64,000 nt of DNA from Enterobacteria phage phiC600P9. The notes below the pieces were generated by a model. The model was not told where the DNA came from. It was given only the letters and a program-made list of their open reading frames with translations, and did not search any database. Positions 1 through 64,000 of the stretch are shown here, piece by piece (positions within the stretch are counted from its first letter, which is position 1; every line of letters starts with the position of its first letter). The stretch is from the sequence record MZ681930.1. The stretch is one strand, 5' to 3'. A program made the position numbers and the translations under genes.

Positions 1-162
1 GTTTGCGATACAACAAATAACACTCCGTCAGTAATTGATAGAAATGAGTTTGTTGCAACATTCTACATCCAACCGGCGCGCAGTATAAATTATATTACTT
101 TGAATTTCGTCGCAACTGCTACTGGTGCAGATTTCGATGAGTTAACTGGTCTTGCAGGTTAA
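1..162 (+). CDS. 18: Tail sheath protein gp18, C-terminal fragment (5' end lies outside the window)
   Basis: Frame 1 reads ...FVATATGADFDELTGLAG* with stop at 160-162, matching the T4 gp18 C-terminus as recalled; followed by a hairpin. Confidence 0.8.
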   Translation, partial: VCDTTNNTPSVIDRNEFVATFYIQPARSINYITLNFVATATGADFDELTGLAG

Positions 163-167
163 TTGAT

Positions 168-190
168 AAGGGGCTTCGGCCCCTGTTCTC
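168..190 (+). terminator. GC hairpin with UUCG loop (ggggc-ttcg-gcccc) downstream of gene 18
   Basis: Perfect 5-bp GC stem with tetraloop seen at 170-183; the T-tract is weak, so it may be an RNA stability or processing hairpin rather than a strong terminator. Confidence 0.5.
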
Positions 191-200
191 GAGGAATCAA

Positions 201-818
201 GTGATTATTTCTAAATTCATTAAAGTAAAAATTGTACCGTCAAATTTTAAACATTATCAGTCAAAGGGATATAAATTAACACCTCTTGGAGCGGTTAAAC
301 ACGGATTTAAGTATTATGAAATTGATGTTAAAGTTGAAGACATTAAAGGTAGTACCGCGTATGTAAAATGTCGTTGCGATAAATGTGGAATTGAATATAA
401 CCAACGCATTGGAAGAAACACTGATATTTGTTGTGATTGTCGTCATAAAGATAAAATGCATAATAATTCATATGGTTCAGCGAATAAAGGAAAAACCGTA
501 GAATGTATGCATGGCGTAAATCATCCAAGATGGAACCCAAATAAATCTGAAATGCGTGAATATATTTCATCGGTATATAGAGAAACTCGTAAGCATAGGA
601 AAATTTGGTCAAAATGGCCGAATGCTGATAAGATAGGAGTGTGTGGTACAGAAGGTGCTTACCAACTTGATCATAAGGTATCTATCAAATACGGTTTTGA
701 TAATTTAATTCCTGCTAAAATAATTGGCGGTATTAATAATTTAGAAATAATCACTTGGGAATCTAACCGAGAAAAGTCAAAAAGAAATAGTGTAGATCTT
801 TGGGATTTGCTAGAATGA
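201..818 (+). CDS. HNH-family (Mob-like) homing endonuclease, GTG start
   Basis: 205-aa ORF with Cys-rich stretch (CRCDKCG...CCDCRH) and an HNH-like core (YQLDHKVSIKYGF...NNLEIITWESNREKSKRN); GAGGA Shine-Dalgarno 5 nt upstream of GTG. Family assignment is from motif reading only. Confidence 0.6.
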   Translation: MIISKFIKVKIVPSNFKHYQSKGYKLTPLGAVKHGFKYYEIDVKVEDIKGSTAYVKCRCDKCGIEYNQRIGRNTDICCDCRHKDKMHNNSYGSANKGKTVECMHGVNHPRWNPNKSEMREYISSVYRETRKHRKIWSKWPNADKIGVCGTEGAYQLDHKVSIKYGFDNLIPAKIIGGINNLEIITWESNREKSKRNSVDLWDLLE

Positions 819-903
819 TTCTAAAGGCCTGTTTCGGCAGGCCATATAAATACACTATATCCTTAATTCTTTAATTCTATATGCCCTAGGTTAAACATAG
901 GGA

Positions 904-911
904 TATAAATA
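904..911 (+). promoter_or_regulatory. T4-type late promoter TATAAATA upstream of gene 19 (a second copy at 845-852)
   Basis: Exact TATAAATA about 15 nt upstream of the gene 19 ATG; the late promoter consensus is established T4 knowledge. Confidence 0.6.
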
Positions 912-925
912 CTACAGAGGCTAAT

Positions 926-1417
926 ATGTTTGTAGATGATGTAACACGAGCGTTTGAATCTGGTGATTTTGCTCGACCTAACTTATTCCAAGTAGAAATT
1001 TCTTATCTTGGACAAAATTTTACATTTCAATGTAAAGCCACTGCTTTACCAGCTGGTATTGTAGAAAAAATTCCAGTCGGATTTATGAACCGTAAAATTA
1101 ACGTAGCAGGCGATCGTACATTCGATGACTGGACTATTACAGTAATGAATGATGAGGCACATGATGCTCGCCAGAAGTTTGTTGATTGGCAAAGCATTGC
1201 TGCTGGGCAAGGGAACGAAATTACTGGTGGAAAACCAGCAGAGTATAAAAAGAGCGCTGTTGTTCGCCAATATGCTCGTGACGCTAAAACTGTAACAAAA
1301 GAAGTCGAAATTAAAGGCCTGTGGCCTACCAACGTGGGTGAACTTCAATTAGATTGGGATTCAAACAATGAAATCCAAACCTTTGAAGTAACTCTCGCTC
1401 TCGATTATTGGGAATAA
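926..1417 (+). CDS. 19: Tail tube protein gp19
   Basis: 163-aa ORF, same length as T4 gp19, immediately after gene 18 as in T4-like gene order. Confidence 0.9.
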   Translation: MFVDDVTRAFESGDFARPNLFQVEISYLGQNFTFQCKATALPAGIVEKIPVGFMNRKINVAGDRTFDDWTITVMNDEAHDARQKFVDWQSIAAGQGNEITGGKPAEYKKSAVVRQYARDAKTVTKEVEIKGLWPTNVGELQLDWDSNNEIQTFEVTLALDYWE

Positions 1418-1449
1418 AATGAATGGGGAGAAATCCCCATCCTGCTTAA

Positions 1450-3074
<1,625 letters not shown>

Positions 3075-3075
<1 letters not shown>

Positions 3076-3323
3076 TGGAAGGTTTAATTGAAGCTATTAA
3101 ATCAAACGACCTCGTAGCCGCTCGTAAATTATTTGCTGAAGCCATGGCTGCAAGAACGATTGATTTAATTAAAGAAGAAAAAATCGCTATCGCTCGTAAT
3201 TTCTTAATCGAAGGTGAAGAACCTGAAGACGAGGATGATGACGAAGACGAAGATAGTGATGATAAAGACGACAAAAAAGACAAAGACTCTGACGAAGATG
3301 ACGAAGACGAGGATGATGAATAA
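3075..3323 (+). CDS. 67: Prohead core protein gp67
   Basis: 82-aa ORF with a highly acidic C-terminal tract ([13 protein letters not shown]...); start overlaps the gene 20 stop (TAATG). Confidence 0.88.
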
Positions 3324-3748
3324 TGCTTCTGATCCCTGAAACTCATGAATTAGTTCTCGAGAATGTCGAAGCACTTATTCCTGAAGCACAGGGTCGCTTT
3401 GACGAATTGTCTTCTGCTTTAAATAAAGACGATATAAATACAATTGTCGAGAATATGCTTGATGATGAAACTGATTTAGCAGTTGCATTAGCTTCTATTA
3501 ATGAAAATATGCCGTTAAATGAATTCATTGTTAAGCACGTTTCAGCTCGTGGTGAAATTACACGTACTAAAGACCGCAAAACACGCGAACGTAATGCATT
3601 TCAAACCACTGGGCTGTCTAAAGCAAAACGTAGACAAATTGCTCGCAAAGCTACCAAAACGAAGATTGCCAATCCAGCAGGTCAATCTCGTGCTCAGCGT
3701 AAGCGTAAAAAAGCTCTTAAACGCCGTAAAGCATTAGGATTAAGCTAA
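3323..3748 (+). CDS. 68: Prohead core protein gp68
   Basis: 141-aa ORF with basic C-terminus, position between 67 and 21 as in T4. Confidence 0.85.
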
Positions 3749-4386
3749 TGAATGAACCCCAATTACTAATTGAAACTTGGGGTCAACCTGGCGAAATTAT
3801 TGATGGTGTGCCAATGCTTGAATCCCACGATGGAAAAGACTTAGGTTTAAAACCGGGTCTATACATCGAAGGAATATTCATGCAAGCAGAAGTCGTCAAT
3901 AGAAATAAACGTCTTTATCCAAAACGCATATTAGAAAAAGCGGTAAAAGACTATATTAATGAGCAAGTTTTAACTAAACAAGCTCTCGGAGAATTAAATC
4001 ATCCTCCACGCGCTAATGTTGACCCGATGCAAGCCGCTATCATTATAGAAGATATGTGGTGGAAAGGAAATGACGTATACGGACGAGCTCGTGTTATTGA
4101 AGGTGACCACGGTCCTGGAGATAAATTAGCAGCTAATATTCGTGCCGGATGGATTCCAGGAGTTTCTTCTCGTGGATTAGGTTCATTGACTGACACAAAT
4201 AAAGGTTATCGTATCGTAAACGAAGGATTCAAATTAACTGTAGGTGTTGATGCAGTATGGGGTCCAAGTGCTCCAGATGCATGGGTAACTCCTAAGGAAA
4301 TTACCGAATCACAGACGGCGGAAGCCGATACAAGTGCCGATGACGCCTATATGGCTCTCGCAGAGGCCATGAAAAAAGCGTTATAA
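3748..4386 (+). CDS. 21: Prohead core scaffold protein and protease gp21
   Basis: 212-aa ORF, same length and position as T4 gp21. Confidence 0.9.
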   Translation: MNEPQLLIETWGQPGEIIDGVPMLESHDGKDLGLKPGLYIEGIFMQAEVVNRNKRLYPKRILEKAVKDYINEQVLTKQALGELNHPPRANVDPMQAAIIIEDMWWKGNDVYGRARVIEGDHGPGDKLAANIRAGWIPGVSSRGLGSLTDTNKGYRIVNEGFKLTVGVDAVWGPSAPDAWVTPKEITESQTAEADTSADDAYMALAEAMKKAL

Positions 4387-4389
4387 ATA
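4382..4389 (+). promoter_or_regulatory. Late promoter TATAAATA upstream of gene 22
   Basis: Exact TATAAATA overlapping the gene 21 stop region, about 28 nt upstream of the gene 22 ATG. Confidence 0.55.
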
Positions 4390-4416
4390 TTATTATCTAA
4401 ACAACAGGACTACAAA

Positions 4417-5226
4417 ATGCTTAAAGAACAACTGATTGCTGAAGCGCAAAAAATTGATGCTTCCGTTGCTCTTGATAGTATTTTCGAATCAGTTAATATT
4501 TCTCCGGAAGCAAAAGAAACTTTCGGCACTGTATTCGAAGCTACCGTCAAGCAGCACGCCGTTAAATTAGCTGAATCTCATATCGCTAAAATTGCTGAAA
4601 AAGCAGAAGAAGAAGTAGAAAAAAATAAAGAAGAAGCCGAAGAAAAAGCTGAGAAGAAAATCGCTGAGCAAGCTTCTAAATTCATCGACCATCTTGCGAA
4701 AGAATGGCTCGCCGAAAATAAATTAGCAGTTGATAAAGGCATCAAAGCCGAACTGTTTGAATCCATGCTTGGTGGATTAAAAGAGCTCTTTGTTGAACAC
4801 AACGTTGTTGTTCCAGAAGAATCAGTTGATGTTGTGGCTGAAATGGAAGAAGAGCTGCAAGAACATAAAGAAGAATCAGCTCGTCTGTTCGAAGAACTCA
4901 ATATGCGCGACGCATATATCAATTATGTGCAGCGTGAAGTGGCATTGAGCGAAAGTACTAAAGATCTGACTGAGTCTCAAAAAGAAAAAGTCTCTGCTCT
5001 GGTCGAAGGTATGGATTATTCAGATGCATTCTCAAGTAAATTGAGCGCAATCGTAGAAATGGTGAAGAAATCTAATAAAGATGAAAGCACTATTACTGAG
5101 GGTATAAATACTCCTGATACTGAAGCAGCCGGACTGAATTTCGTCACTGAAGCTGTAGAAGATAAAGCTGCACAGGGTGCAGAAGATATTGTAAGTGTAT
5201 ATGCGAAAGTCGCATCTCGTTTCTAA
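4417..5226 (+). CDS. 22: Prohead core scaffolding protein gp22
   Basis: 269-aa ORF, acidic and coiled-coil rich (EEEVEKNKEEAEEKAEKK), same length as T4 gp22. Confidence 0.9.
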   Translation: MLKEQLIAEAQKIDASVALDSIFESVNISPEAKETFGTVFEATVKQHAVKLAESHIAKIAEKAEEEVEKNKEEAEEKAEKKIAEQASKFIDHLAKEWLAENKLAVDKGIKAELFESMLGGLKELFVEHNVVVPEESVDVVAEMEEELQEHKEESARLFEELNMRDAYINYVQREVALSESTKDLTESQKEKVSALVEGMDYSDAFSSKLSAIVEMVKKSNKDESTITEGINTPDTEAAGLNFVTEAVEDKAAQGAEDIVSVYAKVASRF

Positions 5227-5244
5227 TTTTAAAGGTTAACACAA

Positions 5245-6810
5245 ATGACTATCAAAACTAAAGCTGAACTTTTGAACAAATGGAAGCCATTACTGGAAGG
5301 TGAAGGTTTACCGGAAATTGCTAATAGCAAACAAGCGATTATCGCTAAAATCTTTGAAAACCAGGAAAAAGATTTCCAGACAGCTCCGGAATATAAAGAC
5401 GAAAAAATTGCTCAGGCATTCGGTTCTTTCTTAACAGAAGCTGAAATCGGTGGTGACCACGGTTACAATGCTACCAACATCGCTGCAGGTCAGACTTCTG
5501 GCGCAGTAACTCAGATTGGCCCAGCTGTTATGGGTATGGTACGTCGTGCTATTCCTAACCTGATTGCTTTCGATATTTGTGGTGTTCAGCCGATGAACAG
5601 CCCGACCGGTCAGGTATTCGCACTGCGCGCAGTATATGGTAAAGACCCAATTGCTTCCGGTGCTAAAGAAGCATTCCACCCAATGTATGGTCCAGATGCA
5701 ATGTTCTCTGGTCAGGGTGCTGCTAAGAAATTCACAGCTCTGGCTGCTAGCACACAAACCGTTGTAGGTGATATCTATACTCACTTCTTCCAGGAAACTG
5801 GTACTGTGTATCTGCAAGCTTCCGCTGTAGTAACAATTAGTTCAAGCGCAACTGATGCAGATAAATTAGATGCTGAAATTAAGAAACAAATGGAAGCTGG
5901 TGCACTGGTAGAAATCGCTGAAGGTATGGCTACTTCTATCGCTGAACTCCAGGAAGGTTTCAACGGTTCTACCGATAACCCATGGAATGAAATGGGCTTC
6001 CGTATCGATAAACAAGTTATCGAAGCTAAATCTCGCCAGCTGAAAGCTGCTTACTCTATTGAATTAGCACAAGACCTCCGCGCTGTTCACGGTATGGATG
6101 CTGATGCTGAACTGTCTGGTATTCTGGCTACAGAAATCATGCTGGAAATCAACCGTGAAGTTGTTGATTGGATTAACTACTCAGCTCAGGTTGGTAAATC
6201 TGGTATGACCCTGACTCCAGGTTCTAAAGCTGGTGTATTTGACTTCCAGGATCCGATTGATATTCGTGGTGCTCGCTGGGCGGGTGAATCCTTTAAAGCT
6301 CTGTTGTTCCAGATTGACAAAGAAGCAGTTGAAATTGCTCGTCAGACTGGTCGTGGTGAAGGTAACTTCATTATCGCTTCCCGTAACGTAGTTAACGTTC
6401 TGGCTTCAGTTGATACCGGCATTTCTTATGCTGCACAAGGTCTGGCTACCGGCTTTAACACTGATACTACCAAGTCAGTATTTGCTGGCGTTCTGGGTGG
6501 TAAATACCGTGTATATATCGACCAGTATGCTAAACAGGATTATTTCACTGTAGGTTATAAAGGTCCGAACGAAATGGATGCTGGTATTTACTACGCTCCA
6601 TATGTAGCTCTGACTCCGCTGCGTGGTTCCGATCCGAAGAACTTCCAACCAGTAATGGGATTCAAAACTCGTTACGGTATCGGTATCAACCCATTTGCAG
6701 AATCCGCTGCTCAGGCTCCGGCTTCTCGCATCCAGAGCGGTATGCCTTCTATTCTGAATAGCCTTGGTAAAAACGCTTACTTCCGCCGTGTATATGTTAA
6801 AGGTATCTAA
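5245..6810 (+). CDS. 23: Major capsid protein gp23
   Basis: 521-aa ORF beginning MTIKTKAELLNKWKPLLEGEGLPEIANSKQAIIAKIFENQ, recognised as the T4 gp23 sequence. Confidence 0.97.
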   Translation: MTIKTKAELLNKWKPLLEGEGLPEIANSKQAIIAKIFENQEKDFQTAPEYKDEKIAQAFGSFLTEAEIGGDHGYNATNIAAGQTSGAVTQIGPAVMGMVRRAIPNLIAFDICGVQPMNSPTGQVFALRAVYGKDPIASGAKEAFHPMYGPDAMFSGQGAAKKFTALAASTQTVVGDIYTHFFQETGTVYLQASAVVTISSSATDADKLDAEIKKQMEAGALVEIAEGMATSIAELQEGFNGSTDNPWNEMGFRIDKQVIEAKSRQLKAAYSIELAQDLRAVHGMDADAELSGILATEIMLEINREVVDWINYSAQVGKSGMTLTPGSKAGVFDFQDPIDIRGARWAGESFKALLFQIDKEAVEIARQTGRGEGNFIIASRNVVNVLASVDTGISYAAQGLATGFNTDTTKSVFAGVLGGKYRVYIDQYAKQDYFTVGYKGPNEMDAGIYYAPYVALTPLRGSDPKNFQPVMGFKTRYGIGINPFAESAAQAPASRIQSGMPSILNSLGKNAYFRRVYVKGI

Positions 6811-6823
6811 TCTTTGACGATTT

Positions 6824-6855
6824 AAGGGACCTTCGGGTCCCTTTAGTTGTTTTTA
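6824..6855 (+). terminator. Rho-independent terminator after gene 23
   Basis: Hairpin agggacc-ttcg-ggtccct followed by a T-rich tract (ttagttgttttt). Confidence 0.75.
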
Positions 6856-6858
6856 TGG

Positions 6859-6866
6859 TATAAATA
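6859..6866 (+). promoter_or_regulatory. Late promoter TATAAATA upstream of gene 24
   Basis: Exact TATAAATA between the gene 23 terminator and the gene 24 ATG. Confidence 0.6.
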
Positions 6867-6893
6867 AATCATATAAACCAAAAGGAAAGCGCA

Positions 6894-8177
6894 ATGGCTA
6901 AAATCAACGAACTTCTGCGCGAATCAACCACAACGAATAGCAACTCAATCGGTCGCCCAAATCTCGTTGCTTTGACTCGCGCTACCACTAAATTAATATA
7001 TTCTGACATTGTAGCAACGCAAAGAACTAATCAACCTGTTGCTGCTTTTTATGGTATCAAATACCTTAACCCAGATAACGAATTTACATTTAAAACTGGT
7101 GCTACTTACGCTGGCGAAGCTGGGTACGTAGACCGAGAACAAATCACAGAATTAACAGAAGAGTCTAAATTAACTCTCAATAAAGGCGATTTATTCAAAT
7201 ATAATAATATCGTTTATAAAGTATTAGAAGATACACCATTTGCTGATATTGAAGAAAGCGATTTAGAATTAGCTCTTCAGATTGCAATTGTTCTTTTAAA
7301 GGTTCGTCTATTTTCTGATGCTGCAGTAACAAGCAAATTTGAAAGCTCTGATAGCGAAATTGCGGATGCTAGATTCCAGATTAATAAATGGCAAACCGCA
7401 GTTAAATCTCGTAAACTTAAAACTGGCATCACAGTTGAATTAGCGCAAGATTTAGAAGCAAATGGATTCGATGCTCCTAATTTCTTGGAAGATTTGCTTG
7501 CAACTGAAATGGCAGATGAAATCAATAAAGATATTCTGCAATCTTTGATTACAGTATCAAAACGCTATAAAGTTACAGGAATTACTGATACTGGATTCAT
7601 TGATTTGAGTTATGCATCTGCACCTGAAGCTGGTCGTTCATTATACCGAATGGTATGTGAAATGGTTTCGCATATCCAAAAAGAATCAACTTATACTGCA
7701 ACGTTCTGTGTTGCTTCAGCTCGTGCCGCTGCGATTCTTGCTGCATCAGGTTGGTTAAAACATAAACCAGAAGATGATAAATATCTTTCACAAAATGCCT
7801 ACGGGTTCTTAGCTAATGGTTTACCGCTTTATTGCGATACTAACAGCCCATTAGATTATGTAATCGTTGGTGTAGTAGAAAATATTGGCGAAAAAGAAAT
7901 TGTTGGATCAATTTTCTATGCTCCGTATACAGAAGGTCTTGACTTAGATGACCCTGAACATGTAGGTGCATTTAAAGTTGTAGTTGATCCAGAAAGCTTA
8001 CAACCATCTATCGGTTTATTGGTTAGATATGCTTTATCTGCAAATCCTTACACCGTAGCAAAAGATGAAAAAGAAGCAAGAATAATTGATGGTGGAGACA
8101 TGGATAAAATGGCGGGTCGTTCAGATTTGTCTGTTTTATTAGGTGTTAAATTACCAAAAATTATCGTTGATGAATAA
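6894..8177 (+). CDS. 24: Capsid vertex protein gp24
   Basis: 427-aa ORF, same length as T4 gp24, a gp23 paralogue by position and size. Confidence 0.93.
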   Translation: MAKINELLRESTTTNSNSIGRPNLVALTRATTKLIYSDIVATQRTNQPVAAFYGIKYLNPDNEFTFKTGATYAGEAGYVDREQITELTEESKLTLNKGDLFKYNNIVYKVLEDTPFADIEESDLELALQIAIVLLKVRLFSDAAVTSKFESSDSEIADARFQINKWQTAVKSRKLKTGITVELAQDLEANGFDAPNFLEDLLATEMADEINKDILQSLITVSKRYKVTGITDTGFIDLSYASAPEAGRSLYRMVCEMVSHIQKESTYTATFCVASARAAAILAASGWLKHKPEDDKYLSQNAYGFLANGLPLYCDTNSPLDYVIVGVVENIGEKEIVGSIFYAPYTEGLDLDDPEHVGAFKVVVDPESLQPSIGLLVRYALSANPYTVAKDEKEARIIDGGDMDKMAGRSDLSVLLGVKLPKIIVDE

Positions 8178-8180
8178 AAC

Positions 8181-8207
8181 AAAGGGACCGAAAGGTCCCT
8201 TTTTTAT
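8181..8207. terminator. Bidirectional terminator between gene 24 (+) and rnlB (-)
   Basis: Hairpin gggacc-gaaa-ggtccc flanked by A-run and T-run, between convergent genes. Confidence 0.7.
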
Positions 8208-9212
8208 TTAACTTACCAATTCAATCCAAGCCGGACGAAGTACATCTTGTACCATTTTAACTAATTCCTTTTTAATCAAAGAAGGATTATCCGCTTGAGT
8301 TAAAGTAATACCTTCACGAGAAGTTTCTTCCAAAATATCTTGAACAGTTAGTCCCATCACCTTTCCAAAATCCTTTGGACCAATTTCGCCAATTTTAGAA
8401 ATAACGTTATTTACTCGGTTCAGTGTAACGTAGCAAGCTAAAATTCCCAGCAATTTATTATCAGCTTCTGACAGCTCAACTTTAGCTTTAATAGGCTTAT
8501 CAGACTTTTTCTTTTCGCTAAATTTAGAGTTCTTGCATTTAATAGCTACACGATTGCCATTAGGCATCCAAGAAGGATAACAAGGTTTCAATACATAACC
8601 TTCAGCGGTAAATACTTCGCCTTTTGCTTCGGCATTCCAAACGCATTTATTTGCATCAACTAATCCAGCATGGTCTACTGTAAAATTATAATCCTGGACG
8701 ACAGAATCTAAATCGTTTGGCAATTTAATAAGCTCTTCAAATTTACCGCGACCTAAAAGTGGAGCCATTTTAAATTTAAATGTATTACAGAATGATTCCA
8801 TCATATAATCATCGACATAAGTCACATCACCACTTTCGGTAGTAACAATAATGTCAAATACATAAAAATCTTTATCGCCATAATCGACATTCTTCTGAAT
8901 GCCAGGTCCAGCGAATTCGCCAAAGACTTGATAAGATACAACCGCTGAGGTTTCCATAATATCTTGTACTGCTTTAATGGAATCAGCGTAATTCTTTAGA
9001 ATAATTTCATACCCAAAGAAATCTTCAGCAGGAAGAATAGGACCAGTACGTTTAGCGCAAGTTACTTTATCGCGCTCAATAATCAATGAGAAATTTGTGC
9101 CGTGAATCTTTTCACGAGCTACCCACTCCCCACCAGTCAATCCCAAGCTATAAAGTTTTTCAATAAATTTAGAGTTGTAATGATTTTCAAGACTGCTATA
9201 CTTTTTAAACAT
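8208..9212 (-). CDS. rnlB: RNA ligase 2 (Rnl2)
   Basis: 334-aa ORF with nucleotidyltransferase lysine motif (EKIHGTN), matching T4 Rnl2 in length and sequence as recalled. Confidence 0.92.
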
Positions 9213-9221
9213 AATTAATCC

Positions 9222-9500
9222 TCAAAATGTAATTTCTAACCAATCACCATCACGCTGATCACTATTGACTTTAAAGCTGAATCCTTCTTTTCTCAGCCAA
9301 TCACCAATTTCTTCAGTAATCAATTTATCACGAGCAATACAATAATAATTAAAATGTGTTTTACCTTGTTCAGCTGCTTTATTAGCAAGTTCCGAAAAAT
9401 CTTTAATAAAACACTCTAGTTTAAACTGTTTACTTTTAAGTGCTTTTTCGCGTAATTGACTAGCAAAAGATTCATTTTCATAAAGATCATACTGTTCCAT
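9222..9500 (-). CDS. Hypothetical protein (T4 24.2-like)
   Basis: 92-aa ORF at the position of T4 24.2; function unknown. Confidence 0.6.
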   Translation of the reverse strand: MEQYDLYENESFASQLREKALKSKQFKLECFIKDFSELANKAAEQGKTHFNYYCIARDKLITEEIGDWLRKEGFSFKVNSDQRDGDWLEITF

Positions 9501-9702
9501 TTTTCACCTTCTTATTAATATGTCTTTTTCTATAGACAACTTTTTCTCGAGTCTCAAATTTATTCTTAGCAGTCATAGCTCGAGCCCATAATACAGCCAC
9601 TTCTTTCGCCTGTAAGTTCAATTCACGAGCAATTTCAATGAATGACTTTCCAGACTCATGGAGTGTAAACACCACAACCTCAGTTCTCATAATCAATCTC
9701 AT
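9487..9702 (-). CDS. Hypothetical protein (T4 24.3-like), possible helix-turn-helix
   Basis: 71-aa ORF; the segment HESGKSFIEIARELNL resembles an HTH. Start may be the second Met. Confidence 0.55.
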   Translation of the reverse strand: MRLIMRTEVVVFTLHESGKSFIEIARELNLQAKEVAVLWARAMTAKNKFETREKVVYRKRHINKKVKNGTV

Positions 9703-9790
9703 GTTATCGAGTTGGTGCCATTATATACATCGTTTTCCGATTGTGTTTTGTGTGCTTTCAAAATGAAGAAAGGGGCCGAAGCCCCTGAGA

Positions 9791-10921
9791 TTATGGATAG
9801 GTATAGATGATACCAGTTTCTAAAGCAGTTTTATGAATGATGTATCCATTACGTGATTCTTGAACATCAACTTCTGGATAGTCTTTCATCATCTTCTGAA
9901 GAGTGTAACGATGCAAGTAGTATTTACTATCTGGATCTTCAGTTTTCCAATCTTTACCTTCTTCAGTCATTTTTTGGATTTCATCCATAACCCACCAACC
10001 GCACCAGATATAAGCTGAAGTACGATGTGGAAGAGGATGAACATAAGGTAATTCACCTTCTGGTTCCGGAGCAACTTTATCAGTTACCTGAACTTGACCT
10101 TCTGCTGTGATAGTTTTGCTATCATAGTCAGTTGCTGTAACGACAGCAGTAACTTCAATAGTTTGACTTCCAATAGATGATGTATCAACGGTGTATACAT
10201 TAGTTGACCCTTCTACAGGAGAAGAATCTTTCTTCCATGAATACGTAATTTGCGCTTCTTCCGGGGCATCAGTGACATTAGCAGTAAATGTAGCCGAAGC
10301 ATCTTGCTGAACATTAATAGAAGGAGGAGTCAATGTAACTTGTGGATTCATTGTCTTCTTATTAACAGTCAGTGATACTTCATTAGAAGTAACTTCCTTT
10401 GCATCATAATCTGTCGCTGTTACTTGGGCTACGCATTTAATTCTTTTTACTCCACTTGTAGTTGGAGTATAGCTAAATGTAGCGGAAGTTGCTTCACTAA
10501 CAGGAGAATCATCTACATGCCACTGATACGTAGCAGATGCGCCTGGTGGTTGAGAAGCTAAAGCAGCAGTAAATTCAACAGGAGTTCCAATCACTCCAGC
10601 AGCAGGACTATCAGGAGTTACAGCTAAGGTAGTTGTCTGTGTCTTATTTTGAACTGTGATAGTTGTACTAATTTCAGCTGTTTCGGGACTACTATCGGCA
10701 ACTTGATTGGTTGCAACTACTTTAATAGTCTTTTGACCAGCAGGTCCTTTTAGTACATAACTAAAAGTTGCTTCAGCTCCATCTTGTGGAACATCATCTA
10801 CAGTCCAAACATATGTAATAGGTCCATCTCCAGTTTGACCACTGGGTGTAGCAGTAAACTGCTGAGTCTGATCTATAACTCCAGTAGGTGTTTTAGGAGT
10901 TATATCAACTGTAAAAGTCAT
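9791..10921 (-). CDS. hoc: Highly immunogenic outer capsid protein Hoc (Ig-like domains)
   Basis: 376-aa ORF, same length and position as T4 Hoc; repeated beta-rich segments rich in T, S and V. Confidence 0.88.
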   Translation of the reverse strand: MTFTVDITPKTPTGVIDQTQQFTATPSGQTGDGPITYVWTVDDVPQDGAEATFSYVLKGPAGQKTIKVVATNQVADSSPETAEISTTITVQNKTQTTTLAVTPDSPAAGVIGTPVEFTAALASQPPGASATYQWHVDDSPVSEATSATFSYTPTTSGVKRIKCVAQVTATDYDAKEVTSNEVSLTVNKKTMNPQVTLTPPSINVQQDASATFTANVTDAPEEAQITYSWKKDSSPVEGSTNVYTVDTSSIGSQTIEVTAVVTATDYDSKTITAEGQVQVTDKVAPEPEGELPYVHPLPHRTSAYIWCGWWVMDEIQKMTEEGKDWKTEDPDSKYYLHRYTLQKMMKDYPEVDVQESRNGYIIHKTALETGIIYTYP

Positions 10922-10930
10922 AAGTTATCC

Positions 10931-11611
10931 TTATTTTAATGTTACGAAAGAAGAATTGCGTGTTTCACGAATTAGAACTGATCCGTCACGATTAATGTAG
11001 TAAATTAAGCTAAATAAAGTTTGGTGTGCTGACGCATGCTCAAAACTGGTTGGGTGAGATTTCCAATCCGGAGTTTCAGCAATCCACTGGTAAATCCACC
11101 AAGGAACAGTGCAGAATCCTGGATTTTTTCCAATCAGCTGAAGATTCGGACTAAAGTTTTCCGGAAGAGTAAATACAGACGGCTTTTCAGATTCAATAAT
11201 CTCAGCTATAGCCTGTTCGAATTTTTCTTCAACAAAAGGAGTATCTTCAATCAAAACATCGGTATTTTCGGGAATTTTATCCGTTTCTACTACTTCAATT
11301 TTAATATCAGATTTAACCGGAGAATCAATTAGAAGTGCTGCTTCTGGATTGACTTCTTCATCGTCATATTTTAACCCCTCTGCGGCATCAGCAGCATTGA
11401 TTAAGTCTTTAATAGATAACCCATCAGTCTCTGGCATAGGTTCACTAGCGAGCTTCTGGAGGGCTTCTTCAATATCAACAACGATATTATCAAAAGATTT
11501 ATTCTTTTTGACCTTTATACCAAACTGTTCAGCATATTCAGCTAATTTAGCCTTAGCTTCTTTATTATCATCAAGAGCCTTCAGCTCTGCAATATAATCT
11601 TTATCTATCAT
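10931..11611 (-). CDS. inh: Inh, inhibitor of prohead protease gp21
   Basis: 226-aa ORF downstream of hoc, same length and position as T4 inh. Confidence 0.8.
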   Translation of the reverse strand: MIDKDYIAELKALDDNKEAKAKLAEYAEQFGIKVKKNKSFDNIVVDIEEALQKLASEPMPETDGLSIKDLINAADAAEGLKYDDEEVNPEAALLIDSPVKSDIKIEVVETDKIPENTDVLIEDTPFVEEKFEQAIAEIIESEKPSVFTLPENFSPNLQLIGKNPGFCTVPWWIYQWIAETPDWKSHPTSFEHASAHQTLFSLIYYINRDGSVLIRETRNSSFVTLK

Positions 11612-11660
11612 AATATTTCCTCAGTATAAATATAGATATATTTATTACTCGGAAAATAGT

Positions 11661-12278
11661 ATGTACCACTTTGTATATGAAACGACAAATCTAATAAATG
11701 GTAAAAAGTATATAGGAAAACACTCTACTGATGACTTGAATGATGGCTACCTTGGTTCCGGTAAGGCAATTCAGCAGGCTATAAAGAAATATGGTGAAAA
11801 GAATTTCTCTAGAACAATACTAAAAGAGTTTAAAACTTCCGAAGAAGCGTACATGTATGAAGAAGAAATTATAACTCCTGAACTAATAAAAAGCAAAAAT
11901 TATTATAATATGAAACCTGGTGGAATTGGTGGAATTGTTATGACTGCAGAGGTTATAGCAAAGATGAAAGAATCTTCCGCTAAGAGATTTGAAAACTCAC
12001 CGGGCACGGTATTAGGTACAACTTGTTACACTAATGGAACTAAAAATATTTTTATTAAACCTGGAGAACTTGTTCCAGAAGGATTTGTAAAAGGGATGGT
12101 TCATCTTAATAGAAAGTCCAGAAAAGGATGTAAAGTCAAACCGACTACCACAGGAACTTTTTGGGTCAATAATGGAGCAATAAATAAATTAATACAACCG
12201 GACGGTATTATTCCCGACGGATTTATTAAAGGTCGTCTCATGAAAAGAGACTCTAAAGGCAAATTTAGTAAGGCATAA
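11661..12278 (+). CDS. segE: GIY-YIG homing endonuclease, SegE-like
   Basis: 205-aa ORF with N-terminal GIY-YIG-type motifs (YHFVYETTNLINGKKYIGKHST) between inh and uvsW, the position of T4 segE; a TATAAATA lies at 11625-11632. Confidence 0.7.
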   Translation: MYHFVYETTNLINGKKYIGKHSTDDLNDGYLGSGKAIQQAIKKYGEKNFSRTILKEFKTSEEAYMYEEEIITPELIKSKNYYNMKPGGIGGIVMTAEVIAKMKESSAKRFENSPGTVLGTTCYTNGTKNIFIKPGELVPEGFVKGMVHLNRKSRKGCKVKPTTTGTFWVNNGAINKLIQPDGIIPDGFIKGRLMKRDSKGKFSKA

Positions 12279-12280
12279 TT

Positions 12281-13789
12281 ATGGATATTAAAGTACATTT
12301 TCACGACTTCAGTCATGTACGCATCGATTGTGAAGAGAGCACGTTCCACGAATTAAGAGATTTCTTTTCGTTTGAGGCCGATGGATATAGGTTTAATCCT
12401 CGCTTCAGATATGGCAACTGGGATGGACGAATCCGTCTTTTAGATTATAATCGTCTTCTTCCATTCGGCTTAGTCGGGCAAATTAAAAAGTTCTGTGATA
12501 ATTTTGGCTATAAAGCCTGGATTGACCCGCAGATTAACGAAAAAGAAGAATTATCAAGAAAAGATTTTGATGAATGGCTTTCTAAATTAGAAATCTATTC
12601 AGGAAATAAAAGAATTGAACCGCATTGGTATCAAAAAGATGCAGTGTTCGAAGGATTAGTTAATCGTCGTAGAATTCTTAATCTTCCAACATCCGCTGGT
12701 AAATCGTTAATCCAAGCTTTGCTTGCGCGATATTATTTGGAAAATTATGAAGGTAAAATTCTTATCATTGTTCCAACAACTGCTCTGACAACTCAGATGG
12801 CTGATGACTTTGTTGACTATCGTTTATTCAGTCATGCAATGATAAAGAAAATTGGTGGCGGAGCATCAAAAGATGATAAATATAAAAATGATGCACCAGT
12901 CGTCGTTGGTACATGGCAAACTGTAGTTAAACAACCGAAAGAATGGTTCTCACAGTTTGGAATGATGATGAATGATGAATGCCATCTTGCTACAGGAAAA
13001 AGTATTTCATCCATCATATCAGGTTTAAATAACTGCATGTTCAAATTCGGTTTGTCTGGTTCATTACGTGATGGCAAAGCCAATATCATGCAGTATGTTG
13101 GAATGTTTGGTGAAATATTTAAGCCAGTAACGACTTCTAAATTAATGGAAGATGGACAAGTAACTGAGCTAAAAATTAATAGTATTTTTCTTCGCTATCC
13201 CGATGAGTTCACTACTAAATTAAAGGGAAAAACTTATCAAGAAGAAATAAAAATTATTACTGGGCTTAGTAAAAGAAATAAATGGATCGCTAAATTAGCT
13301 ATTAAGCTTGCGCAAAAAGATGAAAACGCTTTTGTCATGTTTAAACATGTATCGCATGGTAAAGCTATTTTCGATTTAATTAAAAATGAATACGATAAAG
13401 TTTATTACGTATCAGGGGAAGTTGATACCGAAACCCGCAACGTAATGAAAACCTTAGCTGAAAATGGTAAAGGAATAATTATAGTAGCGAGTTATGGTGT
13501 ATTTTCTACTGGTATTTCAGTTAAAAATCTGCATCATGTTGTTTTAGCGCACGGCGTTAAATCAAAAATCATTGTATTACAAACAATCGGTCGTGTATTA
13601 CGTAAGCATGGTTCTAAAACAGTCGCAACAGTCTGGGACCTCATAGATGATTGTGGTGTTAAGCCAAAATCTGCTAATACGAAAAAGAAATATGTTCATT
13701 TGAACTATCTTTTAAAACACGGCATTGATCGTATTCAGCGCTACGCAGATGAAAAATTTAATTACGTAATGAAAACAGTTAATTTATAA
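12281..13789 (+). CDS. uvsW: UvsW RNA-DNA and DNA-DNA helicase
   Basis: 502-aa ORF with helicase motifs (LPTSAGKS Walker A, DECH box), same length as T4 UvsW. Confidence 0.92.
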   Translation: MDIKVHFHDFSHVRIDCEESTFHELRDFFSFEADGYRFNPRFRYGNWDGRIRLLDYNRLLPFGLVGQIKKFCDNFGYKAWIDPQINEKEELSRKDFDEWLSKLEIYSGNKRIEPHWYQKDAVFEGLVNRRRILNLPTSAGKSLIQALLARYYLENYEGKILIIVPTTALTTQMADDFVDYRLFSHAMIKKIGGGASKDDKYKNDAPVVVGTWQTVVKQPKEWFSQFGMMMNDECHLATGKSISSIISGLNNCMFKFGLSGSLRDGKANIMQYVGMFGEIFKPVTTSKLMEDGQVTELKINSIFLRYPDEFTTKLKGKTYQEEIKIITGLSKRNKWIAKLAIKLAQKDENAFVMFKHVSHGKAIFDLIKNEYDKVYYVSGEVDTETRNVMKTLAENGKGIIIVASYGVFSTGISVKNLHHVVLAHGVKSKIIVLQTIGRVLRKHGSKTVATVWDLIDDCGVKPKSANTKKKYVHLNYLLKHGIDRIQRYADEKFNYVMKTVNL

Positions 13790-13814
13790 GGGCTTCGGCC
13801 CTTTGGAGAAAAAG

Positions 13815-14045
13815 ATGTTACTAAAATTTAAACAATTTCTTTATGAAGCTTCTATTGATGAATTTATGGGTAAAATTGCCTCTTGTCAAACATTAGAAGG
13901 TTTAGAAGAACTTGAAGCTTATTACAAGAAAAGAGTCAAAGAAACTGAATTAAAAGATACTGATGACATCTCTGTAAGAGATGCTTTGGCAGGAAAAAGA
14001 GCTGAATTAGAAGATTCAGACGATGAAGTAGAAGAAAGCTTTTAA
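13815..14045 (+). CDS. uvsW.1: UvsW.1 small protein
   Basis: ATG at 13815 preceded by GGAG gives 76 aa (the T4 UvsW.1 length); the ORF-track start at 13803 is a TTG. Confidence 0.7.
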   Translation: MLLKFKQFLYEASIDEFMGKIASCQTLEGLEELEAYYKKRVKETELKDTDDISVRDALAGKRAELEDSDDEVEESF

Positions 14046-14100
14046 ATTAAAAAAGGCCCAACCAAAAAGGAAGGGCCAAAACTATAGACTAAAGGTCACA

Positions 14101-14268
14101 CTATAGCAAAAGTTGTGTTTCATTTAATTGTTCTTCCGAACTTTCTGAAACTGGTAGTTCTTTAATGTAATTATAGCAAGGCCCAGGATGTACAGGACCT
14201 TTGTCTGTTTCAACAACCAATGCAGAATCGATTGGAGTTTTACAGACAACACAAATCTTATCTGACAT
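14101..14268 (-). CDS. Small Cys-containing hypothetical protein (T4 uvsY.-2-like), 55 aa
   Basis: My own translation of the minus strand: MSDKICVVCKTPIDSALVVETDKGPVHPGPCYNYIKELPVSESSEEQLNETQLLL; below the 60-aa ORF-track cut-off. Confidence 0.45.
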   Translation of the reverse strand: MSDKICVVCKTPIDSALVVETDKGPVHPGPCYNYIKELPVSESSEEQLNETQLLL

Positions 14269-14296
14269 GATTGTCTCCTCTGAATTATATATCTAT

Positions 14297-14521
14297 TTAT
14301 ACAACTCTCATATGCATATCAATGCCCATATCTTTAGAATAAAAATATTCATCAAGATATCCGGCAAATTTTCCTTTAATATAAAGGACATCTTCACCAC
14401 ACGGGTGATCGGCCAGGATACGAATATCCTGACGCTTAAGATTATGCTTTTTCATTAAGAATTGAATTTCCGTTTCAAATTCTTCTTCATAATTAAAAGC
14501 ATCATCAATGCTATATCTCAT
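14297..14521 (-). CDS. Hypothetical protein (T4 uvsY.-1-like)
   Basis: 74-aa ORF directly downstream of uvsY on the same strand. Confidence 0.6.
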   Translation of the reverse strand: MRYSIDDAFNYEEEFETEIQFLMKKHNLKRQDIRILADHPCGEDVLYIKGKFAGYLDEYFYSKDMGIDMHMRVV

Positions 14522-14934
14522 TATTTTCCAGCCTCAAATGCCCGCATGTCTTGAATATGCTTAATAGCAAATCCACGTGATTTGATAGCATCAAGAGCTC
14601 CGCTACAGAAATCCAATAAAATCCCCCAATACTGCAGCGAGGTATCAACCTTTAAAACATCCTTATCAGCTGATAGAACTGTCTTCATTTCTGATTTCTC
14701 GTAACGATCCATACTAAATTCATCACCATCTCCTCGTCCCGAGTAGTAGTCTAATCTAGCTTTAAGAGCAACTTTTTTCTGTGCGTCAATTCTAAGCATT
14801 TCCTTTTTAATACTTGAATGCTTATTAAGCCATTTACTATATAACATCACATTATTAGCTGCTTCATACTGTAATTTAGTCGAATCTATAAACACATCTT
14901 TCTTCAATTCTTCTTGAAGATCTTCTAATCTCAT
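14521..14934 (-). CDS. uvsY: UvsY recombination mediator protein
   Basis: 137-aa ORF, same length as T4 UvsY. Confidence 0.92.
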   Translation of the reverse strand: MRLEDLQEELKKDVFIDSTKLQYEAANNVMLYSKWLNKHSSIKKEMLRIDAQKKVALKARLDYYSGRGDGDEFSMDRYEKSEMKTVLSADKDVLKVDTSLQYWGILLDFCSGALDAIKSRGFAIKHIQDMRAFEAGK

Positions 14935-14969
14935 ATTGTTCTCTATTCAATTGTTATTGGATGGACTTA

Positions 14970-15002
14970 GATTCATTATACCACGTTTTAACGTGAAGCA
15001 TT
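14970..15002 (-). promoter_or_regulatory. MotA-dependent middle promoter for uvsY
   Basis: Minus strand reads aTGCTTcA, then 13 nt, then TATAAT, matching the T4 middle promoter architecture (MotA box at -30 plus sigma70 -10). Confidence 0.6.
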
Positions 15003-15399
15003 ATACTCTATTACTGGAAGCCAGTTGCAGTTTTATCTGCTCAATATCATCGGGGTTATCGATGACCGAAAAGCGTATTTCTACTATCAGAGTATAATCA
15101 TCATAAACTGGTATTACATTAACTGATAATTTATCAATACGTGGCTCATAGTTTCTTACTGCGCTTTCGATATTGCGCTCAACTGTGTCAGCAGTAAGAG
15201 GAGTCATATTTTCAAAAAGCTGGTCGGACAAATCACATCCAAATTCAGGGTCAAACGGTCTTGAACCTTTTCTTGTTGTAATAATTCCCAAAAGACTGTT
15301 TTTAATTGACCTTAATCCAAGTGATCTGGAAACATCTTTGTTCCAATCCATTTTCATTTCCGGGTCAATATCAGAATAAAGCTTATTAATATTTGCCAT
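15001..15399 (-). CDS. 25: Baseplate wedge protein gp25
   Basis: 132-aa ORF, same length as T4 gp25. Confidence 0.9.
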   Translation of the reverse strand: MANINKLYSDIDPEMKMDWNKDVSRSLGLRSIKNSLLGIITTRKGSRPFDPEFGCDLSDQLFENMTPLTADTVERNIESAVRNYEPRIDKLSVNVIPVYDDYTLIVEIRFSVIDNPDDIEQIKLQLASSNRV

Positions 15400-16025
15400 T
15401 ATAGTAACTCAAAGAACTCTTTGAGGCCTCTTATTACGTGAGCATGGGTTTTTCCACACTCTGGACACTTAATTGGAACAGCCAAATAAACGGTAGGTTT
15501 TAAAAGCATATCTTTTATAGCTACAATATCTGACTCTGTGATGATAGAATATAAATCTTCTAGTTCCTTTTCATTTAAGTCTTCAACTGGAATGCTTTCC
15601 CCGTTAGCATGAATCGTTTCTATGCATGATACTATCATGTGGGCTATATTTTTATCATCAAAAATTTTAGGGTATCGGAATTTAATTTTAATGTCACCCA
15701 GTGTATACCAGAGGTCTTCTGGTGCATCTATTTGTGTATGTAATAGATTTATATGGGTTGGTATTTCAGTTCCACAGGTGCACTTCCAGGAGTTTTCGTG
15801 ATTAACTTCGCCGAGAGAATGTGCCCATAAATGAATCAATAATAGTTCTGATTCTTGGCGGTTTAAATCTTTTGCATTTGTGCAGTCTTTGATTAGCTTT
15901 TTAACAATTACTTCTACAGAACCATTATTTTTGGCAGTAATAAGTTCTAGATATTCTTTAAGCGTGAATGCGCGACAATTGATTATTTTAGAACCAACTC
16001 TCACATCAAATTTGTATTCATACAT
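15399..16025 (-). CDS. 26: Baseplate hub protein gp26
   Basis: 208-aa ORF, same length and position as T4 gp26. Confidence 0.88.
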
Positions 16026-16046
16026 ATTTAGCTCCTTTATTTATCA

Positions 16047-16058
16047 TATTTATAAATA
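16047..16058. promoter_or_regulatory. Overlapping divergent late promoters (TATAAATA on both strands) for gene 26 and gene 51
   Basis: tatttataaata contains TATAAATA on the plus strand (16051-16058) and on the minus strand (16047-16054), between divergent late genes. Confidence 0.6.
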
Positions 16059-16075
16059 GAATAAAAGGAGCATCT

Positions 16076-16825
16076 ATGGCAAACATTATTCGTTGTAAAT
16101 TACCAGATAGTGTTCATCGTTTTAAACCATTTACGGTAGAAGATTATCGAGATTTTTTGTTAGTTCGAAACGATATAGAACATCGGTCACCACAAGAACA
16201 AAAAGAAATAATTACTGATTTAATTGATGATTATTTTGGAGACTATCCGAAGACTTGGCAACCATTTATATTTTTGCAGGTATTTGTAGGGTCGATAGGT
16301 AAAACAAAAGTACCAGTCACATTCGTATGTCCAAAATGTAAAAAAGAAAAGACAGTTCCATTTGAAATATATCAAAAAGAATTAAAGGAACCTGTTTTTG
16401 ATGTAGCTAATGTTAAAATTAAATTAAAGTTTCCTTCTGAGTTTTATGAAAATAAAGCAAAGATGATTACTGAAAATATTCATTCTGTTCAAGTAGATGA
16501 AACATGGTATGATTGGAAGGAAATTAGCGAGTCCAGTCAAATAGAACTCGTTGACGCCATCGAGATAGAAACATTAGAAAAAATTCTCGATGCAATGAAT
16601 CCTATTAATTTAACTCTACATATGTCATGCTGTAATAAGTACATTAAAAAATACACTGATATAGTAGATGTGTTTAAGCTATTAGTTAACCCAGATGAGA
16701 TATTTACTTTTTATCAAATTAATCACACACTCGTAAAAAGTAATTATAGCTTAAATTCAATAATGAAAATGATTCCTGCTGAGCGCGGATTCGTATTAAA
16801 ACTGATTGAGAAGGATAAACAATAA
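16076..16825 (+). CDS. 51: Baseplate hub assembly catalyst gp51
   Basis: 249-aa ORF, same length and position as T4 gp51; AAGGAG SD. Confidence 0.88.
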
Positions 16826-18000
16826 TGAGTATGTTGCAACGCCCCGGATATCCAAATCTCAGCGTTAAATTATTTGATAGCTACGACGCTTGGAGTAATA
16901 ATAGATTTGTTGAATTAGCTGCTACTATTACCACATTAACTATGCGGGATTCTCTTTATGGCCGAAATGAAGGAATGCTGCAGTTTTATGATTCTAAAAA
17001 CATCCATACAAAAATGGATGGAAATGAAATAATTCAGATTTCTGTAGCTAATGCAAATGATATTAATAATGTTAAAACACGAATTTATGGATGTAAGCAT
17101 TTTTCCGTGTCAGTAGATTCAAAAGGTGATAACATCATTGCTATTGAATTGGGAACTATTCATTCTATAGAAAATCTTAAATTCGGTAGACCATTTTTCC
17201 CTGATGCAGGTGAATCTATAAAAGAAATGCTTGGTGTCATTTATCAGGATCGCACATTATTAACTCCAGCAATAAATGCTATAAATGCTTATGTTCCTGA
17301 TATTCCATGGACTAGCACATTTGAAAACTATTTGTCATATGTAAGAGAAGTTGGTCTAGCTGTAGGAAGCGACAAATTTGTATTTGTATGGCAAGACATC
17401 ATGGGAGTTAACATGATGGACTATGATATGATGATAAATCAAGAACCATATCCAATGATTGTCGGTGAGCCATCTTTAATAGGTCAATTCATCCAAGAAT
17501 TAAAATATCCATTAGCATATGATTTCGTTTGGTTGACTAAATCGAATCCTCACAAACGTGACCCAATGAAAAATGCTACTATCTATGCGCATTCATTTTT
17601 AGATTCTTCATTGCCAATGATTACTACAGGAAAGGGCGAAAACTCTATTGTAGTGTCAAGGTCAGGTGCTTATTCTGAAATGACTTATAGGAATGGATAT
17701 GAAGAAGCTATTCGTCTTCAAACTATGGCACAATATGACGGTTATGCTAAATGTTCTACTGTTGGTAATTTTAACTTGACTCCTGGTGTTAAAATTATTT
17801 TTAATGATAGTAAAAACCAATTTAAAACAGAATTTTACGTTGATGAAGTTATCCATGAATTATCCAATAATAATTCAGTAACTCATCTATATATGTTCAC
17901 TAATGCAACGAAACTGGAAACAATAGACCCAGTTAAGGTTAAAAATGAATTTAAATCTGATACTACCACTGAAGAAAGTAGTTCTTCCAATAAGCAATAA
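16825..18000 (+). CDS. 27: Baseplate hub protein gp27
   Basis: 391-aa ORF, same length as T4 gp27. Confidence 0.9.
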
Positions 18001-18478
18001 AGAAGTTTCTATTCCTAAAATGGGTCTTAAACATTATAACATTTTAAAGGATGTTAAAGGTCCTGATGAAAATTTAAAACTTCTTATTGATTCTATTTGT
18101 CCGAATTTATCACCGGCAGAAGTTGATTTCGTTTCTATTCATTTATTGGAATTTAATGGAAAGATTAAATCTCGTAAAGAAATAGATGGTTATACTTATG
18201 ACATTAATGATGTCTATGTATGCCAAAGATTAGAATTTCAATACCAAGGAAATACATTTTATTTTAGACCTCCTGGAAAATTTGAACAATTTTTAACGGT
18301 GAGCGATATGTTATCCAAATGCTTGCTTAAGGTCAATGATGAAGTTAAAGAAATTAATTTTCTTGAGATGCCAGCATTCGTTTTAAAATGGGCAAATGAT
18401 ATTTTTACAACTTTAGCAATTCCTGGCCCTAATGGTCCAATAACCGGAATTGGCAATATTATTGGATTATTTGAATGA
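17945..18478 (+). CDS. 28: Baseplate hub distal subunit gp28
   Basis: 177-aa ORF overlapping the 3' end of gene 27, same length as T4 gp28. Confidence 0.85.
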
Positions 18479-20247
18479 AAAAGCCACAAGAAATGCAAAC
18501 GATGCGTAGAAAAGTTATTTCAGATAATAAACCAACACAGGAAGCGGCTAAATCCGCTTCTAATACTTTATCTGGACTTAATGATATATCTACGAAATTG
18601 GATGATGCTCAAGCTGCCTCTGAATTAATAGCTCAAACTGTCGAAGAAAAATCGAATGAAATAATTGGAGCAATTGATAACGTAGAAAGCGCAGTGAGTG
18701 ATACTACTGCCGGTTCTGAGTTAATTGCTGAAACTGTCGAAATTGGCAATAATATCAATAAAGAAATAGGCGAATCACTCGGAAGCAAATTAGATAAATT
18801 AACGAGTTTATTAGAACAAAAAATTCAGACAGCTGGAATTCAACAGACTGGGACTAGTTTAGCCACAGTTGAAAGCGCTATTCCTGTTAAAGTCGTTGAG
18901 GATGATACTGCTGAATCTGTGGGTCCTTTATTACCGGCTCCCGAAGCAGTTAATAATGATCCTGACGCTGATTTTTTCCCTACCCCTCAACCAGTTGAAC
19001 CCAAACAAGAATCGCCAGAAGAAAAACAGAAAAAAGAAGCATTTAACTTAAAATTATCTCAAGCTTTAGATAAATTAACAAAGACTGTTGATTTTGGATT
19101 TAAGAAATCCATTTCAATTACTGATAAAATATCAAGCATGTTATTTAAGTATACCGTCAGTGCTGCTATTGAAGCTGCTAAAATGACTGCAATGATATTG
19201 GCTGTTGTTGTTGGAATAGACCTGTTGATGGTTCACTTTAAATATTGGTCAGATAAATTTTCAAAAGCCTGGGATTTATATGATACTAACTTTAATAAAT
19301 TCTCTACCGAAACCGGAACATGGGGTCCTTTATTACAGAGCATCTTTAGTTCTATTGATAAAATTAGACAACTTTGGGAAGAGGGAGATTGGGGTGGATT
19401 GACAACAGCTATCATAGAAGGACTCGGAAGTGTTCTTTTTAATTTAGGTGAACTTATTCAATTAGGTATGGCTAAATTATCTGCTGCAATTCTTCGAGTC
19501 ATTCCTGGCATGAAGGATACTGCTGATGAAGTAGAAGGAAGAGCACTAGAAAATTTCCAAAATTCTACTGGAGCATCTCTCAATAAAGAAGACCAGGAAA
19601 AAGTTGCAAATTATCAAGATAAACGAATGAACGGAGACCTTGGTCCGATAGCAAAAGGATTAGATAAAATTGCTAATTGGAAAACTCGTGCATCTAATTG
19701 GATTCGCGGTGTTGATAATAAAGAAGCACTAACTACCGACGAAGAACGTGCAGCAGAAGAAGAAAAATTAAAGCAGCTTTCACCTGAAGAAAGAAAAAAT
19801 GCTTTAATGAAGGCTAATGAAGCACGTGCCGCGATGATTCGTTTTGAAAAATATGCTGATTCAGCTGATATGAGTAAAGACTCAACGGTTAAATCTGTTG
19901 AATCTGCCTATGAAGACCTTAAAAAACGGATGGATGACCCGGATTTAAACAATTCACCGGCAGTTAAAAAGGAACTTGCTGCTAGATTTTCTAAAATTGA
20001 TGCTACTTATCAAGAGCTCAAGAAAAATCAGCCTAATGCCAAACCTGAAACTTCTGCTAAATCGCCAGAAGCGAAACAGGTCCAGGTTATTGAAAAGAAC
20101 AAAGCACAGCAAGCTCCTGTTCAGCAAGCATCTCCTTCAATCAATAATACTAATAATGTTATTAAGAAAAATACTGTCGTTCATAATATGACACCTGTCA
20201 CAAGCACAACTGCTCCTGGTGTATTTGATGCGACTGGAGTTAATTAA
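18475..20247 (+). CDS. 29: Baseplate hub and tail length determinator (tape measure) gp29
   Basis: 590-aa ORF, same length and position as T4 gp29. Confidence 0.9.
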   Translation: MKKPQEMQTMRRKVISDNKPTQEAAKSASNTLSGLNDISTKLDDAQAASELIAQTVEEKSNEIIGAIDNVESAVSDTTAGSELIAETVEIGNNINKEIGESLGSKLDKLTSLLEQKIQTAGIQQTGTSLATVESAIPVKVVEDDTAESVGPLLPAPEAVNNDPDADFFPTPQPVEPKQESPEEKQKKEAFNLKLSQALDKLTKTVDFGFKKSISITDKISSMLFKYTVSAAIEAAKMTAMILAVVVGIDLLMVHFKYWSDKFSKAWDLYDTNFNKFSTETGTWGPLLQSIFSSIDKIRQLWEEGDWGGLTTAIIEGLGSVLFNLGELIQLGMAKLSAAILRVIPGMKDTADEVEGRALENFQNSTGASLNKEDQEKVANYQDKRMNGDLGPIAKGLDKIANWKTRASNWIRGVDNKEALTTDEERAAEEEKLKQLSPEERKNALMKANEARAAMIRFEKYADSADMSKDSTVKSVESAYEDLKKRMDDPDLNNSPAVKKELAARFSKIDATYQELKKNQPNAKPETSAKSPEAKQVQVIEKNKAQQAPVQQASPSINNTNNVIKKNTVVHNMTPVTSTTAPGVFDATGVN

Positions 20248-20255
20248 GGAATAAT

Positions 20256-21350
20256 ATGGCAATTGTTAAAGAAATAACTACTGATTTAATTAAAAAGTCC
20301 GGTGAGAAAATTTCAGCCGGACAGAGCACTAAATCAGAAGTAGTAACTAAAACATACACTGCCCAGTTTCCAACTGGGCGTGCTAGTGGTAATGACACTA
20401 CAGGGGACTTCCAGGTAACAGATCTATATAAGAATGGATTATTATTTACTGCATACAATATGTCATCTAGGGATTCTGGAAGTCTTAGATCGATGAGATC
20501 TAACTACTCTTCTTCATCTTCGAGTATTTTAAGTACAGCTAGAAACACTATTAGTAGTACAGTATCAAAACTATCAAATGGATTAATATCAAATAATAAT
20601 TCAGGAACAATAAGTAAAGCTCCTGTCGCAAACATTCTTTTACCGAGATCTAAATCTGATGTTGATACATCAACACATAGATTTAATGATGTTCAAGAAA
20701 GCCTTATCAGTAGAGGCGGAGGTACTGCTACTGGTGTGCTAAGTAATATTGCTTCAACCGCAGTATTTGGGGCACTGGAAAGTATAACACAAGGTATAAT
20801 GGCTGATAATAATGAACAGATTTATACGACAGCCAGAAGTATGTATGGTGGTGCTGAAAATAGAACTAAAGTGTTTACATGGGATTTGACTCCACGTTCA
20901 ACAGAAGATTTAATGGCTATTATTAATATCTATCAATATTTTAACTATCTTTCTTATGGTGAAACAGGTAAATCTCAATACGCTGCTGAAATAAAGGGGT
21001 ATTTAGATGATTGGTATCGTTCTACGTTAATTGAACCTTTATCTCCGGAAGACGCAGCTAAAAATAAAACACTATTTGAGAAAATGACAGCAAGTTTAAC
21101 GAACGTTCTTGTAGTTTCAAACCCGACAGTTTGGATGGTGAAAAACTTTGGTGCAACATCTAAGTTTGATGGAAAAACGGAAATATTTGGTCCATGCCAA
21201 ATACAGAGCATTAGATTTGATAAAACACCTAATGGTAACTTTAACGGATTAGCTATTGCTCCAAACCTCCCTAGTACATTTACTCTCGAGATTACTATGA
21301 GAGAAATTATCACGTTAAACCGTGCTTCTTTATATGCGGGGACTTTTTAA
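20256..21350 (+). CDS. 48: Baseplate tail tube cap gp48
   Basis: 364-aa ORF, same length and position as T4 gp48. Confidence 0.88.
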   Translation: MAIVKEITTDLIKKSGEKISAGQSTKSEVVTKTYTAQFPTGRASGNDTTGDFQVTDLYKNGLLFTAYNMSSRDSGSLRSMRSNYSSSSSSILSTARNTISSTVSKLSNGLISNNNSGTISKAPVANILLPRSKSDVDTSTHRFNDVQESLISRGGGTATGVLSNIASTAVFGALESITQGIMADNNEQIYTTARSMYGGAENRTKVFTWDLTPRSTEDLMAIINIYQYFNYLSYGETGKSQYAAEIKGYLDDWYRSTLIEPLSPEDAAKNKTLFEKMTASLTNVLVVSNPTVWMVKNFGATSKFDGKTEIFGPCQIQSIRFDKTPNGNFNGLAIAPNLPSTFTLEITMREIITLNRASLYAGTF

Positions 21351-22315
21351 TGTATTCTTTAGAGGAATTTAATAATCAAGCAATAAACGCAGATTTCCAA
21401 CGTAATAATATGTTTAGCTGCGTTTTTGCAACAACTCCATCAACTAAAAGCTCTTCGTTGATAAGTTCAATTAGCAACTTTTCTTATAATAACTTGGGCC
21501 TAAATTCAAATTGGTTAGGATTAACTCAAGGTGATATTAATCAGGGAATTACCACGCTAATTACAGCTGGCACACAAAAACTGATAAGAAAATCAGGGGT
21601 TAGTAAATATCTTATTGGTGCCATGAGTCAACGTACAGTTCAAAGTTTATTAGGCTCATTTACAGTTGGTACATATTTAATTGACTTCTTTAACATGGCA
21701 TATAACTCATCTGGATTGATGATATATTCTGTAAAAATGCCAGAGAATAGATTATCCTATGAAACTGACTGGAACTATAATTCTCCTAATATTCGTATAA
21801 CTGGAAGAGAATTAGACCCTTTGGTTATTTCATTTAGAATGGATTCAGAAGCTTGTAACTATCGTGCAATGCAAGACTGGGTTAACTCTGTTCAAGACCC
21901 AGTAACTGGACTGCGTGCTTTGCCGCAAGATGTCGAGGCAGATATTCAGGTTAATCTTCATTCTCGCAATGGATTGCCTCATACTGCGGTGATGTTCACC
22001 GGATGCATTCCAATATCAGTGAGCGCTCCTGAGCTATCATATGATGGAGATAACCAAATAACTACATTTGATGTTACTTTTGCGTATAGAGTCATGCAGG
22101 CTGGAGCAGTTGATAGACAAGCTGCGCTTGAGTGGCTTGAATCTGCTGCTATAAATGGCATTCAAAGCGTTCTCGGAAATAGTGGAGGTGTTACTGGACT
22201 ATCTAATTCGCTTTCACGACTTAGTAGATTAGGAGGAACTGCTGGAAGCATTTCAAACATTAATACTATGACAGGAATTGTCAATTCGCAAAGTAAAATA
22301 TTAGGAGCAATATAA
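21350..22315 (+). CDS. 54: Baseplate tail tube initiator gp54
   Basis: 321-aa ORF at the position of T4 gp54. Confidence 0.88.
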   Translation: MYSLEEFNNQAINADFQRNNMFSCVFATTPSTKSSSLISSISNFSYNNLGLNSNWLGLTQGDINQGITTLITAGTQKLIRKSGVSKYLIGAMSQRTVQSLLGSFTVGTYLIDFFNMAYNSSGLMIYSVKMPENRLSYETDWNYNSPNIRITGRELDPLVISFRMDSEACNYRAMQDWVNSVQDPVTGLRALPQDVEADIQVNLHSRNGLPHTAVMFTGCIPISVSAPELSYDGDNQITTFDVTFAYRVMQAGAVDRQAALEWLESAAINGIQSVLGNSGGVTGLSNSLSRLSRLGGTAGSISNINTMTGIVNSQSKILGAI

Positions 22316-22317
22316 CA

Positions 22318-22350
22318 ATGGGGACCTTTCGGTCCCCATATTTTTATTTG
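22318..22350. terminator. Bidirectional terminator after gene 54
   Basis: Hairpin ggggacc-tttc-ggtcccc followed by atatttttattt. Confidence 0.7.
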
Positions 22351-22634
22351 CGGAATGAAATGAAAGCAGAAACTGAAGCAACTAAACTGTCTTCAATATA
22401 AACTTCAATTTTTACCGGAGCTTCTGACTCAAATTTACCTGTTACTACACCCTGAAAAATACTTTCAGTCTGTTCTGGCTTTGAAAAATTTTCAGAAGGA
22501 AAAATTCCGAACTTTTTATCTGTTCCAAAAATTTTAATAAATTCATCGTAAACCGCTTCGTTAAAAGCATTATCAGCAGGAATAACGCCTTCAACTACAA
22601 GTTCTTGACCTAAAAAGCGTAAAGAAGATTTCAT
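22344..22634 (-). CDS. Hypothetical early protein (T4 alt.-3 position)
   Basis: 96-aa ORF immediately downstream of a sigma70-type early promoter and a GAGGA SD. Confidence 0.6.
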   Translation of the reverse strand: MKSSLRFLGQELVVEGVIPADNAFNEAVYDEFIKIFGTDKKFGIFPSENFSKPEQTESIFQGVVTGKFESEAPVKIEVYIEDSLVASVSAFISFRK

Positions 22635-22640
22635 TTTGTG

Positions 22641-22700
22641 TTCCTCATGTTATGTCAGTAAGACTATTATAACACAACATAAGGAACTTGTAAACTACAT
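22641..22700 (-). promoter_or_regulatory. Early promoter cassette (GTTTACA, 17 nt spacer, TGtTATAATA) overlapping an imperfect inverted repeat
   Basis: Minus strand reads GTTTACAagttccttatgttgTGtTATAATAgtcttactgacataacatGAGGAacacaaaATG; the inverted repeat cctcatgtt/aacataagg flanks the -10. About 85 percent identical to the element at 38071-38130. Confidence 0.65.
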
Positions 22701-24752
22701 TTTGAACTTTTTAGACATTCCGTTAATGTTAACCAAAGAAGCTAAGATTTGAGAAACTTCGTTTTCCTCTTCTTTTGATTCTTCTACAAGGAATTGATTA
22801 AATCCAGCCATTGGACGAACTTCACCAGTTTCCATTAAATGGTCTCCATCATATACTGATTCTTCTAATTGTTCAGAAGGAGGAACGATTGCACCTTCGA
22901 TTAGATACTTGTTATAAGCAGTTTCTTTCATAAAGTACGTACTTACTTTATTAATCTTCAGTAAAATTCCACGCGGTAGAATAACTTCAGCTTCTGATGG
23001 AAATCCTGTTAAATGACCTGGAACGATAACTTTGATTCGCTCAGCTCCTTTAATTACCATACCCACTCTAGTTTCAGCATTTTCATTAGCGTATGTAGAA
23101 TGACTACCCATATGCATCAAATCTTCTGCATCAACGGAACCTTCTCCTTCACCAGAAAATACTGCGCCGGAATCATCTAAAGCCATATAGTTTTTACCAT
23201 GCTCGCCGAAGATATTTGGTTTAAGCGATGTAGATACGAAGTTCTTGAAATAGAACATTTTGTTTTCAATGTTATGACGCAAAGTTTTAAAGGTAACTTC
23301 TTGTCCACGGTAAAGTGTAGTTCCTGGAGGAAGAACTGAACCTTTAGCAAATGCAGAATCCAACGTCTCGATGTGTTTAATAGCTCGTTCCATATATTCT
23401 TCGCGGGTAGAATCAGGTTTACCCAAAAGGAACGAGTTCATTTCAACATATGAATCTGCACAATAATCTTCAATTACATCAGATTCAGCTTGAGTTAATC
23501 CTTTTGGAGTTACTTCGGTGCTTGCGTATTCATATGCCTGGGCAGCAGATTCATTAATCAATTTATAAATGCCATTCATTACAAATTGAATAATAGCTGT
23601 CTTTTCATCTGGCGTAGCTTTAGAACCTTTAACCAAATCATTGATAATTTTCTTAATAACATCAAAGCTATTAGAAATATTAATATCAGCAAGATCGCTT
23701 AAAATTTTATCAGTTTTATAATCAAAGAATTCTTTATTCTTTAAATATTCTTGAGAACCTTGATATGTTATATCGCTCTGCAACTTGATGGATGGATCAC
23801 GTAAACGTGCATGGGCTAATGCAATATGATTTCGGAAGTTTTCTAGTTCATAATCGCTAGATTTAAAACGAGAAGCACTTCTCATACCACCGATAGCTCC
23901 TTTGCTGAAGTTTGAACCAATCTGAATAACGCCAGAGTTCATTGGTCCTTCTGCTTTATATACCGGAACTTTAGATTCAAACTCTTGATATTTCTTGGCA
24001 GCGAAGCTATCACCCTGAAGTGAAGCATCAACAGTAGAATATTGAGCTTGTGCTGCTAATCGACGACTAATTTTAGTTTTCTGAATAACAGCTTGGTCCG
24101 TGCGCTTATCATTTTCTAAAGCAATAGAAGCAGCAACAGCGACAGCTTTAGGAACAGCATTACCTGTTTTAACGTCTACATAAACATCACCAACCTTTGA
24201 TTCAACTTTTGTGAATAACTCAGTTGAAATAGGAGGTACACCTGGAATGTCTTCTAAATTGGCATTTTTACGGTAAACCATAATATATGCATACTTTTTA
24301 TCATAGTCCCAGATTTCCTTTAAAAGAACATATCGACCTGCTCCTTTAGTACGTACTAAACGGTCAGCAATAACTTGCATTTGACGAGCAGCGCCATTTG
24401 TTTTACTCTTTAGTACACGGAATAAGCACGCGTCAATTTTATACTGTTTCATTGTTTGAAGAGCAGTATCAAAAACAGCATTAATGACGCCAATTGGATT
24501 TCCACCCAAGTTTCTAAGCTTAACCAGTGATAATTTCTCATTAACACCTATCATTACGATATGCATCATTTTATCGCCCGGCTTAACGTTTTTATTCGTA
24601 TCACCGCCAGAGGTGTATGTACAAAATCTAAATCCAGGAAGCACGCTTTCTTCGCCGGCTTGAATAGCAAAAATTTGTGGTATTTTATGCTTAGGATTTA
24701 AGTTAACAACCGGCGCCGAAGCGCCGTCAAATAATTCTGTAATAAGTTCCAT
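22695..24752 (-). CDS. Alt-like ADP-ribosyltransferase paralogue
   Basis: 685-aa ORF whose first ~230 aa are about 75 percent identical to the adjacent Alt; the C-terminal domain carries R/S-T-S/E-x-E ART motifs (LYRGQ, FVSTSL, SEAEVILPRG). Confidence 0.75.
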   Translation of the reverse strand: MELITELFDGASAPVVNLNPKHKIPQIFAIQAGEESVLPGFRFCTYTSGGDTNKNVKPGDKMMHIVMIGVNEKLSLVKLRNLGGNPIGVINAVFDTALQTMKQYKIDACLFRVLKSKTNGAARQMQVIADRLVRTKGAGRYVLLKEIWDYDKKYAYIMVYRKNANLEDIPGVPPISTELFTKVESKVGDVYVDVKTGNAVPKAVAVAASIALENDKRTDQAVIQKTKISRRLAAQAQYSTVDASLQGDSFAAKKYQEFESKVPVYKAEGPMNSGVIQIGSNFSKGAIGGMRSASRFKSSDYELENFRNHIALAHARLRDPSIKLQSDITYQGSQEYLKNKEFFDYKTDKILSDLADINISNSFDVIKKIINDLVKGSKATPDEKTAIIQFVMNGIYKLINESAAQAYEYASTEVTPKGLTQAESDVIEDYCADSYVEMNSFLLGKPDSTREEYMERAIKHIETLDSAFAKGSVLPPGTTLYRGQEVTFKTLRHNIENKMFYFKNFVSTSLKPNIFGEHGKNYMALDDSGAVFSGEGEGSVDAEDLMHMGSHSTYANENAETRVGMVIKGAERIKVIVPGHLTGFPSEAEVILPRGILLKINKVSTYFMKETAYNKYLIEGAIVPPSEQLEESVYDGDHLMETGEVRPMAGFNQFLVEESKEEENEVSQILASLVNINGMSKKFKM

Positions 24753-24755
24753 GAT

Positions 24756-26807
24756 TTATCCTTGAACGAACTTGTAAGGCATGTTTGCAATATCTATGCA
24801 AGACGCAATAATTCCAAGAGATGATTCTACTTTCTGTTTAACATTTGATGAAACAAATGATGCAAAGTCAACTCTATCTTCTATATCACCTGTCATTGTA
24901 ACCAATTCACCAGTTTCCATTAAATGGTCTCCGTCATAGATTACCGATTCGGTGAGCTCTTCCGTGGTCATAACTTCAGCTTGAATAAGCTTGTTGTTAG
25001 TTTTAACTGTTCCATCATTGTAAGATGCATCGGTTATTTTATTAACTTTGACCATTAATCCACGTGGCAAAATGACTTCCATTTCATTTGAAGGCGCTAA
25101 ACTTCCACCGGGTAAAACAACATTGACCTTATCAGCCCCAGTAATAACCCATCCAATTCCAACTAAATTATCGCTAGAATTTACTAGTCCTTCATCAGTT
25201 TTATCAATAGAAACACTTAGACGCTTTTCGTCTGGTAAAACACCTATAGATGAATCAGTCATCCAAGTACCAAAAATATTTGGATATAATGATGTTGACA
25301 CAAAGTTTCTAAAATAAAAAACTCGATTTTTTACCAATGCTTCATATATTGAAGGTAACATTCGCTGTGAACGATATAAAGTAATACCTTTTGGCAATCG
25401 ATCGCCATTTTTAAAGGCTGAATCTAAATTATCGATGGCTTGTTCTATTTCGGGTGCTGTCAAAATACTTGTACGCTCATCTGGATTATATAATCCCAAA
25501 AGAGCATTATTCATGTCTACATATCCTGAACCCACATATTCACGAATTCCGCGTTTTTGAGCCGGTGTGTATTTAGATGAATCTTTATTTTCGACTATAG
25601 AATGCAATGACCATCCAACGGTAAGAGCATATCCACGTAATTCTCTTCGAATAATCTTTGTTTTTATTGCATTCCAAGAATTTTGCACTAACTCATTTGC
25701 AGCATCTTGATTTAAATGCGAATGCTTGTTAATATTTCTTTCTAACCAAGCACTTTTATATTTTTCTAAAGTATCATCGACTATAGAAGCAATAGTTTCT
25801 AAAGTTTTTATTGAAGTAATAGATTCTTTTCGTAATCTTTCTAAAGCTTTATTTTTTATTTCTGCATTAACATCAGATTCTTTATCTTCAGGAATTATAG
25901 AAGCTTCTCTGAATGCCATCCCAGCTGTAACACTATTAAGAGCATTCTCTAGTGCAAATCCTGAAGTAGAAATTACCGTTAATTCATTAGAATCAGAAAT
26001 TAAAGGCGCGTCCGCTGGTTTATTTAATTCTGCCGCTGAAGCCTCAAATTTTTGAAACATCGGTGTTTCAAATCTAGAAGATTCCAATGACTGACTTTGT
26101 GCAATTGCTCTACGGGAAATTTTAACTTTAACGATTACAGCTTGGTCAGAACGTTTATCGTTTTCTTGCGCAATAGATGCTGCAATTGCCTCATTTTTAG
26201 TTACTTGAGCTCCAGTATCTTTATTGATATAAACATCACCGACCTTCGATTCAACTTTAGTAAAGAGCTCGGTACTAATTTCCGGAACTCCTGGAATGTC
26301 TTCTAGTGATACATTTTTGCGATGTATAAGAATATATGCATACTTTTTATCATAATCCCAGAGTTCCTTAAGAAGGACGTATCTGCCACCTGAACGACTA
26401 CGGATAAGTCTATCAGCAATAACTTGAATTTGTCGAGCTTGACCAGCGGTTTTAGACTTAAGAATACGAAGCATGCAGGCATCAATTTTATACTGGCGCA
26501 TTGTTTGCATTGCAACAGTAAAAACTGAATTGATATAATTAATTGGGCTTGGACCAAGACCTTTCAATTTAGCAATTGAACCTTTAGCAGTTAATGTAAA
26601 AGGAACAATGTGCATCATTTTATCGCCCATCTTTAAATCACGATTAGTATCACCTCCAGATGTATAGGTACATAAACGAAAGCCTGGTTGTTCAATTGCG
26701 TCATCAACATGAACTGAAAAAATTTGTGGTATTTTCTTCTTTGGATTTAAGTTTGTAATCGGAAGAGTAGTATCTTCGTCAAATAATTCTGTAATTAGTT
26801 CCATCAT
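24756..26807 (-). CDS. alt: Alt ADP-ribosyltransferase (virion-packaged, modifies host RNA polymerase)
   Basis: 683-aa ORF (682 from the second Met) beginning MELITELFDEDTTLPITNL, with ART motifs LYRSQ, FVSTSL, NEMEVILPRG; matches T4 Alt as recalled. Confidence 0.88.
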   Translation of the reverse strand: MMELITELFDEDTTLPITNLNPKKKIPQIFSVHVDDAIEQPGFRLCTYTSGGDTNRDLKMGDKMMHIVPFTLTAKGSIAKLKGLGPSPINYINSVFTVAMQTMRQYKIDACMLRILKSKTAGQARQIQVIADRLIRSRSGGRYVLLKELWDYDKKYAYILIHRKNVSLEDIPGVPEISTELFTKVESKVGDVYINKDTGAQVTKNEAIAASIAQENDKRSDQAVIVKVKISRRAIAQSQSLESSRFETPMFQKFEASAAELNKPADAPLISDSNELTVISTSGFALENALNSVTAGMAFREASIIPEDKESDVNAEIKNKALERLRKESITSIKTLETIASIVDDTLEKYKSAWLERNINKHSHLNQDAANELVQNSWNAIKTKIIRRELRGYALTVGWSLHSIVENKDSSKYTPAQKRGIREYVGSGYVDMNNALLGLYNPDERTSILTAPEIEQAIDNLDSAFKNGDRLPKGITLYRSQRMLPSIYEALVKNRVFYFRNFVSTSLYPNIFGTWMTDSSIGVLPDEKRLSVSIDKTDEGLVNSSDNLVGIGWVITGADKVNVVLPGGSLAPSNEMEVILPRGLMVKVNKITDASYNDGTVKTNNKLIQAEVMTTEELTESVIYDGDHLMETGELVTMTGDIEDRVDFASFVSSNVKQKVESSLGIIASCIDIANMPYKFVQG

Positions 26808-26827
26808 ATCCTCTCTAGTGTTTATTC

Positions 26828-26835
26828 TATTTATA
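26828..26835 (-). promoter_or_regulatory. Late promoter TATAAATA upstream of alt
   Basis: Minus-strand TATAAATA about 20 nt upstream of the alt ATG, consistent with late expression of a packaged protein. Confidence 0.55.
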
Positions 26836-26856
26836 AAATTAAAGGCCCGAAGGCCT

Positions 26857-27045
26857 TTAATAATCTATAGGTAAGAGAGTACGATATATTTCAAACTTTG
26901 GACCTTTTTCATAAGCATCAAATGTTTCTGTAAATTTATTATAAGCGTATGCATCTACAAATTCGAGAATGACTTGTGATACAGAAGTAGAAACATCTCC
27001 ACCTTCTTTTTGAGCCACGACAATTGTTTCTAAGTAAGCTTTCAT
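26857..27045 (-). CDS. Hypothetical small protein between gene 30 and alt
   Basis: 62-aa ORF whose start overlaps the gene 30 stop. Confidence 0.5.
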   Translation of the reverse strand: MKAYLETIVVAQKEGGDVSTSVSQVILEFVDAYAYNKFTETFDAYEKGPKFEIYRTLLPIDY

Positions 27046-28505
27046 AGACCAGTTACCTCATGAAAATCGCCAAATACATCTTCGAACGTATTAGCTTTAG
27101 TTTTATCTTCACGTAAACGAATCGCAATCGGAAGAAATAATTTAACGTAATCAGTGCGGCCATCAGATTTTAACCAACCATTGCATTCGCACTCTAGAAT
27201 TTTTCCAATATAATAATTTTGGTTTTCCATAATGCGAGTACGGTCAAGTTCATGCGATTTTACACCGGCTTTATCTTTTAAGCCTGAACCAGCATTTACC
27301 TTAATTTTTCCACACTCTGACTCAAGAATAAATCCACCTGCTTTAGTAGGGTCTTTACGGTGAGGATAAATTCCTACAATTTTTAAATCAACATCAATTA
27401 CTTCTTTAAATTTATAGAGATTTTTTGAACGAGCATTTTCCCATAATCCATCGATATTTTTGAGAATAATACCTTCAAGACCTTGGTCAATATACTTTTT
27501 ATAAATTACCTTAGCTTCATCTAGGTTATTTACTACCTGGTTTTCAATTAAAATTACTTTATCATATCCTGATGTCATTTGTTCTAGTTTAGAAAAACGT
27601 ACATCATATTTTAAACGAAACGCCGGAAGACCGTATATTTCTACCAACGGGACATAATCCCAGACCTGAAACTTCATACATTGAGCTTCTTTTTCAGAAA
27701 TGGTTCCTTTTAAGGATTTATTGGCGATTCCATTAGAAGTAGTACGAGATTCCGCTACTTCGGCGAATTCTTTAGCTTTACTAATTTCAGGATAAGCATC
27801 AAAAAGAAAATCTAGTCCTTCTGGTTCCTTTTTAACTTGCTCATGGTATACCAATTCGCCATCAATTAACACACCTTCTGGATGAATCTGGCGGGCTTCA
27901 GCAGTCATTTTGATTAATTCTTCCTTAAGAAGATCTAATCCTAGATATTCATTACCAGCTCGTGATAAAAGACGAACATCATCTAATTCATCACCTCGGA
28001 CTTCAGCAAAACACCGAGCTCCATCTGCTTTTAACTGTGCAAAAGCTGGAAACTTGATATTCTTACTAATGCCTTTTTCATCATAAGAACTTGCCAGCAT
28101 TTGAGGTTGTTCAGGAATTAAACCTGGCCAAACTTTGTTTGCAATAGATACTGAAGCACCGCATTCAAGGTCTCGCATCATAACTCGACGCAAAACTTCA
28201 ACATCATCCTTTTTACCATCGGTGATATATCCAGTCAATTCCTCAATTGCAGCATTTCCAGTCAATTTCCGAGTAGCTAACGTGAATTCAATGAAGTCAA
28301 GCATATCGGTAATGGTCAGCATTCCAAAACTCTGGGTAGCAATACCAGGTTTAGGCCATTTCTTGATATAATACTGCAACCCACGAGAATAAGTCAGACG
28401 ATATACTCGTTTAAGCAATTCATTATCTTTATTCTTTTCAAGAATTGCTTGCTTCTGCTTAGTTGAACCAATAGATGCTATTTCATTCAGAATTTTAAGA
28501 ATCAT
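27042..28505 (-). CDS. 30: ATP-dependent DNA ligase gp30
   Basis: 487-aa ORF with the adenylation motif KADGAR, matching the T4 DNA ligase length. Confidence 0.95.
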   Translation of the reverse strand: MILKILNEIASIGSTKQKQAILEKNKDNELLKRVYRLTYSRGLQYYIKKWPKPGIATQSFGMLTITDMLDFIEFTLATRKLTGNAAIEELTGYITDGKKDDVEVLRRVMMRDLECGASVSIANKVWPGLIPEQPQMLASSYDEKGISKNIKFPAFAQLKADGARCFAEVRGDELDDVRLLSRAGNEYLGLDLLKEELIKMTAEARQIHPEGVLIDGELVYHEQVKKEPEGLDFLFDAYPEISKAKEFAEVAESRTTSNGIANKSLKGTISEKEAQCMKFQVWDYVPLVEIYGLPAFRLKYDVRFSKLEQMTSGYDKVILIENQVVNNLDEAKVIYKKYIDQGLEGIILKNIDGLWENARSKNLYKFKEVIDVDLKIVGIYPHRKDPTKAGGFILESECGKIKVNAGSGLKDKAGVKSHELDRTRIMENQNYYIGKILECECNGWLKSDGRTDYVKLFLPIAIRLREDKTKANTFEDVFGDFHEVTGL

Positions 28506-28771
28506 TATTCATCCTTCAGAGTTTGGTTTACAGCTCTATTATAAATCAATTCATCATTAAGCTCAGGCAAAGACTTATGATATGTAGTTCTAACTTTATT
28601 TCCTTGCATCCAGTGCTTGACGTAAATGAAACCTTGCTCTACACATTTTTTAAAAATTCGTTCGTCTTTTTGAGCTCGGAATTCTGGATTGCATCTAAAA
28701 AATTGATTTACGTGACCGTAATCACGTGTAGTATTACCTTCATTTTCATAAATAGTGTGAACGACAAACAT
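28505..28771 (-). CDS. Hypothetical early protein (30.1-like)
   Basis: 88-aa ORF translationally coupled to gene 30. Confidence 0.6.
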   Translation of the reverse strand: MFVVHTIYENEGNTTRDYGHVNQFFRCNPEFRAQKDERIFKKCVEQGFIYVKHWMQGNKVRTTYHKSLPELNDELIYNRAVNQTLKDE

Positions 28772-29634
28772 TAGAATGCTCCTTGGAAAATATTATCACC
28801 ACTAGTAAATCTATTAAAATACCCTGCATCGCCAGGCTTGGTATAACTCCACGTATGGAATGGATTCATATGATACGGGTGTGTATAATATGGATTATAT
28901 GGATGTGTATAATATGGATTATACGGATTAAATCCAGGAGTTCTCCAGGTAGTGTTCCAACGAAAAGAATCGTTTTTAACCATCTTCTCAATTACATCTT
29001 TTATAGCTTTTTCACTATCAAAACTTTCTTTATTTTCCTTTGGTGAAAAAAGCTTATTTTCTACATCATTCCATGTATAAACTCGCTGCGCAGTTTTTGG
29101 AATATTGTCACGCTCTCCTCGAGCCATCCAATAAACCGGAACATTTAATATTTCACTCGCGTGGTCACAGTGGTGAGCGAGATCGTCAATATAACAAATT
29201 ACGTTATATTTCTCTTTTGCCTTTTTAAACAACTCTTCTTTTGAAGAATCATGGCCACACATCATTACTTCTGAGAAGGCACCAGGAAAAAGAGCATTCA
29301 AATTAAATTGACGATTCAACAGAGCGTCAATAGAATCACCCAATGCTGTAACAGCTACAAAATTATAATCTTCTTTTAATTTGTTAATTACACACAGGGC
29401 ATCTTTATACGGAGACAAGTAACGAATAAAATCTGAACGATTGTATTTTTCAATTAACTTGACGCCAAGTTCTTCATCACAATTAAAGAGTTTACCTGGA
29501 GAAATAAATTTCTCATCTTGGATCATTTTTAAAATATGTTCTAACGGAAGATTATATTTCTGAGCAAAATAAGGAAGGCCTGATTGCCAGCTTAAACATA
29601 CTCCATCAATATCAGTTAAAATAGTAGGCTTCAT
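28771..29634 (-). CDS. Hypothetical protein (30.2-like) with N-terminal DxDG motif and C-terminal Y/P-rich tandem repeat
   Basis: 287-aa ORF; N-terminus MKPTILTDIDGV resembles a HAD-type phosphatase motif I; C-terminus has NPYNPYYTHPYNPYYTHPYHMNPF. Confidence 0.6.
   Translation of the reverse strand: MKPTILTDIDGVCLSWQSGLPYFAQKYNLPLEHILKMIQDEKFISPGKLFNCDEELGVKLIEKYNRSDFIRYLSPYKDALCVINKLKEDYNFVAVTALGDSIDALLNRQFNLNALFPGAFSEVMMCGHDSSKEELFKKAKEKYNVICYIDDLAHHCDHASEILNVPVYWMARGERDNIPKTAQRVYTWNDVENKLFSPKENKESFDSEKAIKDVIEKMVKNDSFRWNTTWRTPGFNPYNPYYTHPYNPYYTHPYHMNPFHTWSYTKPGDAGYFNRFTSGDNIFQGAF
28878..28925. repeat. 24-bp direct tandem repeat x2 inside the 30.2-like ORF
   Basis: gggtgtgtataatatggattatat followed by ggatgtgtataatatggattatac. 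Confidence 0.8.
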
Positions 29635-30095
29635 AGAGAGTCTCTTAATAGGTTTAACACATCAATAAATTCAGCTTCGGTTAGTATTGTATCATCTTTT
29701 GTTAGACCACTAGCCATGCTGTGCTTCAAAACTTTTCCTTTCGAGGCTTGTAATGCATCGCGAAAACCCTTGTTTTGGAACGCTGCTTCAAAATATGCAT
29801 TTGTGTATAATTCTTTCCACGCCGGGGAATATCTTGAAAACGGAACTCCAAGCCAGAAGAGGGTCCCACGGTCCTGAGCTCTAGCATAAGACCTTCCAGC
29901 TTGTTGAGCGGCAAGCCCAGATAACCCAAATATACGACGTTGTTGTTCAACGTTTTTCACCTTGCATCCTTGGAGGAATCCTTCAAGACCTCCAAATTGA
30001 ATACCATCCATAACGAAAGGCCATTGGGCGAAATTACTTAATGCACATGATGGCCACCTAAAATTGCTTCTAATCTCTAACTCAGACATTTTCAA
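29631..30095 (-). CDS. NADAR (YbiA/DUF1768)-like protein (30.3-like)
   Basis: 154-aa ORF; N-terminal pattern FRWPSCALSNFAQWPFVMDGIQFGGLEGFLQGCK fits the NADAR signature as I recall it. Assignment by motif reading only. Confidence 0.5.
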   Translation of the reverse strand: MKMSELEIRSNFRWPSCALSNFAQWPFVMDGIQFGGLEGFLQGCKVKNVEQQRRIFGLSGLAAQQAGRSYARAQDRGTLFWLGVPFSRYSPAWKELYTNAYFEAAFQNKGFRDALQASKGKVLKHSMASGLTKDDTILTEAEFIDVLNLLRDSL

Positions 30096-30288
30096 TGCTT
30101 ATAATTTCAACATCAGCCCAATGACCATAGCAAGGAAGACGAAATTCAACTGGCCAGTTAGGGTCCTTTTCTAATATAATAGACTCAACTCGTGGTTCTT
30201 CATGTTCATCAGTATATGGATTTTTATCTGTTACTTTATATGTGACCTTAATGTACTGAATTCCAAAAATCTTATTAATTATATTCAT
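30082..30288 (-). CDS. Hypothetical small early protein (30.x cluster)
   Basis: 68-aa ORF in a tightly packed co-directional array. Confidence 0.5.
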   Translation of the reverse strand: MNIINKIFGIQYIKVTYKVTDKNPYTDEHEEPRVESIILEKDPNWPVEFRLPCYGHWADVEIISIENV

Positions 30289-30482
30289 ACTAATTCCTTT
30301 AATCCGTAGATAGGAGATAATTCATCACCCATACGAAGGTCTTCATTTCCATCTACCCAGGAAACAATATAAGCCTCTTTTATTTGAATACCACTCCATT
30401 TAAATGGAGGTAGAACCTTAGAAATTAATCCAGGTATACCAACTCCCTTTAATTCAACAGTTTGACCTAAAAAGAATTTCAT
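30285..30482 (-). CDS. Hypothetical small early protein (30.x cluster)
   Basis: 65-aa ORF with overlapping start and stop with its neighbours. Confidence 0.5.
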   Translation of the reverse strand: MKFFLGQTVELKGVGIPGLISKVLPPFKWSGIQIKEAYIVSWVDGNEDLRMGDELSPIYGLKELV

Positions 30483-30769
30483 TAGAACCTCATCTGAAAA
30501 CCGTGCGATTTAACATTACCGCCACCAATATCAGAGATATTAATTTCGCGCGCAATTGAAGGGTCAATGTCAATTTCACGATTGAGTTTAGTGATAGCTA
30601 AAGTATCGCGCCCATTTACAGTACGGAACTCTAAAGGGCAGACTACATTAACATAGTTTTTAATCGATTCACTAGTAGGCTGCAAATGAGCAGGAAGGTC
30701 TTTAGGCGCCTTAGAGAAAACAACTTCACAGAAATTTTTGCGGGTATCAAAATAAGTAGTCATAAACAT
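30482..30769 (-). CDS. Hypothetical small early protein (30.x cluster)
   Basis: 95-aa ORF; a GC hairpin (aggggc-cgaa-gcccct) lies just upstream at 30785-30802. Confidence 0.55.
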   Translation of the reverse strand: MFMTTYFDTRKNFCEVVFSKAPKDLPAHLQPTSESIKNYVNVVCPLEFRTVNGRDTLAITKLNREIDIDPSIAREINISDIGGGNVKSHGFQMRF

Positions 30770-30809
30770 AATATTTTCCTCAATAGGGGCCGAAGCCCCT
30801 CATTTTATT

Positions 30810-31175
30810 TTAAATATCAAATTCGTTAAGAACTACATCAAAGATCGCTTCAAGATGCTCAGGTTTAGCTCTGTTACTCAGAATATGACGAATCCAAGTT
30901 TTAACTAAGAGTTTACGATTAGCACCATTCCAGCAAGGATGAGTCCCTAAATCGCGTTGACGGAAATCATCATCTAATGCGATTTTAAAAGAAGAACCTT
31001 CTTTCGTGATTGAAACCGTGATGCCATTTTCAAATCGCATATAAACGTAGTTAGGAGTCATATACTGTTCAATTTCGCATACTGATCCATTTTGATGTTT
31101 CCAAAGGCAGATAGTATCAATAGAACCTGCAATACCGTTAGAAACATATTTACGTTCAAAGTTAATGTAGTTCAT
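30810..31175 (-). CDS. Hypothetical early protein (30.x cluster)
   Basis: 121-aa ORF. Confidence 0.55.
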   Translation of the reverse strand: MNYINFERKYVSNGIAGSIDTICLWKHQNGSVCEIEQYMTPNYVYMRFENGITVSITKEGSSFKIALDDDFRQRDLGTHPCWNGANRKLLVKTWIRHILSNRAKPEHLEAIFDVVLNEFDI

Positions 31176-31243
31176 TTTTATTCTCCGAGATGTTTAATTG
31201 CGGTACAGGTATATAATATCATATCCTGTACCAAAGTAAACAA

Positions 31244-31576
31244 TTATTTTACTACTTTCCAGTGCTGCATGTCAAGTTTACCAACTTTTTTCATCTTCTC
31301 AATTAAGCGTTCGGCACGTTGGCGAGCTGTAACATAATACCATTCACCCAACTCATTTTGTTCAATTTTTCCAACGATTACCGTATTCAGTTCATAAATC
31401 CAACCAGTAAAGAAATTATGAACTTGGATTGTAAAGGTGAAATCTGTTCCCATACCTTCTGTTGTTTCTACTTCAATAATATCACCTTCAACTGCCATTA
31501 AGAACCACATAGTTTCATCATATTTACCATTGAAGCATTTAGTTTTAACTGTGGCGTTCAGATTAATCGTTTTCAT
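31244..31576 (-). CDS. Hypothetical early protein (30.x cluster)
   Basis: 110-aa ORF. Confidence 0.55.
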   Translation of the reverse strand: MKTINLNATVKTKCFNGKYDETMWFLMAVEGDIIEVETTEGMGTDFTFTIQVHNFFTGWIYELNTVIVGKIEQNELGEWYYVTARQRAERLIEKMKKVGKLDMQHWKVVK

Positions 31577-31686
31577 TTTATTCTCCTTTGTTTGTGTAAG
31601 ATAATACTATCACAAAGGAACCATACTGTAAACAACTTTGTGCAATCTTTGGAAAATAAAAAAGGACTCCCGAAGGAGTCCTTAAC

Positions 31687-31863
31687 TTATGCTTTCTGCT
31701 TACCAAAACGAGAAGCATCATCTCGAAGAACCGCACGTGCTCGGCGCATGATCTTCTCAACAGTTTGATTGATACGAGAGTTCGACCCACGCTTGTAACC
31801 AGCGCGTTTAGAATCACCAACTTTCTTTTCAACTGCTTTCTTTGCTTTAGCTTGTTTTGCCAT
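31687..31863 (-). CDS. Small basic hypothetical protein (30.9-like)
   Basis: Lys/Arg-rich ORF MAKQAKAKKAVEKKVGDSKRAGYKRGS...; I prefer the internal ATG at 31863 over the ORF-track start at 31905. Confidence 0.5.
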   Translation of the reverse strand: MAKQAKAKKAVEKKVGDSKRAGYKRGSNSRINQTVEKIMRRARAVLRDDASRFGKQKA

Positions 31864-32261
31864 TATAAATTCTCTTTTAAATGAAAATGCAGGACTTATT
31901 GGCATTGCCTGCGCAAGCCCTCACGGGGAACATAGGTTTTTGAATATTTAACGACCAGGATAACCATAAACCCGTCATCATACCTTATAGCTCTTATCTG
32001 TTGCACACCGTTAGCTTAAAGGTTCCGGGTTCGATTTCTCGAGGATAAGATATATACTGATGGATATATAGGCCTTGAGGCGTACTCCCGATTGGCCATC
32101 ACCTCGGGGTAGCATGCACTTGCCGCTATAAGAATAACATTCAAGAGGTACACCGTAAAACTGCCGGGGTCTTAAAACTATAATGATTCGCAAATCATTA
32201 ATCAGACAGTTCGACGGCTCCTCGATTTTAGCTCACACTAAGGCAGTGAATCTCCAATAAA

Positions 32262-32510
32262 TTACTTCAGTGTTACCACAAAGTGACGAACTGCTTTTCG
32301 TGCAGCAGAAGCCAGAGGCTTAGCATATTTAAGTTCATCTTTTTCCTGGAGCTCAGCAGCTAATGCAGTTTGAGCAGGATTCAGATGTTTGAAATAACGC
32401 AGGATTTCAAGAGCTTCGGCTTCAACATCAATAGATGCGCCATAGTTTTCGTGACCATTATTCCATGCGTTTCGTTGCAGTTCAAGAGCGTGTTGTAATT
32501 GTTTAATCAT
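32262..32510 (-). CDS. rIII: rIII lysis-inhibition accessory protein
   Basis: 82-aa ORF, same length as T4 RIII, directly downstream of gene 31 as in T4. Confidence 0.8.
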   Translation of the reverse strand: MIKQLQHALELQRNAWNNGHENYGASIDVEAEALEILRYFKHLNPAQTALAAELQEKDELKYAKPLASAARKAVRHFVVTLK

Positions 32511-32657
32511 TTAAAAATTCTCGTTAGAGATTAAAACTCGGTAGTCACGTTCTTCTGAATTTCATCTTCTTTCGACAGATCTCTCAGTTGTAGACTACCA
32601 CGTAGAATTGTTCGGTTAACTTATTATTCCGACACCCAATTCATATTATTATTTATA

Positions 32658-32993
32658 TCACTTATAAAGACACGGAATAGCTTTATAGTGACAGGTAACG
32701 AATTTTTGTTTAATTTCTTTTGGCTGCTTAAGACCCAGAGCTACAAAAGGATGCGGAACGTTTCGAATTTGACCAACTGGAAGAGAAGTCAAATCACCAA
32801 CTTCGCAGAAACCTTCAGGAACATCAGGACCAACAGAGTGAACTACACACAGTTCAGGAACTTCACCTTGAACACGTTTACCGATAATGAGTCCTGATTC
32901 TGTAACTTCTTCATCACCAGCTTGCGCAGGTTCAGAAACTAAAATAACATATTCACCGACAGCACGAATTGGTAGCTGTTGTACTTCAGACAT
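32658..32993 (-). CDS. 31: gp31 co-chaperonin (GroES-like, needed for gp23 folding)
   Basis: 111-aa ORF, same length as T4 gp31. Confidence 0.9.
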
Positions 32994-33019
32994 CGTTTTT
33001 CCTTTTTGTTAACAGATGA

Positions 33020-33052
33020 ATTAATAATAACAAATAATTCTTAAAGCATTTA
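33020..33052 (-). promoter_or_regulatory. MotA-dependent middle promoter upstream of gene 31
   Basis: Minus strand reads aaaTGCTTTAagaattatttgtTATTAT, a MotA box followed at 12 nt by a TAnnnT -10. Confidence 0.55.
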
Positions 33053-33358
33053 TTTACCAATAAATTGAAGCAAATGCTCAACTTTCATACCATTAACGGA
33101 AATCAATTTGTCAATAGAAAAACCTCGCCATGCACCAAGCTCAACATCAAATACTGGAATCATATCAGTAGATTCTTTCCGAGTAGATTCAGTCAATTTA
33201 CCAGTTTGCATGGTTGGCATAAAGTCTGCATCACGAGTACCTTTCATAGTACGAATAGTACCATCAGACTTTTCAAAAACTACATTTGAAATACCCATGG
33301 ACAATTTAGTTTTCAAAATTTCACGAATTGCTACTTTTTGTTCAGTCGTCAGTTTCAT
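33050..33358 (-). CDS. Hypothetical protein (31.1-like)
   Basis: 102-aa ORF between cd and gene 31. Confidence 0.6.
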   Translation of the reverse strand: MKLTTEQKVAIREILKTKLSMGISNVVFEKSDGTIRTMKGTRDADFMPTMQTGKLTESTRKESTDMIPVFDVELGAWRGFSIDKLISVNGMKVEHLLQFIGK

Positions 33359-33595
33359 TTATTTACCTATCACAGTTTTAATATGAGTTGTTCCACGTTC
33401 TTTAAGTGTGGAAAGCAGTTTTTGGCATTTTTCTAAATCAGATTTCCAACTATATGGATTATCAATACAAACCCAGTTTGACTTATAATACTGTTTCCAT
33501 TTAGAGAAAAAATATTTCTTATACTCTACAGCAAATGAAATGTTCTCATTAGAATAAGAACTAATTGCTGTGAGTTGTACCAAACGAAATTTCAT
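33359..33595 (-). CDS. Hypothetical protein (31.2-like)
   Basis: 78-aa ORF. Confidence 0.55.
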   Translation of the reverse strand: MKFRLVQLTAISSYSNENISFAVEYKKYFFSKWKQYYKSNWVCIDNPYSWKSDLEKCQKLLSTLKERGTTHIKTVIGK

Positions 33596-34176
33596 TATTC
33601 ACCGCAGAATTCGTTGATATTTTCCCAGTTTAACTTATTCAAGTTTTTCTTAGGAACATTAAACACTTCAATACCTGCATTTCGCAGAATATCATCCCAG
33701 CCAGGTTTATTTTTATCGTATGTTTCGCAATAAACCAGCTTTTTAATACCAGATTGAGCTATCGCTTTTGCACAATCTGGGCAAGGAGAAAGTGTTACAT
33801 ACATAGTAGCACCTTCAATTGAAGAACCATTTCGTGCAGCAAACAAAATCGCATTTAGTTCAGCATGAATTTCATTTTTAGACGACCATTCAGAATGAGC
33901 GCTGCGGTGTTCTTTCGCCAAAACAAAACGATCAGTTGAACCAAACGATACGCATTCAGGCTTATGACCTTGAATGATAGTATGTTTAGGCTTATTCAGC
34001 AACCAACCTTGCTCGGCAGCATAATCACAGCAATTCACACCACCTGCCGGAGAACCGTTATATCCAGTAGAAATAATACGTCCATTCTTTTCAATTACTG
34101 CCCCTACCTTCCAGGAGCAACACTTTGATTCTTGTGATACTAAATATGCAATTTGAAGTACTGTACTCGCTTTCAT
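33595..34176 (-). CDS. cd: dCMP deaminase
   Basis: 193-aa ORF with cytidine/deoxycytidylate deaminase zinc motifs (HAELNAI, PCPDCAKAI), same length as T4 Cd. Confidence 0.92.
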   Translation of the reverse strand: MKASTVLQIAYLVSQESKCCSWKVGAVIEKNGRIISTGYNGSPAGGVNCCDYAAEQGWLLNKPKHTIIQGHKPECVSFGSTDRFVLAKEHRSAHSEWSSKNEIHAELNAILFAARNGSSIEGATMYVTLSPCPDCAKAIAQSGIKKLVYCETYDKNKPGWDDILRNAGIEVFNVPKKNLNKLNWENINEFCGE

Positions 34177-34511
34177 TTCATAATCACCAGATAAGCAGAT
34201 TTAGCAGTTTCAACACGATAAATTTCGTGACGAAGTTTAGTTATACTTTTAATAACAGAACTAATTATATTCTGCCCATCTTTAAAGCGGTTTTTCTTAT
34301 CAATAAAAATTGCACCAGCCATCTTTTTGTGAAGCTCAACTGGGTACTTCGTCACAATAATAGCATCATACACAGAAGGATGAATACTATTCACTAGAGT
34401 GTCATTCATTAAAGTTATTCTAATGAACTGTGATGTTTCAGAGTCAAGCGCTCTATGATCGCCAGTATCATTTTCAAGACAATTATCAATTATATCAGTT
34501 AAATTCATCAT
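34173..34511 (-). CDS. Hypothetical protein (cd.1-like)
   Basis: 112-aa ORF overlapping the cd start. Confidence 0.55.
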   Translation of the reverse strand: MMNLTDIIDNCLENDTGDHRALDSETSQFIRITLMNDTLVNSIHPSVYDAIIVTKYPVELHKKMAGAIFIDKKNRFKDGQNIISSVIKSITKLRHEIYRVETAKSAYLVIMK

Positions 34512-34744
34512 AGTACGCCATACACCCTTTGTGCTTCAACTAATCCATCAAAATCCAGTTTAAGATGTGTTATTTGGTCACCATCACCTGGATTCACAAT
34601 TACTAATACTGAACGAGGAGTTTCGGTAATAACACGAACCGATGTTTCTGGAAATCGTTCAGAAACCTTATTTACCAATTCCTGAGCAAATAGTTTAACT
34701 TTTTCTTGGAATTCTTTAACAGTAATTGGTTTTTCACTTAGCAT
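34508..34744 (-). CDS. Hypothetical protein (cd.2-like)
   Basis: 78-aa ORF. Confidence 0.55.
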   Translation of the reverse strand: MLSEKPITVKEFQEKVKLFAQELVNKVSERFPETSVRVITETPRSVLVIVNPGDGDQITHLKLDFDGLVEAQRVYGVL

Positions 34745-34806
34745 TTTGTTTTCCTCATTTGTTTTGGTAGAGCTATAATATCACAACTCTACCATAAAGT
34801 AAACCA

Positions 34807-35088
34807 TTAAATTGCTTTGAATTCTGATGTCTGTGATTCAAAGCGAATATCGCCTTTGATGACTAGCTCAGCATCAAGACCAAATACGACAATGATATGC
34901 GCGGAACCCGGATACAGCGTAATTGCAATAGAATCCACCTGGTCTGGAAGCAAAGTGTTCAATACATGAGTCACTTGAGCATGAATTCGAAGCTCGGCTG
35001 CGTTATCAAGCTTTTCAAACATATTATTAGCGATAATTTGACTAAACACTACTTCTACGATTTTAGAATAAGTCGGAAACATATTCAC
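34807..35088 (-). CDS. Hypothetical protein (cd.3-like)
   Basis: 93-aa ORF. Confidence 0.55.
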   Translation of the reverse strand: MNMFPTYSKIVEVVFSQIIANNMFEKLDNAAELRIHAQVTHVLNTLLPDQVDSIAITLYPGSAHIIVVFGLDAELVIKGDIRFESQTSEFKAI

Positions 35089-35277
35089 CCCACATAATTT
35101 TCTTCAAGCCAATTAATAACATCCAACGCATTATCAAAAGTTGAACCATCTACTATGTCTTCTGTTTCATAATCAAGAATATCTAAGTCTATTCTTCCAT
35201 CAACAATAGGCCATAAACAAAATAGATATTTCTTTTCTTTTTCAATTTTATCGCAAAGTTGATAAATCTTTTCTATG

Positions 35278-35285
<8 letters not shown>
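35085..35285 (-). CDS. Hypothetical protein (cd.4-like)
   Basis: 66-aa ORF. Confidence 0.5.
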
Positions 35286-36696
<1,411 letters not shown>

Positions 36697-36700
<4 letters not shown>

Positions 36701-36927
36701 TTATTTTTCTCAACCAATGATTGAATATAATCATGCAGGTCTTTAGATGCTTTACCCCACTTATTTTGATATTCATTTTTAAGATTAGCCCGAGATTGAG
36801 CTAATAAAACATCATTGGTTGGAGGTAAAGATTCTAATCGTTGAATCTGGCGTCCATAAATCATTGCAGCCATCTCAGATTCATAAATCAATCCTTTGAG
36901 ATGTTCAAATTGATGCCATGAAATCAT
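36697..36927 (-). CDS. Hypothetical small protein
   Basis: 76-aa ORF. Confidence 0.5.
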
Positions 36928-37223
36928 TTACATTTATCCTCTTTTAGCTCTTGACGATAATAACATATCATAGTTTTTTGGTCATGCACATATCGTTTTA
37001 CATCATTAAGCCAAATACGAAATTCCTGGGAGTCTTCAAATGGCATACCGACCCAAGCTTTACCATCAATAACTTTAACTTGCCAAGATAGTTTAGCTTC
37101 GTCATATGACTTTATTTGCACAGGCCAATTAGGATGAACTGTTTCTTTCTTTACTTCTAGAGGCTTTGTCGAACAACCAACTAGAAGACCAATAGATAAT
37201 ATTACTGCTGATAGTTTAATCAT
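36924..37223 (-). CDS. Outer-membrane spanin component (o-spanin, pseT.2-like lipoprotein)
   Basis: 99-aa ORF with a signal peptide and lipobox (MIKLSAVILSIGLLVGCS), directly downstream of a TM/coiled-coil ORF, the arrangement of the T4 spanin pair. Confidence 0.65.
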   Translation of the reverse strand: MIKLSAVILSIGLLVGCSTKPLEVKKETVHPNWPVQIKSYDEAKLSWQVKVIDGKAWVGMPFEDSQEFRIWLNDVKRYVHDQKTMICYYRQELKEDKCK

Positions 37224-37573
37224 TTAGAAAGTTCCTGGATGTCTTCTGCGAACTTGTTGAAGGAGTTGTTGATTTGTTTTTCAACCAATCCTGGCTTATG
37301 AGCCACCACATCCGCCTTCTTTGCATCTTTGCGCAGTTTTTCATTTTCACGCTCAATAGCAGCAATTGCCTCACGATTTTTATTATTCATCGCATCAATA
37401 TAATTATACTGAATTCGCAAATTATCTAATGCTAAAGCGTTTTCATTGGCCGTTTTTGTAATTTCAGTAACTGATGTTTCTAATCTTTCTACCTTATTTT
37501 TTAAAATAATAGATGTTCCGCCAAATGCTATTACAAGTAATAGCAATCCAGCTGTAAAATTACTTACATGCAT
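37220..37573 (-). CDS. Inner-membrane spanin component (i-spanin, pseT.3-like)
   Basis: 117-aa ORF with an N-terminal transmembrane helix (LLLLVIAFGGTSIIL) followed by a coiled-coil-like segment. Confidence 0.65.
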   Translation of the reverse strand: MHVSNFTAGLLLLVIAFGGTSIILKNKVERLETSVTEITKTANENALALDNLRIQYNYIDAMNNKNREAIAAIERENEKLRKDAKKADVVAHKPGLVEKQINNSFNKFAEDIQELSK

Positions 37574-38067
37574 AAAGTTTTAATAACCTCTACAATATCG
37601 TCTTGAGAAAGACCGTTAATTAAAATATGATGTTCAGCTGGAGATTTAGAAATTTTAAAGCATGCCTCAACATCTTCTGCCATATCTGATGCACTACGAT
37701 TTGGATTACTAATTCCAAGACGATGCTTTTCTGTCAAAGGATTAACGATGATGTAGCATTTACAGTTATTGATATGAACATTAGGTTGAGTCTGATTAAT
37801 GAACACTTCACAATCATATTTCGCAAGCTGATTTTCTAAAAAGACTTTCATCTCCTCGACTGCATCAGGAAGCATATCACGGGCTTGCTCAAGACGACGA
37901 TTTCGATATTCTTTAATGGTCGTTTTCCGCTTGACTTGCTTAGCTAAATCTTTCTTAAGATCAGTGATATATCCAACTCGACGATTTCCTTTGAATACAG
38001 AAATCCCATCTGTAGTATCACCGTATGCTTCAACGACCATTTCAGTAGTAATAAGCTGTAAATCCAT
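37564..38067 (-). CDS. alc: Alc, inhibitor of host transcription on cytosine-containing DNA
   Basis: 167 aa from the second Met, same length and position (between rnlA and pseT) as T4 Alc. Confidence 0.75.
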   Translation of the reverse strand: MDLQLITTEMVVEAYGDTTDGISVFKGNRRVGYITDLKKDLAKQVKRKTTIKEYRNRRLEQARDMLPDAVEEMKVFLENQLAKYDCEVFINQTQPNVHINNCKCYIIVNPLTEKHRLGISNPNRSASDMAEDVEACFKISKSPAEHHILINGLSQDDIVEVIKTLCM

Positions 38068-38070
38068 CAT

Positions 38071-38130
38071 AAAGTCCTCGTGTTATGTCAGTAAGACTAC
38101 TGTAACACAACACGAGGGACTTGTAAACAG
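38071..38130 (-). promoter_or_regulatory. Early promoter cassette (GTTTACA, spacer, TGtTACAGTA) within an inverted repeat
   Basis: Minus strand reads GTTTACAagtccctcgtgttgTGtTACAGTAgtcttactgacataacacGAGGActttATG; perfect inverted repeat cctcgtgtt/aacacgagg; second copy of the element at 22641-22700. Confidence 0.65.
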
Positions 38131-38131
38131 C

Positions 38132-39719
<1,588 letters not shown>

Positions 39720-39746
39720 AATAAAATGGGCCTTGCGGCCCACTCC

Positions 39747-40925
39747 TTAAAAGTATTTTTTAAAACTCATCATAACTTTATCATCAACATCATTATCAAT
39801 TTGTGCGACAAGATAAGAACTGATTTCAACTTCCTGAGGAGCTGCTTGAACTAAATCGGAGTTCAGATATTCACGAATCCAAGGATACGGATGCTTGGTC
39901 GGAGCATCAGTGATTGGGCATGGCAAACCACACTGTTTCATACGAGACACAGTCAAGTAATCAACAAAAGCACACATACTCTGCGTATTGATACCTGGAC
40001 ATGTACCGTCTTTAAAGAGGTGTGCAGCCCATTCCTTCTCTTGTCTATTTACTTCCATAAAAATGTTAACTGCTTCTTGTTCACATTCTTTAGCAATTTG
40101 AACCCACTCATCACCATCAGTACCAGATTGAAGTTGACGGATAATGTACTGAGTACCCTTGAGGTGGAGTTGTTCGTCACGAGCAATGAACTTCATAATC
40201 TTTGCATTGCCTTCCATAATTTCCATATTTTTATGGAAGTTAAAGGTACATGCAAATGATACGTAAAAACGAATAGCTTCCAAGGCGTTAATTACATGAA
40301 GGCAAAGATAAAGAGATTTCATTAGCTCACGCTTCCAATATGTCTCATGCTCAATAGCATCTTCAATAACGTCTTCGTCTGCATTAATTTCTTTTTGGTA
40401 TTCGATATCAGCTTTAGCGTTTTCCCAATAACGAGTTTTAACCAGAACATCATCGTAATATTTACCTATTGATTCAGCTCGTTTCATGATTGCTTCGTCT
40501 AATACAATCTCATCAAATACTTTGGATGGATCAGTATAAAGATTTCGCATAATATGAGTATACGAACGAGAGTGAATAGTTTCACTGAATGTCCATGTTG
40601 CAACCCATGTATCTAATGAAGGGTCAGAAATCAGTGCCATAAGTACCGCAGACGGGGCCCTGCCTTGGATAGAATCTAATAATGATTGATACTTAAGATT
40701 GTTTGTAAAGATGTCCTGTTGGAACTGAGGAAGCTTATTGAACTGCGCAGAGTCCAACATCAAGTTTACCTCTTCTGGGCGCCAAAAAAATGATAATTGC
40801 TTTTCGGTCAAATCTTCAAAAACTTTATGGCGTTGAATATCATAACGCGCAATACCAAGACCAGAACCAAAGAACATCGGTTCATTCAAAACATCGACTT
40901 GTTGTGTGTTAAAAACTGTACTCAT
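39747..40925 (-). CDS. nrdB: Ribonucleotide reductase small subunit NrdB (continuous ORF)
   Basis: 392-aa uninterrupted ORF at the nrdB position; no interruption of the kind the T4 group I intron would produce. Confidence 0.92.
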   Translation of the reverse strand: MSTVFNTQQVDVLNEPMFFGSGLGIARYDIQRHKVFEDLTEKQLSFFWRPEEVNLMLDSAQFNKLPQFQQDIFTNNLKYQSLLDSIQGRAPSAVLMALISDPSLDTWVATWTFSETIHSRSYTHIMRNLYTDPSKVFDEIVLDEAIMKRAESIGKYYDDVLVKTRYWENAKADIEYQKEINADEDVIEDAIEHETYWKRELMKSLYLCLHVINALEAIRFYVSFACTFNFHKNMEIMEGNAKIMKFIARDEQLHLKGTQYIIRQLQSGTDGDEWVQIAKECEQEAVNIFMEVNRQEKEWAAHLFKDGTCPGINTQSMCAFVDYLTVSRMKQCGLPCPITDAPTKHPYPWIREYLNSDLVQAAPQEVEISSYLVAQIDNDVDDKVMMSFKKYF

Positions 40926-40978
40926 TATATTTTCTCACTTAGTTTAACTCATCCATGAGTAAATTATAATAAAAAGTC

Positions 40979-43234
40979 TTAAAGCTTACAAGCAGAACAA
41001 TCTTCAGCTTTAGGTGTTTCTAATTCATAGTCATCTGTACCTGACCCATCACGAGTGTTATGATAGTAGAGGTTTTTTCCGCCAAAGTACCAGAAGTAAA
41101 GTAGATCGTCAAGCATTACTGACATTGGCACTTTACCTTTCTCAAATACTGCAGGGTCATAGTAAGTATTAGCAGAAGCAGATTGGCACACCCATTTCAA
41201 CATGATAGCAACTTGAGTCAAATAAGGTTTATTACCTTTCTTAGCAAGTTTCCACGCGTAGTCGTAAAGACTCATGTTATGTTCTATATTAGGAACAACC
41301 TGACGGAAGTTTCCTTCTTTAGATTCTTTAATACTTACCGGACCGCGCGGTGGCTCAATCCCGTTTGTAGAGTTTGATACTTGACTGCTTGACTCGCAAG
41401 GCATGAGTGCAGACAACGTTGAGTTACGAATTCCATGTTCTTTGAGTTCAGCTCGAAGTTCTTCCCAGTCACAGACGTAGTTCGGGGCTGCAATTTGGTC
41501 AATCTTTTTATTGTACCAGTCGATAGGTAATTCGCCTCTAGACCATTTAGTGTCTGAATAATACTCACAAGGTCCTTTTTCTTTGGAGAGTTTGATTGAA
41601 GCTTTGATAAGGCCATATTGCAATCTCTCAAACAATTCATGAGTCAAATCGTTAGCGTCTTCATATGAAGCAAAGTTAGAAGCTAACCATGCAGCATAGT
41701 TCGTAACACCAATACCCAAGTTACGACGCTTTTTAGCTTTTAAAGCTTCTGGAACCGGATAATCTTGATAGTCTAACAGGTTATCAAGTGCACGTACTTG
41801 TACTTCAGCAAGTTCATTAATTTTATCTTGGTCTTGCCAATCAAATTTATCTAATACAAAAGCAGATAATGTGCATAAACCAATTTCAGCATCAGGACCA
41901 TTCACGTCATTAGTCGGAATAGCGATTTCACAACATAAGTTACTCTGACGAATTGGAGCTTTTTCGCGAATAAACGGAGTGTAGTTATTCGTGTTATCAA
42001 CGAATTGTGGATAAATTCGAGCAGTGCCAGAACGTTCAGTCATGAACAATTCAAAGAGTTCTAGTGCTTTGATTCTTTTCTTTCTGATTGTCGGGTCTTT
42101 TTCAGCTTTCTCATAAAGCTCACGGAATTTATCTTGATCTTCAAAGAACGAGTAGTATAGTTCGCCTGACATTTCGTGAGGGCTAAATAAAGTAATATAA
42201 TCATTTTTACCAAGGCGTTCCATCATAAGGTCATTAATCTGAATTCCGTAGTCCATATGTCGAATACGGTTTTCATCCACGCCTTTGTTATTTTTCAGAA
42301 CTAATAGGTTCTCTACTTCTAAGTGCCACATCGGATAATACGCTGTAGCAGCACCACCACGAATACCACCTTGAGAACAAGATTTTACTGCAGTTTGGAA
42401 ATGTTTCCAGAATGGAATAACACCTGTATGTCGAACTTCACCCATACCGATCTTAGAACCTTCTGCACGAAGCATACCAACGTTGATACCGATACCAGCT
42501 CGTTTAGAAATATATTCAATAATTGATGCTGAAGTTTTGTTAATAGATTTTAACGAATCACCTGCTTCAATAACTACACAACTAGAGAACTGGCGAGTCG
42601 GAGTACGAGCACCTGCCATAATTGGGGTAGGCAATGAAACTTGATGAGTAGAAACGGCATCATAAAAACGAATAATATGTTTCAAACGGTCATGAGTTTC
42701 GTCTTGATGTAAGGCCATGCCAATAGCCATGATAGCAAACTGGGGAGTTTCATAAATCTTCCCGGTTGTTTTATCTTTAACTAGATATTTTTCTTTAAGC
42801 TGCATAGCACCAGCATAAGTCAGGTCAAAGTCTCGTTCATGTTTAATCTGTGAATCGAGATAAATGATTTCTTCTGCAGAATATCTAGACAACAACTCAG
42901 GGTCGTATTTGCCTTCATTAACACAATAAGAAATATGGTCGATAAAAGCAGGCGGTTCAAACTGTCCGTATACATCTTTACGGAGTGCAAACATTAGCCC
43001 TTTGGCGGCGACATACTGATAATCAGGTTCTTCGACAGAAATCGAGTTAGCTGCAACTTTAATACAAATCTTCTGGATATCTTTGGTGCTCATCCCATCG
43101 ACAAGATGGGTCTTAATTTCTTCGTACAATTCATATGGGTCAATTTGTGTTCCTTCACATTGCCAAGTTAAGACTTGAATAATTTTCTGTGCATCAAAAT
43201 TTTGGGATACACCACTGCTCTTAGTTACTTGCAT
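40979..43234 (-). CDS. nrdA: Ribonucleotide reductase large subunit NrdA
   Basis: 751-aa ORF with class I RNR catalytic motifs (NLCCEI, C-terminal CSACKL), close to the T4 NrdA length. Confidence 0.95.
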   Translation of the reverse strand: MQVTKSSGVSQNFDAQKIIQVLTWQCEGTQIDPYELYEEIKTHLVDGMSTKDIQKICIKVAANSISVEEPDYQYVAAKGLMFALRKDVYGQFEPPAFIDHISYCVNEGKYDPELLSRYSAEEIIYLDSQIKHERDFDLTYAGAMQLKEKYLVKDKTTGKIYETPQFAIMAIGMALHQDETHDRLKHIIRFYDAVSTHQVSLPTPIMAGARTPTRQFSSCVVIEAGDSLKSINKTSASIIEYISKRAGIGINVGMLRAEGSKIGMGEVRHTGVIPFWKHFQTAVKSCSQGGIRGGAATAYYPMWHLEVENLLVLKNNKGVDENRIRHMDYGIQINDLMMERLGKNDYITLFSPHEMSGELYYSFFEDQDKFRELYEKAEKDPTIRKKRIKALELFELFMTERSGTARIYPQFVDNTNNYTPFIREKAPIRQSNLCCEIAIPTNDVNGPDAEIGLCTLSAFVLDKFDWQDQDKINELAEVQVRALDNLLDYQDYPVPEALKAKKRRNLGIGVTNYAAWLASNFASYEDANDLTHELFERLQYGLIKASIKLSKEKGPCEYYSDTKWSRGELPIDWYNKKIDQIAAPNYVCDWEELRAELKEHGIRNSTLSALMPCESSSQVSNSTNGIEPPRGPVSIKESKEGNFRQVVPNIEHNMSLYDYAWKLAKKGNKPYLTQVAIMLKWVCQSASANTYYDPAVFEKGKVPMSVMLDDLLYFWYFGGKNLYYHNTRDGSGTDDYELETPKAEDCSACKL

Positions 43235-43321
43235 ATAGTCCTCAGTATAGGTTGATAGACATTACTCCAAACGGGATAGTATTTATCCCGTTAATTTATT
43301 ATACACTTTTAAACTGAAGCG

Positions 43322-43576
43322 TTAATTATCCTCAGCAATAATTTCTTCGTATTCTTTAGGTGTCAAGACTGTGATATCGAAATAAACCAATGGTTCTTTT
43401 TCTATACCGTAACCACCACAAAATTCACGATAGTCATAAATTCGTTCGTGTGAATAGCAAATAAATCGTTCACCTTTAACTGTGATTTCACTATTCGGTG
43501 AAGGGATATCCAGTTCGGTAGGATTTTTCATTTCAAAAATTGTGGTGCCATATGAATTAATAAAACGTAAAATCAT
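43322..43576 (-). CDS. Hypothetical protein (nrdA.1-like)
   Basis: 84-aa ORF between td and nrdA. Confidence 0.55.
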   Translation of the reverse strand: MILRFINSYGTTIFEMKNPTELDIPSPNSEITVKGERFICYSHERIYDYREFCGGYGIEKEPLVYFDITVLTPKEYEEIIAEDN

Positions 43577-43577
43577 T

Positions 43578-44438
43578 TTATACCGCCATTTTAGCTTTGA
43601 TAGCTGGATGTGATTCGTAATTTTTAAGAATAAAGTCTTTAGGACGAAGTTTTAATACATATTCGATTTGTTCTTCGGTTGATAGATGTCTAAATTTGTA
43701 TGGTAATCCGTTAATAACTAATTCACATAGTTCTTTAGGCTCACGACGTAAAATTTCTTTGCATTGTTCTACATGATTGCTGTAGATATGCGTGTTGCCG
43801 CCTGAGAACACTAAATCACCTGGGATAAGGTTACACATCTTCGCTACAATATGCGTCAAGGCAGCGTACGAGGCAATGTTGAACGGCAGGCCCAAGAAAA
43901 CATCTACACTGCGTTGATACCATTGTAAATCAAGATGACCATTACGCACATTGAACTGGTAGAACATATGGCAAGGAGGAAGTGCCATTTGATTTATTTC
44001 AGCTGGATTCCAGGCAGAAACAATTTGACGACGATCAGTTGGTAATTTTTTAATACGGTCGATTGTTTCAACTAATTGGTCTACACCGCCGAAATCACGC
44101 CATTGTTTACCATATATAGGACCAAGTTCACCGCTATGGTACCCAAGGTCTTTTGCCTGATTTTCGTAATTATCGTCCCAAATAGTTTTACCTTCAATTA
44201 GACTACCATGGGTACGAAGACGTAATTCGTTAACATTAGTAGAACCGGACATGAACCACAGTAGTTCGGCAATACAAGCTTTCCATGCAAGCTTCTTGGT
44301 TGTTACTGCAGGAAATCCTTTAGTAAGGTCCCATCGCAATTTAGTTCCGAACAGGGCAATAGTGCCGGTACCTGTACGGTCGTCTGTTTCGTAGCCATTT
44401 TCTAAGATATCTTTAATTAGGTATTGGTATTGTTTCAT
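43578..44438 (-). CDS. td: Thymidylate synthase (continuous ORF)
   Basis: 286-aa uninterrupted ORF with the TS active-site region (LPPCH); same length as T4 TS but clearly diverged in sequence from what I recall of T4. Confidence 0.93.
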   Translation of the reverse strand: MKQYQYLIKDILENGYETDDRTGTGTIALFGTKLRWDLTKGFPAVTTKKLAWKACIAELLWFMSGSTNVNELRLRTHGSLIEGKTIWDDNYENQAKDLGYHSGELGPIYGKQWRDFGGVDQLVETIDRIKKLPTDRRQIVSAWNPAEINQMALPPCHMFYQFNVRNGHLDLQWYQRSVDVFLGLPFNIASYAALTHIVAKMCNLIPGDLVFSGGNTHIYSNHVEQCKEILRREPKELCELVINGLPYKFRHLSTEEQIEYVLKLRPKDFILKNYESHPAIKAKMAV

Positions 44439-44482
44439 TTAGTACCTTATATAAATTATAATACATTTTATGAAGCTAATAA

Positions 44483-44830
44483 TTAATACGGTTTAGCATC
44501 AAATTTTCTCTCAATTTCAGGCGTGAAATATAATTCTTTACCGCGTTTGGAAAAGCGACCAATAATATGATAATTATTCTCATCAAACGTGATATTACCA
44601 ATATCCATAGCTTTCAACCAAATATCGATATTTCTATCCAGCTTTATGTCAAAATTCCAATACGGAGAACTATTACCGAAAATACTGCAAGCGGATTCAG
44701 TGAAACAACTGCTATAAATCTTGTCTTTAGGAACTACTAATTGATAGACGCCTTTAATAAACTGAGGACCCTGCCACTTTGGCTGTTTCTCGTCTTTTTC
44801 TAATAGAATAGGGTAATAATTAAAATTCAT
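44483..44830 (-). CDS. Hypothetical protein between frd and td
   Basis: 115-aa ORF (MNFNYYPILLEKDEKQPKWQGPQF...); no recognisable motif. Confidence 0.5.
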   Translation of the reverse strand: MNFNYYPILLEKDEKQPKWQGPQFIKGVYQLVVPKDKIYSSCFTESACSIFGNSSPYWNFDIKLDRNIDIWLKAMDIGNITFDENNYHIIGRFSKRGKELYFTPEIERKFDAKPY

Positions 44831-44849
44831 ATTTCCGCCACGCGTTATT

Positions 44850-45676
<827 letters not shown>

Positions 45677-45686
45677 ATTATTTTCC

Positions 45687-45929
45687 TTAAACAGACTTTT
45701 TCACAATTTTCCAATCAGCTTTAAACTGTTCAACGTCAGAATGATAAATCCAGAATCCTGCGCTTTCTCCATCCTCATAAAGAGGGCATCCATCGCATTC
45801 ATCTTCCCATCCCATATCACGCAAAAGATGTTCAGCTTTTTCAACAAGTTCAGAATCTTTACCGATGATATTAAAATACCATTTACCTCTAACTTCTGAA
45901 TCTTTAATGCTCTGGCGTTGTAATCTCAT
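45687..45929 (-). CDS. Hypothetical protein (frd.2-like)
   Basis: 80-aa ORF. Confidence 0.55.
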   Translation of the reverse strand: MRLQRQSIKDSEVRGKWYFNIIGKDSELVEKAEHLLRDMGWEDECDGCPLYEDGESAGFWIYHSDVEQFKADWKIVKKSV

Positions 45930-45983
45930 TTTATTCTCCTCAGTTGATAGGGTAATAGTATCACACTACTACCCTGTTGTAAA

Positions 45984-46364
45984 CTACTTTTTGAAAGTTT
46001 TTCGCAAAAGTTCAATGATTTCATCTACATTGTTTTCGTCTACAATGCAGTGAATTTTTGTTACGCCAGAAACCTTGTCTTCTATTTCATCTTCTTCAGA
46101 AGTCGGTTCTTTATACTCGCGGAAACAATGAAATTCGTCTTCGCAAATTTCTAAAAGTCTATCTTTGAGGTAAAAATGCTTTCCATTTGCGCATTCAATG
46201 TGTTTTACTGCTTTATATCCATTAGCGACGGAAACTTCTTTAACTTCAAACCATCCGCCATTATCTCGAATAGCTTTAACTATTGATGAATTAGAACGTG
46301 GGCTATAATTAATAAATGTATCAATAAGTCTTGGAACAAGTTCATACTTTCTACCAGTATACAT
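45984..46364 (-). CDS. Hypothetical protein (frd.3-like)
   Basis: 126-aa ORF. Confidence 0.55.
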   Translation of the reverse strand: MYTGRKYELVPRLIDTFINYSPRSNSSIVKAIRDNGGWFEVKEVSVANGYKAVKHIECANGKHFYLKDRLLEICEDEFHCFREYKEPTSEEDEIEDKVSGVTKIHCIVDENNVDEIIELLRKTFKK

Positions 46365-46408
46365 TGCGTTTTCCTCATTTTAATAGGGGCTTGATAGCCC
46401 CTTGATAA

Positions 46409-46636
46409 TTACTGCTCAATAAATCCTGTGTAAAATTCTACATCTTCAGCATCCATACCGTCACAATATTCATTAACCATAAATTGTTTAAGACGATTTA
46501 AAGGACCTTCAATAACAACTGAAACATTGCAATTGGGGTCATTTAGTGCGCTTGTAATACGGAGTTCAGGATAACGATTACGAATAATTTCTTCAATATA
46601 TTCAAAATCAACAACATCAATATCAATTTTAGCCAT
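46409..46636 (-). CDS. Small hypothetical protein, independently initiated ORF that is also in frame with gene 32
   Basis: ATG at 46636 preceded by aaagaggaaaataac gives 75 aa ([16 protein letters not shown]...). In this sequence it is in frame with, and not separated by a stop from, gene 32 upstream. Confidence 0.5.
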
Positions 46637-47587
46637 GTTATTTTCCTCTTTAATCATCATCAGCAGTATTGCCGATAGTTGTATAGTACCACAGTATGCT
46701 TTGAGGTCCGTGTCATCAGCACTAGATGAACTGCCAGAGCTTGAGCTCATAAAATCATCTTCAGTTTTTGTTTTGAAGTCATCAACATTGAATGCATCCA
46801 AATCATCAGCAACTTTATCGGCTTTCTTAGCAGCAGTTGCTGCGGCACCACCCATAGCAGCAGTTCCCATAACTTGACTGAACTTAGTGCTCAGTTCTTC
46901 AAACGATTTGAATTTATCTTTAGAAGTCATTTCAGAAAGGTCAACCATCTGTTCAAACAGTTCTTTCTGGAAAGATTCATCATCAATGTTTGGAATCGCA
47001 GATTGATTCAGGAATTTAGATTCGTCGTAGTTACTAAAACCAGAAACTTGTTTAACTTTCAGTACAAAGTTAGCACCTTCCCACGGACAAGTTACATCAA
47101 CCGGAGTTTCACCCATTTCAACATCAACTGCAATCATTGCATTGATTTTATCCCAGATTTTCTTACCAAAACGGTATTTAAATACTTTACCTTCATTTTC
47201 TGGAGCAGCTGGGTCTTTTACTACAAGAATGTTAGCCCAATAAGAAGTTTTGCGTTTAACAAGACTGTACTCTTTATTGTCAGTGTTGTACAAATCATTT
47301 TTACTGATATACTGACATACTGGACAAGAATCGTAATCACCGTGGGTAGATGAACAGTTTTCAATATACCATTTACCATTTTTCTTGAAACCGTGATTTA
47401 CAAGAATTGCGAATGGTGCTTGTTCATCATTTTTAGACGGAAGAAAACGAATTACTGCTTGACCGTTACCCGCATTGTCGAGTTTCAGTTTCCACTCGCC
47501 TTTATCTTCAGAAGAAAAACCACCTTTATTTCCAGCCAGTTTAGCCATTTGTGCAGCGAGTTCAGCAGTAGATTTACGTTTAAACAT
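46409..47587 (-). CDS. 32: Single-stranded DNA-binding protein gp32, as encoded here without its own stop codon (392-aa read-through ORF)
   Basis: The first 294 aa match T4 gp32 as recalled (zinc site, OB fold, serine-rich tail [15 protein letters not shown]), but the expected ending DDLLNDL-stop is replaced by ...[22 protein letters not shown] and the frame continues into the next ORF. Confidence 0.8.
46674..46703. repeat. 30-nt motif gatagttgtatagtaccacagtatgctttg, copy A, at the gene 32 3' junction
   Basis: 29 of 30 nt identical to 62836-62865; partial matches at 39281-39293 and 32586-32609. Confidence 0.8.
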
Positions 47588-47650
47588 TTTTATTTCCTTT
47601 TTAATTTAATTAACAGTTGGTGCTATGACGATGTATGACCTCATAGCTGG
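47588..47650 (-). promoter_or_regulatory. Gene 32 translational operator (autoregulatory 5' UTR)
   Basis: Minus strand upstream of the gene 32 ATG reads ...gttaattaaattaaaaaggaaataaaaATG, the A/U-rich unstructured tract recalled from T4; the structured part upstream was not folded here. Confidence 0.6.
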
Positions 47651-47670
47651 TCAGTGAGATAATTATAATC

Positions 47671-47678
47671 TATTTATA
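47671..47678 (-). promoter_or_regulatory. Late promoter TATAAATA upstream of gene 32
   Basis: Minus-strand TATAAATA between the gene 59 stop and the gene 32 leader. Confidence 0.5.
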
Positions 47679-47686
47679 ATAAGCAA

Positions 47687-48340
47687 TTAATACTTGCAAG
47701 ATTTCACAGTTTCAATGAAAACACTTTTAGCTTTCTGTGAATCAATATTTAAAATTTTTCTATAAGCCTTTAACTTTATAGAATAATTATTCCAGACTAA
47801 ATTATCAGTCTGTTCATCATGTTTATCAATTATATTTAAAAACGAATCAAGCAAGATAAACGTCTCAAACGAAATTATATTCGATTGAAGTAGTTTAAAA
47901 ATATAACTTGATTGAACTTTTGGATTATACTCAAAGATTTCTTTAAAAGCAGAAACTTCAACTTTTTTACTAAAATAATAAATGTTGCGAATATCTTCTT
48001 CAAACTTAAATTTAATTTGCTTTAAGCGTCCGATATATTCACGATAAAACACAAGTGCATCAGCGTCAGAGATGTCACCAATCCAAGCATCCTGGTTAGC
48101 AACAAGATTGCTTATAAAGATTAAAGCAAGTTCCTTTAATTTATATTTTTCTGATAACTTCTGGAAAAAATACTTATCCCTTCGCTTTTGATAAGCGGCA
48201 TCAGACACCCGCATGCACCAATTATACTTAATTACATCATACTTTCCATTCATATGTTGTTTTATCATTAAGTATAATTTATAAACTGATTTACCATCAA
48301 TATATCTTTCACCACCAGCAGGCATGCGGAGTTTAATCAT
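47687..48340 (-). CDS. 59: gp59 helicase loader
   Basis: 217-aa ORF, same length and position as T4 gp59. Confidence 0.9.
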   Translation of the reverse strand: MIKLRMPAGGERYIDGKSVYKLYLMIKQHMNGKYDVIKYNWCMRVSDAAYQKRRDKYFFQKLSEKYKLKELALIFISNLVANQDAWIGDISDADALVFYREYIGRLKQIKFKFEEDIRNIYYFSKKVEVSAFKEIFEYNPKVQSSYIFKLLQSNIISFETFILLDSFLNIIDKHDEQTDNLVWNNYSIKLKAYRKILNIDSQKAKSVFIETVKSCKY

Positions 48341-48675
48341 AGTAGAAAATCTAATGTATTAGTTTTTTCACAACGAACAACAGAAGGACGTAAAAGATTT
48401 TCGTCAATAGCTTCTGACTGAATTTTTTCAATTATACCCGAAGGAATAAATTTAGCAAATTGAGTTTCAGGAATAGAATTTTCTTCCAAGAATGCTGTTG
48501 TAGCTTCAAGATAACTCATTCCAAACTCTTCTACCATTTTTTCAATAATAAATCCATTTTCTTGACGATCAAGCAGTTTTGCTATTTCATCCTTTTCTTT
48601 CTTAATTGAAAGTTCTTTTTCTGAAAGACCGGTCTCATCGACCGGACGAATATCATTTAGAGAAAACTGTGTCAT
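48337..48675 (-). CDS. 33: gp33 late transcription co-activator
   Basis: 112 aa from MTQFSLNDIRPVDETG, same length and position as T4 gp33. Confidence 0.85.
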   Translation of the reverse strand: MTQFSLNDIRPVDETGLSEKELSIKKEKDEIAKLLDRQENGFIIEKMVEEFGMSYLEATTAFLEENSIPETQFAKFIPSGIIEKIQSEAIDENLLRPSVVRCEKTNTLDFLL

Positions 48676-48922
48676 AAAGTTCAACTACCTCTTCGGTTTC
48701 AGCTTCAAACACATCACGGTTATCTTTATGATACAAAGCTAAAAGACGATTAAACATCTTACCATCAACACCAAGTTCATCTTTGGCGCGAATTCGAATA
48801 TCTTTAATCAATTCATTATAACCAGAAATTTTCAGTTTATGATCAGATGCTTCTTTGATAAATTTAGCCAAGTCTTCGCCATGGATAGCTTCATCAAATT
48901 CAACCATTTCTTTTTTAGCCAT
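48653..48922 (-). CDS. dsbA: DsbA double-stranded DNA-binding protein
   Basis: 89-aa ORF, same length and position as T4 DsbA. Confidence 0.8.
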   Translation of the reverse strand: MAKKEMVEFDEAIHGEDLAKFIKEASDHKLKISGYNELIKDIRIRAKDELGVDGKMFNRLLALYHKDNRDVFEAETEEVVELYDTVFSK

Positions 48923-48930
48923 TATTCACC

Positions 48931-49848
48931 TCAAAATTCATTAATGCTATTAGTTAATTTAGAAAGACCCGCTTTTACAAAATATGAATAAATTTTGCCA
49001 CGCGGTGGTAATTTATATGAATTATAGTAATTCACAATGTTTGAAGCAATATTATCAGGAATATAATCAAAATCAATTAGAACTAAATTTTCTTTATAAC
49101 GATTATATTCAGATTCTGTGAGAAGCACCTTAGCTTGCTCACGATCATTAGCAATAGCTTCAACGATTGAAGTTTTCATTGAAGGAGTTCGTTCACCTTC
49201 AACTTTGGTAAACCAAAAGTCAGATCGTACTTTAACTGAAGCAACGTTATCCTTTTTGTCGCCTTTAAGGATTTTAGTCATACAGTCAATTTCAGCAGAA
49301 CCGCTTTTAATTTTAACCCATTTCTTGTGCATCGGTGACCATTGCTTAACATTTGGATATTTGTGAAGCTGTGTAAAGTCACCATCCGATGAAATGATTA
49401 AAATCTTGTGTCCTTCTAAAGAGAACTTTTTAACAAGAACAGCAATGTGGTCATCTGCTTCATACTTATCAATATCCATAACAATGTATGGCATATAAGC
49501 TTTCAATTCATCTATAACTTTATGGCTGGATTCAAAATAACCTTCCCAGTCCCAAGTAGATTCTTCTCGTGCTTTTCCGCGGTTTTTCTTATAGTAATAA
49601 GCGAAATCACGACGCCAGTATCCAGATTTCGCGTTATCAATACACAATACAATTTTAGTGTATCCAAGAGTTTTTGCTTTTTTGACATTAAACTTAATTG
49701 AGTTCAATATCAAATGACGAACCATTGATAAATTAATTTTTTCTTTATCTGGGAAGTTTACCAGAGCAGTTGAAAGCGCAATTTGACTAAAGTCAATTAA
49801 GCAGATTCCTTCTTTGTAATCTTCATCCAACATCATTTCTAAATCCAT
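48931..49848 (-). CDS. rnh: RNase H (5'-3' exonuclease, FEN-1 family)
   Basis: 305 aa from MDLEMMLDEDYKEGICLIDF, same length and position as T4 RNase H; the ORF track starts 5 codons upstream. Confidence 0.9.
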   Translation of the reverse strand: MDLEMMLDEDYKEGICLIDFSQIALSTALVNFPDKEKINLSMVRHLILNSIKFNVKKAKTLGYTKIVLCIDNAKSGYWRRDFAYYYKKNRGKAREESTWDWEGYFESSHKVIDELKAYMPYIVMDIDKYEADDHIAVLVKKFSLEGHKILIISSDGDFTQLHKYPNVKQWSPMHKKWVKIKSGSAEIDCMTKILKGDKKDNVASVKVRSDFWFTKVEGERTPSMKTSIVEAIANDREQAKVLLTESEYNRYKENLVLIDFDYIPDNIASNIVNYYNSYKLPPRGKIYSYFVKAGLSKLTNSINEF

Positions 49849-49910
49849 ATGAACCTCGTTCAATTAGTGAGATTTCTATTATATACCATCCAAATCTTAA
49901 AGTAAACAAG

Positions 49911-49918
49911 TATAAATA
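49911..49918 (+). promoter_or_regulatory. Late promoter TATAAATA upstream of gene 34
   Basis: Exact TATAAATA about 35 nt upstream of the gene 34 ATG. Confidence 0.6.
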
Positions 49919-49952
49919 CTTATTATTGAAAACACAATAGGAGCCCGGGAGA

Positions 49953-52900
49953 ATGGCCGAGATTAAAAGAAAGTTCAGAGCAGAAGACGGTCTGGACGCA
50001 GGTGGCGATAAAATAATCAACGTAGCTTTAGCTGATCGTACCGTAGGAACTGACGGTGTTAACGTTGATTACTTAATTCAAGAAAATACAGTTCAACAAT
50101 ATGATCCAACTCGTGGATATTTAAAAGATTTTGTAATCATTTATGATAACCGCTTTTGGGCTGCTATAAATGATATTCCAAAACCAGCAGGAGCTTTTAA
50201 TAGCGGACGCTGGAGAGCATTACGTACCGATGCAAACTGGATTACGGTTTCATCTGGTTCATATCAATTAAAATCTGGTGAAGCAATTTCGGTTAACACT
50301 GCAGCTGGAAATGACATTACGTTTACTTTACCGTCTTCTCCAATTGATGGTGATACTATCATTCTCCAAGATATTGGAGGAAAACCTGGAGTTAACCAAG
50401 TTTTAATTGTAGCTCCAGTGCAAAGTATTGTAAACTTTAGAGGTGAACAAGTACGTTCAGTACTAATGACTCATCCAAAGTCACAGCTAGTTTTAATTTT
50501 TAGTAATCGTCTGTGGCAAATGTATGTTGCTGATTATAGTAGAGAAGCTATAGTTGTAACACCAGCGAATACTTATCAAGCGCAATCCAACGATTTTATC
50601 GTACGTAGATTTACTTCTGCTGCACCAATTAATGTTAAACTTCCAAGATTTGCTAATCATGGCGATATTATTAATTTCGTCGATTTAGATAAACTAAATC
50701 CGCTTTATCATACAATTGTTACTACATACGATGAAACGACTTCAATACAAGAAGTTGGAACTCATTCCATTGAAGGCCGTACAACGATTGACGGTTTCTT
50801 GATGTTTGATGATAATGAGAAATTGTGGAGATTGTTTGACGGGGATAATAAAGCGCGTTTACGCATTATAACGACTAATTCTAATATTCGTCCAAATGAA
50901 GAAGTTATGGTATTTGGTGCGAATAACGGAACAGCTCAGACAATTGAACTTCAGCTTCCGACTGATATTTCTGTTGGTGATACTGTTAAAATTTCCATGA
51001 ATTACATAAGAAAAGGACAAACAGTTAAAATCAAAGCTGCCGGTGAAGATAAAATTGCTTCTTCAGTTCAATTGCTGCAATTCCCAAAACGTTCAGAGTA
51101 TCCGCCTGAAACTAAATGGGTGACTGTTCAAGAATTAGTTTTTAACGGTGAAACTAATTATGTTCCAGTTTTACAACTTGCTTATATAGAAGATTCTGAT
51201 GGAAAATACTGGGTAGTACAGCAAAACGTTCCAACTGTAGAAAGAGTAGACTCTTTAAATGATTCTACTAGAGCAAGATTAGGCGTAATTGCTTTAGCTA
51301 CACAAGCTCAAGCTAATGTCGATTTAGAAAATTCTCCACAAAAAGAATTAGCAATTACTCCAGAAACATTAGCTAACCGTACTGCTACTGAAACTCGCAG
51401 AGGTATTGCAAGAATAGCAACTACTGCTCAAGTGAATCAGAACACCACATTCTCTTTTGCTGATGATCTTATCATTACTCCTAAAAAGCTGAATGAAAGA
51501 ACTGCTACAGAAACTCGTAGAGGTGTTGCTGAAATTGCTACGCAGCAGGAAACTAATGCAGGTACTGATGATACTACAATCATCACTCCTAAAAAGCTTC
51601 AAGCTCGTCAAGGTTCTGAATCATTATCTGGTATTGTAACCTTTGTATCTACTGCAGGAGCTACTCCAGCTTCTAGTCGTGAATTAAATGGTACAAACGT
51701 TTATAATAAAAACACTAATAATTTAGTTGTTTCGCCTAAAGCTTTGGATCAGTATAAAGCTACTCCAACGCAACAAGGTGCAGTAATTTTAGCAGTTGAA
51801 AGTGAAGTAATTGCTGGACAAAGCCAAGAAGGATGGGCAAATGCGGTTGTAACGCCAGAAACGTTACATAAAAAGACATCAACTGATGCAAGAATTGGTT
51901 TAATTGAAATTGCTACGCAAAGTGAAGTTAATACAGGAACTGATTATACTCGTGCAGTCACTCCTAAAACTTTAAATGACCGTAGAGCAACTGAAAGTTT
52001 AAGTGGTATAGCTGAAATTGCTACACAAGTTGAATTCGACGCAGGCGTCGACGATACTCGTATCTCTACACCATTAAAAATTAAAACTAGATTTAATAGT
52101 ACTGATCGTACTTCTGTTGTTGCTCTATCTGGATTAGTTGAATCAGGAACTCTCTGGGACCATTATACACTTAATATTCTTGAAGCAAATGAGACACAGC
52201 GTGGTACACTTCGTGTAGCTACACAGGTTGAAGCTGCTGCAGGAAAATTAGATAATGTTTTAATAACTCCTAAAAAGCTTTTAGGTACTAAATCTACTGA
52301 AGCACAAGAAGGTGTTATTAAAGTTGCAACTCAGTCTGAAACTGTAACTGGAACGTCAGCAAATACTGCTGTATCTCCAAAAAATTTAAAATGGATTGCG
52401 CAGAGTGAACCTACTTGGGCAGCTACTACTGCGATAAGAGGTTTTGTTAAAACTTCATCTGGTTCAATTACATTCGTTGGTAATGATACGGTAGGTTCAA
52501 CACAGCCATTAGAATCATATGAGAAAAATAGCTATGCGGTATCACCATATGAATTAAACCGTGTATTAGCAAATTATTTGCCGTTAAAAGCAAAAGCTGC
52601 TGATACAAATTTATTGGATGGTCTAGATTCATCTCAGTTCATTCGTAGGGATATTGCACAGACGGTTAATGGTTCACTAACCTTAACCCAACAAATGAAT
52701 CTGAGTGCCCCTCTTGTATCATCTAGTACTGCTACGTTTGGTGGATCAGTTTCGGCAAATAGTACATTAACTATTTCTAATACTGGAACGGCAACTCGTC
52801 TGATTTTTGAGAAAGGACCTCAGACTGGAACTAACCCAGCGCAGACGATGGCTATCAAAGTTTGGGGAAATCAGTTTGGTGGCGGATCAGATACAGCACG

Positions 52901-53822
52901 TTCTACTGTATTTGAAGTTGGTGATGAAACATCTTATCACTTTTATTCTCAACGTAATAAAGACGGGAATATAGCGTTTAGCATTAATGGTACTGTAATG
53001 CCAATAAATATTAATGCTTCCGGTTTGATGAATGTGAATGGCGTTGCAACATTCGGTCGTTCAGTTACTGCTAATGGCGAATTCACCAGTAAATCAGCAA
53101 ATGCCTTTAGAGCAATAAATGGTAATTATGGATTCTTTATCAGGAATGATGGCGTTAGCACATATTTTATGCTCACTGCATCTGGTGATCAGACTGGCGG
53201 ATTTAATGGATTACGTCCTTTAGCTATTAACAATGCATCTGGTCAAGTAACGATTGGTGAAGGCTTAATCGTTGCCAAAGGTGTTACTATAAACTCAGGT
53301 GGCTTAACTGTTAACTCGAGAATTCGTTCTCAGGGTAATAAAACATCTGATTTATATACCCGTGCGCCAACATCTGATACAGTAGGATTCTGGTCAATCG
53401 ATATTAATGATTCAGCTACTTATAACCAATTCCCGGGTTATTTTAAAATGGTTGAAAAAACTAATGAAGTGACTGGGCTTCCATACTTAGAACGTGGCGA
53501 AGAAGTTAAATCTCCTGGTACACTGACTCAGTTTGGTAACACACTTGATTCGCTTTACCAAGATTGGATTACTTATCCAACAACTCCAGAAGCACGTACA
53601 ACCCGTTGGACACGTACATGGCAGAAAACCAAAAACTCTTGGTCGAGTTTTGTTCAGGTATTTGATGGAGGTAACCCTCCTCAACCATCTGATATCGGTG
53701 CTTTACCATCTGATAATGCTACAATGGGGAATCTTACTATTCGTGATTTCTTACGAATTGGTAATGTTCGCATTGTTCCTGACCCAGTGAATAAATCTGT
53801 TAAATTTGAATGGGTTGAATAA
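49953..53822 (+). CDS. 34: Long tail fibre proximal subunit gp34
   Basis: 1289-aa ORF, same length as T4 gp34; internal repeats (TATETRRGIARIATTAQ / TATETRRGVAEIATQQE). Confidence 0.95.
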   Translation: MAEIKRKFRAEDGLDAGGDKIINVALADRTVGTDGVNVDYLIQENTVQQYDPTRGYLKDFVIIYDNRFWAAINDIPKPAGAFNSGRWRALRTDANWITVSSGSYQLKSGEAISVNTAAGNDITFTLPSSPIDGDTIILQDIGGKPGVNQVLIVAPVQSIVNFRGEQVRSVLMTHPKSQLVLIFSNRLWQMYVADYSREAIVVTPANTYQAQSNDFIVRRFTSAAPINVKLPRFANHGDIINFVDLDKLNPLYHTIVTTYDETTSIQEVGTHSIEGRTTIDGFLMFDDNEKLWRLFDGDNKARLRIITTNSNIRPNEEVMVFGANNGTAQTIELQLPTDISVGDTVKISMNYIRKGQTVKIKAAGEDKIASSVQLLQFPKRSEYPPETKWVTVQELVFNGETNYVPVLQLAYIEDSDGKYWVVQQNVPTVERVDSLNDSTRARLGVIALATQAQANVDLENSPQKELAITPETLANRTATETRRGIARIATTAQVNQNTTFSFADDLIITPKKLNERTATETRRGVAEIATQQETNAGTDDTTIITPKKLQARQGSESLSGIVTFVSTAGATPASSRELNGTNVYNKNTNNLVVSPKALDQYKATPTQQGAVILAVESEVIAGQSQEGWANAVVTPETLHKKTSTDARIGLIEIATQSEVNTGTDYTRAVTPKTLNDRRATESLSGIAEIATQVEFDAGVDDTRISTPLKIKTRFNSTDRTSVVALSGLVESGTLWDHYTLNILEANETQRGTLRVATQVEAAAGKLDNVLITPKKLLGTKSTEAQEGVIKVATQSETVTGTSANTAVSPKNLKWIAQSEPTWAATTAIRGFVKTSSGSITFVGNDTVGSTQPLESYEKNSYAVSPYELNRVLANYLPLKAKAADTNLLDGLDSSQFIRRDIAQTVNGSLTLTQQMNLSAPLVSSSTATFGGSVSANSTLTISNTGTATRLIFEKGPQTGTNPAQTMAIKVWGNQFGGGSDTARSTVFEVGDETSYHFYSQRNKDGNIAFSINGTVMPININASGLMNVNGVATFGRSVTANGEFTSKSANAFRAINGNYGFFIRNDGVSTYFMLTASGDQTGGFNGLRPLAINNASGQVTIGEGLIVAKGVTINSGGLTVNSRIRSQGNKTSDLYTRAPTSDTVGFWSIDINDSATYNQFPGYFKMVEKTNEVTGLPYLERGEEVKSPGTLTQFGNTLDSLYQDWITYPTTPEARTTRWTRTWQKTKNSWSSFVQVFDGGNPPQPSDIGALPSDNATMGNLTIRDFLRIGNVRIVPDPVNKSVKFEWVE

Positions 53823-53830
53823 GAGGTATT

Positions 53831-54946
53831 ATGGAAAAATTTATGGCAGAGTTTGGACAAGGATATGTCCAAACGCCATTTTTATCGGAAAGCAATTCAG
53901 TAAGATACAAAATAAGCATAGCGGGTTCTTGCCCGCTTTCTACAGCAGGACCATACGTTAAATTTCAGGATAATCCTATCGGAAATCAAACATTTAGCGC
54001 AGGCCTTCATTTAAGAGTTTTTGACCCTTCTACAGGAGCATTAGTTGATAGTAAGTCATATGCTTTTTCTACTTCAAATGATACTACATCAGCGGCTTTT
54101 GTTAGCTTCATGAATTCTATTTCAAGCAATAGACTTGTTGCTATATTAACTAACGGAAAGGTTAATTTTCCTCCTGAAGTGGTGTCTTGGTTAAGAACCG
54201 CAGGAACGTCTGCTTTTCCATCTGATTCTATATTGTCAAGATTCGACGTATCATATGCTGCTTTTTACACTTCTTCTAAAAGAGCTATTGCATTAGAGCA
54301 TGTTAAACTAAGTAATAGAAAAAGCACAGATGATTATCAAACTATTTTAGATGTTGTATTTGACAGTTTAGAAGACGTTGGAGCTACCGGATTTCCAAGA
54401 AGAACGTATGAAAGCGTTGATCAATTTATGTCGGCAGTTGGCGGAACTAATAATGAAATTGCGCGATTGCCAACTTCAGCTGCCATAAGTAAATTATCTG
54501 ACTATAATTTAATTCCTGGCGATGTTCTTTATCTTAAAGCTCAGTTATATGCTGATGCCGATTTACTTGCGCTTGGAACTACAAATATATCTATCCGTTT
54601 TTATAATGCATCAAATGGATATATTTCTTCAACACAAGCTGAGTTCACCGGACAAGCTGGGTCTTGGGAATTAAAGGAAGATTATGTAGTTGTTCCAGAA
54701 AACGCTGTGGGATTTACGATATACGCGCAAAGAACTGCACAAGCCGGTCAAGGTGGCATGAGAAATTTAAGCTTTTCTGAAGTGTCAAGAAATGGAGGTA
54801 TTTCGAAACCCGCTGAATTTGGCGTCAATGGCATTCGTGTTAATTATATCTGTGAATCTGCTTCACCTCCGGATATAATGGTACTTCCTACACAAGCATC
54901 GTCTAAAACTGGTAAAGTGTTTGGGCAAGAATTTAGAGAAGTATAA
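53831..54946 (+). CDS. 35: Long tail fibre hinge protein gp35
   Basis: 371-aa ORF at the position of T4 gp35. Confidence 0.9.
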   Translation: MEKFMAEFGQGYVQTPFLSESNSVRYKISIAGSCPLSTAGPYVKFQDNPIGNQTFSAGLHLRVFDPSTGALVDSKSYAFSTSNDTTSAAFVSFMNSISSNRLVAILTNGKVNFPPEVVSWLRTAGTSAFPSDSILSRFDVSYAAFYTSSKRAIALEHVKLSNRKSTDDYQTILDVVFDSLEDVGATGFPRRTYESVDQFMSAVGGTNNEIARLPTSAAISKLSDYNLIPGDVLYLKAQLYADADLLALGTTNISIRFYNASNGYISSTQAEFTGQAGSWELKEDYVVVPENAVGFTIYAQRTAQAGQGGMRNLSFSEVSRNGGISKPAEFGVNGIRVNYICESASPPDIMVLPTQASSKTGKVFGQEFREV

Positions 54947-54949
54947 ATT

Positions 54950-54978
54950 GAGGGAGCCTTCGGGTTCCCTTTTTCTTT
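54950..54978 (+). terminator. Rho-independent terminator after gene 35
   Basis: Hairpin gggagcc-ttcg-ggttccc followed by tttttcttt. Confidence 0.7.
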
Positions 54979-54985
54979 ATAAATA
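54978..54985 (+). promoter_or_regulatory. Late promoter TATAAATA upstream of gene 36
   Basis: Exact TATAAATA about 23 nt upstream of the gene 36 ATG. Confidence 0.6.
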
Positions 54986-55008
54986 CTATTAAAATAAAGG
55001 GGCATACA

Positions 55009-55674
55009 ATGGCTGATTTAAAAGTAGGTTCAACAACCGGAGGCTCTGTCATTTGGCATCAAGGAAATTTTCCATTGAATCCAGCCGGTGACGATGTACT
55101 CTATAAATCATTTAAAATATATTCAGAATATAATAAACCACAAGCTGCTGATAACGATTTCGTTTCTAAAGCTAATGGTGGTACTTATGCATCAAAGGTA
55201 ACATTTAACGGTGGCGTACAAGTTCCGTATGCTATAAACAACACAAACCAATGTGGTATTTATCCAGGTAACGGTGATAATGCTACTTTTGCTGTAGCAA
55301 ATATTGATATTGTTTCGTGGAATGGTATTGGTTTTAAATCATCACAAGGTTCAGCGGAACGAAATGTTGTAATTAATGCACGTAATGGTGATATTAGTAC
55401 AAAAGGCGTTGTGACAGCAGTAGGTCAAATAAGAAGTAATGCAGTTTCTCCTGTATCAGCAAATGACCTTACTAGAAAGGACTATGTTGATGGAGCAATA
55501 AATACTGTTACAGCAAATGCGAACTCTAGAGTGTTGCGTTCTGGCGACACTATGACAGGTAATTTAACCGCGCCAAACTTTTTCTCGCAGAATCCCGCAT
55601 CTCAACCTTCACATGTTCCACGATTTGACCAAATCGTAATTAAGGATTCTGTTCAAGATTTCGGCTATTATTAA
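55009..55674 (+). CDS. 36: Long tail fibre distal subunit connector gp36
   Basis: 221-aa ORF, same length as T4 gp36. Confidence 0.9.
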
Positions 55675-55682
55675 GAGGACTT

Positions 55683-58600
55683 ATGGCTACTTTAAAACAA
55701 ATACAATTTAAAAGAAGCAAAACCGCAGGTGCACGTCCTGCTGCTTCAGTATTAGCCGAAGGTGAATTGGCTATAAACTTAAAAGATAGAACAATTTTTA
55801 CTAAAGATGATTCAGGAAATATCATTGATTTAAGTATTTCCGCTGGCGGTAATATCAGTGGAAATATCACTCAAACTGGTGATTATTTACAAAATGGAAC
55901 ATATAATCTTAATGGAAACCAGTTTGTTTATGCTGGTAAATATATTGAATTCCTGCCTAAAACCGCGGGTAATGGTGCTTGGGCAAACCAACATAAAAAT
56001 AAAGCTCCTATCTTTACCGATTTGAGTTCAACTACTTCTACTTCAGAATACCATCCGCTAATTAAACAACGCTATAAAGATGGAACTTTTTCTGTTGGTA
56101 CGTTAGTAAATGAAGGAAGTTTTAAAATTCAATATATCAATGAATCTGGTGATTCGAAATATTGGACTTTTAATCGAAACGGTAGTTTTATTGTAGATAA
56201 TGGCAATATTGAAGCTCGTGCTGGTAATATTTCGGCTTCAGGTAATATTAACTCGGCAACTGGATTTGTTTCTGCTCCACAGATTAATACAAAAACCATA
56301 GTTTTTGATACAAAAGCATTCGGACAATACGATTCACAGTCATTAGTTCAATATGTTTATCCTGGAACCGGTGAAACAAACGGAATCAATTACCTTCGTA
56401 AAGTTCGAGCTAAATCAGGCGGAACCATTTACCATGAAATCGCTTCTGCGCAGACCGGAAAAAGTGATGAAATTTCTTGGTGGACTGGAAATACAGCCGT
56501 TAATAAACAAATGGGTCTTCGTAATGATGGGGCTTTAGTATTACGACGCTCACTCGCAATTGGTACAATTACAACAGATGAAAACATTAATAACTACGGC
56601 TCCGCTGGAGCAATGGGCGAATGTTATATAGTTATCGGTGATGCATCAACAGGTTTATCATACAAAAAAACTGGAGTATATGATTTAGTTGCTAGCGGTC
56701 TTTCTTTAGCATCTATTACTCCTGATAGTTTCCGTAGTACTCGTAAAGGTATATTTGGCCGCTCAGAAGATCAAGGCGCAACTTGGATAATGCCTGGTAC
56801 AAATGCTGCTCTCTTGTCTGTTCAAACACAAGCTGATAATAACAATGCTGGAGACGGACAAACTCATATTGGATACAATGCTGGCGGTAAAATGAGTCAT
56901 TATTTCCGCGGTAAAGGCAAAACTAATATTAATACTCAGGAAGGTGTAGACGTTAACCCTGGTATATTGAAGTTAACCACCGGCGGTGAAAGTATTAGCT
57001 TTAATGCCGCAACTGGAAGTATTAATTCTACATTAGCTTTTCGTCTTAATAAAGGCATAATTATTGATGGACCTGATAATCAGGGATTCCAGTTTAACGC
57101 CCCGACGGCTGCAGATGGTACTAGAAGTATATACTGGAATAGTGGTACTCTCGCAGGTCAAAACAAAAACCCTGTTACAGTTAAAGTGTGGGGTAATTCA
57201 TTTAACGCATCTGGTGATCGTAATCGTGAAACCGTTTTTGAAGTAGCTGATGGGCAAGGTTATTATTTTTACGCTCAACGTACTAATCCTGCATCAGGTC
57301 AAACAGTAGGTCCGGTTAACTTTAAATTTAACGGAACTGTCGAAACAGGCCATATCGTAGGCCTTGGTAATATAAGTGCCTCCGGTACAGGTTCTTTTGG
57401 TGGTAATGTTACCATGTCTAATGGTTTGTTTGTCCAAGGTGGTTCTTCTATTACAGGCCAAGTAAAAATTGGTGGAACAGCTGATGCATTAAGAATTTGG
57501 AACGCTGAATACGGTGCAATTTTCCGTCGTTCTGAAGATAAGCTTTATATTATTCCAACTCCGCAGAATGCTGGTGAAACAGGTGGCATTTCTAATTTAC
57601 GTCCGTTCTATATTACATTAAGTAATGGTAAAGTTTCTATGGATCATGACGTAGATATCGGCGGCGGTAGATTTAAAGTAGAAACTAGTGGAACAACATC
57701 AGGGCAACGTATTACAGTTAATACTGCCTCCGATGCTATTAGAATAAATGCTCCAACACAAGAATCTTCTAACTTCATCCAAGGACGTAAAGCAGATGTT
57801 CCGAAATGGTATTTAGGTATTGGTGATGGCGGCAACGTCGTTCGTATGCACAGTTACACCTACTCCCATGGTATTGCATTAAACTCTGATACGGTTGATA
57901 TAGCTAAACCTCTTAGAATAGGTTCAGCCCAATTAGGTACTGATGGTAATATTACTGGTGGTTCTGGTAATTTTGCTAACTTGAATACCACAATAAATAA
58001 CCTTAAGACGGATATTGTCTCGAGTTACCCAATTGGTGCTCCGATTCCTTGGCCTACTGATACACCTCCTGAAGGTTATGCCATAATGGAAGGTCAAACA
58101 TTTGATGCTGGCTTGTATCCTAAGTTAGCTGCAGTGTATCCTTCCGGCACTCTGCCTGATATGCGTGGTCAAACTATCAAGGGTAAACCATCTGGGCGTG
58201 CTGTATTAAGTACAGAAGCAGACGGTGTTAAGTCACATAGCCATAGTGCAAGTGCATCAAACACAGATTTGGGTACTAAGACCACTTCTAGTTTTGATTA
58301 CGGTAGCAAAACGACTTCAAGCTTTGATTATGGTACTAAGACAAGTAGTACCACTGGCAACCATAACCATACAGTGAGTGGTAATACTAGTTCCGCTGGT
58401 GCTCACCAACACGCGCGTTCAGGCCCTCAGATGCAAGGCGGCATACCCACTAGCATATTCTATGATGGATACAATAGTGCGGGTCCAAACGGCAACGCTA
58501 AAATCACTGGAACCGTGAGCGGTGCTACTGCATCGTCGAATATGGCCAAAACTTCTTCAGACGGTGCCCACACCCATAGTTGGTCAGGAACTACTAGCGC

Positions 58601-58781
58601 TACTGGTAACCATGCTCATACTGTGGGTATTGGTGCTCATACACACACTGTAGGCATTGGTGCTCATTCTCATACTGTTGCAATTGGTTCCCATGGACAT
58701 ACAATAACTGTAAATGCCACAGGAAATACAGAAAACACAGTTAAAAACGTTGCTTTTAACTATATCGTTCGTTTAGCATAA
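55683..58781 (+). CDS. 37: Long tail fibre distal subunit gp37 (receptor-binding tip with His-x-His repeats)
   Basis: 1032-aa ORF; C-terminal region has GNHNHTVSG and [35 protein letters not shown], the His-rich motifs recalled from the T4 gp37 needle. Confidence 0.93.
58278..58337 (+). repeat. 30-nt tandem direct repeat x2 inside gene 37
   Basis: aagaccacttctagttttgattacggtagc followed by aaaacgacttcaagctttgattatggtact, encoding [10 protein letters not shown] / [10 protein letters not shown]. Confidence 0.75.
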
Positions 58782-58784
58782 GGA

Positions 58785-58808
58785 GAAGGGACTTCTGTCC
58801 CTTTTTAT
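58785..58808 (+). terminator. Hairpin with T-run after gene 37
   Basis: agggac-ttct-gtccct followed by ttttt. Confidence 0.6.
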
Positions 58809-58811
58809 AAT

Positions 58812-59363
58812 ATGAAACTCTATCACTATTATTTTGACACTAAAGAATTTTACAAAGAAGAAAATTATAAACCATTAAAAGGCGTAGGATTTCCGGCTCA
58901 TTCGACACCAAAAAAACCTTTAGACCCTAAAGAAGGCTATGCTGTTGTATTTGATGAACGCGAACAAGAATGGGTATATGTTGAAGACCATCGTGGAAAA
59001 ACAGTATGGACTTATGATAAGCAAAAAATTGTTATTGACACTCCAGGTGCTCTTCAAAATGTTACTACAGAAGAACCTGGTGAATTTGACGTTTGGACCG
59101 GCGACGGGTGGAAGGAAGATGAAGCATATAAACGCGTAGTTCAACGTGATAAGAAAATTCATGAACTCTATAAATTATTCAGTGTTTTAAGTTCTCTTAT
59201 TGACGCAGAGGTTGCTAATAGAGAAGAAAAACGAAAATTTAAAGAGCTCAAAAAATTCTTTGCCCTTTTAGAAAAACACGAACATCTTGGCGGTGAATTC
59301 CCTAAATTCCCTGACCTTGAAAACAAATCTATTGTCAAAGCGATTATAAATATCTTTAAGTAA
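58812..59363 (+). CDS. 38: gp38 tail fibre assembly chaperone (T4 type)
   Basis: 183-aa ORF, the T4-type short gp38 length rather than the longer T2-type adhesin. Confidence 0.85.
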   Translation: MKLYHYYFDTKEFYKEENYKPLKGVGFPAHSTPKKPLDPKEGYAVVFDEREQEWVYVEDHRGKTVWTYDKQKIVIDTPGALQNVTTEEPGEFDVWTGDGWKEDEAYKRVVQRDKKIHELYKLFSVLSSLIDAEVANREEKRKFKELKKFFALLEKHEHLGGEFPKFPDLENKSIVKAIINIFK

Positions 59364-59372
59364 GGAGGTATT

Positions 59373-60032
59373 ATGGCAACACCAAAAGTATCATTTTCAC
59401 TTAGTGATATTCTATTTGGGTTGCTAGATCGTATTTTCAAAGATAACGCTACTGGAAAGGTTTTAATGTCCCGAGTAGCGGTAATTATTCTTTTGTTCCT
59501 AATGGCACTAATATGGTACAAAGGAAGTATTTTGCTGGATTATTATGTAAGAGCTAAGTATGATACTTATACTGAAATAATCCAAAAAGAACGAGCTTTA
59601 CGTTTTGAATCTGCGGCTCTAGAACAACTGCAAATAGTTCATATCTCATCTGGTGCAGATTTTAGTGCTGTGTATTCTTTCAGACCTAAAAACTTAAATT
59701 ATTTCGTCGACCTTATAGCTTATGAAGGCAAACTACCTAGCACAATTTCTGAAAAGTCCCTTGGCGGATTCCCGGTGGATAAAACGGCTAATGAATATAT
59801 GGTTCATTTAAGTGGCCGTCATTTCTCATCTAAATCAGAATTTGCATTTTTGCCTACAAAATCTAAGACTGCCGAACTTTCTTATATGTATAGTTGTCCA
59901 TACTTTAATTTGGATAACATCTATGCTGGAACTGTGACGATGTATTGGTATAAGGGGAGTAATATACTTGAGGAAGATCGCTTAGCGGCTATATGCAACC
60001 AAGCGATCCGAATACTAGGAAGGGCTAAATAA
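59373..60032 (+). CDS. t: Holin T
   Basis: 219-aa ORF with one N-terminal TM segment (VAVIILLFLMALIWY) and a large periplasmic domain; matches T4 T as recalled. Confidence 0.9.
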   Translation: MATPKVSFSLSDILFGLLDRIFKDNATGKVLMSRVAVIILLFLMALIWYKGSILLDYYVRAKYDTYTEIIQKERALRFESAALEQLQIVHISSGADFSAVYSFRPKNLNYFVDLIAYEGKLPSTISEKSLGGFPVDKTANEYMVHLSGRHFSSKSEFAFLPTKSKTAELSYMYSCPYFNLDNIYAGTVTMYWYKGSNILEEDRLAAICNQAIRILGRAK

Positions 60033-60305
60033 TTAGTTGTTAGAATACATCGCTAAATGACGATAAATATTTTCAAAACCTTCATTGAATTCACTAATCA
60101 GTGTTTTCTTTTCTTCGGCAGTTAAATTTGTAATTAGTTTTCTGAACGAATTCTGATTTAGCTGCCGACCATCTTTTTTAATTCCAATCTCATTCAAGAA
60201 TCCGATGAAACTTGCTCGGTCTTCAACAATATCTTCCCTAGAGAATTTAATCAAAATAGAAGCAATAGTAATAATTTCACGTACGATTTCAATGTCTTTA
60301 TTCAT
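60033..60305 (-). CDS. asiA: AsiA anti-sigma70 factor
   Basis: 90-aa ORF (MNKDIEIVREIITIASILIKFSREDIVEDRA...), same length and close sequence to T4 AsiA as recalled. Confidence 0.88.
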   Translation of the reverse strand: MNKDIEIVREIITIASILIKFSREDIVEDRASFIGFLNEIGIKKDGRQLNQNSFRKLITNLTAEEKKTLISEFNEGFENIYRHLAMYSNN

Positions 60306-60351
60306 AACGTTTTATTCATTCCATTTAGTTGATATGGATATAGTACCAATA

Positions 60352-60567
60352 TTAGTGTTGATTGTAAACGGCCTTTTCTACGCTTTTAACGTAATTGGTA
60401 TAGTCTTCCTGTTCATACGAGTGTAAGGCCAAGAACGGAACTAATAGTTCATTATAGACTAAAGCCTCACGCTCACGTTCGGCCTCTACTACGTTCTGAA
60501 GATTATGACTCATATCGTTCCTTATAACTATCAATGTAGTCCTGTATGTCGAAGAATGACATTTCAT
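60352..60567 (-). CDS. Hypothetical small early protein (asiA-motA interval)
   Basis: 71-aa ORF; overlaps the next ORF by about 65 nt, so the true start is uncertain. Confidence 0.4.
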   Translation of the reverse strand: MKCHSSTYRTTLIVIRNDMSHNLQNVVEAEREREALVYNELLVPFLALHSYEQEDYTNYVKSVEKAVYNQH

Positions 60568-60802
60568 ATTCTAGGGCATTAAGAGCCCGTTCTTCAGTAT
60601 AGTCAGAACCAAAGACGATAGTGATTTCACCAGGCTTCATGTGATTGAAATCAACACTAAAAGGAATACGAGAACATACTTCGTCTGCCATATCTGCAAC
60701 AACACTACGATATACTTCTCGGTTAACCTGATAAAGCTCTGCAAGTTCTTCGCATCGAATAACAAGTTCAGTGGCAGGATTTTCTTTGATTTTAGTAAGC
60801 AT
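60503..60802 (-). CDS. Hypothetical early protein (asiA-motA interval)
   Basis: 99-aa acidic ORF. Confidence 0.5.
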   Translation of the reverse strand: MLTKIKENPATELVIRCEELAELYQVNREVYRSVVADMADEVCSRIPFSVDFNHMKPGEITIVFGSDYTEERALNALEYEMSFFDIQDYIDSYKERYES

Positions 60803-60876
60803 AGTCTTTACCCTTATGTTTTTGTTTACGTTTAGATTGAAGTTCTGATTTCTTCTTGTCCTTATGAACAGAAGCC

Positions 60877-61104
60877 TTATTGAAATCGTGTTTTGCTACA
60901 AGATTGTTCATAATGATTTATAACCTCATTTAAACATTTATCGGTAAAAGAAAACTTTTTAGCCACAGAACATTCGATAATGTGCTCTTTCAAATCTTTA
61001 GAGTCAGTATATCCCATCTCAGTAATAAAGTGGCGAATTAAAGCTTTATTCTTATCATTAACAGAATTAAAATAATCTACTTTAGAATCAATTATTCTCA
61101 TCAT
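60877..61104 (-). CDS. Hypothetical early protein (asiA-motA interval)
   Basis: 75-aa ORF. Confidence 0.5.
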   Translation of the reverse strand: MMRIIDSKVDYFNSVNDKNKALIRHFITEMGYTDSKDLKEHIIECSVAKKFSFTDKCLNEVINHYEQSCSKTRFQ

Positions 61105-61369
61105 CTAATTTCCTTAATTGATATTGCAACGAGCTAATAATTTCTTCGTTCATTTTAATATACATGTCACGCAAGAAAGATTTTAACCCGTCACGAATAA
61201 TTGCTAACGTATCACCTTTACATAAATTGACCAAATAAGGGTGGTCTAAAGCGTCCCAACCAGGCTGATTAGCATACATACCATAGTTTTCTTCCATCAT
61301 ATGATTAAGACGTTTGATATCTTGGATACGTGATTCAATAGCATCTTTCTGGAGTTGTTTAATATTCAT
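61088..61369 (-). CDS. Hypothetical early protein (asiA-motA interval; possibly arn-like)
   Basis: 93-aa ORF; T4 Arn is of similar size and lies in this interval, but I cannot confirm its sequence from memory. Confidence 0.45.
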   Translation of the reverse strand: MNIKQLQKDAIESRIQDIKRLNHMMEENYGMYANQPGWDALDHPYLVNLCKGDTLAIIRDGLKSFLRDMYIKMNEEIISSLQYQLRKLDDENN

Positions 61370-61830
61370 TAATAAAGGTCCTCAGAGTAAAGTTCTTTTT
61401 CACTACCACCACGTTCAATACGTACTTGTCCAGCGTAAGTTGCAATAATCATTGCTTCTTCACGTGTCCAATAATTACTATATTGGTCAATAAACCCTTG
61501 GTCATCATCACAAACTTGTTGAGTAACTAATTGTGGTTTAACTACATCTAAAACTGCTGCCATATCTTTAGAATAATGACGAGCACCTGGAATAACAAGA
61601 GTTCGTCCATCTTTTAATTTAAAACGGTTGGCTGCACAAACAATTCGTCGTTGATACTTTTGGTTTTCATCCCAGTATGCAGACTGCCAACAGATTTCAG
61701 GAACTTCTTTTAGAATATCTTCTTCTGTGCATTTATAACCATGCGCTTTAAATTTTTCAACAAGACTTTCTGGAGTTTCACGAGATAAAGGAACATTCAG
61801 CATTTTTAAACGATTAATAAATGGGTTCAT
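61369..61830 (-). CDS. Hypothetical early protein (asiA-motA interval)
   Basis: 153-aa ORF translationally coupled to its neighbours. Confidence 0.55.
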
Positions 61831-62156
61831 TTAAACCATCCTTTAATACGTTGCCACAAAGTTTTCTGTTGAGCTTTGTTAACACCAATTGAGCGAATAA
61901 CCGGTTGAGATTCCTGGAATTCTTTATAATCAGCAAGGTAAATTTCGTAAGCTGAATCTGTAAAGGAACTTATCGCTGCCATGAAATTATTGCGAATACC
62001 TACTGGAGCATCTTTACTTTCACGAATAATCATGTATTTACCAGTCTTAATCTTTACGATAGTTCCAAGATAAGCTCCATGGTACCAGATGTCCCACCCC
62101 TCTTGAGTGGGTTCTGCACAACGACGAAGTTCATTAACAATTTCTAACTTGTTCAT
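61827..62156 (-). CDS. Hypothetical early protein (asiA-motA interval)
   Basis: 109-aa ORF directly downstream of motA. Confidence 0.55.
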
Positions 62157-62166
62157 TATTTATTCC

Positions 62167-62802
62167 TCACAGTTCAGATGCTACAGTAATTACAGCTTCA
62201 ATGTTTTCTGCTGAGCGTTTAATGTCAAGATACACATTACCATTTTTAGCGATTTTACATGACATTCCGATATCAGTAAATTTCTGAATATGATGTTCCA
62301 TCATTTTGTATCCAAAAATTCGCATATTTCCATTGTTGTTAATTTCAAAATTACGAATTCCGTGAGTGCGTTTTTCTAAAATAGCGAGATAGTTACTACG
62401 ATAAGTTTCAACCTTTTTAAGAACAAATCCATTTTCATCTAAAAGTTTTAACATGAAGTCTTTATCTTCTTCCATATCAGAAGTAATCTCGCGAGCTTTA
62501 CGAGTTGCTCGTTTTTTCAGCAGTTCCGGAGCGTTTTCCTGTGCGTATAAAGTTGCTGCATTTGAAATAATATCCTGAGCTTCACCAGTAATGATTAATC
62601 CATCACCAGATTTCTCCACCAGGCCTTTTTTAATCAATACCCCAATATTACTATTAACTACTGCATTACCTAAATCTGGATGCACCTCACGAACTTCTGC
62701 AGCTGTAATGAAATCTTTCTTAGCAATGGTAATTAAAATCGCAGCAGTTTTTTCATTCAGAACATCGTTAGAAGCTTTGATGATGTAAGTTACTTTAGAC
62801 AT
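62167..62802 (-). CDS. motA: MotA middle-transcription activator
   Basis: 211-aa ORF, same length as T4 MotA. Confidence 0.88.
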   Translation of the reverse strand: MSKVTYIIKASNDVLNEKTAAILITIAKKDFITAAEVREVHPDLGNAVVNSNIGVLIKKGLVEKSGDGLIITGEAQDIISNAATLYAQENAPELLKKRATRKAREITSDMEEDKDFMLKLLDENGFVLKKVETYRSNYLAILEKRTHGIRNFEINNNGNMRIFGYKMMEHHIQKFTDIGMSCKIAKNGNVYLDIKRSAENIEAVITVASEL

Positions 62803-62835
62803 TTTCTAATCTCCGTAATTCTGTATCAGTAGTTG

Positions 62836-62865
62836 ATAGTTGTATAGTACCACAGAATGCTTTGG
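62836..62865. repeat. 30-nt motif gatagttgtatagtaccacagaatgctttg, copy B, upstream of motA and adjacent to a hairpin
   Basis: 29 of 30 nt identical to 46674-46703; immediately followed by hairpin ggagagc-cgag-gctctcc at 62865-62882. Confidence 0.8.
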
Positions 62866-62887
62866 AGAGCCGAGGCTCTCCCTAAAA

Positions 62888-63037
62888 TTACTGCATGACT
62901 GTGATAACTGTCATGATAACGCGTTGAATGCCGAACGCAAGAAGACCTCCTGCTACGGCTGGAACAACACCTAAACCCGCTAGTAAAATGCCGCCAGATA
63001 CTAACGCCGCGCTTGTAATACCAATGAATGGACTCAT
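62888..63037 (-). CDS. Small hydrophobic membrane protein, 49 aa
   Basis: My own translation: MSPFIGITSAALVSGGILLAGLGVVPAVAGGLLAFGIQRVIMTVITVMQ; the ATG overlaps the gene 52 stop (ATGA). Below the ORF-track size cut-off. Confidence 0.45.
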   Translation of the reverse strand: MSPFIGITSAALVSGGILLAGLGVVPAVAGGLLAFGIQRVIMTVITVMQ

Positions 63038-64000
63038 TTGATTTCCTCTAAATCTTTGGTGTATTCGGTAACTACATCAGTAGTTTTCCAATATTCGTTT
63101 TCTTCTTTCTTAGCTTTAGCTTCTTCAGCAAGTTTCTTTGCTTCATCAGAAGTCATATGAAAAATATTCATACCGACTAGTTTATCAACATAAGAAGAAT
63201 ACATCTCAATTTTAGAAAGTTCTTCGGTCAGTTCTTTACGAGTTTTACCCTGTACAACAATTTCACCTGAAATTACTTTCTTAATGAAATGTGCCTTGGC
63301 AAAGGCTAAACGAAAAGCTGACTCAGTTTCTTTGATTTTGTTATCAATTCGTTTTTGGACATAAGTTTTACGAACTTCAACGAAGTCTTTGATTAAATCA
63401 ACTACGTTATCGTAAACTTGTAGCTTTCCTTTCTCATTAATAACGGTAATATTCTGGGAACGACGCTCAATCAACCCGAAGTCTTTCATAATTTTTGCAT
63501 GGCGTTCTTCTTCATTATCGCTCAAAGAATATTCTTTACGGAATTTAACTTTAAAGCCAAAACCATGCTCACCACAAGCATCATCCCATGTAATGAAGCC
63601 TTTATCTTCAAGTGGGTCTAAGATTTTACTCACATAAGTTTCACGATCATACTTATACGGAATCTCAGTGATATGCATTTGAGTTCGTGAAGTAAACTTA
63701 TATGTTCCACGAATTTCATATTGTCCATCAATTTCAACGACTTCACCACGAAATTCTGGGAATTCTACCTTCGGTTTAGTTACTTTCTTTCCTTGAAGAG
63801 CTTGCAATACAGCTTTCTTGACAGAAGAAACACTATGAGGAAGAATGTAAGTTGCATAACCAGTTGCAATACCGGAAACACCATTAAGAAGAACAGTAGG
63901 AATAACAGGCAAATAGAAAGCAGGCGGAATGTGTTCTTTATCTTGATGTACCGGAGCATATTCAGTATCTTTATATACGTTATAGAAATTTTTACTTACA
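63034..64000 (-). CDS. 52: DNA topoisomerase II medium subunit gp52, C-terminal part (start lies outside the window)
   Basis: ORF open to the window edge and upstream of motA as in T4; the assignment rests mainly on gene order and size. Confidence 0.75.
   Translation of the reverse strand, partial: VSKNFYNVYKDTEYAPVHQDKEHIPPAFYLPVIPTVLLNGVSGIATGYATYILPHSVSSVKKAVLQALQGKKVTKPKVEFPEFRGEVVEIDGQYEIRGTYKFTSRTQMHITEIPYKYDRETYVSKILDPLEDKGFITWDDACGEHGFGFKVKFRKEYSLSDNEEERHAKIMKDFGLIERRSQNITVINEKGKLQVYDNVVDLIKDFVEVRKTYVQKRIDNKIKETESAFRLAFAKAHFIKKVISGEIVVQGKTRKELTEELSKIEMYSSYVDKLVGMNIFHMTSDEAKKLAEEAKAKKEENEYWKTTDVVTEYTKDLEEIK

Follow-up and report, generated by a model that had tools for sequence, protein, structure and literature searches.

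The open reading frame (ORF) at positions 201..818 (+) of Enterobacteria phage phiC600P9 belongs to a large, uncharacterized protein family that comprises thousands of clusters at 50% identity and lacks a Pfam model, and it is very probably a selfish homing nuclease gene. In the window analyzed here, a stretch of 64,000 nucleotides, this ORF lies between the tail sheath gene 18 and the tail tube gene 19; it is labelled 'hypothetical protein, gp19.1' in MT630408 (phiC600P9), to which the window is 100% identical, and falls in PHROG 5104. Our preferred reading, to which we assign a probability of about 80%, is that gp19.1 is a putative free-standing homing endonuclease composed of two modules, a zinc-ribbon reader and a His-Me-finger cutter. 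A first-pass annotation had already proposed a free-standing homing endonuclease at this place, and the proposal is supported by a sporadic and precise insertion, by the discordance of the ORF with its flanks, and by a catalytic-type motif. In the literature, no biochemical or genetic data were found for any family member, nor any paper on the 18/19-interval gene, 'gp19.1' or the T6 copy.

Structure of the inserted cassette

Gene 18 ends with the stop codon TAA at 160-162 (the 3′ end of the gene occupies 1..162, +, according to the annotation in MT630408, and its product ends in ...DFDELTGLAG*), and gene 19 spans 926..1417 (+). The first-pass annotation had stated that the two genes are adjacent in T4, and this is correct: alignment with the window shows that only TAA-TACGGTGCA-TTCTAAAGGCC... 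lies between them in T4, and therefore the insertion corresponds to window positions ~163-818 (~656 bp) replacing the 9 bp TACGGTGCA. The inserted cassette, delimited at 163..818 (+) by alignment with T4 and six empty-site contigs, consists of a hairpin, a ribosome-binding site (RBS) and the ORF. The T6 insert has boundaries identical to those of the phiC600P9 insert, and inspection by eye revealed neither a target-site duplication nor terminal inverted repeats at the insert ends. The GC content of the cassette is 32% versus 39-40% in the flanking genes, which fits an accessory or foreign gene.

A stable hairpin with a UUCG loop is located at 169..184 (+), with the sequence GGGGCTTCGGCCCC at 170-183, and its extended stem pairs partly with the RBS region; the region 155-230 has a minimum free energy (MFE) of -19.4 kcal/mol (z -2.65). 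This hairpin had been attributed to gene 18, an assignment that has to be corrected, as the structure is borne by the insert and has no counterpart in T4. Analogous hairpins were found at other occupied Tevenvirinae-like loci. The native hairpin that follows gene 18, which is also present in T4, lies here 3′ of the insert at 826..843 (+; MFE -14.1, z -3.3). Two TATAAATA late promoters had also been noted downstream, and they are indeed found at 845-852 and 904-911 (+), but they are native promoters of gene 19, identical in T4 and all empty-site contigs, and lie outside the element rather than being features of it.

The 205-aa ORF with its GTG start was recovered as first described. Judged from its sequence relatives, it is a real gene and not a chance ORF, because homologues fall into more than 150 clusters at 90% identity and 6,477 clusters at 50% identity (E<=1e-3), and because dN/dS among close copies is 0.03-0.15. 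It is under purifying selection, and every copy examined is intact. A Shine-Dalgarno sequence (GAGG, 191-194) precedes the GTG codon at 201-203 (together 191..203, +). The sequence supports this start in three ways: the in-frame stretch 5′ of the GTG contains no start codon in phiC600P9, homologues that start with ATG open with the same M-I-I-x-K N-terminus, and the GAGG lies at 191-194. The GTG is kept in T6, S16 and Roth21. The copy of Salmonella phage S16 was considered as a decayed 106-aa remnant, which was rejected since its full GTG-start ORF is intact and only the annotation is truncated. No second copy of the ORF was found within the window.

Distribution and mobility

The comparison of the 18-19 interval across T4-like genomes that the first-pass annotation had proposed shows that the ORF is far from universal, and presence or absence at one precise site is polymorphic among close relatives. 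The site is empty in T4 and most Tequatrovirus records; an insert of any kind was present in 8 of 44 evenly spaced records of this genus (about one in five; ~18%), and the phiC600P9-type allele was found in 47 records. Six of the ten contigs that encode an identical gp19 protein lack the ORF, and in a distant aquatic clade of T4-like phages only one of 74 loci is occupied, the other 73 being empty.

The family is an ordinary kind of element that is unusually site-faithful and occurs in T4-like phages of every kind. A homologue was located directly 3′ of the sheath gene in about 45 of 80 IMG/VR loci, as well as in T6, S16, Klebsiella phage Roth21 and Sinorhizobium phage phiM7, and full-length relatives nearly always follow the sheath gene directly. 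The position is the same even in phages whose gp18 and gp19 share no more than 30-50% identity with those of the window. When the ORF was searched by tblastn, all but one of 235 matching phage records showed a single place, and every place examined was the 18/19 interval.

The history of the ORF is discordant with that of the flanking genes, as seen in pairwise identities and in a domain swap. Two loci (L005 and L017) carry ORFs that are 44% identical despite flanks of 98-100% identity, and the ORFs of phiC600P9 and T6 are 57% identical with 99% identical flanks. In pairwise identities only, the Spearman correlation between ORF and flanks is 0.30-0.38, compared with 0.66 for one flank against the other. 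Alleles of phiC600P9 and T6, which share the same insertion boundaries, have nuclease domains that are 93% identical and N-terminal halves that are about 25% identical.

Domain organization of gp19.1

The N-terminal half (residues 1-~130; 201..590, +), which is the part exchanged between the phiC600P9 and T6 alleles, is a predicted DNA-binding module that contains a CxxC...CxxC zinc ribbon. The Cys-rich segment that had been described as zinc-finger-like is indeed present as C59-x2-C62...C77-x2-C80 (nt 375-440, +); all four Cys are conserved, and C59, C62 and C77 are invariant in 42 homologues. Matches to the treble-clef zinc finger DUF4379 (PF14311) were obtained for 11 of 42 and for 8 of 135 relatives (best 7.3e-6), whereas the window protein gave none, and NUMOD3 occurs in some relatives. 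A profile of the whole family compared with PDB sequences by HMMER gave only zinc-finger and mS66 matches (mS66 E 0.003). In addition, the N-terminal part is common to PHROGs annotated 'homing endonuclease'. A conserved linker motif, G-x-N-H-P-R-W-N-P-N-K, occupies residues 105-115 (513..545, +).

The C-terminal part (591..818, +) forms a putative nuclease domain whose strand-strand-helix core spans residues 154-192 (nt 660-776, +). Its predicted structure (pLDDT 87.9) contains strands at 154-158 and 181-185 and a helix at 186-192. The proposed profile search for HNH domains bears out the HNH-like core noticed at first with a qualification. Four residues, D157 and H158 (669-674), N180 (738-740) and N189 (765-767, all +), are invariant in two sets of 42 and 37 sequences and at least 90% conserved in a set of 135, and the family shows the residue pattern of HNH nucleases (Asp/His-His, a structural Asn and a distal metal-binding Asn or His), but the window protein itself had no match in Pfam at E<=10. 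As its relatives do match HNH and endonuclease VII (Endo VII) families, the support comes through relatives and is not direct. Among C-terminal fragments of 37 relatives, the commonest cross-match was PHROG Endo VII (19 of 37, 2.6e-7), whereas five PHROG HNH families were matched by 9, 3, 2, 2 and 2 members. Pfam detected HNH_4 in two (3.5e-4) and HNH in one of 135 relatives, and HNH_4 in three (0.01), HNH in three (0.015) and GH-E in one of the 37 C-terminal fragments.

In structure comparison, the predicted nuclease domain was most similar to Gme HNH (4h9d), GVE2 HNH (5h0o) and HK97 gp74, and its structural neighbours in BFVD include proteins annotated as HNH or homing endonuclease. Foldseek of the predicted structure against PDB returned no match, neither the whole-family profile nor that of the C-terminal domain found an HNH structure among PDB sequences with HMMER, and hhalign against T4 Endo VII (gp49) gave no match. 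The C-terminal profile hit only leucine-rich-repeat proteins in PDB, which we rejected as spurious because they arise from an IGxIxNLQ string. The predicted fold and the PHROG matches of relatives suggest that the C-terminal domain belongs to the HNH/endonuclease VII superfamily.

A recoded patch in gene 18

The gp18 motif ARSINYITLNFV, which is near-invariant across the T4 superfamily, is encoded about 50-85 bp upstream of the insertion. In most occupied genomes, the codons for gp18 A-R-S-I-N-Y-I-T-L-N-F-V (76..111, +) form a recoded patch with ten synonymous differences from T4-type empty-site phages within 12 codons. These changes are the only occupancy-linked polymorphisms in 2.6 kb, and the stretches -24..69 and 112-162 do not vary at all. 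Recoding gives rise to TATAAATT at 84..91 (+), inside gene 18 and about 110 nt upstream of the ORF start, which matches the T4 late-promoter consensus TATAAATA at 7/8 positions and was found in A- and B-type occupied Tequatrovirus, Roth21 and one further occupied locus (L113). Across the superfamily, ATA-AAT and CAA (Gln) are overrepresented at occupied loci: 22 of 34 unique occupied sequences, versus 5 of 72 unique empty ones, have either ATA-AAT or a codon for Gln, a statistic that ignores phylogeny, with the empties coming mostly from two clades.

Exceptions exist in both directions. Neither signature is present in 12 of the 34 unique occupied loci, and Shigella phage sb1 has the unrecoded motif of the T4 type next to an allele that is intact (96% aa identity), as probably do sb2, sb3 and Ec_YwIITB1. 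Conversely, about 20 empty-site phages, e.g., G50 and FriedrichMiescher, carry the recoded motif, a by-product expected when repair tracts end short of the gene. A strict requirement for the recoded motif together with the gene is therefore ruled out by sb1 and by the recoded empties, and linkage between patch and gene over 50-85 bp would be expected to be tight without selection. With these reservations, the sequence pattern suggests that the gene 18 patch is likely the target or immunity site of the element.

Proposed mechanism and alternative explanations

In the two-module homing endonuclease that we favour, the N-terminal zinc-ribbon module would read DNA and the C-terminal HNH/Endo VII-like module would cut or nick it, with D157 and N189 holding the metal, H158 acting as general base and N180 playing a structural role. 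During mixed infection, the enzyme would cut the tail-sheath gene of a phage without the ORF, most likely 50-85 bp before the stop codon of gene 18, in the codons for the invariant motif ARSINYITLNF of gp18. The break would then be mended by recombination, which would copy the end of donor gene 18 together with the cassette into the recipient, and synonymous recoding of its own motif would give the donor partial protection. The cassette, equipped with its own hairpin and RBS and a weak GTG start, would ride on late structural transcripts. We infer nuclease activity, the cut position, immunity and homing itself from these patterns, and marker exclusion by the ORF product may be envisaged by analogy with other T-even elements.

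A wider scheme, which we put forward tentatively and at somewhat less than even odds, is that one family tracks the 12-codon sheath stretch (gp18 ...PARSIN[Y/F]ITLNF...) throughout the T4 superfamily, coliphages and marine and rhizobial myoviruses included. It would always land just past the sheath stop, retarget by swaps of the N-terminal module, and leave recoding (ATA-AAT, Thr-to-Gln) behind as immunity; in coliphage alleles, the recoded uncut target might double as the element's own late promoter or operator (TATAAATT), echoing I-TevI autorepression. No pattern was found when the type of N-terminal module was examined as a predictor of Thr versus Gln at the motif.

It is less probable, yet worth serious consideration, that the product is a homing endonuclease whose target is the empty 18/19 junction itself, as with intron-encoded enzymes, or lies in gene 19, the patch being a hitch-hiker from a divergent donor or a late promoter (TATAAATT). 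Insertion destroys the junction TAA-TACGGTGCA-TTCTAAAGG, from which automatic immunity would follow, and the unrecoded motif of the ORF-bearing sb1 agrees with such a target; however, the intergenic sequences of different clades show no relationship to one another (27-46 nt in the aquatic clade), yet the family position is unchanged, which points to a conserved coding anchor. The exact string CCGGCGCGCAGTATAAATTATATTAC recurs in Klebsiella phage Roth21, as expected of a co-transferred tract, but a hitch-hiking tract should extend outwards from the insert, whereas 112-162 is identical in all phages and the changes cluster at 78-111. As for a promoter, recoding does yield TATAAATT, and four loci (L006, L007, L017 and L018) have TATAAATA just upstream of their start codons. 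The idea that recoding serves mainly as a late promoter is nevertheless weakened, since TATAAAT occurs in only 12 of 48 occupied loci and most occupied clades have GATAAAT or no such motif, whereas the ATA-AAT or Gln signatures recur across many clades.

The remaining explanations dispense with mobility or with cutting. That gp19.1 might be a vertically inherited, often lost accessory gene of the tail/head module (a nuclease against host or competitor DNA, or an anti-defence protein) would agree with its fixed position across the whole T4 superfamily and with the strong purifying selection on an ORF intact in every examined copy. It seems improbable, however, as occupancies of 1/74 and about 18% need very many independent precise losses, phages that match fully in gp19 and at 99% in their gp18 ends either differ in having the gene or carry alleles of 44-57% identity, the N-terminal half is swapped between alleles, and T4 manages without the ORF. 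A decayed or domesticated element, i.e., a non-cutting zinc-finger DNA binder such as a late-transcription regulator near gene 19, appears more doubtful still. The lack of a significant direct match to any nuclease profile, the tolerance of an unrecoded motif in sb1, and the precedent of I-TevI doubling as a repressor at late promoters (PMC2988022) would all suit it; against it stand the sporadic presence of the gene and the four catalytic-type residues that are (nearly) invariant across hundreds of divergent homologues, which argues against a loss of catalysis, as such a loss would not preserve them. Least credible of all is a terminase-associated HNH packaging factor like HK97 gp74 or the HNH protein of Geobacillus phage GVE2, since packaging of the T4 type proceeds without such a factor, the gene is missing from most close relatives, the protein has an extra, allele-variable zinc-ribbon half, and it is encoded after gene 18 and not beside the terminase.

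Significance

Among the known causes of localized marker exclusion and of mosaic boundaries in T-even genomes, free-standing homing endonucleases rank first. The location of this ORF is the most conserved and supposedly transfer-resistant structural block. If the enzyme is active, inheritance of the tail sheath/tube region would be biased in mixed infections, which would be relevant to phage cocktails and engineered T4-like phages, and the protein would add a compact modular His-Me-finger enzyme with a zinc-ribbon reader, a nuclease of about 100 aa and natural reader swaps. A correct name for the family is already useful, since public records give its members wrong labels ('holin', 'head morphogenesis protein', 'type II restriction endonuclease') or list them as a truncated 106-aa ORF.

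Comparison with known systems

The terminase-associated HNH proteins named above as closest in structure to the predicted nuclease domain (4h9d, 5h0o and HK97 gp74) are small, single-domain proteins with CxxC zinc sites that are needed for cos cleavage and are not sporadic, all of which distinguishes them from gp19.1. A resemblance in active-site pattern may exist with I-HmuI of SPO1, whose structure (Shen et al. 2004) reportedly shows an Asp-His pair, a structural Asn and a metal-binding Asn ('HNN') in a beta-beta-alpha-metal fold with modular DNA-binding units; gp19.1 likewise has an Asp-His/Asn/Asn pattern, joined to a predicted DNA-binding module. Unlike gp19.1, I-HmuI is intron-encoded, carries its nuclease domain N-terminally and has no zinc ribbon. 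It was not found among the PDB-sequence or Foldseek matches of gp19.1, and one BFVD neighbour has an automatic annotation apparently taken from the title of an HNH endonuclease-DNA crystal structure, possibly that of I-HmuI.

The homing endonuclease F-CphI of cyanophage S-PM2 resembles gp19.1 in having a C-terminal Endo VII-like catalytic domain (PMC6083498). Members of the DHHRN family are recognized by a central DHDH with an H43 equivalent, by zinc ligands on either side (CX2-4C and CX2C), and by R54 and N62 (PMC6083498), and membership of gp19.1 was rejected, as its motif, DH[KI][VI]S, lacks the second His and its nuclease domain contains no Cys pairs. The zinc ribbon of gp19.1 lies in the opposite half from the nuclease domain, unlike in DHHRN proteins.

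Like gp19.1, Hef of phage U5 is a T-even free-standing endonuclease without a recognized family motif, but it lies between nrdA and nrdB. Homology between the two seems unlikely, because the places found by tblastn with the ORF, single in all but one record, were the 18/19 interval wherever examined. According to Sandegren, Nord and Sjoberg (2005), SegH and Hef are said to cut their own genome as well as those lacking the endonuclease gene, in which case the sb1 exception would be unremarkable. In crosses between T4 and T2, SegF and SegG bring about intronless homing and the localized exclusion of markers, and free-standing T-even endonucleases can cut away from their own insertion site (PMC2988022). 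The proposed spread of gp19.1, by a distant cut in a conserved neighbour gene followed by co-conversion of the interval, would be analogous to that of SegF and SegG, although Seg enzymes are GIY-YIG proteins. No Mob gene is located in the 18-19 interval (Table 1, PMC2988022), and Mob proteins have an N-terminal HNH domain and a C-terminal DNA-binding part, the reverse of gp19.1, with an H-H/N/H instead of a D-H/N/N motif. In hhalign comparisons, DH..NL..N of the gp19.1 family is in register with HH..NL..H of T4 MobB, MobC and MobD, but not significantly (Prob 0.3%). In its genomic setting, the ORF resembles T4 MobA-E, which are likewise free-standing, promoter-poor cassettes between conserved genes, sporadic in distribution and endowed with an H-N-H-type motif.

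Locus structure and coding status

The window is 100% identical to the Tequatrovirus phiC600P9 record MT630408, and its alignment with T4 confirms that a GTG-initiated ORF of 205 amino acids (201-818, + strand) separates gene 18 (tail sheath, ending at 162) from gene 19 (tail tube, 926-1417, followed by gene 20). An insert of about 656 bp (~163-818) stands in place of 9 bp in T4, where the equivalent interval reads TAA-TACGGTGCA-TTCTAAAGGCCTGTTTCGGCAGGCCATATAAATA... The hairpin GGGGCTTCGGCCCC (170-183), ascribed to gene 18 in the first-pass annotation, is missing from T4 and belongs to the insert, so the cassette consists, in order, of this hairpin, a GAGG ribosome-binding site (191-194) and the ORF; the T4-native post-gene-18 hairpin (826-843) now lies 3′ of it. 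The two TATAAATA late promoters described downstream are indeed present (845-852 and 904-911) but are native gene 19 upstream sequence rather than the element's own. GC content is 32% in the cassette versus 39-40% in genes 18 and 19. A short string, ATT(ATT)TCTAAA, occurs both inside the ORF start (206-215) and at the right insertion boundary after the stop (817-826), which may be chance; deletion between the two copies does not match the empty sites observed, that is, gene 18-19 intervals lacking a homologue.

GTG is the only in-frame start codon available, and the N-terminus V-I-I-S-K resembles the M-I-I-x-K of ATG-start homologues. All six close copies of the ORF are intact, with dN/dS values of 0.03-0.15, and the ORF is a real gene. 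Its protein belongs to PHROG 5104 (E 1e-90), labelled 'unknown function', and its homologues form over 150 clusters at 90% identity, none of which has a Pfam domain and nearly all of which are 'hypothetical'. When the family profile was searched exhaustively with HMMER, 6,477 clusters at 50% identity were retrieved at E<=1e-3, and 115 at the stricter E<=1e-30. The label 'homing endonuclease' appears automatically in a few records (including H55 and H61), while other homologues are called 'putative head morphogenesis protein' (T6), 'holin' (ZCEC14 and SYGD1) or 'type II restriction endonuclease' (Roth21/Roth67); the RB5-RB10 records leave the ORF unannotated, and that of Salmonella phage S16 (NC_020416, 1601-2221) shows just a 106-aa 'gp100.1' where a full 206-aa GTG-start homologue is intact. 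A literature search found no publication on the ORF in the phiC600P9 gene 18-19 interval. Among public records matching window 1-1500, 'Staphylococcus phage SAJK-IND' (MG010123, 32 kb) carries this T4-like region at 97% identity, and the 'Pseudomonas phage' records vB_PSGBLB0006 and PsgM02F have the sheath haplotype of the T6 type; wrongly assigned hosts or contaminated assemblies are the probable cause.

The cassette lies on the late strand between gene 18 and the promoters of gene 19. Its upstream hairpin is stable (-19.4 kcal/mol over 155-230, z -2.65), with an extended stem that pairs part of the ribosome-binding region, and other occupied loci of Tevenvirinae-like type have a similar hairpin ahead of the ORF. 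In some relatives TATAAATA stands right before the start codon, and in aquatic relatives the start overlaps the gp18 stop (TGATG or TAATG). Among the homing endonuclease genes of T-even phages, weak start codons, hairpins near the ribosome-binding site and late expression are documented features (PMC2988022).

Distribution and probable mobility

The phiC600P9-type allele is found in 47 Tequatrovirus records, and the insertion is not universal: any insert in the interval was detected in 8 of 44 evenly spaced Tequatrovirus records, T4 has none, and the ten contigs encoding the exact window gp19 protein comprise six empty and four occupied loci. In a distant aquatic clade sampled via its own gp19, 73 of 74 loci show a gp18-gp19 gap of 27-46 nt and only one is occupied. 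The position is faithfully kept: full-length homologues almost always lie directly 3′ of the sheath gene, as in ~45 of 80 IMG/VR loci and in T6, S16, Klebsiella Roth21 and Sinorhizobium phiM7, even where the gp18 C-terminus is ~45% and gp19 30-35% identical to those of the window.

Pairwise identities of the ORF are discordant with those of its flanks. The ORFs of two homologue-bearing loci, L005 and L017, are 44% identical between flanks of 98-100% identity, those of phiC600P9 and T6 are 57% identical between flanks of 99%, and the rank correlation of ORF with flank identity is 0.30-0.38 versus 0.66 for flank with flank. The second allele, present in T6 and many other Tequatrovirus genomes, has identical boundaries and the same hairpin; compared with the phiC600P9 allele, its first six and last ~75 residues are ~93% identical and residues 7-130 only ~25%; the putative N-terminal reader module has been exchanged. 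The nuclease domain is also found by itself, joined to different N-termini, elsewhere. The overall pattern, sporadic, site-faithful, flank-discordant and modular, is the hallmark of a selfish nuclease gene with a specific site and does not fit an accessory gene passed on vertically. The proposal of a free-standing homing endonuclease is supported with the corrections described here, and we regard the ORF as an uncharacterized member of a well-known kind.

Several arrangements nearby were also observed. Two metagenomic viral contigs of one phage type (L067 and L068, ~860-5930) carry 3-4 separate nuclease-domain copies in 8 kb around gp18/gp20, so that related endonuclease genes are densely clustered in this structural module. 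In L006 (IMGVR_UViG_2974656882, a 168-kb phage; 4001-5080), no stop codon separates the homologue from the tail tube gene, which is in the same frame, giving an open frame of 361 codons that runs through gp19, and in Acj61 the homologue and gp19 overlap by 32 nt; these could be real overlaps or fusions, or sequencing artefacts. In S16, gp104.1 (5211-5816), annotated 'intron-like DNA endonuclease', separates the gp68 and gp21 homologues, which abut in the window (3748), making this junction a second presence/absence endonuclease site of the same conserved block. The gp67 homologue (3075-3323) has an acidic repeat tail whose length differs between near-identical phages, the product having 77, 79, 80, 81, 82 or 85 residues among contigs with identical gp19 protein.

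Domain organization and proposed nuclease assignment

Across an alignment of 42 homologues, C59, C62 and C77 are invariant and form with C80 a CxxC...CxxC arrangement, which bears out the Cys-rich zinc-finger-like segment proposed initially; in some relatives the N-terminal half resembles the DUF4379 treble-clef zinc finger. The N-terminal half of longer relatives is common to PHROGs annotated 'homing endonuclease', and NUMOD3 is present in three relatives. A linker, GxNHPRWNPNK, is conserved at residues 105-115.

The proposed HNH-like core is supported through relatives rather than by direct matches of the protein. A Pfam scan of the ORF protein gave no match even at E<=10, Foldseek of the predicted structure found none in the PDB, and family profiles against PDB sequences returned zinc fingers or spurious leucine-rich repeats only. 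D157, H158, N180 and N189 are invariant in the 42 homologues, and in the confident AlphaFold model (mean pLDDT 87.9) strand 154-158 ends in D157-H158, N180 starts strand 181-185 and N189 lies within helix 186-192, a predicted arrangement corresponding to that of beta-beta-alpha-metal (His-Me finger) sites. When ~108 C-terminal residues of 37 diverse members were scanned, 19 matched the PHROG 'endonuclease VII' (best 2.6e-7) and 9, 3, 2, 2 and 2 matched five PHROGs annotated 'HNH endonuclease'; the sole further match was phrog_23051 (unknown function), with none to other annotated functions. HNH_4 and HNH were the only Pfam families matched more than once, GH-E (HNH/Endo VII superfamily) being matched once, so that these indirect comparisons are mutually consistent. 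With hhalign, DH..NL..N fell in register with HH..NL..H of T4 MobB/C/D, but at a probability of 0.3%. We conclude that the protein comprises a putative zinc-ribbon DNA-reading module followed by a putative, divergent nuclease domain of the HNH/Endo VII superfamily. A string at window 720-770 (residues ~172-190), IP..IIG.I.NL.II.W..N, resembles a leucine-rich-repeat unit and accounts for the spurious PDB matches (E down to 3e-4), thus constituting a trap for automated annotation.

A recoded sheath motif as candidate target

In a 2.6-kb alignment of 6 empty and 7 occupied loci, nearly all sites separating the two classes, the junction aside, fall into one cluster within gene 18 (78-111), and no variation occurs at -24..69, 112-162 or 819-1023. 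The cluster comprises 10 synonymous changes over 12 codons (A-R-S-I-N-Y-I-T-L-N-F-V), GCT AGA AGC ATT AAC TAC ATT ACC TTR AAC TTC GTA in empty and GCG CGC AGT ATA AAT TAT ATT ACT TTG AAT TTC GTC in occupied genomes; in the related version of T6, Gln replaces Thr. The recoding also yields a candidate promoter, TATAAATT (84-91), matching 7/8 of the late-promoter consensus ~110 nt 5′ of the start, a type of match missing from most other clades. Across clades, ATA-AAT (Ile-Asn) occurs in 12 of 34 unique occupied sequences versus 5 of 72 empties, the Gln codon in 15/34 versus 3/72, and either in 22/34 versus 5/72 (Fisher p 7e-10, phylogeny being ignored); each of these five empties is Tequatrovirus-like. 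The gp18 motif KPARSIN[F/Y]ITLNF is near-invariant over the whole T4 superfamily and would therefore allow a homing enzyme to move among widely differing phages, whereas intergenic sequences show no relationship from clade to clade.

We consider that the recoded site has slightly less than an even chance of being the nuclease target. The enzyme would recognize and cut at or near the motif in naive genomes, repair off the donor would copy the recoded version, and a sufficiently long conversion tract would also bring in the cassette 50-85 bp further on; phages such as G50 and FriedrichMiescher, in which a recoded motif accompanies an empty site, would be short-tract products. Cutting at some distance from the endonuclease gene is established for free-standing enzymes of T-even phages (PMC2988022). 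Alternatively, the cut may lie at the junction disrupted by the insert, or in gene 19. Linkage of motif and ORF over 50-85 bp requires no selection, and Shigella phage sb1 combines an intact allele (96% amino acid identity) with an unrecoded T4-type motif, as sb2, sb3 and Ec_YwIITB1 probably do. The sb1 case is not fatal to the sheath motif as target, because SegH and Hef reportedly also cut their own genomes, as Sandegren et al. are said to have found in 2005.

Comparison with known systems

The ORF's catalytic motif resembles the Asp-His/Asn/Asn variant seen in the structure of I-HmuI, and its domain order, with a C-terminal nuclease domain, resembles that of F-CphI. The 'DHHRN' family of F-CphI requires DHDH and internal Cys pairs (PMC6083498), both of which are missing from the ORF protein, and membership was therefore rejected; since the Pfam HNH models are also silent, we file the protein as a divergent His-Me-finger family under no named family. 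That a T-even phage has such a gene would not surprise a specialist; what makes this a good, directly testable system is its strict locus fidelity over the superfamily, the exchange of reader modules at a single site and the recoding of the sheath motif. By analogy with the free-standing Mob and Seg endonucleases of T4, we propose that it may work in a like manner, by 'intronless homing'.

Follow-up and report, generated by a model that had tools for sequence, protein, structure and literature searches.

Phage-injected ADP-ribosylation is known almost wholly from bacteriophage T4. T4 Alt is an NAD+--arginine ADP-ribosyltransferase that travels in the capsid and is injected. Its main target is Arg265 of the RNA polymerase alpha subunit, which ModA modifies as well, and acceptors can also be non-protein or small molecules, as with ModB acting on NAD-capped RNA and Vis on free arginine-like compounds. 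T4 Alt consists of an N-terminal module (N-module), a helical middle region, an R-S-E ADP-ribosyltransferase (ART) domain and a C-terminal tail. Mass spectrometry showed that it is cleaved at ITE-6 and LTE-619 (PMC5694885), and the mass calculated for the protein trimmed at both sites, 68.2 kDa, equals the published mass. Its E577A variant (683-aa numbering) is catalytically dead (PMC11404850), and Iyer et al. did not count T4 Alt among the genuine polyvalent proteins. ModA and ModB also are R-S-E ARTs from this group of phages, but they are only about 200 aa long, early, not packaged and encoded at a different locus. The T4 record carries alt.-1, alt.-2 and alt.-3 next to alt, as stated in the first-pass annotation of the DNA described here, and explains alt.-1/alt.-2 as a "duplication" of the beginning of alt.

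In Enterobacteria phage phiC600P9 (MZ681930.1), of which a window of 64,000 nucleotides was analysed, the neighbour of alt is a full-length paralogue, here named Alt2. Both genes lie on the minus strand, and the locus order is gp54, alt.-3, Alt2, alt, alt.1 and gp30 (Table 1). The two adjoining ORFs of 685 and 683 aa with a 3-nt gap, noted in the first-pass annotation, were confirmed; the length of 683 aa counts from an alternative upstream ATG at 26807 (ORF 24756..26807), and the start of alt is probably the second ATG, because phage ESH35 lacks the first. Alignment to the T4 proteins identifies the upstream gene as the orthologue of T4 Alt (97.9% identity). The alt/Alt2 junction, TAA-ATC-ATG, is invariant in relatives, together with the AAGGA of Alt2.

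Table 1. Features of the alt-Alt2 locus of phage phiC600P9 (positions in the 64,000-nt window).
Feature	Position	Strand	Remarks
Bidirectional hairpin terminator between gp54 and alt.-3	22318..22339	.	
alt.-3	22344..22634	-	96 aa, DUF5498; 99% identical to T4 Alt.-3; background in PMC11618068
Early-type sigma-70 promoter	22666..22694	-	TTTACA / 17 nt / TG-TATAAT, 11/12 matches
Alt2	22695..24752	-	685 aa; own Shine-Dalgarno AAGGA
Alt2 C-terminal tail, aa 632-685 + stop	22695..22859	-	predicted propeptide, begins SVYDGDHLMETGE
Alt2 segment deleted in T4	22715..24413	-	1,699 nt; flanked by 9-nt microhomology CTAAARAGT
Alt2 ART catalytic domain, aa 421-631	22860..23492	-	PF03496, invariant residues, Foldseek
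Alt2 predicted C-terminal gp21 site	22860-22868	-	after L-E-E631
Alt2 E587-A-E589	22986-22994	-	
Alt2 S507-T-S509	23226-23234	-	
Alt2 R482	23307-23309	-	
Alt2 middle all-helical region, aa 237-420	23493..24044	-	most diverged part
Alt2 N-module, aa 1-236	24045..24752	-	includes propeptide MELITE; predicted cleavage after E6 (24735-24737)
Nucleotide missing in T4	24593	-	1 nt; gene position 160
alt, T4-type allele	24756..26804	-	682 aa; Pfam PF03496
Alt C-terminal gp21 site	24948-24950	-	after E619
Alt E574-M-E576	25077-25085	-	
Alt S503-T-S505	25290-25298	-	
Alt R478	25371-25373	-	
Alt N-terminal gp21 site	26787-26789	-	after E6
alt Shine-Dalgarno	26809-26815	-	GAGAGGA
T4-type late promoter consensus	26828..26835	-	TATAAATA; about 20 nt upstream of Alt start
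Hairpin terminator	26841..26858	-	AAAGGCC-TTCG-GGCCTTT, then T-rich run; overlaps alt.1 stop

Alt and Alt2 are 42% identical as whole proteins (BLASTP, E = 3e-161), and the identity amounts to 67% in the N-module, 27% in the middle region (9-27% depending on the alignment), 37% in the ART domain (compared over aa 421-632 of Alt2) and about 43-44% in the C-terminal tail (aa 633-685), which bears out the initial description of a conserved N-terminus of ~230 aa followed by a diverged remainder. Alt2 matches PHROG 802, to which Alt belongs too, over its full length (E 4e-255), and both proteins pass the curated Pfam cut-off of 23.4 bits for PF03496 (ADPrib_exo_Tox), Alt with 117.2 bits (E 7e-34) and Alt2 with 70.8 bits (E 1e-19). 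The R, S-T-S and E-x-E residues of both are invariant in a family alignment (n=17), in which seven tail residues of Alt2 (Y634, D635, G636, D637, E641, G643 and E644) are invariant too, and E589 of Alt2 corresponds in the alignment to the glutamate that is replaced in the inactive E577A variant of Alt. The earlier view that both are full-length Alt-type ADP-ribosyltransferases retaining the catalytic signature thus withstands closer alignment.

In the AlphaFold model of Alt2 (pLDDT 74.6), the middle region has block-mean pLDDT values of about 52-93, mostly >80 beyond aa 250, and the C-terminal tail is disordered. The predicted ART domain matches Vis, C3, Certhrax, CDTa and VIP2 with a Foldseek probability of 1.0, and the E-values of the model, a predicted and not a solved structure, against Vis, C3, CDTa and VIP2 range from 1e-7 to 1e-4. 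As modelled, the ART domain of Alt2 matches the arginine-specific R-S-E toxins. Searched by sequence against PDB chains, Alt2 gave zero matches and Alt only weak ones to CdtA. The C3-like and binary toxins (Vis, C3bot, Certhrax, CDTa, VIP2 and iota-like toxins) have the ART fold, R, STS and ExE in common with Alt2, but they are secreted bacterial proteins of 15-19% identity without an Alt N-module. The layout of the binary toxins CDTa, Ia and VIP2, an adaptor pseudo-ART plus an active ART, is not that of Alt2, as the Alt N-module contains no second ART fold. Although R, S and E-x-E of ModA and ModB can be aligned with those of Alt2, kinship was rejected, since BLASTP against Alt, T6 Alt and Alt2 gave E > 0.5 and only the motifs are alignable. 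No MuF or other known head-protein domain is fused to Alt2, for which Pfam reports PF03496 only. That Alt2 is a catalytically dead pseudo-enzyme with a structural or binding role is very improbable: nothing specific speaks for it beyond a degenerate Arg-to-Lys motif in remote family members such as P0183, whereas all catalytic residues of Alt2 are intact and invariant and the mean dN/dS of its ART domain is 0.041 (11 phages).

The hairpin terminator upstream of alt, which sets the alt genes apart from the gene-30 unit transcribed upstream, is invariant in 10 relatives and T4; that a terminator is conserved at this place was reported previously (Nolan, 2006; PMC1524935). The promoter upstream of alt is the sole exact match to TATAAATA across the alt-Alt2 interval, with none between or inside the genes, and on sequence evidence neither promoter nor terminator is seen between alt and Alt2. 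Alt2, like T4 Alt, would thus belong to a late transcription unit, sharing the single promoter with alt but using a ribosome-binding site of its own for translation. The sigma-70 promoter directly after the Alt2 stop lies outside the ART pair and serves alt.-3, and the late transcript of alt and Alt2 likely ends at the hairpin between gp54 and alt.-3.

The gp21 motifs (L/I-x-E) at both ends of Alt2, ITE-6 and LEE-631, align with ITE-6 and LTE-619 of T4 Alt, the Alt2 tail aligns with the 63-residue C-terminal propeptide that is cut off T4 Alt, and both motifs are also kept in the copies of Dhakavirus and Moonvirus. Alt2 has these features of the Alt family: the ART domain, R/S-T-S/E-x-E, the N-module, a predicted C3/VIP2 fold and, at the sequence level, gp21 motifs, late promoter and a locus between gene 30 and the baseplate genes. 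We consider it probable that the family has a functional second member in Alt2, an arginine ADP-ribosyltransferase that is packaged in the capsid, injected and directed at targets of its own. The N-module and termini would steer Alt2 into the prohead core, the prohead protease gp21 would trim it after E6 and E631 to its mature form (about 69 kDa), and the mature protein would be ejected into the host together with the DNA, where it would use NAD+ to mono-ADP-ribosylate arginines of host proteins. Alternatively, Alt2 might act as a late cytoplasmic enzyme or as a component of head-core assembly, being absent from virions or not ejected. Alt itself has been regarded as a core protein that may also have a structural function, and virion proteomics of phage SH7, which has the pair, detected the upstream Alt only; with 2 Alt peptides and 13 proteins in total, however, this dataset is too shallow for the missing Alt2 to count as absence. 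Against such a role, Alt2 keeps, under very strong constraint, the elements that go along with packaging in Alt, namely the N-terminal LxE propeptide, the N-module (mean dN/dS 0.014 in 11 phages) and the C-terminal cleavage motif, and we find it unlikely.

Packaged and injected, Alt2 could still be a redundant copy that adds dose or robustness by hitting the targets of Alt, such as Arg265 of RNA polymerase alpha and others. Alt and Alt2 are alike in architecture, Arg-type E-x-E, promoter and cleavage motifs, the loss of Alt2 in T4 has no known phenotype, and the T4 ARTs already overlap at Arg265. The effector cores, however, share no more than 9-37% identity, and each is nevertheless kept with a positional orthologue in other genera. 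The Dhakavirus (dhabil; JS10 "Alt") and Moonvirus (Merlin) genomes carry the same array as phiC600P9, in the order ligase, alt.1, ART, ART, alt.-3 and gp54. Identities of Alt2 to the downstream gene of Dhakavirus are 46% (middle region), 55% (ART domain) and 61% (tail), versus 9-18%, 37% and 44% between Alt and Alt2 in the same alignment; the ART domain of the downstream paralogue of Merlin is 49% identical to that of Alt2. In the N-module, identities to Alt2 are 46% for dhabil and 65% for Merlin; the downstream proteins of both are 707 aa long. The effector cores of these downstream paralogues are closest to Alt2, and the positional orthologues in both genera mark the alt/Alt2 duplication as ancient. 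The substrate-facing loop before E-x-E also differs, being GFPSEAE in Alt2 and LAPSNEME in Alt. Finally, Alt2 is under strong purifying selection (mean dN/dS 0.048 in 11 phages, <0.1 in every region), with a gene length constant at 2058 nt in these phages, whereas redundant copies are expected to homogenize or decay. Redundancy is accordingly an improbable account, though a somewhat better one than a lack of injection. A different substrate for Alt2, as the first-pass annotation had proposed, is plausible from sequence divergence alone, and because the middle region and catalytic core form a separate, long-lived effector lineage across genera, the target spectrum of Alt2 most likely differs from that of Alt.

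Alt2 equals no characterized T4 product, and a full-length counterpart is missing from T4: only the first 116 codons of Alt2 survive there, as alt.-1 and alt.-2, in the same place and joined to alt by the same junction, the gene having been destroyed by 1-nt and 1,699-nt deletions. The protein alt.-1 (61 aa) corresponds to Alt2 residues 1-56 and alt.-2 (67 aa) to residues 62-116, at 95-96% identity. The wording "duplication" in the T4 annotation understates what is the frameshifted stump of a full-length paralogue, which T4 lost through a microhomology deletion. We rejected the reverse scenario, in which Alt2 arose by recent expansion from an ancestral state like that of T4, given a frameshift and a microhomology deletion in an otherwise 95-96% identical gene and the tandem in Dhakavirus and Moonvirus. 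A laboratory artefact was likewise rejected, as environmental isolates carry the same junction. The segment that T4 lacks is present in about 401 phage records, including T2, T6, RB51 and AR1, and the T4 deletion junction in 91 (T4 and 90 others). Intact Alt2 is therefore the common state, and the alt-Alt2 pair is normal in Tequatrovirus, including T2 and T6. The second alt genes of T2, T6, RB51, AR1, PP01, ime09, SH7 and others are Alt2 orthologues of 94-98% nucleotide identity, 685 aa long and separated by the same 3-nt gap, without material difference from Alt2 of phiC600P9; the partner Alt is a 697-aa T6-type allele in most relatives, in contrast to the 682-aa T4-type allele here. These second genes are often annotated "Alt-like RNA polymerase ADP-ribosyltransferase". 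As a genomic feature Alt2 is therefore ordinary, and the pair is already known and annotated in many public records, so its novelty was overestimated in the first-pass annotation. Searches of the literature turned up no functional work on the second Alt paralogue. The absence of the gene from T4 and 90 further records counts against a functional Alt2, and its loss in T4 implies that Alt2 is dispensable on laboratory hosts.

T4 is accordingly an atypical model, having lost one of two injected-type enzymes. If Alt2 has its own targets, the standard view of three T-even ARTs, Alt, ModA and ModB, gives an incomplete account of most of the genus, and comparisons of T2, T4 and T6 in studies of defence systems contain an uncontrolled variable. 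We tentatively suggest, while considering it rather doubtful as a whole, that T2, T6 and about 400 relatives inject two different ARTs, that Alt2 hits host targets left alone by Alt, such as a component of defence, of a toxin-antitoxin system or of translation that must be neutralized at DNA entry, or maybe a non-protein acceptor, that the loss of Alt2 in T4 adds to differences in host range and defence sensitivity, and that the N-module is a phage-specific carrier for head targeting and ejection.

Among 1.84 billion representatives searched, the N-module was exclusive to Alt-type proteins; it formed 69 clusters, all with the module N-terminal in 600-710-aa proteins, and precomputed annotation places PF26846 on all homologues. 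PF03496 was found in 8 of 10 divergent N-module clusters, and in the two remotest ones the ART-like half is degenerate. The idea that the N-module serves as a generic carrier for effectors of many types is thus unsupported at the sequence level across the 69 clusters. Fold comparison of the N-module yielded no functional clue. A BFVD fold search with it returned suggestive, unverified matches, in which N-module-like folds accompany other enzymatic domains in unrelated myovirus proteins.

The window is a segment of a Tequatrovirus (T4-like) genome, its locus of interest corresponds to the T4 alt locus, and the interval 22300-27100 is 100% identical to Enterobacteria phage phiC600P9 and has matches in 527 phage records. 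Two minus-strand ORFs of 685 and 683 aa, separated by TAA-ATC-ATG, lie exactly at the coordinates of the first-pass annotation, which had claimed a tandem pair of full-length Alt-type ADP-ribosyltransferase (ART) genes with conserved N-termini and a diverged remainder. The upstream protein is 97.9% identical to T4 Alt, of which it is the orthologue, and the downstream paralogue is here called Alt2. The first ATG of alt is missing in ESH35, which makes the second the probable true start. Alt and Alt2 are 42% identical overall (E = 3e-161), and the division claimed between N-terminus and remainder is borne out by region: identity is 67% over residues 1-236 (the N-module), versus 27% over residues 237-420 (the middle), 37% in the catalytic domain and 43% in the C-terminal tail.

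Both proteins exceed the Pfam threshold for PF03496. The R / S-T-S / E-x-E signature, also said in the first-pass annotation to be retained in both ORFs, corresponds to R478, S503-S505 and E574-E576 in Alt and to R482, S507-S509 and E587-E589 in Alt2, and closer alignment of 17 family members finds these residues invariant. The second Glu of E-x-E is the site of the T4 Alt mutation E577A (683-aa numbering), which renders the enzyme catalytically dead (PMC11404850; for known Alt biology see PMC2988021). In the AlphaFold model of Alt2 (pLDDT 74.6), an alpha/beta N-domain leads into a helical middle and then the ART domain, and the tail is disordered; the matches of the ART domain are to Vis, C3, Certhrax, CDTa and VIP2, which are R-S-E toxins specific for arginine. 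ModA and ModB showed no significant similarity in comparison with Alt-type proteins.

At the alt locus of T4 no full-length second gene is found, and Alt2, when aligned to the T4 proteins, equals no full-length T4 product, only the alt.-1/alt.-2 remnant. T4 alt.-1 (61 aa) and alt.-2 (67 aa) match Alt2 residues 1-56 and 62-116 at 95-96% identity, as against only 58-62% identity to Alt. In the nucleotide alignment, the T4 copy of Alt2 has lost 1 nt from an A-run (gene position 160) and 1,699 nt (window 22715-24413) between 9-nt microhomologies, CTAAARAGT; through the larger loss, codon ~113 is joined, out of frame, to the final codons of the gene. Although the T4 GenBank note describes alt.-1 and alt.-2 as an old duplication of the beginning of alt, they are in fact the stump of a complete paralogue. 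The T4 alt/alt.-1 junction is intact, with Shine-Dalgarno sequence AAGGA followed by TAA-ATC-ATG (alt.-1 is at 11266-11451 of the T4 record, L001), so that the Alt.-1 stump, and possibly Alt.-2 too, may still be translated late. The Alt.-1 stump also retains the N-terminal ITE cleavage motif.

A total of 401 phage records contain the segment deleted in T4 (identity 90-100%, coverage at least 80%), and 91 have the T4 deletion junction, among them many T4 stocks and also environmental isolates. The tandem pair is present in T2, T6, RB51, PP01, AR1, ime09, SH7 and others, and the 90%-identity cluster of Alt2 contains 772 sequences. Two "Alt-like RNA polymerase ADP-ribosyltransferase" genes are annotated in many records, RefSeq included, and Nolan et al. 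2006 (PMC1524935) had already listed T4-like phages in which alt is duplicated in part or at full length. Given this distribution, the existing annotations and that listing, the feature counts as known at the level of annotation: within the genus the tandem pair is the normal state, from which T4 departs as a degenerate exception. The reading as two Alt-type ART genes holds, both as observation and as interpretation. In the freely accessible literature searched, no functional study of Alt2 or its targets was found.

Alt itself occurs in Tequatrovirus as two alleles, a T4-type of 682-685 aa (the present window, T4 and AR1) and a T6-type of 697 aa (T2, T6, RB51, PP01 and others). Identity between the two is 100% for the N-module and 94% for the tail but drops to 35% for the middle and 67% for the ART domain, in the manner of a cassette-like mosaic. 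The tandem array of two genes is also present in Dhakavirus (dhabil) and Moonvirus (Merlin). Alt2 and the Dhakavirus downstream gene are 46, 55 and 61% identical in the middle, ART domain and tail, respectively, and T6-type Alt and the Dhakavirus upstream gene 65% in the middle and 84% in the ART domain, the last value suggesting that effector cores are exchanged as cassettes. By sequence identity, the effector cores are positionally orthologous across genera, and the duplication is thus older than Tequatrovirus, Dhakavirus and Moonvirus. That two effector lineages are kept apart argues for non-redundant targets of Alt and Alt2. The N-modules are most similar within one genome (68%, 64% and 60%), as against only 46% between Tequatrovirus and Dhakavirus positional orthologues; an N-module that tracks its phage fits a role in the assembly or ejection of that phage's own head.

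In 11 phages, Alt2 has a constant length of 2,058 nt with zero internal stops and a mean dN/dS of 0.048 (N-module 0.014, middle 0.090, ART domain 0.041 and tail 0.043). Besides a late-promoter consensus, a hairpin terminator and a Shine-Dalgarno sequence lie 5' of alt; a sequence scan found neither promoter nor terminator between Alt and Alt2, and Alt2 has its own Shine-Dalgarno sequence, AAGGA. The alt upstream block and the Alt/Alt2 junction do not vary among 10 relatives and T4. A T4 head contains ~40 copies of packaged Alt. The protein is cleaved by the prohead protease gp21 at ITE-6 and LTE-619 (PMC5694885), and these sites applied to T4 Alt yield 68.2 kDa, equal to the published mass. 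In Alt2, ITE-6 is retained, and LEE-631 occupies the position aligned with the C-terminal site of Alt, with an invariant SV(I)YDGDHLMETGE directly C-terminal to it; cleavage at both predicted sites would produce a mature Alt2 of 69.2 kDa. We infer that Alt2 is co-expressed late with alt and packaged. In SH7 virion mass spectrometry (a 13-protein data set), the upstream Alt alone was detected, by 2 peptides, and Alt2 was undetected. Downstream of Alt2, the -10 element of the alt.-3 promoter differs between relatives (TATAAT, TATAGT or TACAAT); T4 Alt.-3 C-terminal extension mutants escape the CmdTAC defence system (PMC11618068).

Features of the alt locus and of the rest of the window
Feature	Position	Strand	Remarks
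gp29, gp48, gp54		plus	gene order of the locus
alt.-3, 685-aa ORF, 683/682-aa ORF, alt.1, DNA ligase gp30		minus	gene order
Bidirectional terminator	22318-22339		downstream of alt.-3 promoter
alt.-3 (DUF5498)	22344-22634	minus	
Early-type promoter of alt.-3	22666-22694	minus	TTTACA, 17 nt, TG-TATAAT; near-consensus; begins right after Alt2 stop
Alt2 ORF	22695-24752	minus	685 aa
Alt ORF	24756-26807	minus	683 aa; 682 aa from second ATG at 26804
Variable core of alt	24948-26093		T6-type alt: 3501-5594 of the T6 record (L003)
Late-promoter consensus TATAAATA	26828-26835		upstream of alt
Sites of mobile-element differences versus T4	6821-6879, 40249-40412, 40926-40986, 43216-44845, 47650-47686		

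At the sequence level, the N-module was found in Alt-type proteins only, and no informative relative was found among solved structures. Its predicted fold (model mc484af5ab46d of Alt2 residues 1-239; window 24036-24752) matches large proteins of unrelated myoviruses in BFVD (Foldseek E 1e-7 to 1e-4, TM 0.36-0.58), namely of Erwinia phiEa2809, Dickeya RC-2014, Vibrio VP-1 and Kuja and Agrobacterium Atu_ph07, some of which are annotated with zeta-toxin, deaminase or ParB/Srx domains. As a lead only, these matches raise the possibility that the modelled N-module is an ancient carrier domain for head delivery. Most distant among the N-module proteins are the metagenomic P0183 (485 aa) and P0184 (541 aa), with 24-27% identity and zero Pfam matches. 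The C-terminal half of P0183 is ART-like but has Lys in place of the catalytic Arg (TTLYKN); this protein may therefore be a relative that is inactive or has been re-purposed.

Elsewhere, the window is without the T4 mobile elements segD, the nrdB intron with I-TevIII, nrdB.1 and mobE, and segG. Between nrdA.1 and td, the sequence does not align to T4 and is shorter by ~0.8 kb, which makes it probable that the window is missing the td intron with I-TevI as well. Relative to T4, 313 nt are extra at 36380-36694 near the pseT/pseT.1 boundary and 155 nt at 31981-32137 near the T4 30.9-rIII interval. Identity to T4 is only 78-81% in nrdB and nrdA (40412-43216) and only 75-78% in the gp37/gp38/t region (56306-60308), the latter indicating a tail-fibre adhesin type other than that of T4. 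The counterpart of T4 asiA.1-arn.2 (60308-61358) gave no megablast match, with ~1 kb unaligned on each side. At 16047-16058, two exact copies of the consensus TATAAATA overlap on opposite strands, presumably as divergent late promoters between genes 26 and 51, like those of T4.

Follow-up and report, generated by a model that had tools for sequence, protein, structure and literature searches.

A duplicated early-promoter cassette of a Tequatrovirus with a predicted hairpin over the downstream ribosome-binding site

Two copies of a 54-nt cassette and their gene neighbours

The window analysed in the present study is a stretch of 64,000 nt from Enterobacteria phage phiC600P9 (sequence record MZ681930.1), a member of Tequatrovirus with T6 and RB32 as relatives. 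Two early genes on its minus strand, alt.-3 and alc, are each preceded by a short promoter-containing segment, which lies downstream of the Alt paralogue gene alt.-2 in the first case and of the RNA ligase gene rnlA (gene 63) in the second (Table 1). An initial annotation, made from the letters of the sequence alone, had described the two segments as a duplicated promoter and inverted-repeat cassette of about 60 bp with about 85 percent identity. A repeat search of the window bore out the duplication, refined both sets of coordinates to those given in Table 1, and gave an identity of 48 of 54 positions (89% over 54 nt). Pairwise alignment of the copies showed a sharp block of identity running from GTTTACA to GAGGA, with unrelated flanks on either side. 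Furthermore, the leader 19-mer TAGTCTTACTGACATAACA had exactly two occurrences in the window, against 0.05 expected by chance. Phage T4 also carries both copies, identical at 53 of 54 positions, and the cassette was found in ~500 Tequatrovirus records, with two copies in nearly every one among the records listed.

Table 1 Features of the two cassettes, their surroundings and the related promoters of the window
Feature	Position	Strand	Remarks
alt.-2, full-length Alt paralogue	22695-24752	minus	stop codon TAG at 22695-22697 overlaps the G before the copy 1 -35 hexamer
Cassette copy 1 (GTTTACA ... GAGGA)	22642-22695	minus	between the alt.-2 stop codon and alt.-3; 88.1 bits with covariance model R1
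Copy 1 -35 hexamer TTTACA	22689-22694	minus	11/12 consensus matches together with the -10; 17-nt spacer; TG before the -10
Copy 1 -10 hexamer TATAAT	22666-22671	minus	preceded by TGT
Copy 1 predicted +1 (A)	22659	minus	placed by the usual 7-nt spacing
Copy 1 SD sequence GAGG	22643-22646	minus	
Hairpin 1, 5' arm GUUCCUUAUGUUGUGUUAUAA	22667-22687	minus	promoter spacer and most of the -10
Hairpin 1, 3' arm UUA-C-UGACAUAACAUGAGGAAC	22640-22661	minus	includes SD GAGG
alt.-3 start codon	22632-22634	minus	
alt.-3, early gene served by copy 1	22344-22634	minus	DUF5498, 96 aa
Bidirectional terminator-like hairpin	22318-22339		between alt.-3 and gene 54; downstream of alt.-3
Late promoter TATAAATA	26828-26835	minus	20 nt upstream of alt; terminator hairpin before it
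Third early promoter, same design, other sequence	31574-31633	minus	upstream of the gp30.8 homologue (31244-31576)
rnlA (gene 63) stop codon	38132-38134	minus	upstream of copy 2
Cassette copy 2	38075-38128	minus	between the rnlA (gene 63) stop codon and alc; 94.4 bits with R1
Copy 2 -35 hexamer TTTACA	38122-38127	minus	promoter scan
Copy 2 -10 hexamer TACAGT (TATAGT in T4)	38099-38104	minus	promoter scan
Copy 2 predicted +1 (A)	38092	minus	placed ~7 nt past the -10
Copy 2 SD sequence GAGG	38076-38079	minus	
Hairpin 2, 5' arm AAGUCC-C-UCGUGUUGUGU	38105-38122	minus	promoter spacer
Hairpin 2, 3' arm ACAUAACACGAGGACUU	38072-38088	minus	includes SD GAGG
alc start codons	38068-38070 / 38065-38067	minus	
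alc	37564-38070	minus	PF17527; annotated start in T4 is the second ATG, 38065-38067
Middle-promoter-like site before rnlA	39283-39308	minus	MotA-box TGCTT at 39304-39308; 13 nt after TGCTTCC, TACTAT at 39283-39288

Pfam analysis of the four proteins neighbouring the cassettes returned ADP-ribosyltransferase, DUF5498, RNA ligase 1 and ALC, and the four are mutually unrelated. For the two downstream products, Alt.-3 (DUF5498) and Alc (PF17527), BLASTP gave no alignment and no similarity was detectable, in agreement with the earlier view that only the regulatory cassette is common to the two loci.

Both copies scored as σ70 promoters, each with a spacer of 17 nt and a TG ahead of the -10, and the elements of copy 1 on the minus strand (TTTACA, the 17-nt spacer, then TGT followed by TATAAT) are as first described. 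The generic T4 early consensus comprises GTTTACA, a TGn-extended -10 and a conserved +1 region. In line with it, the copies have GTTTACA, a TGT that precedes the -10, CTTAC close to +1 and the SD sequence GAGGA, and these motifs also occur at other early promoters of the window and of related phages. The initial annotation had named similarity limited to this consensus as the outcome that would undo the idea of a shared cassette. When 16 promoter-like sites of the window were compared in register, however, the cassette pair matched at 48 of 54 positions and the next-best pair at 34 of 54 (mean 21.4, sd 4.5 for the comparison); outside both hexamers the values were 37 of 41 for the cassette pair and 23 for the next-best. 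The cassette pair thus stands far above any other promoter pair, and the generic T4 early-promoter consensus is insufficient as an explanation.

This arrangement resembles PeSLs (promoter-early stem-loops), the shuffled regulatory cassettes of T4-like phages (Arbiol et al. 2010, PMC2839356; Comeau et al. 2014, PMC4122927). In these reports a PeSL is an intergenic AT-rich stretch with σ70-like -35 and -10 elements (TTTACW N17 TAYWAT in T4/PST), a stem-loop, an SD sequence and an ATG, which is repeated before unrelated genes and for which exchange by homologous recombination has been proposed. The two copies of the window read TTTACA N17 TATAAT and TTTACA N17 TACAGT, are both intergenic, end in GAGGA followed by ATG, and form a conserved repeat before unrelated genes.

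The predicted hairpin and its conservation

The inverted repeat around the -10 had been given arms of 9 nt. The repeat itself is real, but its arms are longer, at about 21 and 17-22 bp. As minus-sense RNA, copy 1 was predicted to fold into a 21-bp stem with one bulge (MFE -24.1 kcal/mol, z = -4.85) and copy 2 into a 17-bp main stem with a small apical stem (MFE -30.4 kcal/mol, z = -5.59). The 5' arm starts directly after the -35 and runs into the -10, and the 3' arm extends from ~+3 through the SD sequence, all four nucleotides of which are paired to the spacer in the predicted folds of both copies. RNA beginning just upstream of the predicted +1 was essentially unstructured (0 and -0.2 kcal/mol). 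As the 5' arm of hairpin 1 consists of the spacer and most of the -10, it would be absent from RNA made by the cassette's own promoter.

No Rfam family reached its gathering threshold anywhere in the window; the sole sub-threshold match, to a plant microRNA precursor model, was a chance one (18 bits against a gathering score of 135). By sequence reading, the RegB motif GGAG is not present in the Tequatrovirus leaders (CAUGAGGAA and CACGAGGAC in the window, and CAUGAGGAC at T4 alc), and a RegB cleavage site was dismissed on this ground.

Tequatrovirus variants of both copies were drawn from IMG/VR, metagenomes and GenBank phages. The 140 stem cells of ten distinct variants were all standard pairs. 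Eight stem positions were variable across the sampled Tequatrovirus genomes, and seven of these keep pairing through the interchange of G-C, G.U and A-U; one pair, for example, is G-C in the alc copy of the window, G.U in most genomes and A-U in others. The lone pair-breaking variant came from one genome, HEMP5. A T at cassette position 11 was present only in alt.-3 copies (4/15), where it pairs (U-A) with GGAAC, a flank specific to alt.-3; the stem thus appears to be tuned to its locus.

The regions upstream of alc were then fetched from other Tevenvirinae, and seven lineages including Tequatrovirus were compared. The rnlA-alc spacer had the same layout with other stems in Gelderlandvirus STP4-a, Karamvirus UFV01, Jiaodavirus TU02 and KP179, Dhakavirus IME341, Kanagawavirus CIP9 and Entb_45, and phage Biddle: an anti-SD 5' arm comes directly after GTTTACA, the loop holds the -10, and the alc SD sequence makes up the 3' arm. 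The arms themselves read UCUCCGUUU/AAACGGAGA, UCCUCGUCAG/CUGAUGAGGA, UCUCCUCAU/AUGAGGAGA, CCUCGUUUGUU/AACAAACGAGG and UCCCCAUUUU.../...AAAAUGGGGA, and the z-scores of these hairpins ranged from -2.9 to -7.1. Since the architecture is kept with differing stem sequences, the arms co-vary. When alc leaders of several genera were aligned with MAFFT, RNAalifold returned no meaningful consensus, because aligning by sequence puts the stems out of register. Per-sequence folds, a matrix of cognate and non-cognate duplexes, and pair counts anchored at the SD sequence were used instead; a covariance-model alignment was left out of the pair counts, as it forced the other genera into the Tequatrovirus register. 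Across the seven lineages the duplex between spacer and leader had a mean energy of -19.8 kcal/mol for cognate partners and -11.1 kcal/mol for non-cognate ones, part of the complementarity being unavoidable given the anti-SD-like CCUC in the spacer, and just one of 5040 permutations equalled the true pairing. With pairs counted from the SD sequence inward, 10 of 11 positions had several canonical pair types, in registers that were derived from the structures and are thus biased toward pairing. No SD-masking hairpin was found upstream of alc in Mosigvirus, Gaprivervirus VR20, Aeromonas phage 31 or an Acinetobacter Lazarusvirus phage, showing that the stem is dispensable, and widespread rather than universal. 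Taken together, these comparisons point to the inverted repeat being a conserved, co-varying hairpin that would cover the downstream SD sequence in read-through RNA.

The same data bear on whether the cassette has any function beyond that of a promoter. A recent duplication of a strong early promoter, with the hairpin as an accidental passenger, would fit copies as alike as the 53 of 54 positions in T4, and an alt.-3 copy younger than the genus split. We consider it highly improbable, since the alc hairpin has been kept with compensatory changes across seven lineages, and within Tequatrovirus pairing is preserved at seven of the eight variable stem positions and one alt.-3-specific change lengthens the stem.

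Other early promoters of the window have related folds. A covariance model built from the Tequatrovirus copies detected a third site of the same design, before the gp30.8 homologue (21.3 bits, E = 0.036), in which the spacer UUCCUUUGU pairs with ACAAAGGAG, the SD sequence of that gene (MFE -12.1 kcal/mol, z = -2.1). Seven early promoters of the window have a gene start nearby. In three of them (alc, alt.-3 and the gp30.8 homologue) the spacer pairs with the SD sequence, and five form a stable hairpin (z at or below -2.1) whose 5' arm lies in the spacer. Stems embedded in the promoter thus seem to be a general trait of these early promoters, among which the alc type would comprise those with a stem that extends to the SD sequence.

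Inverted repeats with one arm in the spacer, at five of seven early promoters, would also be expected of an element that acts as DNA, either a palindrome around the -10 (bound by a regulator or extruded as a cruciform, and affecting promoter strength or shut-off) or a recombination hot spot. The strand preference of the folds is informative here. Several stem pairs in Tequatrovirus are G.U, which gives the sense strand an advantage of 4-10 kcal/mol over the antisense strand in folding and makes the structure specific to the sense strand. Outside Tequatrovirus the stems are almost all Watson-Crick and both strands fold equally well, as a DNA palindrome would; for these lineages strand asymmetry therefore does not distinguish an RNA hairpin from a DNA palindrome. 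However, stem sequences differ between genera and between genes, leaving no common operator sequence, a DNA element leaves the coincidence of the 3' arm with the SD sequence unexplained, and the two copies of one genome had no excess similarity in the 15 genomes compared (see below). An element acting at the DNA level is thus very unlikely in our judgement.

Transcripts crossing the cassettes and a possible translational insulator

Both upstream genes are of later temporal classes. The gap from alt to alt.-2 is 3 nt, and TATAAATA before alt, a canonical late promoter, would be the source of a late RNA that runs from alt through alt.-2 and cassette 1 into alt.-3. Similarly, the middle-like promoter before rnlA, recognized by its sequence only, is the likely source of read-through across cassette 2. 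In the terminator scan, the stretch from each upstream gene to its cassette was free of terminator-like sites; the only such site near cassette 1 is the hairpin beyond alt.-3 (Table 1), and none lies between alt.-2 and alt.-3. In T4, alc and alt.-3 are early both as RNA and as protein; the RNAs of alt.-1 and alt.-2 are middle, alt is late, and RnlA protein is late (PMC9697503).

We propose, as the reading that we consider probable, that the cassette is a σ70-type early promoter nested in a hairpin that acts as a translational insulator. The 5' arm, placed in the promoter spacer right after the -35, carries an anti-SD sequence. The -10 falls in the loop or the uppermost part of the stem, and the leader and SD sequence of the downstream early gene form the 3' arm. 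A polymerase arriving from upstream, from the late promoter of alt by way of alt.-2 or from the middle-type promoter of rnlA, would transcribe both arms; the read-through RNA would then form a hairpin of 18-21 bp in which the SD sequence is buried, leaving alt.-3 or alc untranslated from the longer, later RNA. RNA from the cassette's own promoter would start ~7 nt past the -10 without the 5' arm, and its ribosome-binding site would be open. Translation of the downstream gene would thereby depend on how active its own early promoter is. Three parts of this scheme are ones that we infer, namely the position of the transcription start, the read-through itself and the masking of translation. With -24 to -30 kcal/mol, a hairpin that spans the SD sequence should strongly inhibit 30S binding, by analogy with T4 gene e (see below). 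As a point against the reading, we know of no biological reason for keeping Alc or Alt.-3 from being made later.

The hairpin begins 8-11 nt past the upstream stop codon. Going by the size of the ribosome footprint, a ribosome terminating there should not open the stem, and translational coupling through a ribosome that ends on the upstream gene was judged unlikely on this basis. A start so close to a stop codon is also what an attenuator, a terminator or a 3'-end stabilizer of the upstream gene would have, with the overlap of the SD sequence being incidental, and the initial annotation had raised a processing or attenuation hairpin. Consistent with this, one PeSL report states that RB49 PeSL stem-loops terminated transcription in reporter assays (PMC2839356), and other early promoters of the window, at 31240, 34803 and 45983, have hairpins that stop short of the SD sequence. 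However, no U-tract follows the stem in any lineage, and the terminator scan made no call at either cassette; with tails of AACACAAAAUG and CUUUAUGAUG, an intrinsic (Rho-independent) terminator was rejected. In addition, the 3' arm is always the SD sequence and the 5' arm always starts with an anti-SD sequence right after the -35 in all seven lineages, neither of which a 3'-end hairpin needs. The evidence thus points to an SD-masking hairpin, and a role in ending or stabilizing the upstream transcript is unlikely.

A further possibility is that the long duplex is a site for RNase III or another double-strand-specific nuclease, which would cut the read-through RNA and destroy the ribosome-binding site. 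The Tequatrovirus stems, with 20-22 bp and a single bulge, are long enough for RNase III, but in the other genera the stems measure about 9-17 bp, are interrupted by internal loops and are short for the enzyme, and we regard such cleavage as quite improbable. Its outcome for expression would be the same as that of the insulator.

Masking of a ribosome-binding site by a hairpin that the gene's own transcript escapes has been established experimentally for T4 e, soc, 49 and I-TevI, and the same group includes I-TevII, I-TevIII, segB and Aeh1 mobE (PMC3014915, PMC2988022). In the T4 cases the SD sequence lies in a stable helix on long read-through RNA, and a promoter in or next to the 5' arm gives a transcript that lacks the arm and is translated, which couples translation of the gene to a single temporal class of promoter (PMC3014915, PMC2988022). 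The predicted folds of the two cassettes likewise place the SD sequence in a stable helix on the long RNA, with an internal promoter whose transcript, from the +1 placed by spacing, would lack the 5' arm. For T4 gene e, masking of the SD sequence cuts lysozyme synthesis about 100-fold (PMC3014915). According to the reviews, every known case is a late gene whose internal promoter is late or middle, and alc and alt.-3 are not named there (PMC2988022, PMC3014915). The cassettes differ in having a σ70 early promoter and early genes in place of a late internal promoter and a late gene, and it is the upstream RNA of a later class that would be masked, so that the temporal logic is inverted.

The likeness to PeSLs has its limits as well. 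In the published reports (PMC2839356, PMC4122927), the stem-loops are said to lie just upstream of the promoter and to act as terminators, whereas the folds of the present study gave a stem that encloses the -10, has no U-tract and uses the SD sequence as its 3' arm, and the terminator scan called no terminator-like site at either cassette. Both parent concepts have thus been published, and the insulator is not a new kind of mechanism. The new part, we infer, would be the inverted repeat as an SD-masking hairpin around an early promoter, with the known T4 logic inverted. More tentatively, and as an extension that may well not hold, promoter-embedded hairpins could be a general early design of the Tevenvirinae, with the PeSL stem-loops of the T4 type serving to discriminate transcripts by origin rather than to terminate them and travelling with the promoter as a portable module for early-only expression.

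If the insulator reading is correct, T4-like phages would use one structural device in both temporal directions: late genes are kept silent early, as is known, and early genes, such as that of the host-shutoff factor Alc, would be kept silent on middle and late read-through RNA, which would be new. This would help to explain how temporal classes are sharp at the protein level in dense, terminator-poor phage genomes, and the stem-loop part of the PeSL would have to be reinterpreted. The cassette would also be a compact, portable module of 54 nt, combining a strong promoter, a leader and an insulator, with possible use in phage engineering.

Origin and exchange of the copies

In six other genera and in Mosigvirus HX01, alt.-3 is likewise preceded by an early promoter with its -35 over the stop codon of alt, but this promoter is of a different type: its hairpin is small and stays within the spacer (e.g. 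ACACCAC-AAGGA-UGUGGU), and its SD sequence is free. The alc-type cassette was found upstream of alt.-3 in Tequatrovirus only. As this type is old at alc and is restricted to Tequatrovirus at alt.-3, the alc cassette appears to have been copied to alt.-3. In the simplest history, the alc-type cassette is ancestral at alc, and the alt.-3 copy dates from the ancestor of Tequatrovirus, where it replaced the core of the resident promoter. The native alt.-3 leader ends in AACATGAGGAAaACAAAATG and thus shares GTTTACAA and AACATGAGGA, at opposite ends, with the alc cassette. These two shared stretches were probably the junctions of the exchange, in a cassette swap of the PeSL type. In the PeSL reports, crossovers in RB49 and phi1 were mapped between the -10 and the SD sequence or ATG (PMC2839356, PMC4122927).

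The initial annotation had suggested a mobile promoter cassette that could mediate recombination between modules. At least one transfer between loci and the match to PeSLs agree with mobility, but ongoing recombination between the copies found no support: among 15 genomes with both copies, the distance between paralogues was 2.07 within genomes and 2.13 between genomes (permutation p = 0.47), and a first run on 9 genome pairs likewise gave no signal of concerted evolution or gene conversion (p = 0.36). In the 15 genomes, T11 was seen only at alt.-3 and C27 only at alc, and polymorphisms common to both copies occurred at cassette positions 15, 16, 29 and 32, which could be recurrent transitions or rare conversions. 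For the alc/alt.-3 pair, neither recent exchange nor mini-circles, both of which figure in the PeSL concept, are evident from the sequences. The mobile-cassette reading is therefore supported by these sequences as history and not as current activity.

The search for further copies yielded the ~500 Tequatrovirus records mentioned above, but the only third copy, in phage G28, was part of a 351-bp tandem duplication comprising the 3' end of rnlA, the cassette and the 5' end of alc, and was rejected as an instance of cassette mobility. No new Tequatrovirus insertion sites emerged when IMG/VR was scanned with exact 16-mers and metagenomes with a gapped pattern; the matches were mostly chance ones in unrelated contigs, together with the expected T4-like copies. 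If the two direct copies crossed over, 15.4 kb would be lost, including the DNA ligase gene and, going by the gene order of T4, presumably also gene 31.

The Mosigvirus alc promoter is of the same type as the native alt.-3 promoter, with its hairpin in the spacer. In Mosigvirus HX01, the 3' half of the cassette (TAGTCCTACTGA..AACATGAGGAACACAAAATG) stands before an unrelated 66-aa ORF in the denB-ndd region. The promoter type at Mosigvirus alc and the half-cassette of HX01, as read from their sequences, point to a shuffling of regulatory pieces.

Stems at other early promoters

A third early promoter, upstream of the gp30.8 homologue, has an architecture like that of the promoter–leader cassette of alt.-3 and alc, with an unrelated stem sequence. 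Its spacer UUCCUUUGU, which follows GTTTACA, is complementary to and predicted to pair with the SD region ACAAAGGAG, and the predicted hairpin has a folding energy of -12.1 kcal/mol (folding z-score, z = -2.1). At the equivalent site of Mosigvirus HX01 (L076, position 7298), the anti-SD TCTCC was found immediately 3' of the -35.

Inverted repeats were also seen at four GTTTAC early promoters. In those with the -35 at 31240, 34803 and 45983 they are stable, the 5' arm being within the spacer and the 3' arm lying immediately after the -10, and the SD is outside the stem; the repeat of the promoter at 49906 is weak (z = +0.8). Examples of the stems among these promoters are GGUAGAGU...GCUCUACC (z = -5.9) and GGUACAGGAUAU...AUAUACCUGUACC (z = -4.8).

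We observed a second recurrent promoter type, in which a small hairpin with an AAGGA or UGGA loop lies entirely within the spacer. The stems co-vary (ACACCAC/GUGGU, GCAC/GUGC, ACACA/UGUGU and ACACC/GGUGU). Because this hairpin is upstream of the predicted transcription start, it could act only in the DNA or in read-through RNA begun at upstream promoters.

Coordinates of the features (window positions; after an L-number, positions within that locus from another phage)
Feature	Position	Strand	Remark
Cassette-like early promoter	31574-31633	-	
gp30.8 homologue	31244-31576	-	downstream of this promoter
GTTTAC early promoters	-35 at 31240, 34803, 45983, 49906	-	inverted repeats
Spacer-hairpin promoter	L065-L070		upstream of alt.-3, six other genera
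Spacer-hairpin promoter	L060/L061 and L076		Mosigvirus alc and alt.-3
Cassette 3' half, TAGTCCTACTGA..AACATGAGGAACACAAAATG	L031 1483-1543; L032 4080-4147		L031, Mosigvirus HX01
Tandem duplication	L033 590-1060		vB_EcoM-G28
Alc-similar ORF	L058 7-240		Gaprivervirus VR20
Alt-like ADP-ribosyltransferase genes	22695-24752 and 24756-26807	-	full length, tandem
30-nt repeat	46674-46703 and 62835-62864		97% identity

Partial and duplicated cassettes in other phages

The end of the HX01 half-cassette matched the Tequatrovirus alt.-3 leader at 20/20 positions. Its -10 is surrounded by a different stem, GUAGGAUUA/UAGUCCUAC, and the gene downstream is an unrelated 66-aa ORF of the denB-ndd region.

In vB_EcoM-G28, a 351 bp unit consisting of the rnlA 3' end, the cassette and the first ~45 alc codons is duplicated in tandem, resulting in a third cassette copy and a truncated alc ORF. 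An ORF annotated as Alc-similar was observed directly 5' of the full alc gene in VR20, an arrangement reminiscent of the G28 duplication; the promoter cassette is absent between these two ORFs.

Other repeats in phiC600P9

Long stretches of the two full-length Alt-like genes are ~72% identical (repeat families D1, D2 and D8). In T4, only the remnants alt.-1 and alt.-2 are left of the second gene.

On the minus strand, the 30-nt repeat reads CAAAGCAT(A/T)CUGUGGUACUAUACAACUAUC. Its core TGTGGTACTATA is also present in the rnlA promoter region (compare 39281-39297), and the repeat may represent a further promoter–leader duplication.

Follow-up and report, generated by a model that had tools for sequence, protein, structure and literature searches.

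An intact T4-type adfN gene (30.3) in Enterobacteria phage phiC600P9 encodes a minimal NADAR-fold protein that very probably counters DarTG1

What is encoded by the minus-strand open reading frame (ORF) at 29631-30095 of Enterobacteria phage phiC600P9, and does its product serve in ADP-ribosylation or in counter-defence, as had been proposed from an N-terminal motif resembling the NADAR (YbiA/DUF1768) family and from the neighbouring genes? In this study, we analysed a stretch of 64,000 nt of the phage sequence (record MZ681930.1), referred to here as the window, and all positions are those of the window. We conclude with high confidence that the ORF is adfN (30.3) of a T4-like phage, coding for a minimal single-domain NADAR-fold ADP-ribosylglycohydrolase that counters the DarTG1 defence. 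The biology of adfN is already published and is not new.

The ORF is unbroken and ends at 29631, with a TGA stop codon at 29631-29633 in the ORF listing. The automatic call, which takes the first ATG, GTG or TTG after a stop codon, starts at a TTG at 30095 and gives 154 aa. An in-frame ATG is present at 30087-30089, two codons 3′ of this TTG, and gene 30.3 as annotated in T4 (459 nt, 152 aa) is the ATG-initiated version. Since the T4 gene length corresponds to this ATG, adfN is best placed at 29631-30089. The ORF originally proposed is thus real, with its start set 6 nt too far upstream, and the two additional codons probably do not contribute to the AdfN protein. We infer from the overlap ATGTCTGA that 30.4 and adfN are translationally coupled. 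The features of the locus are:

29631..30089, minus strand: coding sequence of adfN, gene 30.3 in T4 (152 codons and the stop codon); NADAR-fold protein, very probably a guanine-ADP-ribose DNA glycohydrolase
30090..30095, minus strand: two extra codons, TTG AAA (sequence ATTGAAAATGTCTGA), within the coordinates first proposed; T4 starts at the ATG
30082..30089, minus strand: ATGTCTGA overlap between the adfN start codon and the stop codon that ends 30.4, the gene upstream; read from the sequence
29631..29634, minus strand: ATGA overlap of the adfN stop codon with the start codon of the downstream gene 30.2, read from the sequence

The encoded protein aligns end to end with T4 gp30.3 and is identical to it at 150 of 152 residues. 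The two differences are I104F and I125M; Met125 is the family consensus at that column in an alignment of 62 homologs. At the DNA level, adfN differs from its T4 counterpart at 12 nucleotides, and the fact that nine of these are synonymous third-position changes is a signature of purifying selection on the adfN frame. The surrounding 1.6 kb (29000-30600) matches the genome of phiC600P9, a Tequatrovirus, at 100% identity, and its identity to several hundred genomes of Tequatrovirus phages is 95-99%. The protein matches Pfam PF08010 (Phage_30_3) over the whole profile (positions 1-138 of 138; E=9e-70; 233 bits, cutoff 36) and, in PHROGs, phrog_652 (E=1.4e-51), which is labelled function unknown. 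Taking the PF08010 match together with the identity to T4 and the predominance of synonymous changes, the ORF is far beyond chance. The allele with I104F and I125M would be expected, given this similarity, to behave like T4 AdfN.

A second gene, 30.3′ ('internal translation in a different reading frame'), is annotated in T4 in the +1 frame within adfN and corresponds to 29726-29953 on the minus strand here. The T4 ATG of 30.3′ is ACG in phiC600P9, and the next codon, a TTG, is the sole start left. Compared with T4, nine nucleotides differ within this stretch; they alter eight amino acids in 30.3′ and two in adfN, which argues that no purifying selection acts on the 30.3′ frame. On this substitution pattern, 30.3′ was rejected as a constrained coding frame, and with it this other way of reading the locus; in this phage, 30.3′ probably does not encode a functional protein.

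The assignment to the NADAR fold is carried by family-level profiles and by the predicted fold, because the phiC600P9 protein alone was not matched by the NADAR model, by PDB sequences or by NCBIfam. In a Pfam scan of the single protein, PF08010 was the sole match and the NADAR model PF08719 was not matched at E≤1; a single-sequence phmmer search against the PDB recovered no NADAR chain, giving a chance match (E=0.83) to an unrelated ATP pyrophosphatase; and an NCBIfam search found no family matching gp30.3 or gp30.2. We collected 104 homologs and aligned the 62 that were full-length (35-87% identity). When these 62 family members were scanned singly, 22 matched PF08719, the best with E=1.5e-7. 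A profile of the 62-member alignment searched against all PDB sequences placed Escherichia coli YbiA (2B3W) at the top (E=0.006); the alignment spans the ALSNFAQWPFVMDGIQFGGLEGFLQGCK stretch and YbiA residues 29-82, with the pattern SNFa..f..DG....sE.F.Q..K. The predicted model has the NADAR alpha+beta fold, a helical core flanked by two small beta-hairpins, and matched NADAR structures only. The original prediction had named a search with the Pfam NADAR model and a structural comparison with YbiA as checks, and a missing profile match combined with an unrelated fold as grounds for abandoning it. The profile match was missing for the single protein and present in part of its family, and the fold is NADAR-like; the NADAR/YbiA-like identity is therefore upheld.

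The residues expected of such an enzyme are intact in phiC600P9, as is the C-terminus:

29961..30044, minus strand: N-terminal NADAR core motif ALSNFAQWPFVMDGIQFGGLEGFLQGCK, residues 16-43; exact match plus YbiA profile alignment
29982..29984, minus strand: codon GAA of catalytic Glu36, invariant in the 62 homologs
29961..29963, minus strand: codon AAG of catalytic Lys43, conserved in at least 90% of the 62 homologs
29721..29723, minus strand: codon CAC of His123, the phage-NADAR signature residue, invariant in the 62 homologs
29634..29678, minus strand: C-terminal alpha-helix, residues 138-152, intact here; helix 138-151 in the model, at high confidence

The motif on which the original prediction was built had been quoted exactly. 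Ser18, Asn19, Phe20, Glu36, Gly37, Phe38 and Gln40 are invariant in the 62 homologs, and the family profile aligns Glu36 and Lys43 with the E..Q..K motif of YbiA. In T4 AdfN, the substitution E36A abolished DarTG1 counter-defence and K43A abolished activity (PMC11257639). The C-terminal helix is lost from the RB69 allele, in which a frameshift shortens the protein by 15 residues, and this allele is non-functional (PMC11257639). His123 directly follows the last strand (residues 120-122) in the predicted model; at this position, phage NADARs have His, YbiA-type proteins Glu and DarG1-type proteins Asp (PMC11543638, PMC11125620). The last-strand Glu that defines YbiA is thus replaced by His in all 62 gp30.3 homologs. 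Together with a neighbourhood that contains no riboflavin genes and a demonstrated phenotype that is specific to DarTG1, this makes it extremely improbable, to a degree close to negligible, that the protein has a housekeeping role as a YbiA-type N-glycosidase with intermediates of the riboflavin pathway as substrates.

The function of the T4 protein has been described in some depth. NADARs reverse the guanine ADP-ribosylation made by DarT1 (Schuller et al., 2023, PMC11543638), and earlier bioinformatic work, as cited in that paper, already listed gp30.3 among the phage NADARs. In vitro, recombinant T4 gp30.3 hydrolyses guanosine-ADPr and not thymidine-ADPr (Toxins 2024, PMC11125620), and cytidine-ADPr is left intact by the T4 enzyme (PMC12945103). 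The DarTG1 resistance of T-even phages was mapped to 30.3, which was renamed adfN (Johannesman et al., PMC11257639; Nat Commun 2025, PMC11825919): deletion of adfN made T4 and T2 about 4 logs more sensitive to DarTG1, ectopic AdfN rescued RB69, and purified AdfN took ADP-ribose off DarT1-modified DNA (PMC11257639, PMC11825919). A bacterial two-hybrid assay of AdfN with DarT1 was negative, indicating that the toxin is not bound (Johannesman et al., PMC11257639). In a HIDEN-SEQ transposon screen, insertions in 30.3/adfN were lost specifically on DarTG1 hosts, the gene being dispensable on K-12 and essential only when DarTG1 is present (bioRxiv 10.1101/2025.11.20.689424). Enzyme activity, guanine specificity, and necessity and sufficiency against DarTG1 are accordingly established in the literature for a protein 99% identical to the one studied here, and the reversal of DarT-type guanine ADP-ribosylation as a counter-defence, which the original prediction had put forward, has been demonstrated for that T4 AdfN (PMC11825919, PMC11125620, bioRxiv 10.1101/2025.11.20.689424).

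On this basis, the following course of events may be proposed for phiC600P9. AdfN would be made during infection. In a host with the DarTG1 toxin-antitoxin defence, DarT1 would put ADP-ribose on guanine of the phage DNA, blocking replication; AdfN would hydrolyse the N-glycosidic bond between guanine and ADP-ribose, with Glu36, Lys43 and the phage-specific His123 placed around the ribose; and unmodified DNA would be restored, allowing the phage to replicate. As the target is a DNA lesion and not the toxin, AdfN is in its behaviour an orphan mimic of a type-IV antitoxin.

Other substrates have been considered for enzymes of this kind. Iyer et al. (2022, PMC9503650) proposed that the NADAR and Macro domains of phages generally degrade soluble ADP-ribose-derived immune signals or toxins (e.g. 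cADPR variants) from host NAD-dependent defences, as opposed to macromolecular adducts, and a NUDIX gene lies near one distant homolog of gp30.3. However, the direct genetics and biochemistry point to de-ADP-ribosylation of guanine in DNA, and the cited AdfN and NADAR literature reports no activity on a soluble signal, so we regard such a function as highly improbable for AdfN. A role in addition to DNA repair, and compatible with it, would be the removal of ADP-ribose from guanosine-modified RNA, countering RNA-targeting ADP-ribosyltransferase (ART) toxins. The T4 enzyme does act on G-ADPr RNA in vitro, less efficiently than the E. coli C7 NADAR (PMC11833690; PMC12945103), and other DNA- or RNA-ADP-ribosylating defences have been speculated on by the authors of PMC11825919; nevertheless, the support is in vitro only and the cited literature shows no guanine-specific RNA-ART defence that restricts T-even phages, which leaves this extension unlikely.

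Even for the repair of guanine in DNA, the simple picture of a free-standing hydrolase is incomplete, because T4 gp30.3 did not rescue uninfected cells of E. coli from DarT1 (PMC11125620) and T4 AdfN rescued non-T-even phages only weakly (PMC11257639, PMC11825919). The restriction of AdfN activity to T-even phages has been ascribed to a further phage factor (PMC11825919), and a T-even-specific factor or DNA feature is implicated. Such a factor might be encoded in the gene string of adfN itself, with gp30.4 or gp30.2 localising or potentiating the hydrolase on replicating DNA. The case for these two proteins as partners consists of adjacency only, and distant homologs are without such neighbours; we therefore consider it very unlikely that either is the factor.

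The downstream gene of the two was examined further:

28771-29634, minus strand: gene 30.2, 287 aa versus 278 aa in T4, 94% identity overall

A 24-nt tandem duplication in 30.2 (repeat at 28873-28928) provides a second YTHPYNPY unit in the Pro/Tyr-rich C-terminal tail, a segment that varies far more than the other parts of gp30.2. The N-terminus, MKPTILTDIDGV, resembles motif I of HAD phosphatases (DxDGV), and weak PHROG matches to a polynucleotide kinase (E=0.0012) and a 'phosphoheptose isomerase' (E=0.008) are consistent with a putative HAD fold. Searches of Pfam and NCBIfam gave no match for gp30.2, phmmer against the PDB returned noise only, the single-sequence AF2 model (pLDDT 37.5) had no usable fold, and a full-text literature search for 'gp30.2' found no papers.

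The region from 27 to 32 kb is a closely packed leftward (minus-strand) gene string, and the gene order here and further downstream is that of T4: 30.7, 30.6, 30.5, 30.4, 30.3, 30.2, 30.1, ligase gene 30, alt.1 and alt. The position of adfN, between 30.4 and 30.2 and upstream of the ligase gene, is orthologous to that in T4. The genes that bear on the context argument are:

27042-28505: ligase gene 30, match to PF01068 (ATP-dependent DNA ligase domain); T4 annotation likewise ATP-dependent
24756-26807, minus strand: Alt, 683 aa, 98% identical to T4 Alt, PF03496
22695-24752, minus strand: Alt paralog, 685 aa, full-length, 42% identical to the other Alt, PF03496

It had been argued that a NAD-using ligase and two Alt ADP-ribosyltransferases nearby point to a role in ADP-ribosylation or counter-defence. 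The Alt pair is real, both genes being full-length with PF03496, whereas the ligase is ATP-dependent by its PF01068 match and the T4 annotation, and the linkage to Alt is no part of the demonstrated mechanism. The argument also does not generalise, since the loci of two distant homologs (P0038 and P0081) have no ligase, ART or 30.2-like neighbours; BLASTP of the genes downstream of these homologs against gp30.2 was non-significant. The distant homologs lie on phage-like contigs of up to 308-424 kb, among small unknown ORFs and without T4-like synteny, and their neighbours include NUDIX, Thg1-like, GGDEF and SprT-like genes (L002 9115-9879 (-) and 10308-11294 (-); L005 3819-4316 (+)). T4 has one alt and, where phiC600P9 has its second copy, the short remnants alt.-1 and alt.-2; the second paralog of phiC600P9 is therefore the intact version of a duplication that has decayed in T4.

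Two intact Alt-type genes within the same leftward block, about 3-7 kb from adfN, raise the question of whether AdfN serves mainly to control or undo the ADP-ribosylation that the phage itself carries out (through the Alt paralogs and ModA/ModB), by removing ADP-ribose from host proteins or RNAylated proteins. T4-like NADAR genes are indeed expressed early along with ARTs (Iyer et al., PMC9503650). Nevertheless, every NADAR tested, the T4 enzyme included, acts on guanine-linked ADP-ribose, and activity on protein arginine-ADP-ribose is not described in the cited NADAR substrate literature. Given also that adfN can be dispensed with on K-12 and that the distant gp30.3 homologs have no ART neighbour, we find this proposal hardly credible. 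The guanine-specific biochemistry, the essentiality conditional on DarTG1 and the His-for-Glu substitution together disfavour it, the soluble-signal function and the riboflavin function, and we retain counter-defence against DarTG1 as the function of AdfN.

A possible start of the transcription unit was found upstream of the string 30.7-30.6-30.5-30.4-adfN-30.2-30.1-ligase:

31246..31275, minus strand: candidate sigma-70 (T4 early-type) promoter TTGACA-18-TAAAAT, the best-scoring site, 11/12 consensus match

Shuffled sequences contain at least as many such sites as the region does, which makes this one no more than a lead. At 31662-31683 on the minus strand, just downstream of a 30.9-like ORF and upstream of 30.8, there is a strong terminator-like hairpin, AAGGACTCCTTCGGGAGTCCTT, with a T-run after it. 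The hairpin and the candidate promoter may delimit the transcription unit that holds adfN. An Rfam scan of 27000-33000 found no RNA family.

Homologs of gp30.3 are encoded in 1510 of 50,697 GenBank phage records, and the hosts of these phages include Escherichia, Klebsiella, Aeromonas, Acinetobacter and Vibrio. Among the matches listed, almost all are annotated as 'hypothetical protein', one as 'swarming motility YbiA-like protein' and one as 'GP30.3 family protein', and the Pfam description of PF08010 makes no mention of NADAR. The published function of AdfN, whose G-ADPr hydrolase activity was reported in vitro in 2024 and whose standing as an anti-DarTG1 factor was established in 2024-2025, is thus not propagated into annotation. 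The practical value of our finding lies in this annotation gap; scientifically, it adds nothing new.

With Glu36, Lys43, His123 and the full C-terminus intact, phiC600P9 is predicted to be resistant to hosts carrying DarTG1, which is relevant to the choice of therapeutic T4-like phages. Shortened gp30.3 relatives of 83-126 aa occur, for example, in phages SV76, NR1, UGJNEcP4 and RPN226, and other relatives have extra Pfam matches from neighbouring T4 genes: PF06919 (gp30.7), PF06019 and PF11097 (the shortened or extra-domain relatives are P0007, P0016, P0017, P0056, P0014, P0015 and P0096). These sequences suggest that in some T4-like phages adfN has recurrently been inactivated or fused through frameshifts or deletions, and, by analogy with RB69, phages with a shortened or fused adfN are predicted to be sensitive to DarTG1.

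Among known systems, T4 AdfN is the orthologue of the phiC600P9 protein, sharing its position between 30.4 and 30.2, its length, Glu36, Lys43, His123 and the C-terminal helix, and differing in the two residues named above. The DarG1 NADARs (E. coli C7; Geobacter lovleyi, PDB 8BAT) have an N-terminal extension that AdfN lacks, AdfN being a core domain only, of 152 aa compared with 219 aa for the DarG1-type 8BAT, and they have a catalytic Asp where AdfN has His. DarG1 adjoins DarT1, whereas adfN has no DarT-like neighbour, and DarG1 neutralises DarT1 in uninfected cells, which T4 AdfN cannot do. AdfN works like DarG1 but stands outside the DarG1 clade. E. coli YbiA (2B3W; NADAR/DUF1768, PF08719), tied to housekeeping and riboflavin roles (PMC11825919), is about 18-20% identical to AdfN, has Glu at the last strand and, unlike the T4 enzyme, also removes C-ADPr (PMC12945103). 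The NADAR of Phytophthora nicotianae (PDB 8BAU, ADP-ribose complex) is eukaryotic, longer (189 aa) and 19% identical to AdfN, and its third catalytic position is Glu where AdfN has His (PMC11543638).

Within phages, AdfN belongs with NADAR-Bas32, NADAR-Bas60, AdfM (the T4 tk.4 macrodomain) and AdfA (gp61.2) among the proteins that counter DarTG defence. The NADARs of Bas32 and Bas60 use the same chemistry as AdfN; they come from other NADAR clades and are active in uninfected cells too. AdfM has a macrodomain fold, was assigned an anti-DarTG2 role on genetic grounds and because its structure resembles DarG, and has been proposed to remove ADP-ribose enzymatically, as AdfN does (bioRxiv 10.1101/2025.11.20.689424). 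AdfA, by contrast, binds DarT1, whereas AdfN repairs DNA.

Follow-up and report, generated by a model that had tools for sequence, protein, structure and literature searches.

The window analysed here is a 64,000-nucleotide segment of a Tequatrovirus (T4-like) genome. On its minus strand the genes gp31 (32658-32993), rIII (32262-32510), 30.9 (31687-31863) and 30.8 follow one another, and an interval of about 400 nt (31864-32261) separates rIII from 30.9; its sequence is 100% identical to phage phiC600P9. The question raised by this locus is what the interval encodes. It had been described as free of any credible ORF, and this was confirmed: only short mechanical ORFs were found, one at 32011-32193 (60 aa, TTG start) and others of 45, 36, 34 and 25 aa, with no conserved frame. 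The upstream flanking ORF is named rIII or lysis inhibition accessory protein in homologous records, and the downstream gene, annotated as 30.9 in T4 and LZ9, codes for a very basic protein of 58 aa. The latter matches phrog_1427, a PHROG entry of unknown function, and gave no Pfam, NCBIfam or PDB match, so no recognised RNA-binding domain is present in gp30.9. The GC content of the interval is elevated, as had also been noted, reaching 0.445-0.45 at 31900-32199 in 200-nt windows against 0.30-0.40 in most of the surroundings, but the rise is modest. Since comparable peaks occur elsewhere in the window (e.g., 0.46-0.47 at 29700-29999), the GC content alone does not make the interval exceptional.

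A BLAST search in 50,697 phage records showed that the interval is composite. T4 and many relatives match both ends only, and phages of Klebsiella, Enterobacter and Erwinia match only the central ~135 nt, with 80-96% identity. The spacer between rIII and 30.9 is 244 nt long in T4, and local blastn against T4 97-165 kb left positions 31982-32136 (155 nt) of the window without a counterpart, while the flanks were 96% and 99% identical. Other segments of the window without a blastn match in the corresponding T4 region were 164-817, 22863-24068, 36381-36693, 43245-43577, 44442-44844 and 60306-60795, which include an HNH-like ORF (456-818), a divergent part of alt and several small ORFs.

Copies of the central element, hereafter called the core, were gathered from IMG/VR and metagenomes by two independent sequence anchors (homologous loci are designated below by L numbers), and a seven-helix model was obtained with RNAalifold on a MAFFT alignment. 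In the MAFFT alignment A2 (20 sequences), 99.5% of the cells were paired and 14 of 43 pairs showed changes on both sides. None of 500 shuffles reached the observed level, and sliding the partners by 1-3 columns left only 25-42% of the cells paired. The covariance model R1 found the core in 16 of the 42 sequences searched, namely the window and 15 of 40 IMG/VR rIII loci, among them three more divergent copies (L061, L062 and L063) at 104-160 bits. In a model-fitted alignment of 30 distinct sequences that includes these three (A3), 20 of 43 pairs were compensatory; with the loop-loop helix described below the count was 22 of 48, with 99.4% of the cells paired compared with 25-40% in slid controls. 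A structured RNA, as proposed in the preliminary description, is thus strongly favoured by the compensatory changes in related phages, and the covariation support for the core is, by these counts, comparable to that of accepted RNA families. In the window, cmsearch with R1 returned a single copy, scoring 185.9 bits (E 6e-43), as a 155-nt match at 31981-32135 of the minus strand.

The helical part of the core, from P1 to P1, covers 31984-32132, and all its elements lie on the minus strand. The closing stem P1 pairs 32125-32132 (CUUAUAGC) with 31984-31991 (GCUAUAAG) and is predicted both from covariation and by minimum free energy (MFE) folding; four inner pairs were counted, three of which change on both sides, with 97.5% of the cells paired. 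P1 opens without linker bases into a four-way junction with the arms P1, P1b-P2, P3 and P4. The P1b-P2 arm (32071-32124), drawn from covariation, comprises P1b (GGC/GCC), where a single change from C-G to U-G is the only variation, the internal loop AAGUGCAU/CUCAAG and the long P2 hairpin, with compensatory changes in 6-7 of its 12-13 pairs and more than 99% of the cells paired. The next arm is the P3 hairpin (32051-32070), where three of seven pairs are compensatory. The apical loop of P2, L2 (UGAUGG, 32096-32101), and the loop of P3, L3 (CCAUCA, 32058-32063), are complementary and would form a 6-bp kissing helix; three of its six pairs show changes on both sides, and 98.9% of the cells are paired. 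The L2/L3 variants observed are exactly complementary in each case: UGAUGG/CCAUCA, CGAUGG/CCAUCG, CAAUGA/UCAUUG and CUAUGG/CCAUAG.

The remaining arm is the P4 domain (31992-32050), in which P4 (32044-32050 with 31992-31998) leads into an inner three-way junction formed by P4, P5 and P6. P5 is a hairpin with a 4-bp stem and a GAAA loop (32031-32042), P6 together with its 15-nt loop L6 (GAACCUUUAAGCUAA) occupies 32005-32030, and the joining strand J6/4 (GCAACA) lies at 31999-32004. All three helices were 100% paired, with compensatory changes in three of seven pairs of P4, three of four of P5 and one of five of P6. P4 is compensatory in A3 and invariant in A2, and L6 and J6/4 are almost invariant. 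MFE folding of the single sequence reproduces P1 and P3-P6, with a folding z-score of only -1.69. The GC-rich inverted segments noticed earlier are real, being strands of the helices P2, P1b and P6. Two further pairings were considered by eye and rejected. A helix GAGGUG/CGCCUC overlaps P2 and is disrupted in Cronus, L010 and L062, in which compensation preserves P2. The internal loop (AAGUG) and L6 (CCUUU) could form a perfect pseudoknot in L010, but no single register fits the window, L061 and L010 together, and a scan of all columns was too noisy.

The strand of the structure could also be assigned. G-U pairs occur at no fewer than eight positions, where the plus strand would have A-C mismatches; therefore, the RNA sense is the minus strand, the same as that of the genes. 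Judged from these alignments, selection is shown to act on the base-pairing of the gene-strand RNA. In addition, the unpaired columns are more uniform than the paired ones (mean top-base frequency of 0.962 versus 0.929), and 37 of the 55 unpaired columns are invariant. The nearly invariant unpaired stretches are AAGUGCAU, CUCAAG, GA(A/C)CCUUUAAGCUAA and GCAACA. The identity of the core to the window is mostly 81-96%, with 74% for the most divergent copy (L062) and 99% for a close relative (L047), while in the same phages rIII is 70-84% and 30.9 is 66-88% identical to the window. The core RNA is more conserved than its flanking genes. The invariance of the loops is due to selection and not to recent transfer, for the stems have had time to diverge.

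The core was then compared with known RNA families. ARAGORN found no tRNA or tmRNA gene in the whole window and the Rfam tRNA model gave no match, in agreement with the earlier failure to fold the interval into a tRNA cloverleaf. A cmscan of 31400-32700 against the 4227 models of Rfam 15, among them riboswitches, ribozymes and phage RNAs, returned nothing inside 31864-32261 at E up to 10; its only matches were at the terminator after 30.9 and elsewhere. Six homologous loci searched against Rfam at E up to 0.01 gave only tRNAs, in L075. In a full-text literature search, no published description of the element was found. Since covariation is positive and the models of known families are negative, the core is, on this comparative evidence, a structured RNA of a family not described before.

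Promoter and terminator scans found no consensus site of either kind inside 31864-32261. Directly after 30.9, a strong intrinsic-terminator-like hairpin lies at 31662-31683 of the minus strand, with a stem of nine pairs, five of them G-C, followed by UUUUAUUUUC; it would close a unit made of rIII, the RNA and 30.9. The gene orientation, the G-U asymmetry and the lack of terminators between rIII and 30.9 suggest that the minus strand is the one transcribed. With no promoter or terminator between the two genes and a strong terminator after 30.9, the core RNA is probably made within the rIII-30.9 transcript, as 3' UTR of rIII and leader of 30.9. In the Rfam scan, the hairpin at 31662-31683 weakly matched two unrelated families, Atu_C8 and Phe_leader. 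About 30 nt past it, a promoter-like TTTACA-17-TAGTAT stands ahead of 30.8 (region 31604-31683, minus strand), so that a terminator followed by an early promoter after 30.9 forms a PeSL-type arrangement. Downstream of rIII, an AU-rich hairpin UAAUGAUU-UGCG-AAUCAUUA followed by UAGUUUUAAG (32181-32200, minus strand) was identified from the sequence and appears in the MFE fold of the whole interval; it falls below the criteria of the terminator scan. The first 50 nt past the rIII stop (32215-32260, minus strand) contain two GGAG motifs (UUGGAGAUU and CGAGGAGCC). GGAG is the cleavage motif of RegB (PMC3014915), and RIII was recently linked to RegB and S1 (PMC9409239).

The core is not the only RNA element of the spacer. 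Module A (31931-31983, minus strand) begins with AUGAUGA and consists of a hairpin whose loop pairs with a downstream segment across a conserved, A/U-rich linker (GUUAAAUAUNCAAAA); it is probably an H-type pseudoknot, as judged from complementarity. T4 also carries it (NC_000866, ~130600-130660). In 17 phages both stems change yet stay complementary, as counted by script: S1 occurs as GAC/GUC, GUGG/CCAC, GUC/GAC and GUU/AAC, and S2 as AGGUUU/AAACCU, UUGUGAG/CUCACAA, UUAGUAGUU/AACUACUAA and others. Just upstream of the 30.9 start, two small hairpins occupy 31889-31928 of the minus strand, CCC-loop-GGG at 31918-31928 and GCAGG-CAAUGCCAAUAAGU-CCUGC at 31889-31912. Both are kept in T4, Marfa and Cronus, and in L051 and L066 the stem of the second becomes GAACUGG/CCAGUUC (by eye) with the loop unchanged.

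Module D, a hairpin of about 50 nt, was found downstream of rIII in L037 (~1866-1930), L039, L042-L045, L054, L062 and L074. Its outer stem covaries, and its internal loop, UGC...UAAG, is conserved. Some Tequatrovirus-type contigs have it in the exact slot of the core, and in other phages it is located elsewhere in the spacer. Short hairpins of the forms UGUUGCC-GNRA-GGCAAGUUAA and GUACCC-loop-GGGCUUG recur at module borders, e.g., in L055 (~1750-1770), in L064 (~2010-2035) and at many loci just past the rIII stop; they may serve as processing or recombination punctuation. In L075 and L076 (1-3120; contigs of 97 kb and 149.5 kb), 12 tRNA genes form a cluster that contains the C-terminal part of rIII (residues 43-82), including the stop and the subsequent TTTATTGGAGATT; this fragment is joined to the 5' end of a tRNA-Gln.

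Across the phage records, the core is present in 406, nearly full length in 395, with a single match in all but one record. By phage name, 161 are Klebsiella, 130 Escherichia, 27 Shigella, 27 Enterobacter and 18 Yersinia phages, and the rest belong to others. Among T4-like genomes, it is carried by nearly all phages of Klebsiella and Enterobacter and by about a quarter of those of E. coli. All loci examined in context place it between rIII and 30.9, and those rIII loci examined that carry it, Marfa and Cronus among them, all have it just downstream of rIII; in several phages it begins ~10 nt past the rIII stop codon. No true copy of the core emerged when 185,579 species genomes of bacteria and archaea were scanned with two patterns: the first gave no match and the looser one 112, of which the 80 loci scored all fail the covariance model and so look like chance matches.

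Presence of the core is sporadic among close relatives, and the core crosses genus boundaries at mostly 81-96% identity, compared with mostly 70-77% for the neighbouring genes. The slot exists in at least three states (empty, core and module D), and in Klebsiella phages the order of module A and the core is swapped. By sequence comparison, the core is shown to be an optional cassette, carried by about 395 phage records and absent from T4. A candidate partner gene at 36380-36700 (106 aa, next to pseT) was rejected: it is found in 703 records, the listed groups of which lack Klebsiella phages, and so does not track the core. In the records listed, the core has no annotation or is called a 'hypothetical protein'. 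The wider interval is misnamed as '1,4-alpha-glucan branching enzyme GH-13', as hypothetical proteins or as extra copies of 'lysis inhibition accessory protein' (e.g., ON720975.1, MZ170040.1, PP445228.1 and OK274152.1), annotations that look like artefacts.

As to its role, the reading preferred here, with a probability of roughly one half, is that the core would be a domain that binds a protein or a ligand and acts either on the rIII-30.9 transcript or from it. The minus strand of 31981-32135 would encode a 155-nt RNA domain able to fold on its own, and the compact fold would probably present the invariant bases as a putative site for a protein or small ligand. Candidate binding proteins are the basic gp30.9, RIII or a host factor. 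Binding might tune translation, processing or stability of the rIII-30.9 transcript; alternatively, the core might act after being cut out. For basic expression of rIII and 30.9 the core is dispensable, given that both genes are expressed in T4 and many relatives that lack it.

The core could instead be a stand-alone small RNA acting in trans, cut from the polycistronic transcript as T4 rnaC and rnaD are, and serving as an accessory factor for host range or counter-defence that might, for instance, act as decoy or sponge towards a host protein or a signalling molecule. This is considered rather unlikely, about one chance in several. It would suit an accessory cassette in a variable region that T4 can dispense with, its passage across genus boundaries at identities above those of its neighbours, and the alternative RNA modules that fill the same slot; moreover, the rIII fragment within the 12-tRNA cluster of one lineage indicates that this neighbourhood can hold stable-RNA genes. 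However, neither a promoter nor a terminator of its own was found, the core starts within ~10 nt of the rIII stop in several phages, and it was seen at no other genomic position, with rIII and 30.9 around it in every examined locus. Antisense targets of the invariant loops within the window were also no more frequent than expected by chance.

Somewhat less probable still is a new class of self-cleaving or processing ribozyme whose cleavage would separate the two cistrons of the rIII-30.9 transcript. Its active site would then be built from the invariant bases of the junctions and loops, with the kissing loops and the GAAA loop holding the fold. Such a role is consistent with a discrete module between cistrons that has a variable closing stem and no expression platform, and with unpaired bases that are nearly invariant while the stems covary. 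The sporadic presence among close relatives recalls phage hammerhead and twister ribozymes, and the linker-free four-way junction and the size of ~150 nt recall the hairpin and VS ribozymes. Against it, no ribozyme family of Rfam 15 matched at E up to 10, and a cleavage site cannot be inferred from the sequence.

Only a slight chance is given to a passive intercistronic stabiliser, which would block RNase E scanning or 3' exonucleases and so separate the decay of the rIII and 30.9 segments. Compatible with this function are the compact fold, which a pseudoknot-like kissing loop closes, the position between two cistrons of a single transcription unit, and the hairpins and pseudoknots that fill the rest of the spacer, but a simple roadblock would require neither stronger conservation than the flanking genes have nor 37 unpaired positions that are invariant.

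The readings that place the function outside RNA are nearly excluded. A role at the DNA level (as an origin, packaging site or recombination site) is very improbable, and so is the mobile-element remnant in decay that was raised in the preliminary description. The slot does show insertion, deletion and replacement polymorphism, and the P1 strands resemble 8-bp terminal inverted repeats; however, the G-U wobbles make the structure strand-specific, these 'inverted repeats' covary as an RNA stem, and each genome has a single copy, whose locus is the same in all those examined. For a degraded remnant, the conservation is too high: purifying selection is strong, the helices are kept by compensation, and no decayed ORF is present. 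Weakest of all is the reading as one or more small protein-coding genes, as annotated in several GenBank records, for although a mechanical 60-aa ORF exists at 32011-32193 and 'hypothetical protein' CDSs are drawn over the core (e.g., in the Pinarejo and Marfa records), no frame stays open across homologues (all six are interrupted in at least some), core lengths of 152, 154, 155, 156 and 164 nt show that indels do not come in multiples of three, no PHROG family matches the ORF, and the substitutions are compensating pairs in helices.

A broader proposal can be made tentatively, and it is judged possible but less than even: the core would represent a new class of phage RNA with an active role, either as a self-cleaving ribozyme or as an aptamer or decoy for a host or phage protein or a signalling molecule, carried as an exchangeable cassette, and the spacer would be a T-even-type RNA-module locus that also holds modules A and D. 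T-even phages are among the most studied viruses, and this multi-junction, kissing-loop RNA is present in about 400 sequenced phages infecting Escherichia, Shigella, Klebsiella, Enterobacter, Yersinia and others. With its defined length of 155 nt, the core lends itself to direct assays of cleavage, of binding to ligands or proteins and of three-dimensional structure, and T4 and many relatives, which are without exactly this stretch, provide a natural knockout. The finding also corrects phage genome annotation. If the core proves to be catalytic, ligand-binding or counter-defensive, it would be a new functional class of RNA; if it merely shapes mRNA stability, it would still be a useful model for modular RNA exchange between phages.

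Among known systems, the PeSL cassettes of T4-type phages (PMC2839356, PMC4122927) are alike in being short non-coding modules in variable regions subject to indels and replacement. A PeSL combines a simple stem-loop with a downstream early promoter (TTTACW-N17-TAYWAT; PMC4122927), whereas the core is a 155-nt fold of seven helices and two junctions without the promoter consensus, and the PeSL papers (PMC2839356, PMC4122927) make no mention of rIII or 30.9. Autoregulatory leaders, such as those of ribosomal proteins and the pseudoknot of T4 gene 32, share a structured leader, here including module A, ahead of a gene for a tiny basic protein that ends the unit. The difference is that gp30.9 is not a known RNA-binding protein and that the core is optional while 30.9 is constant.

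In their 2010 review, Uzan and Miller (PMC3014915) noted that T4 had yielded no characterised riboswitch and no characterised regulatory RNA acting in trans. T4 rnaC and rnaD (species 1 and 2 RNA), whose function is unknown (PMC3014915), are similar as phage-encoded structured RNAs, of 120-140 nt in T-even phages, and are likewise made from a polycistronic transcript, an origin that is inferred for the core. They sit in the tRNA cluster and the core at rIII, and rnaC has a tRNA-like 3' end that the core does not have. When R1 was run against T4 69500-74500 with filters off, the best hit scored 7 bits (E 0.49) and was not at rnaC/rnaD (70908-71171).

Phage hammerhead and twister ribozymes have a sporadic presence. 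The natural hairpin and VS ribozymes have a linker-free four-way junction with arms docked side by side, and the VS ribozyme is about 150 nt long. The core resembles the hairpin, VS and twister-sister ribozymes in its four-way junction, its size (for VS), its intercistronic site and its patchy distribution among phages. It gave no ribozyme match in Rfam 15 and its conserved bases are different. Four-way-junction ribozymes and multi-junction aptamers with L2-L3 kissing loops are its nearest likenesses in architecture.

In the lysine riboswitch, two neighbouring arms are held by a 6-bp L2-L3 kissing interaction. It has a five-way junction, while the core combines a linker-free four-way junction with an inner three-way junction, gave no match to the lysine riboswitch model (RF00168) at E up to 10, has no conserved platform after P1, either terminator or ribosome-binding site, and lies in a gene context unrelated to lysine. 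No terminator-like site was found in the interval that could act as an expression platform overlapping P1, the sequence after P1 differs between lineages, and the distance from the core to the 30.9 start varies from ~120 to >170 nt. The lack of a conserved expression platform weakens the reading of the core as a classical riboswitch or leader. Nevertheless, the conserved fold with invariant unpaired core bases that is expected of a riboswitch is present, and the core is like the lysine riboswitch and other multi-junction aptamers in its closing P1, its multi-way junction, its size (150-180 nt), its L2-L3 kissing loops and its unpaired bases conserved above the stems.
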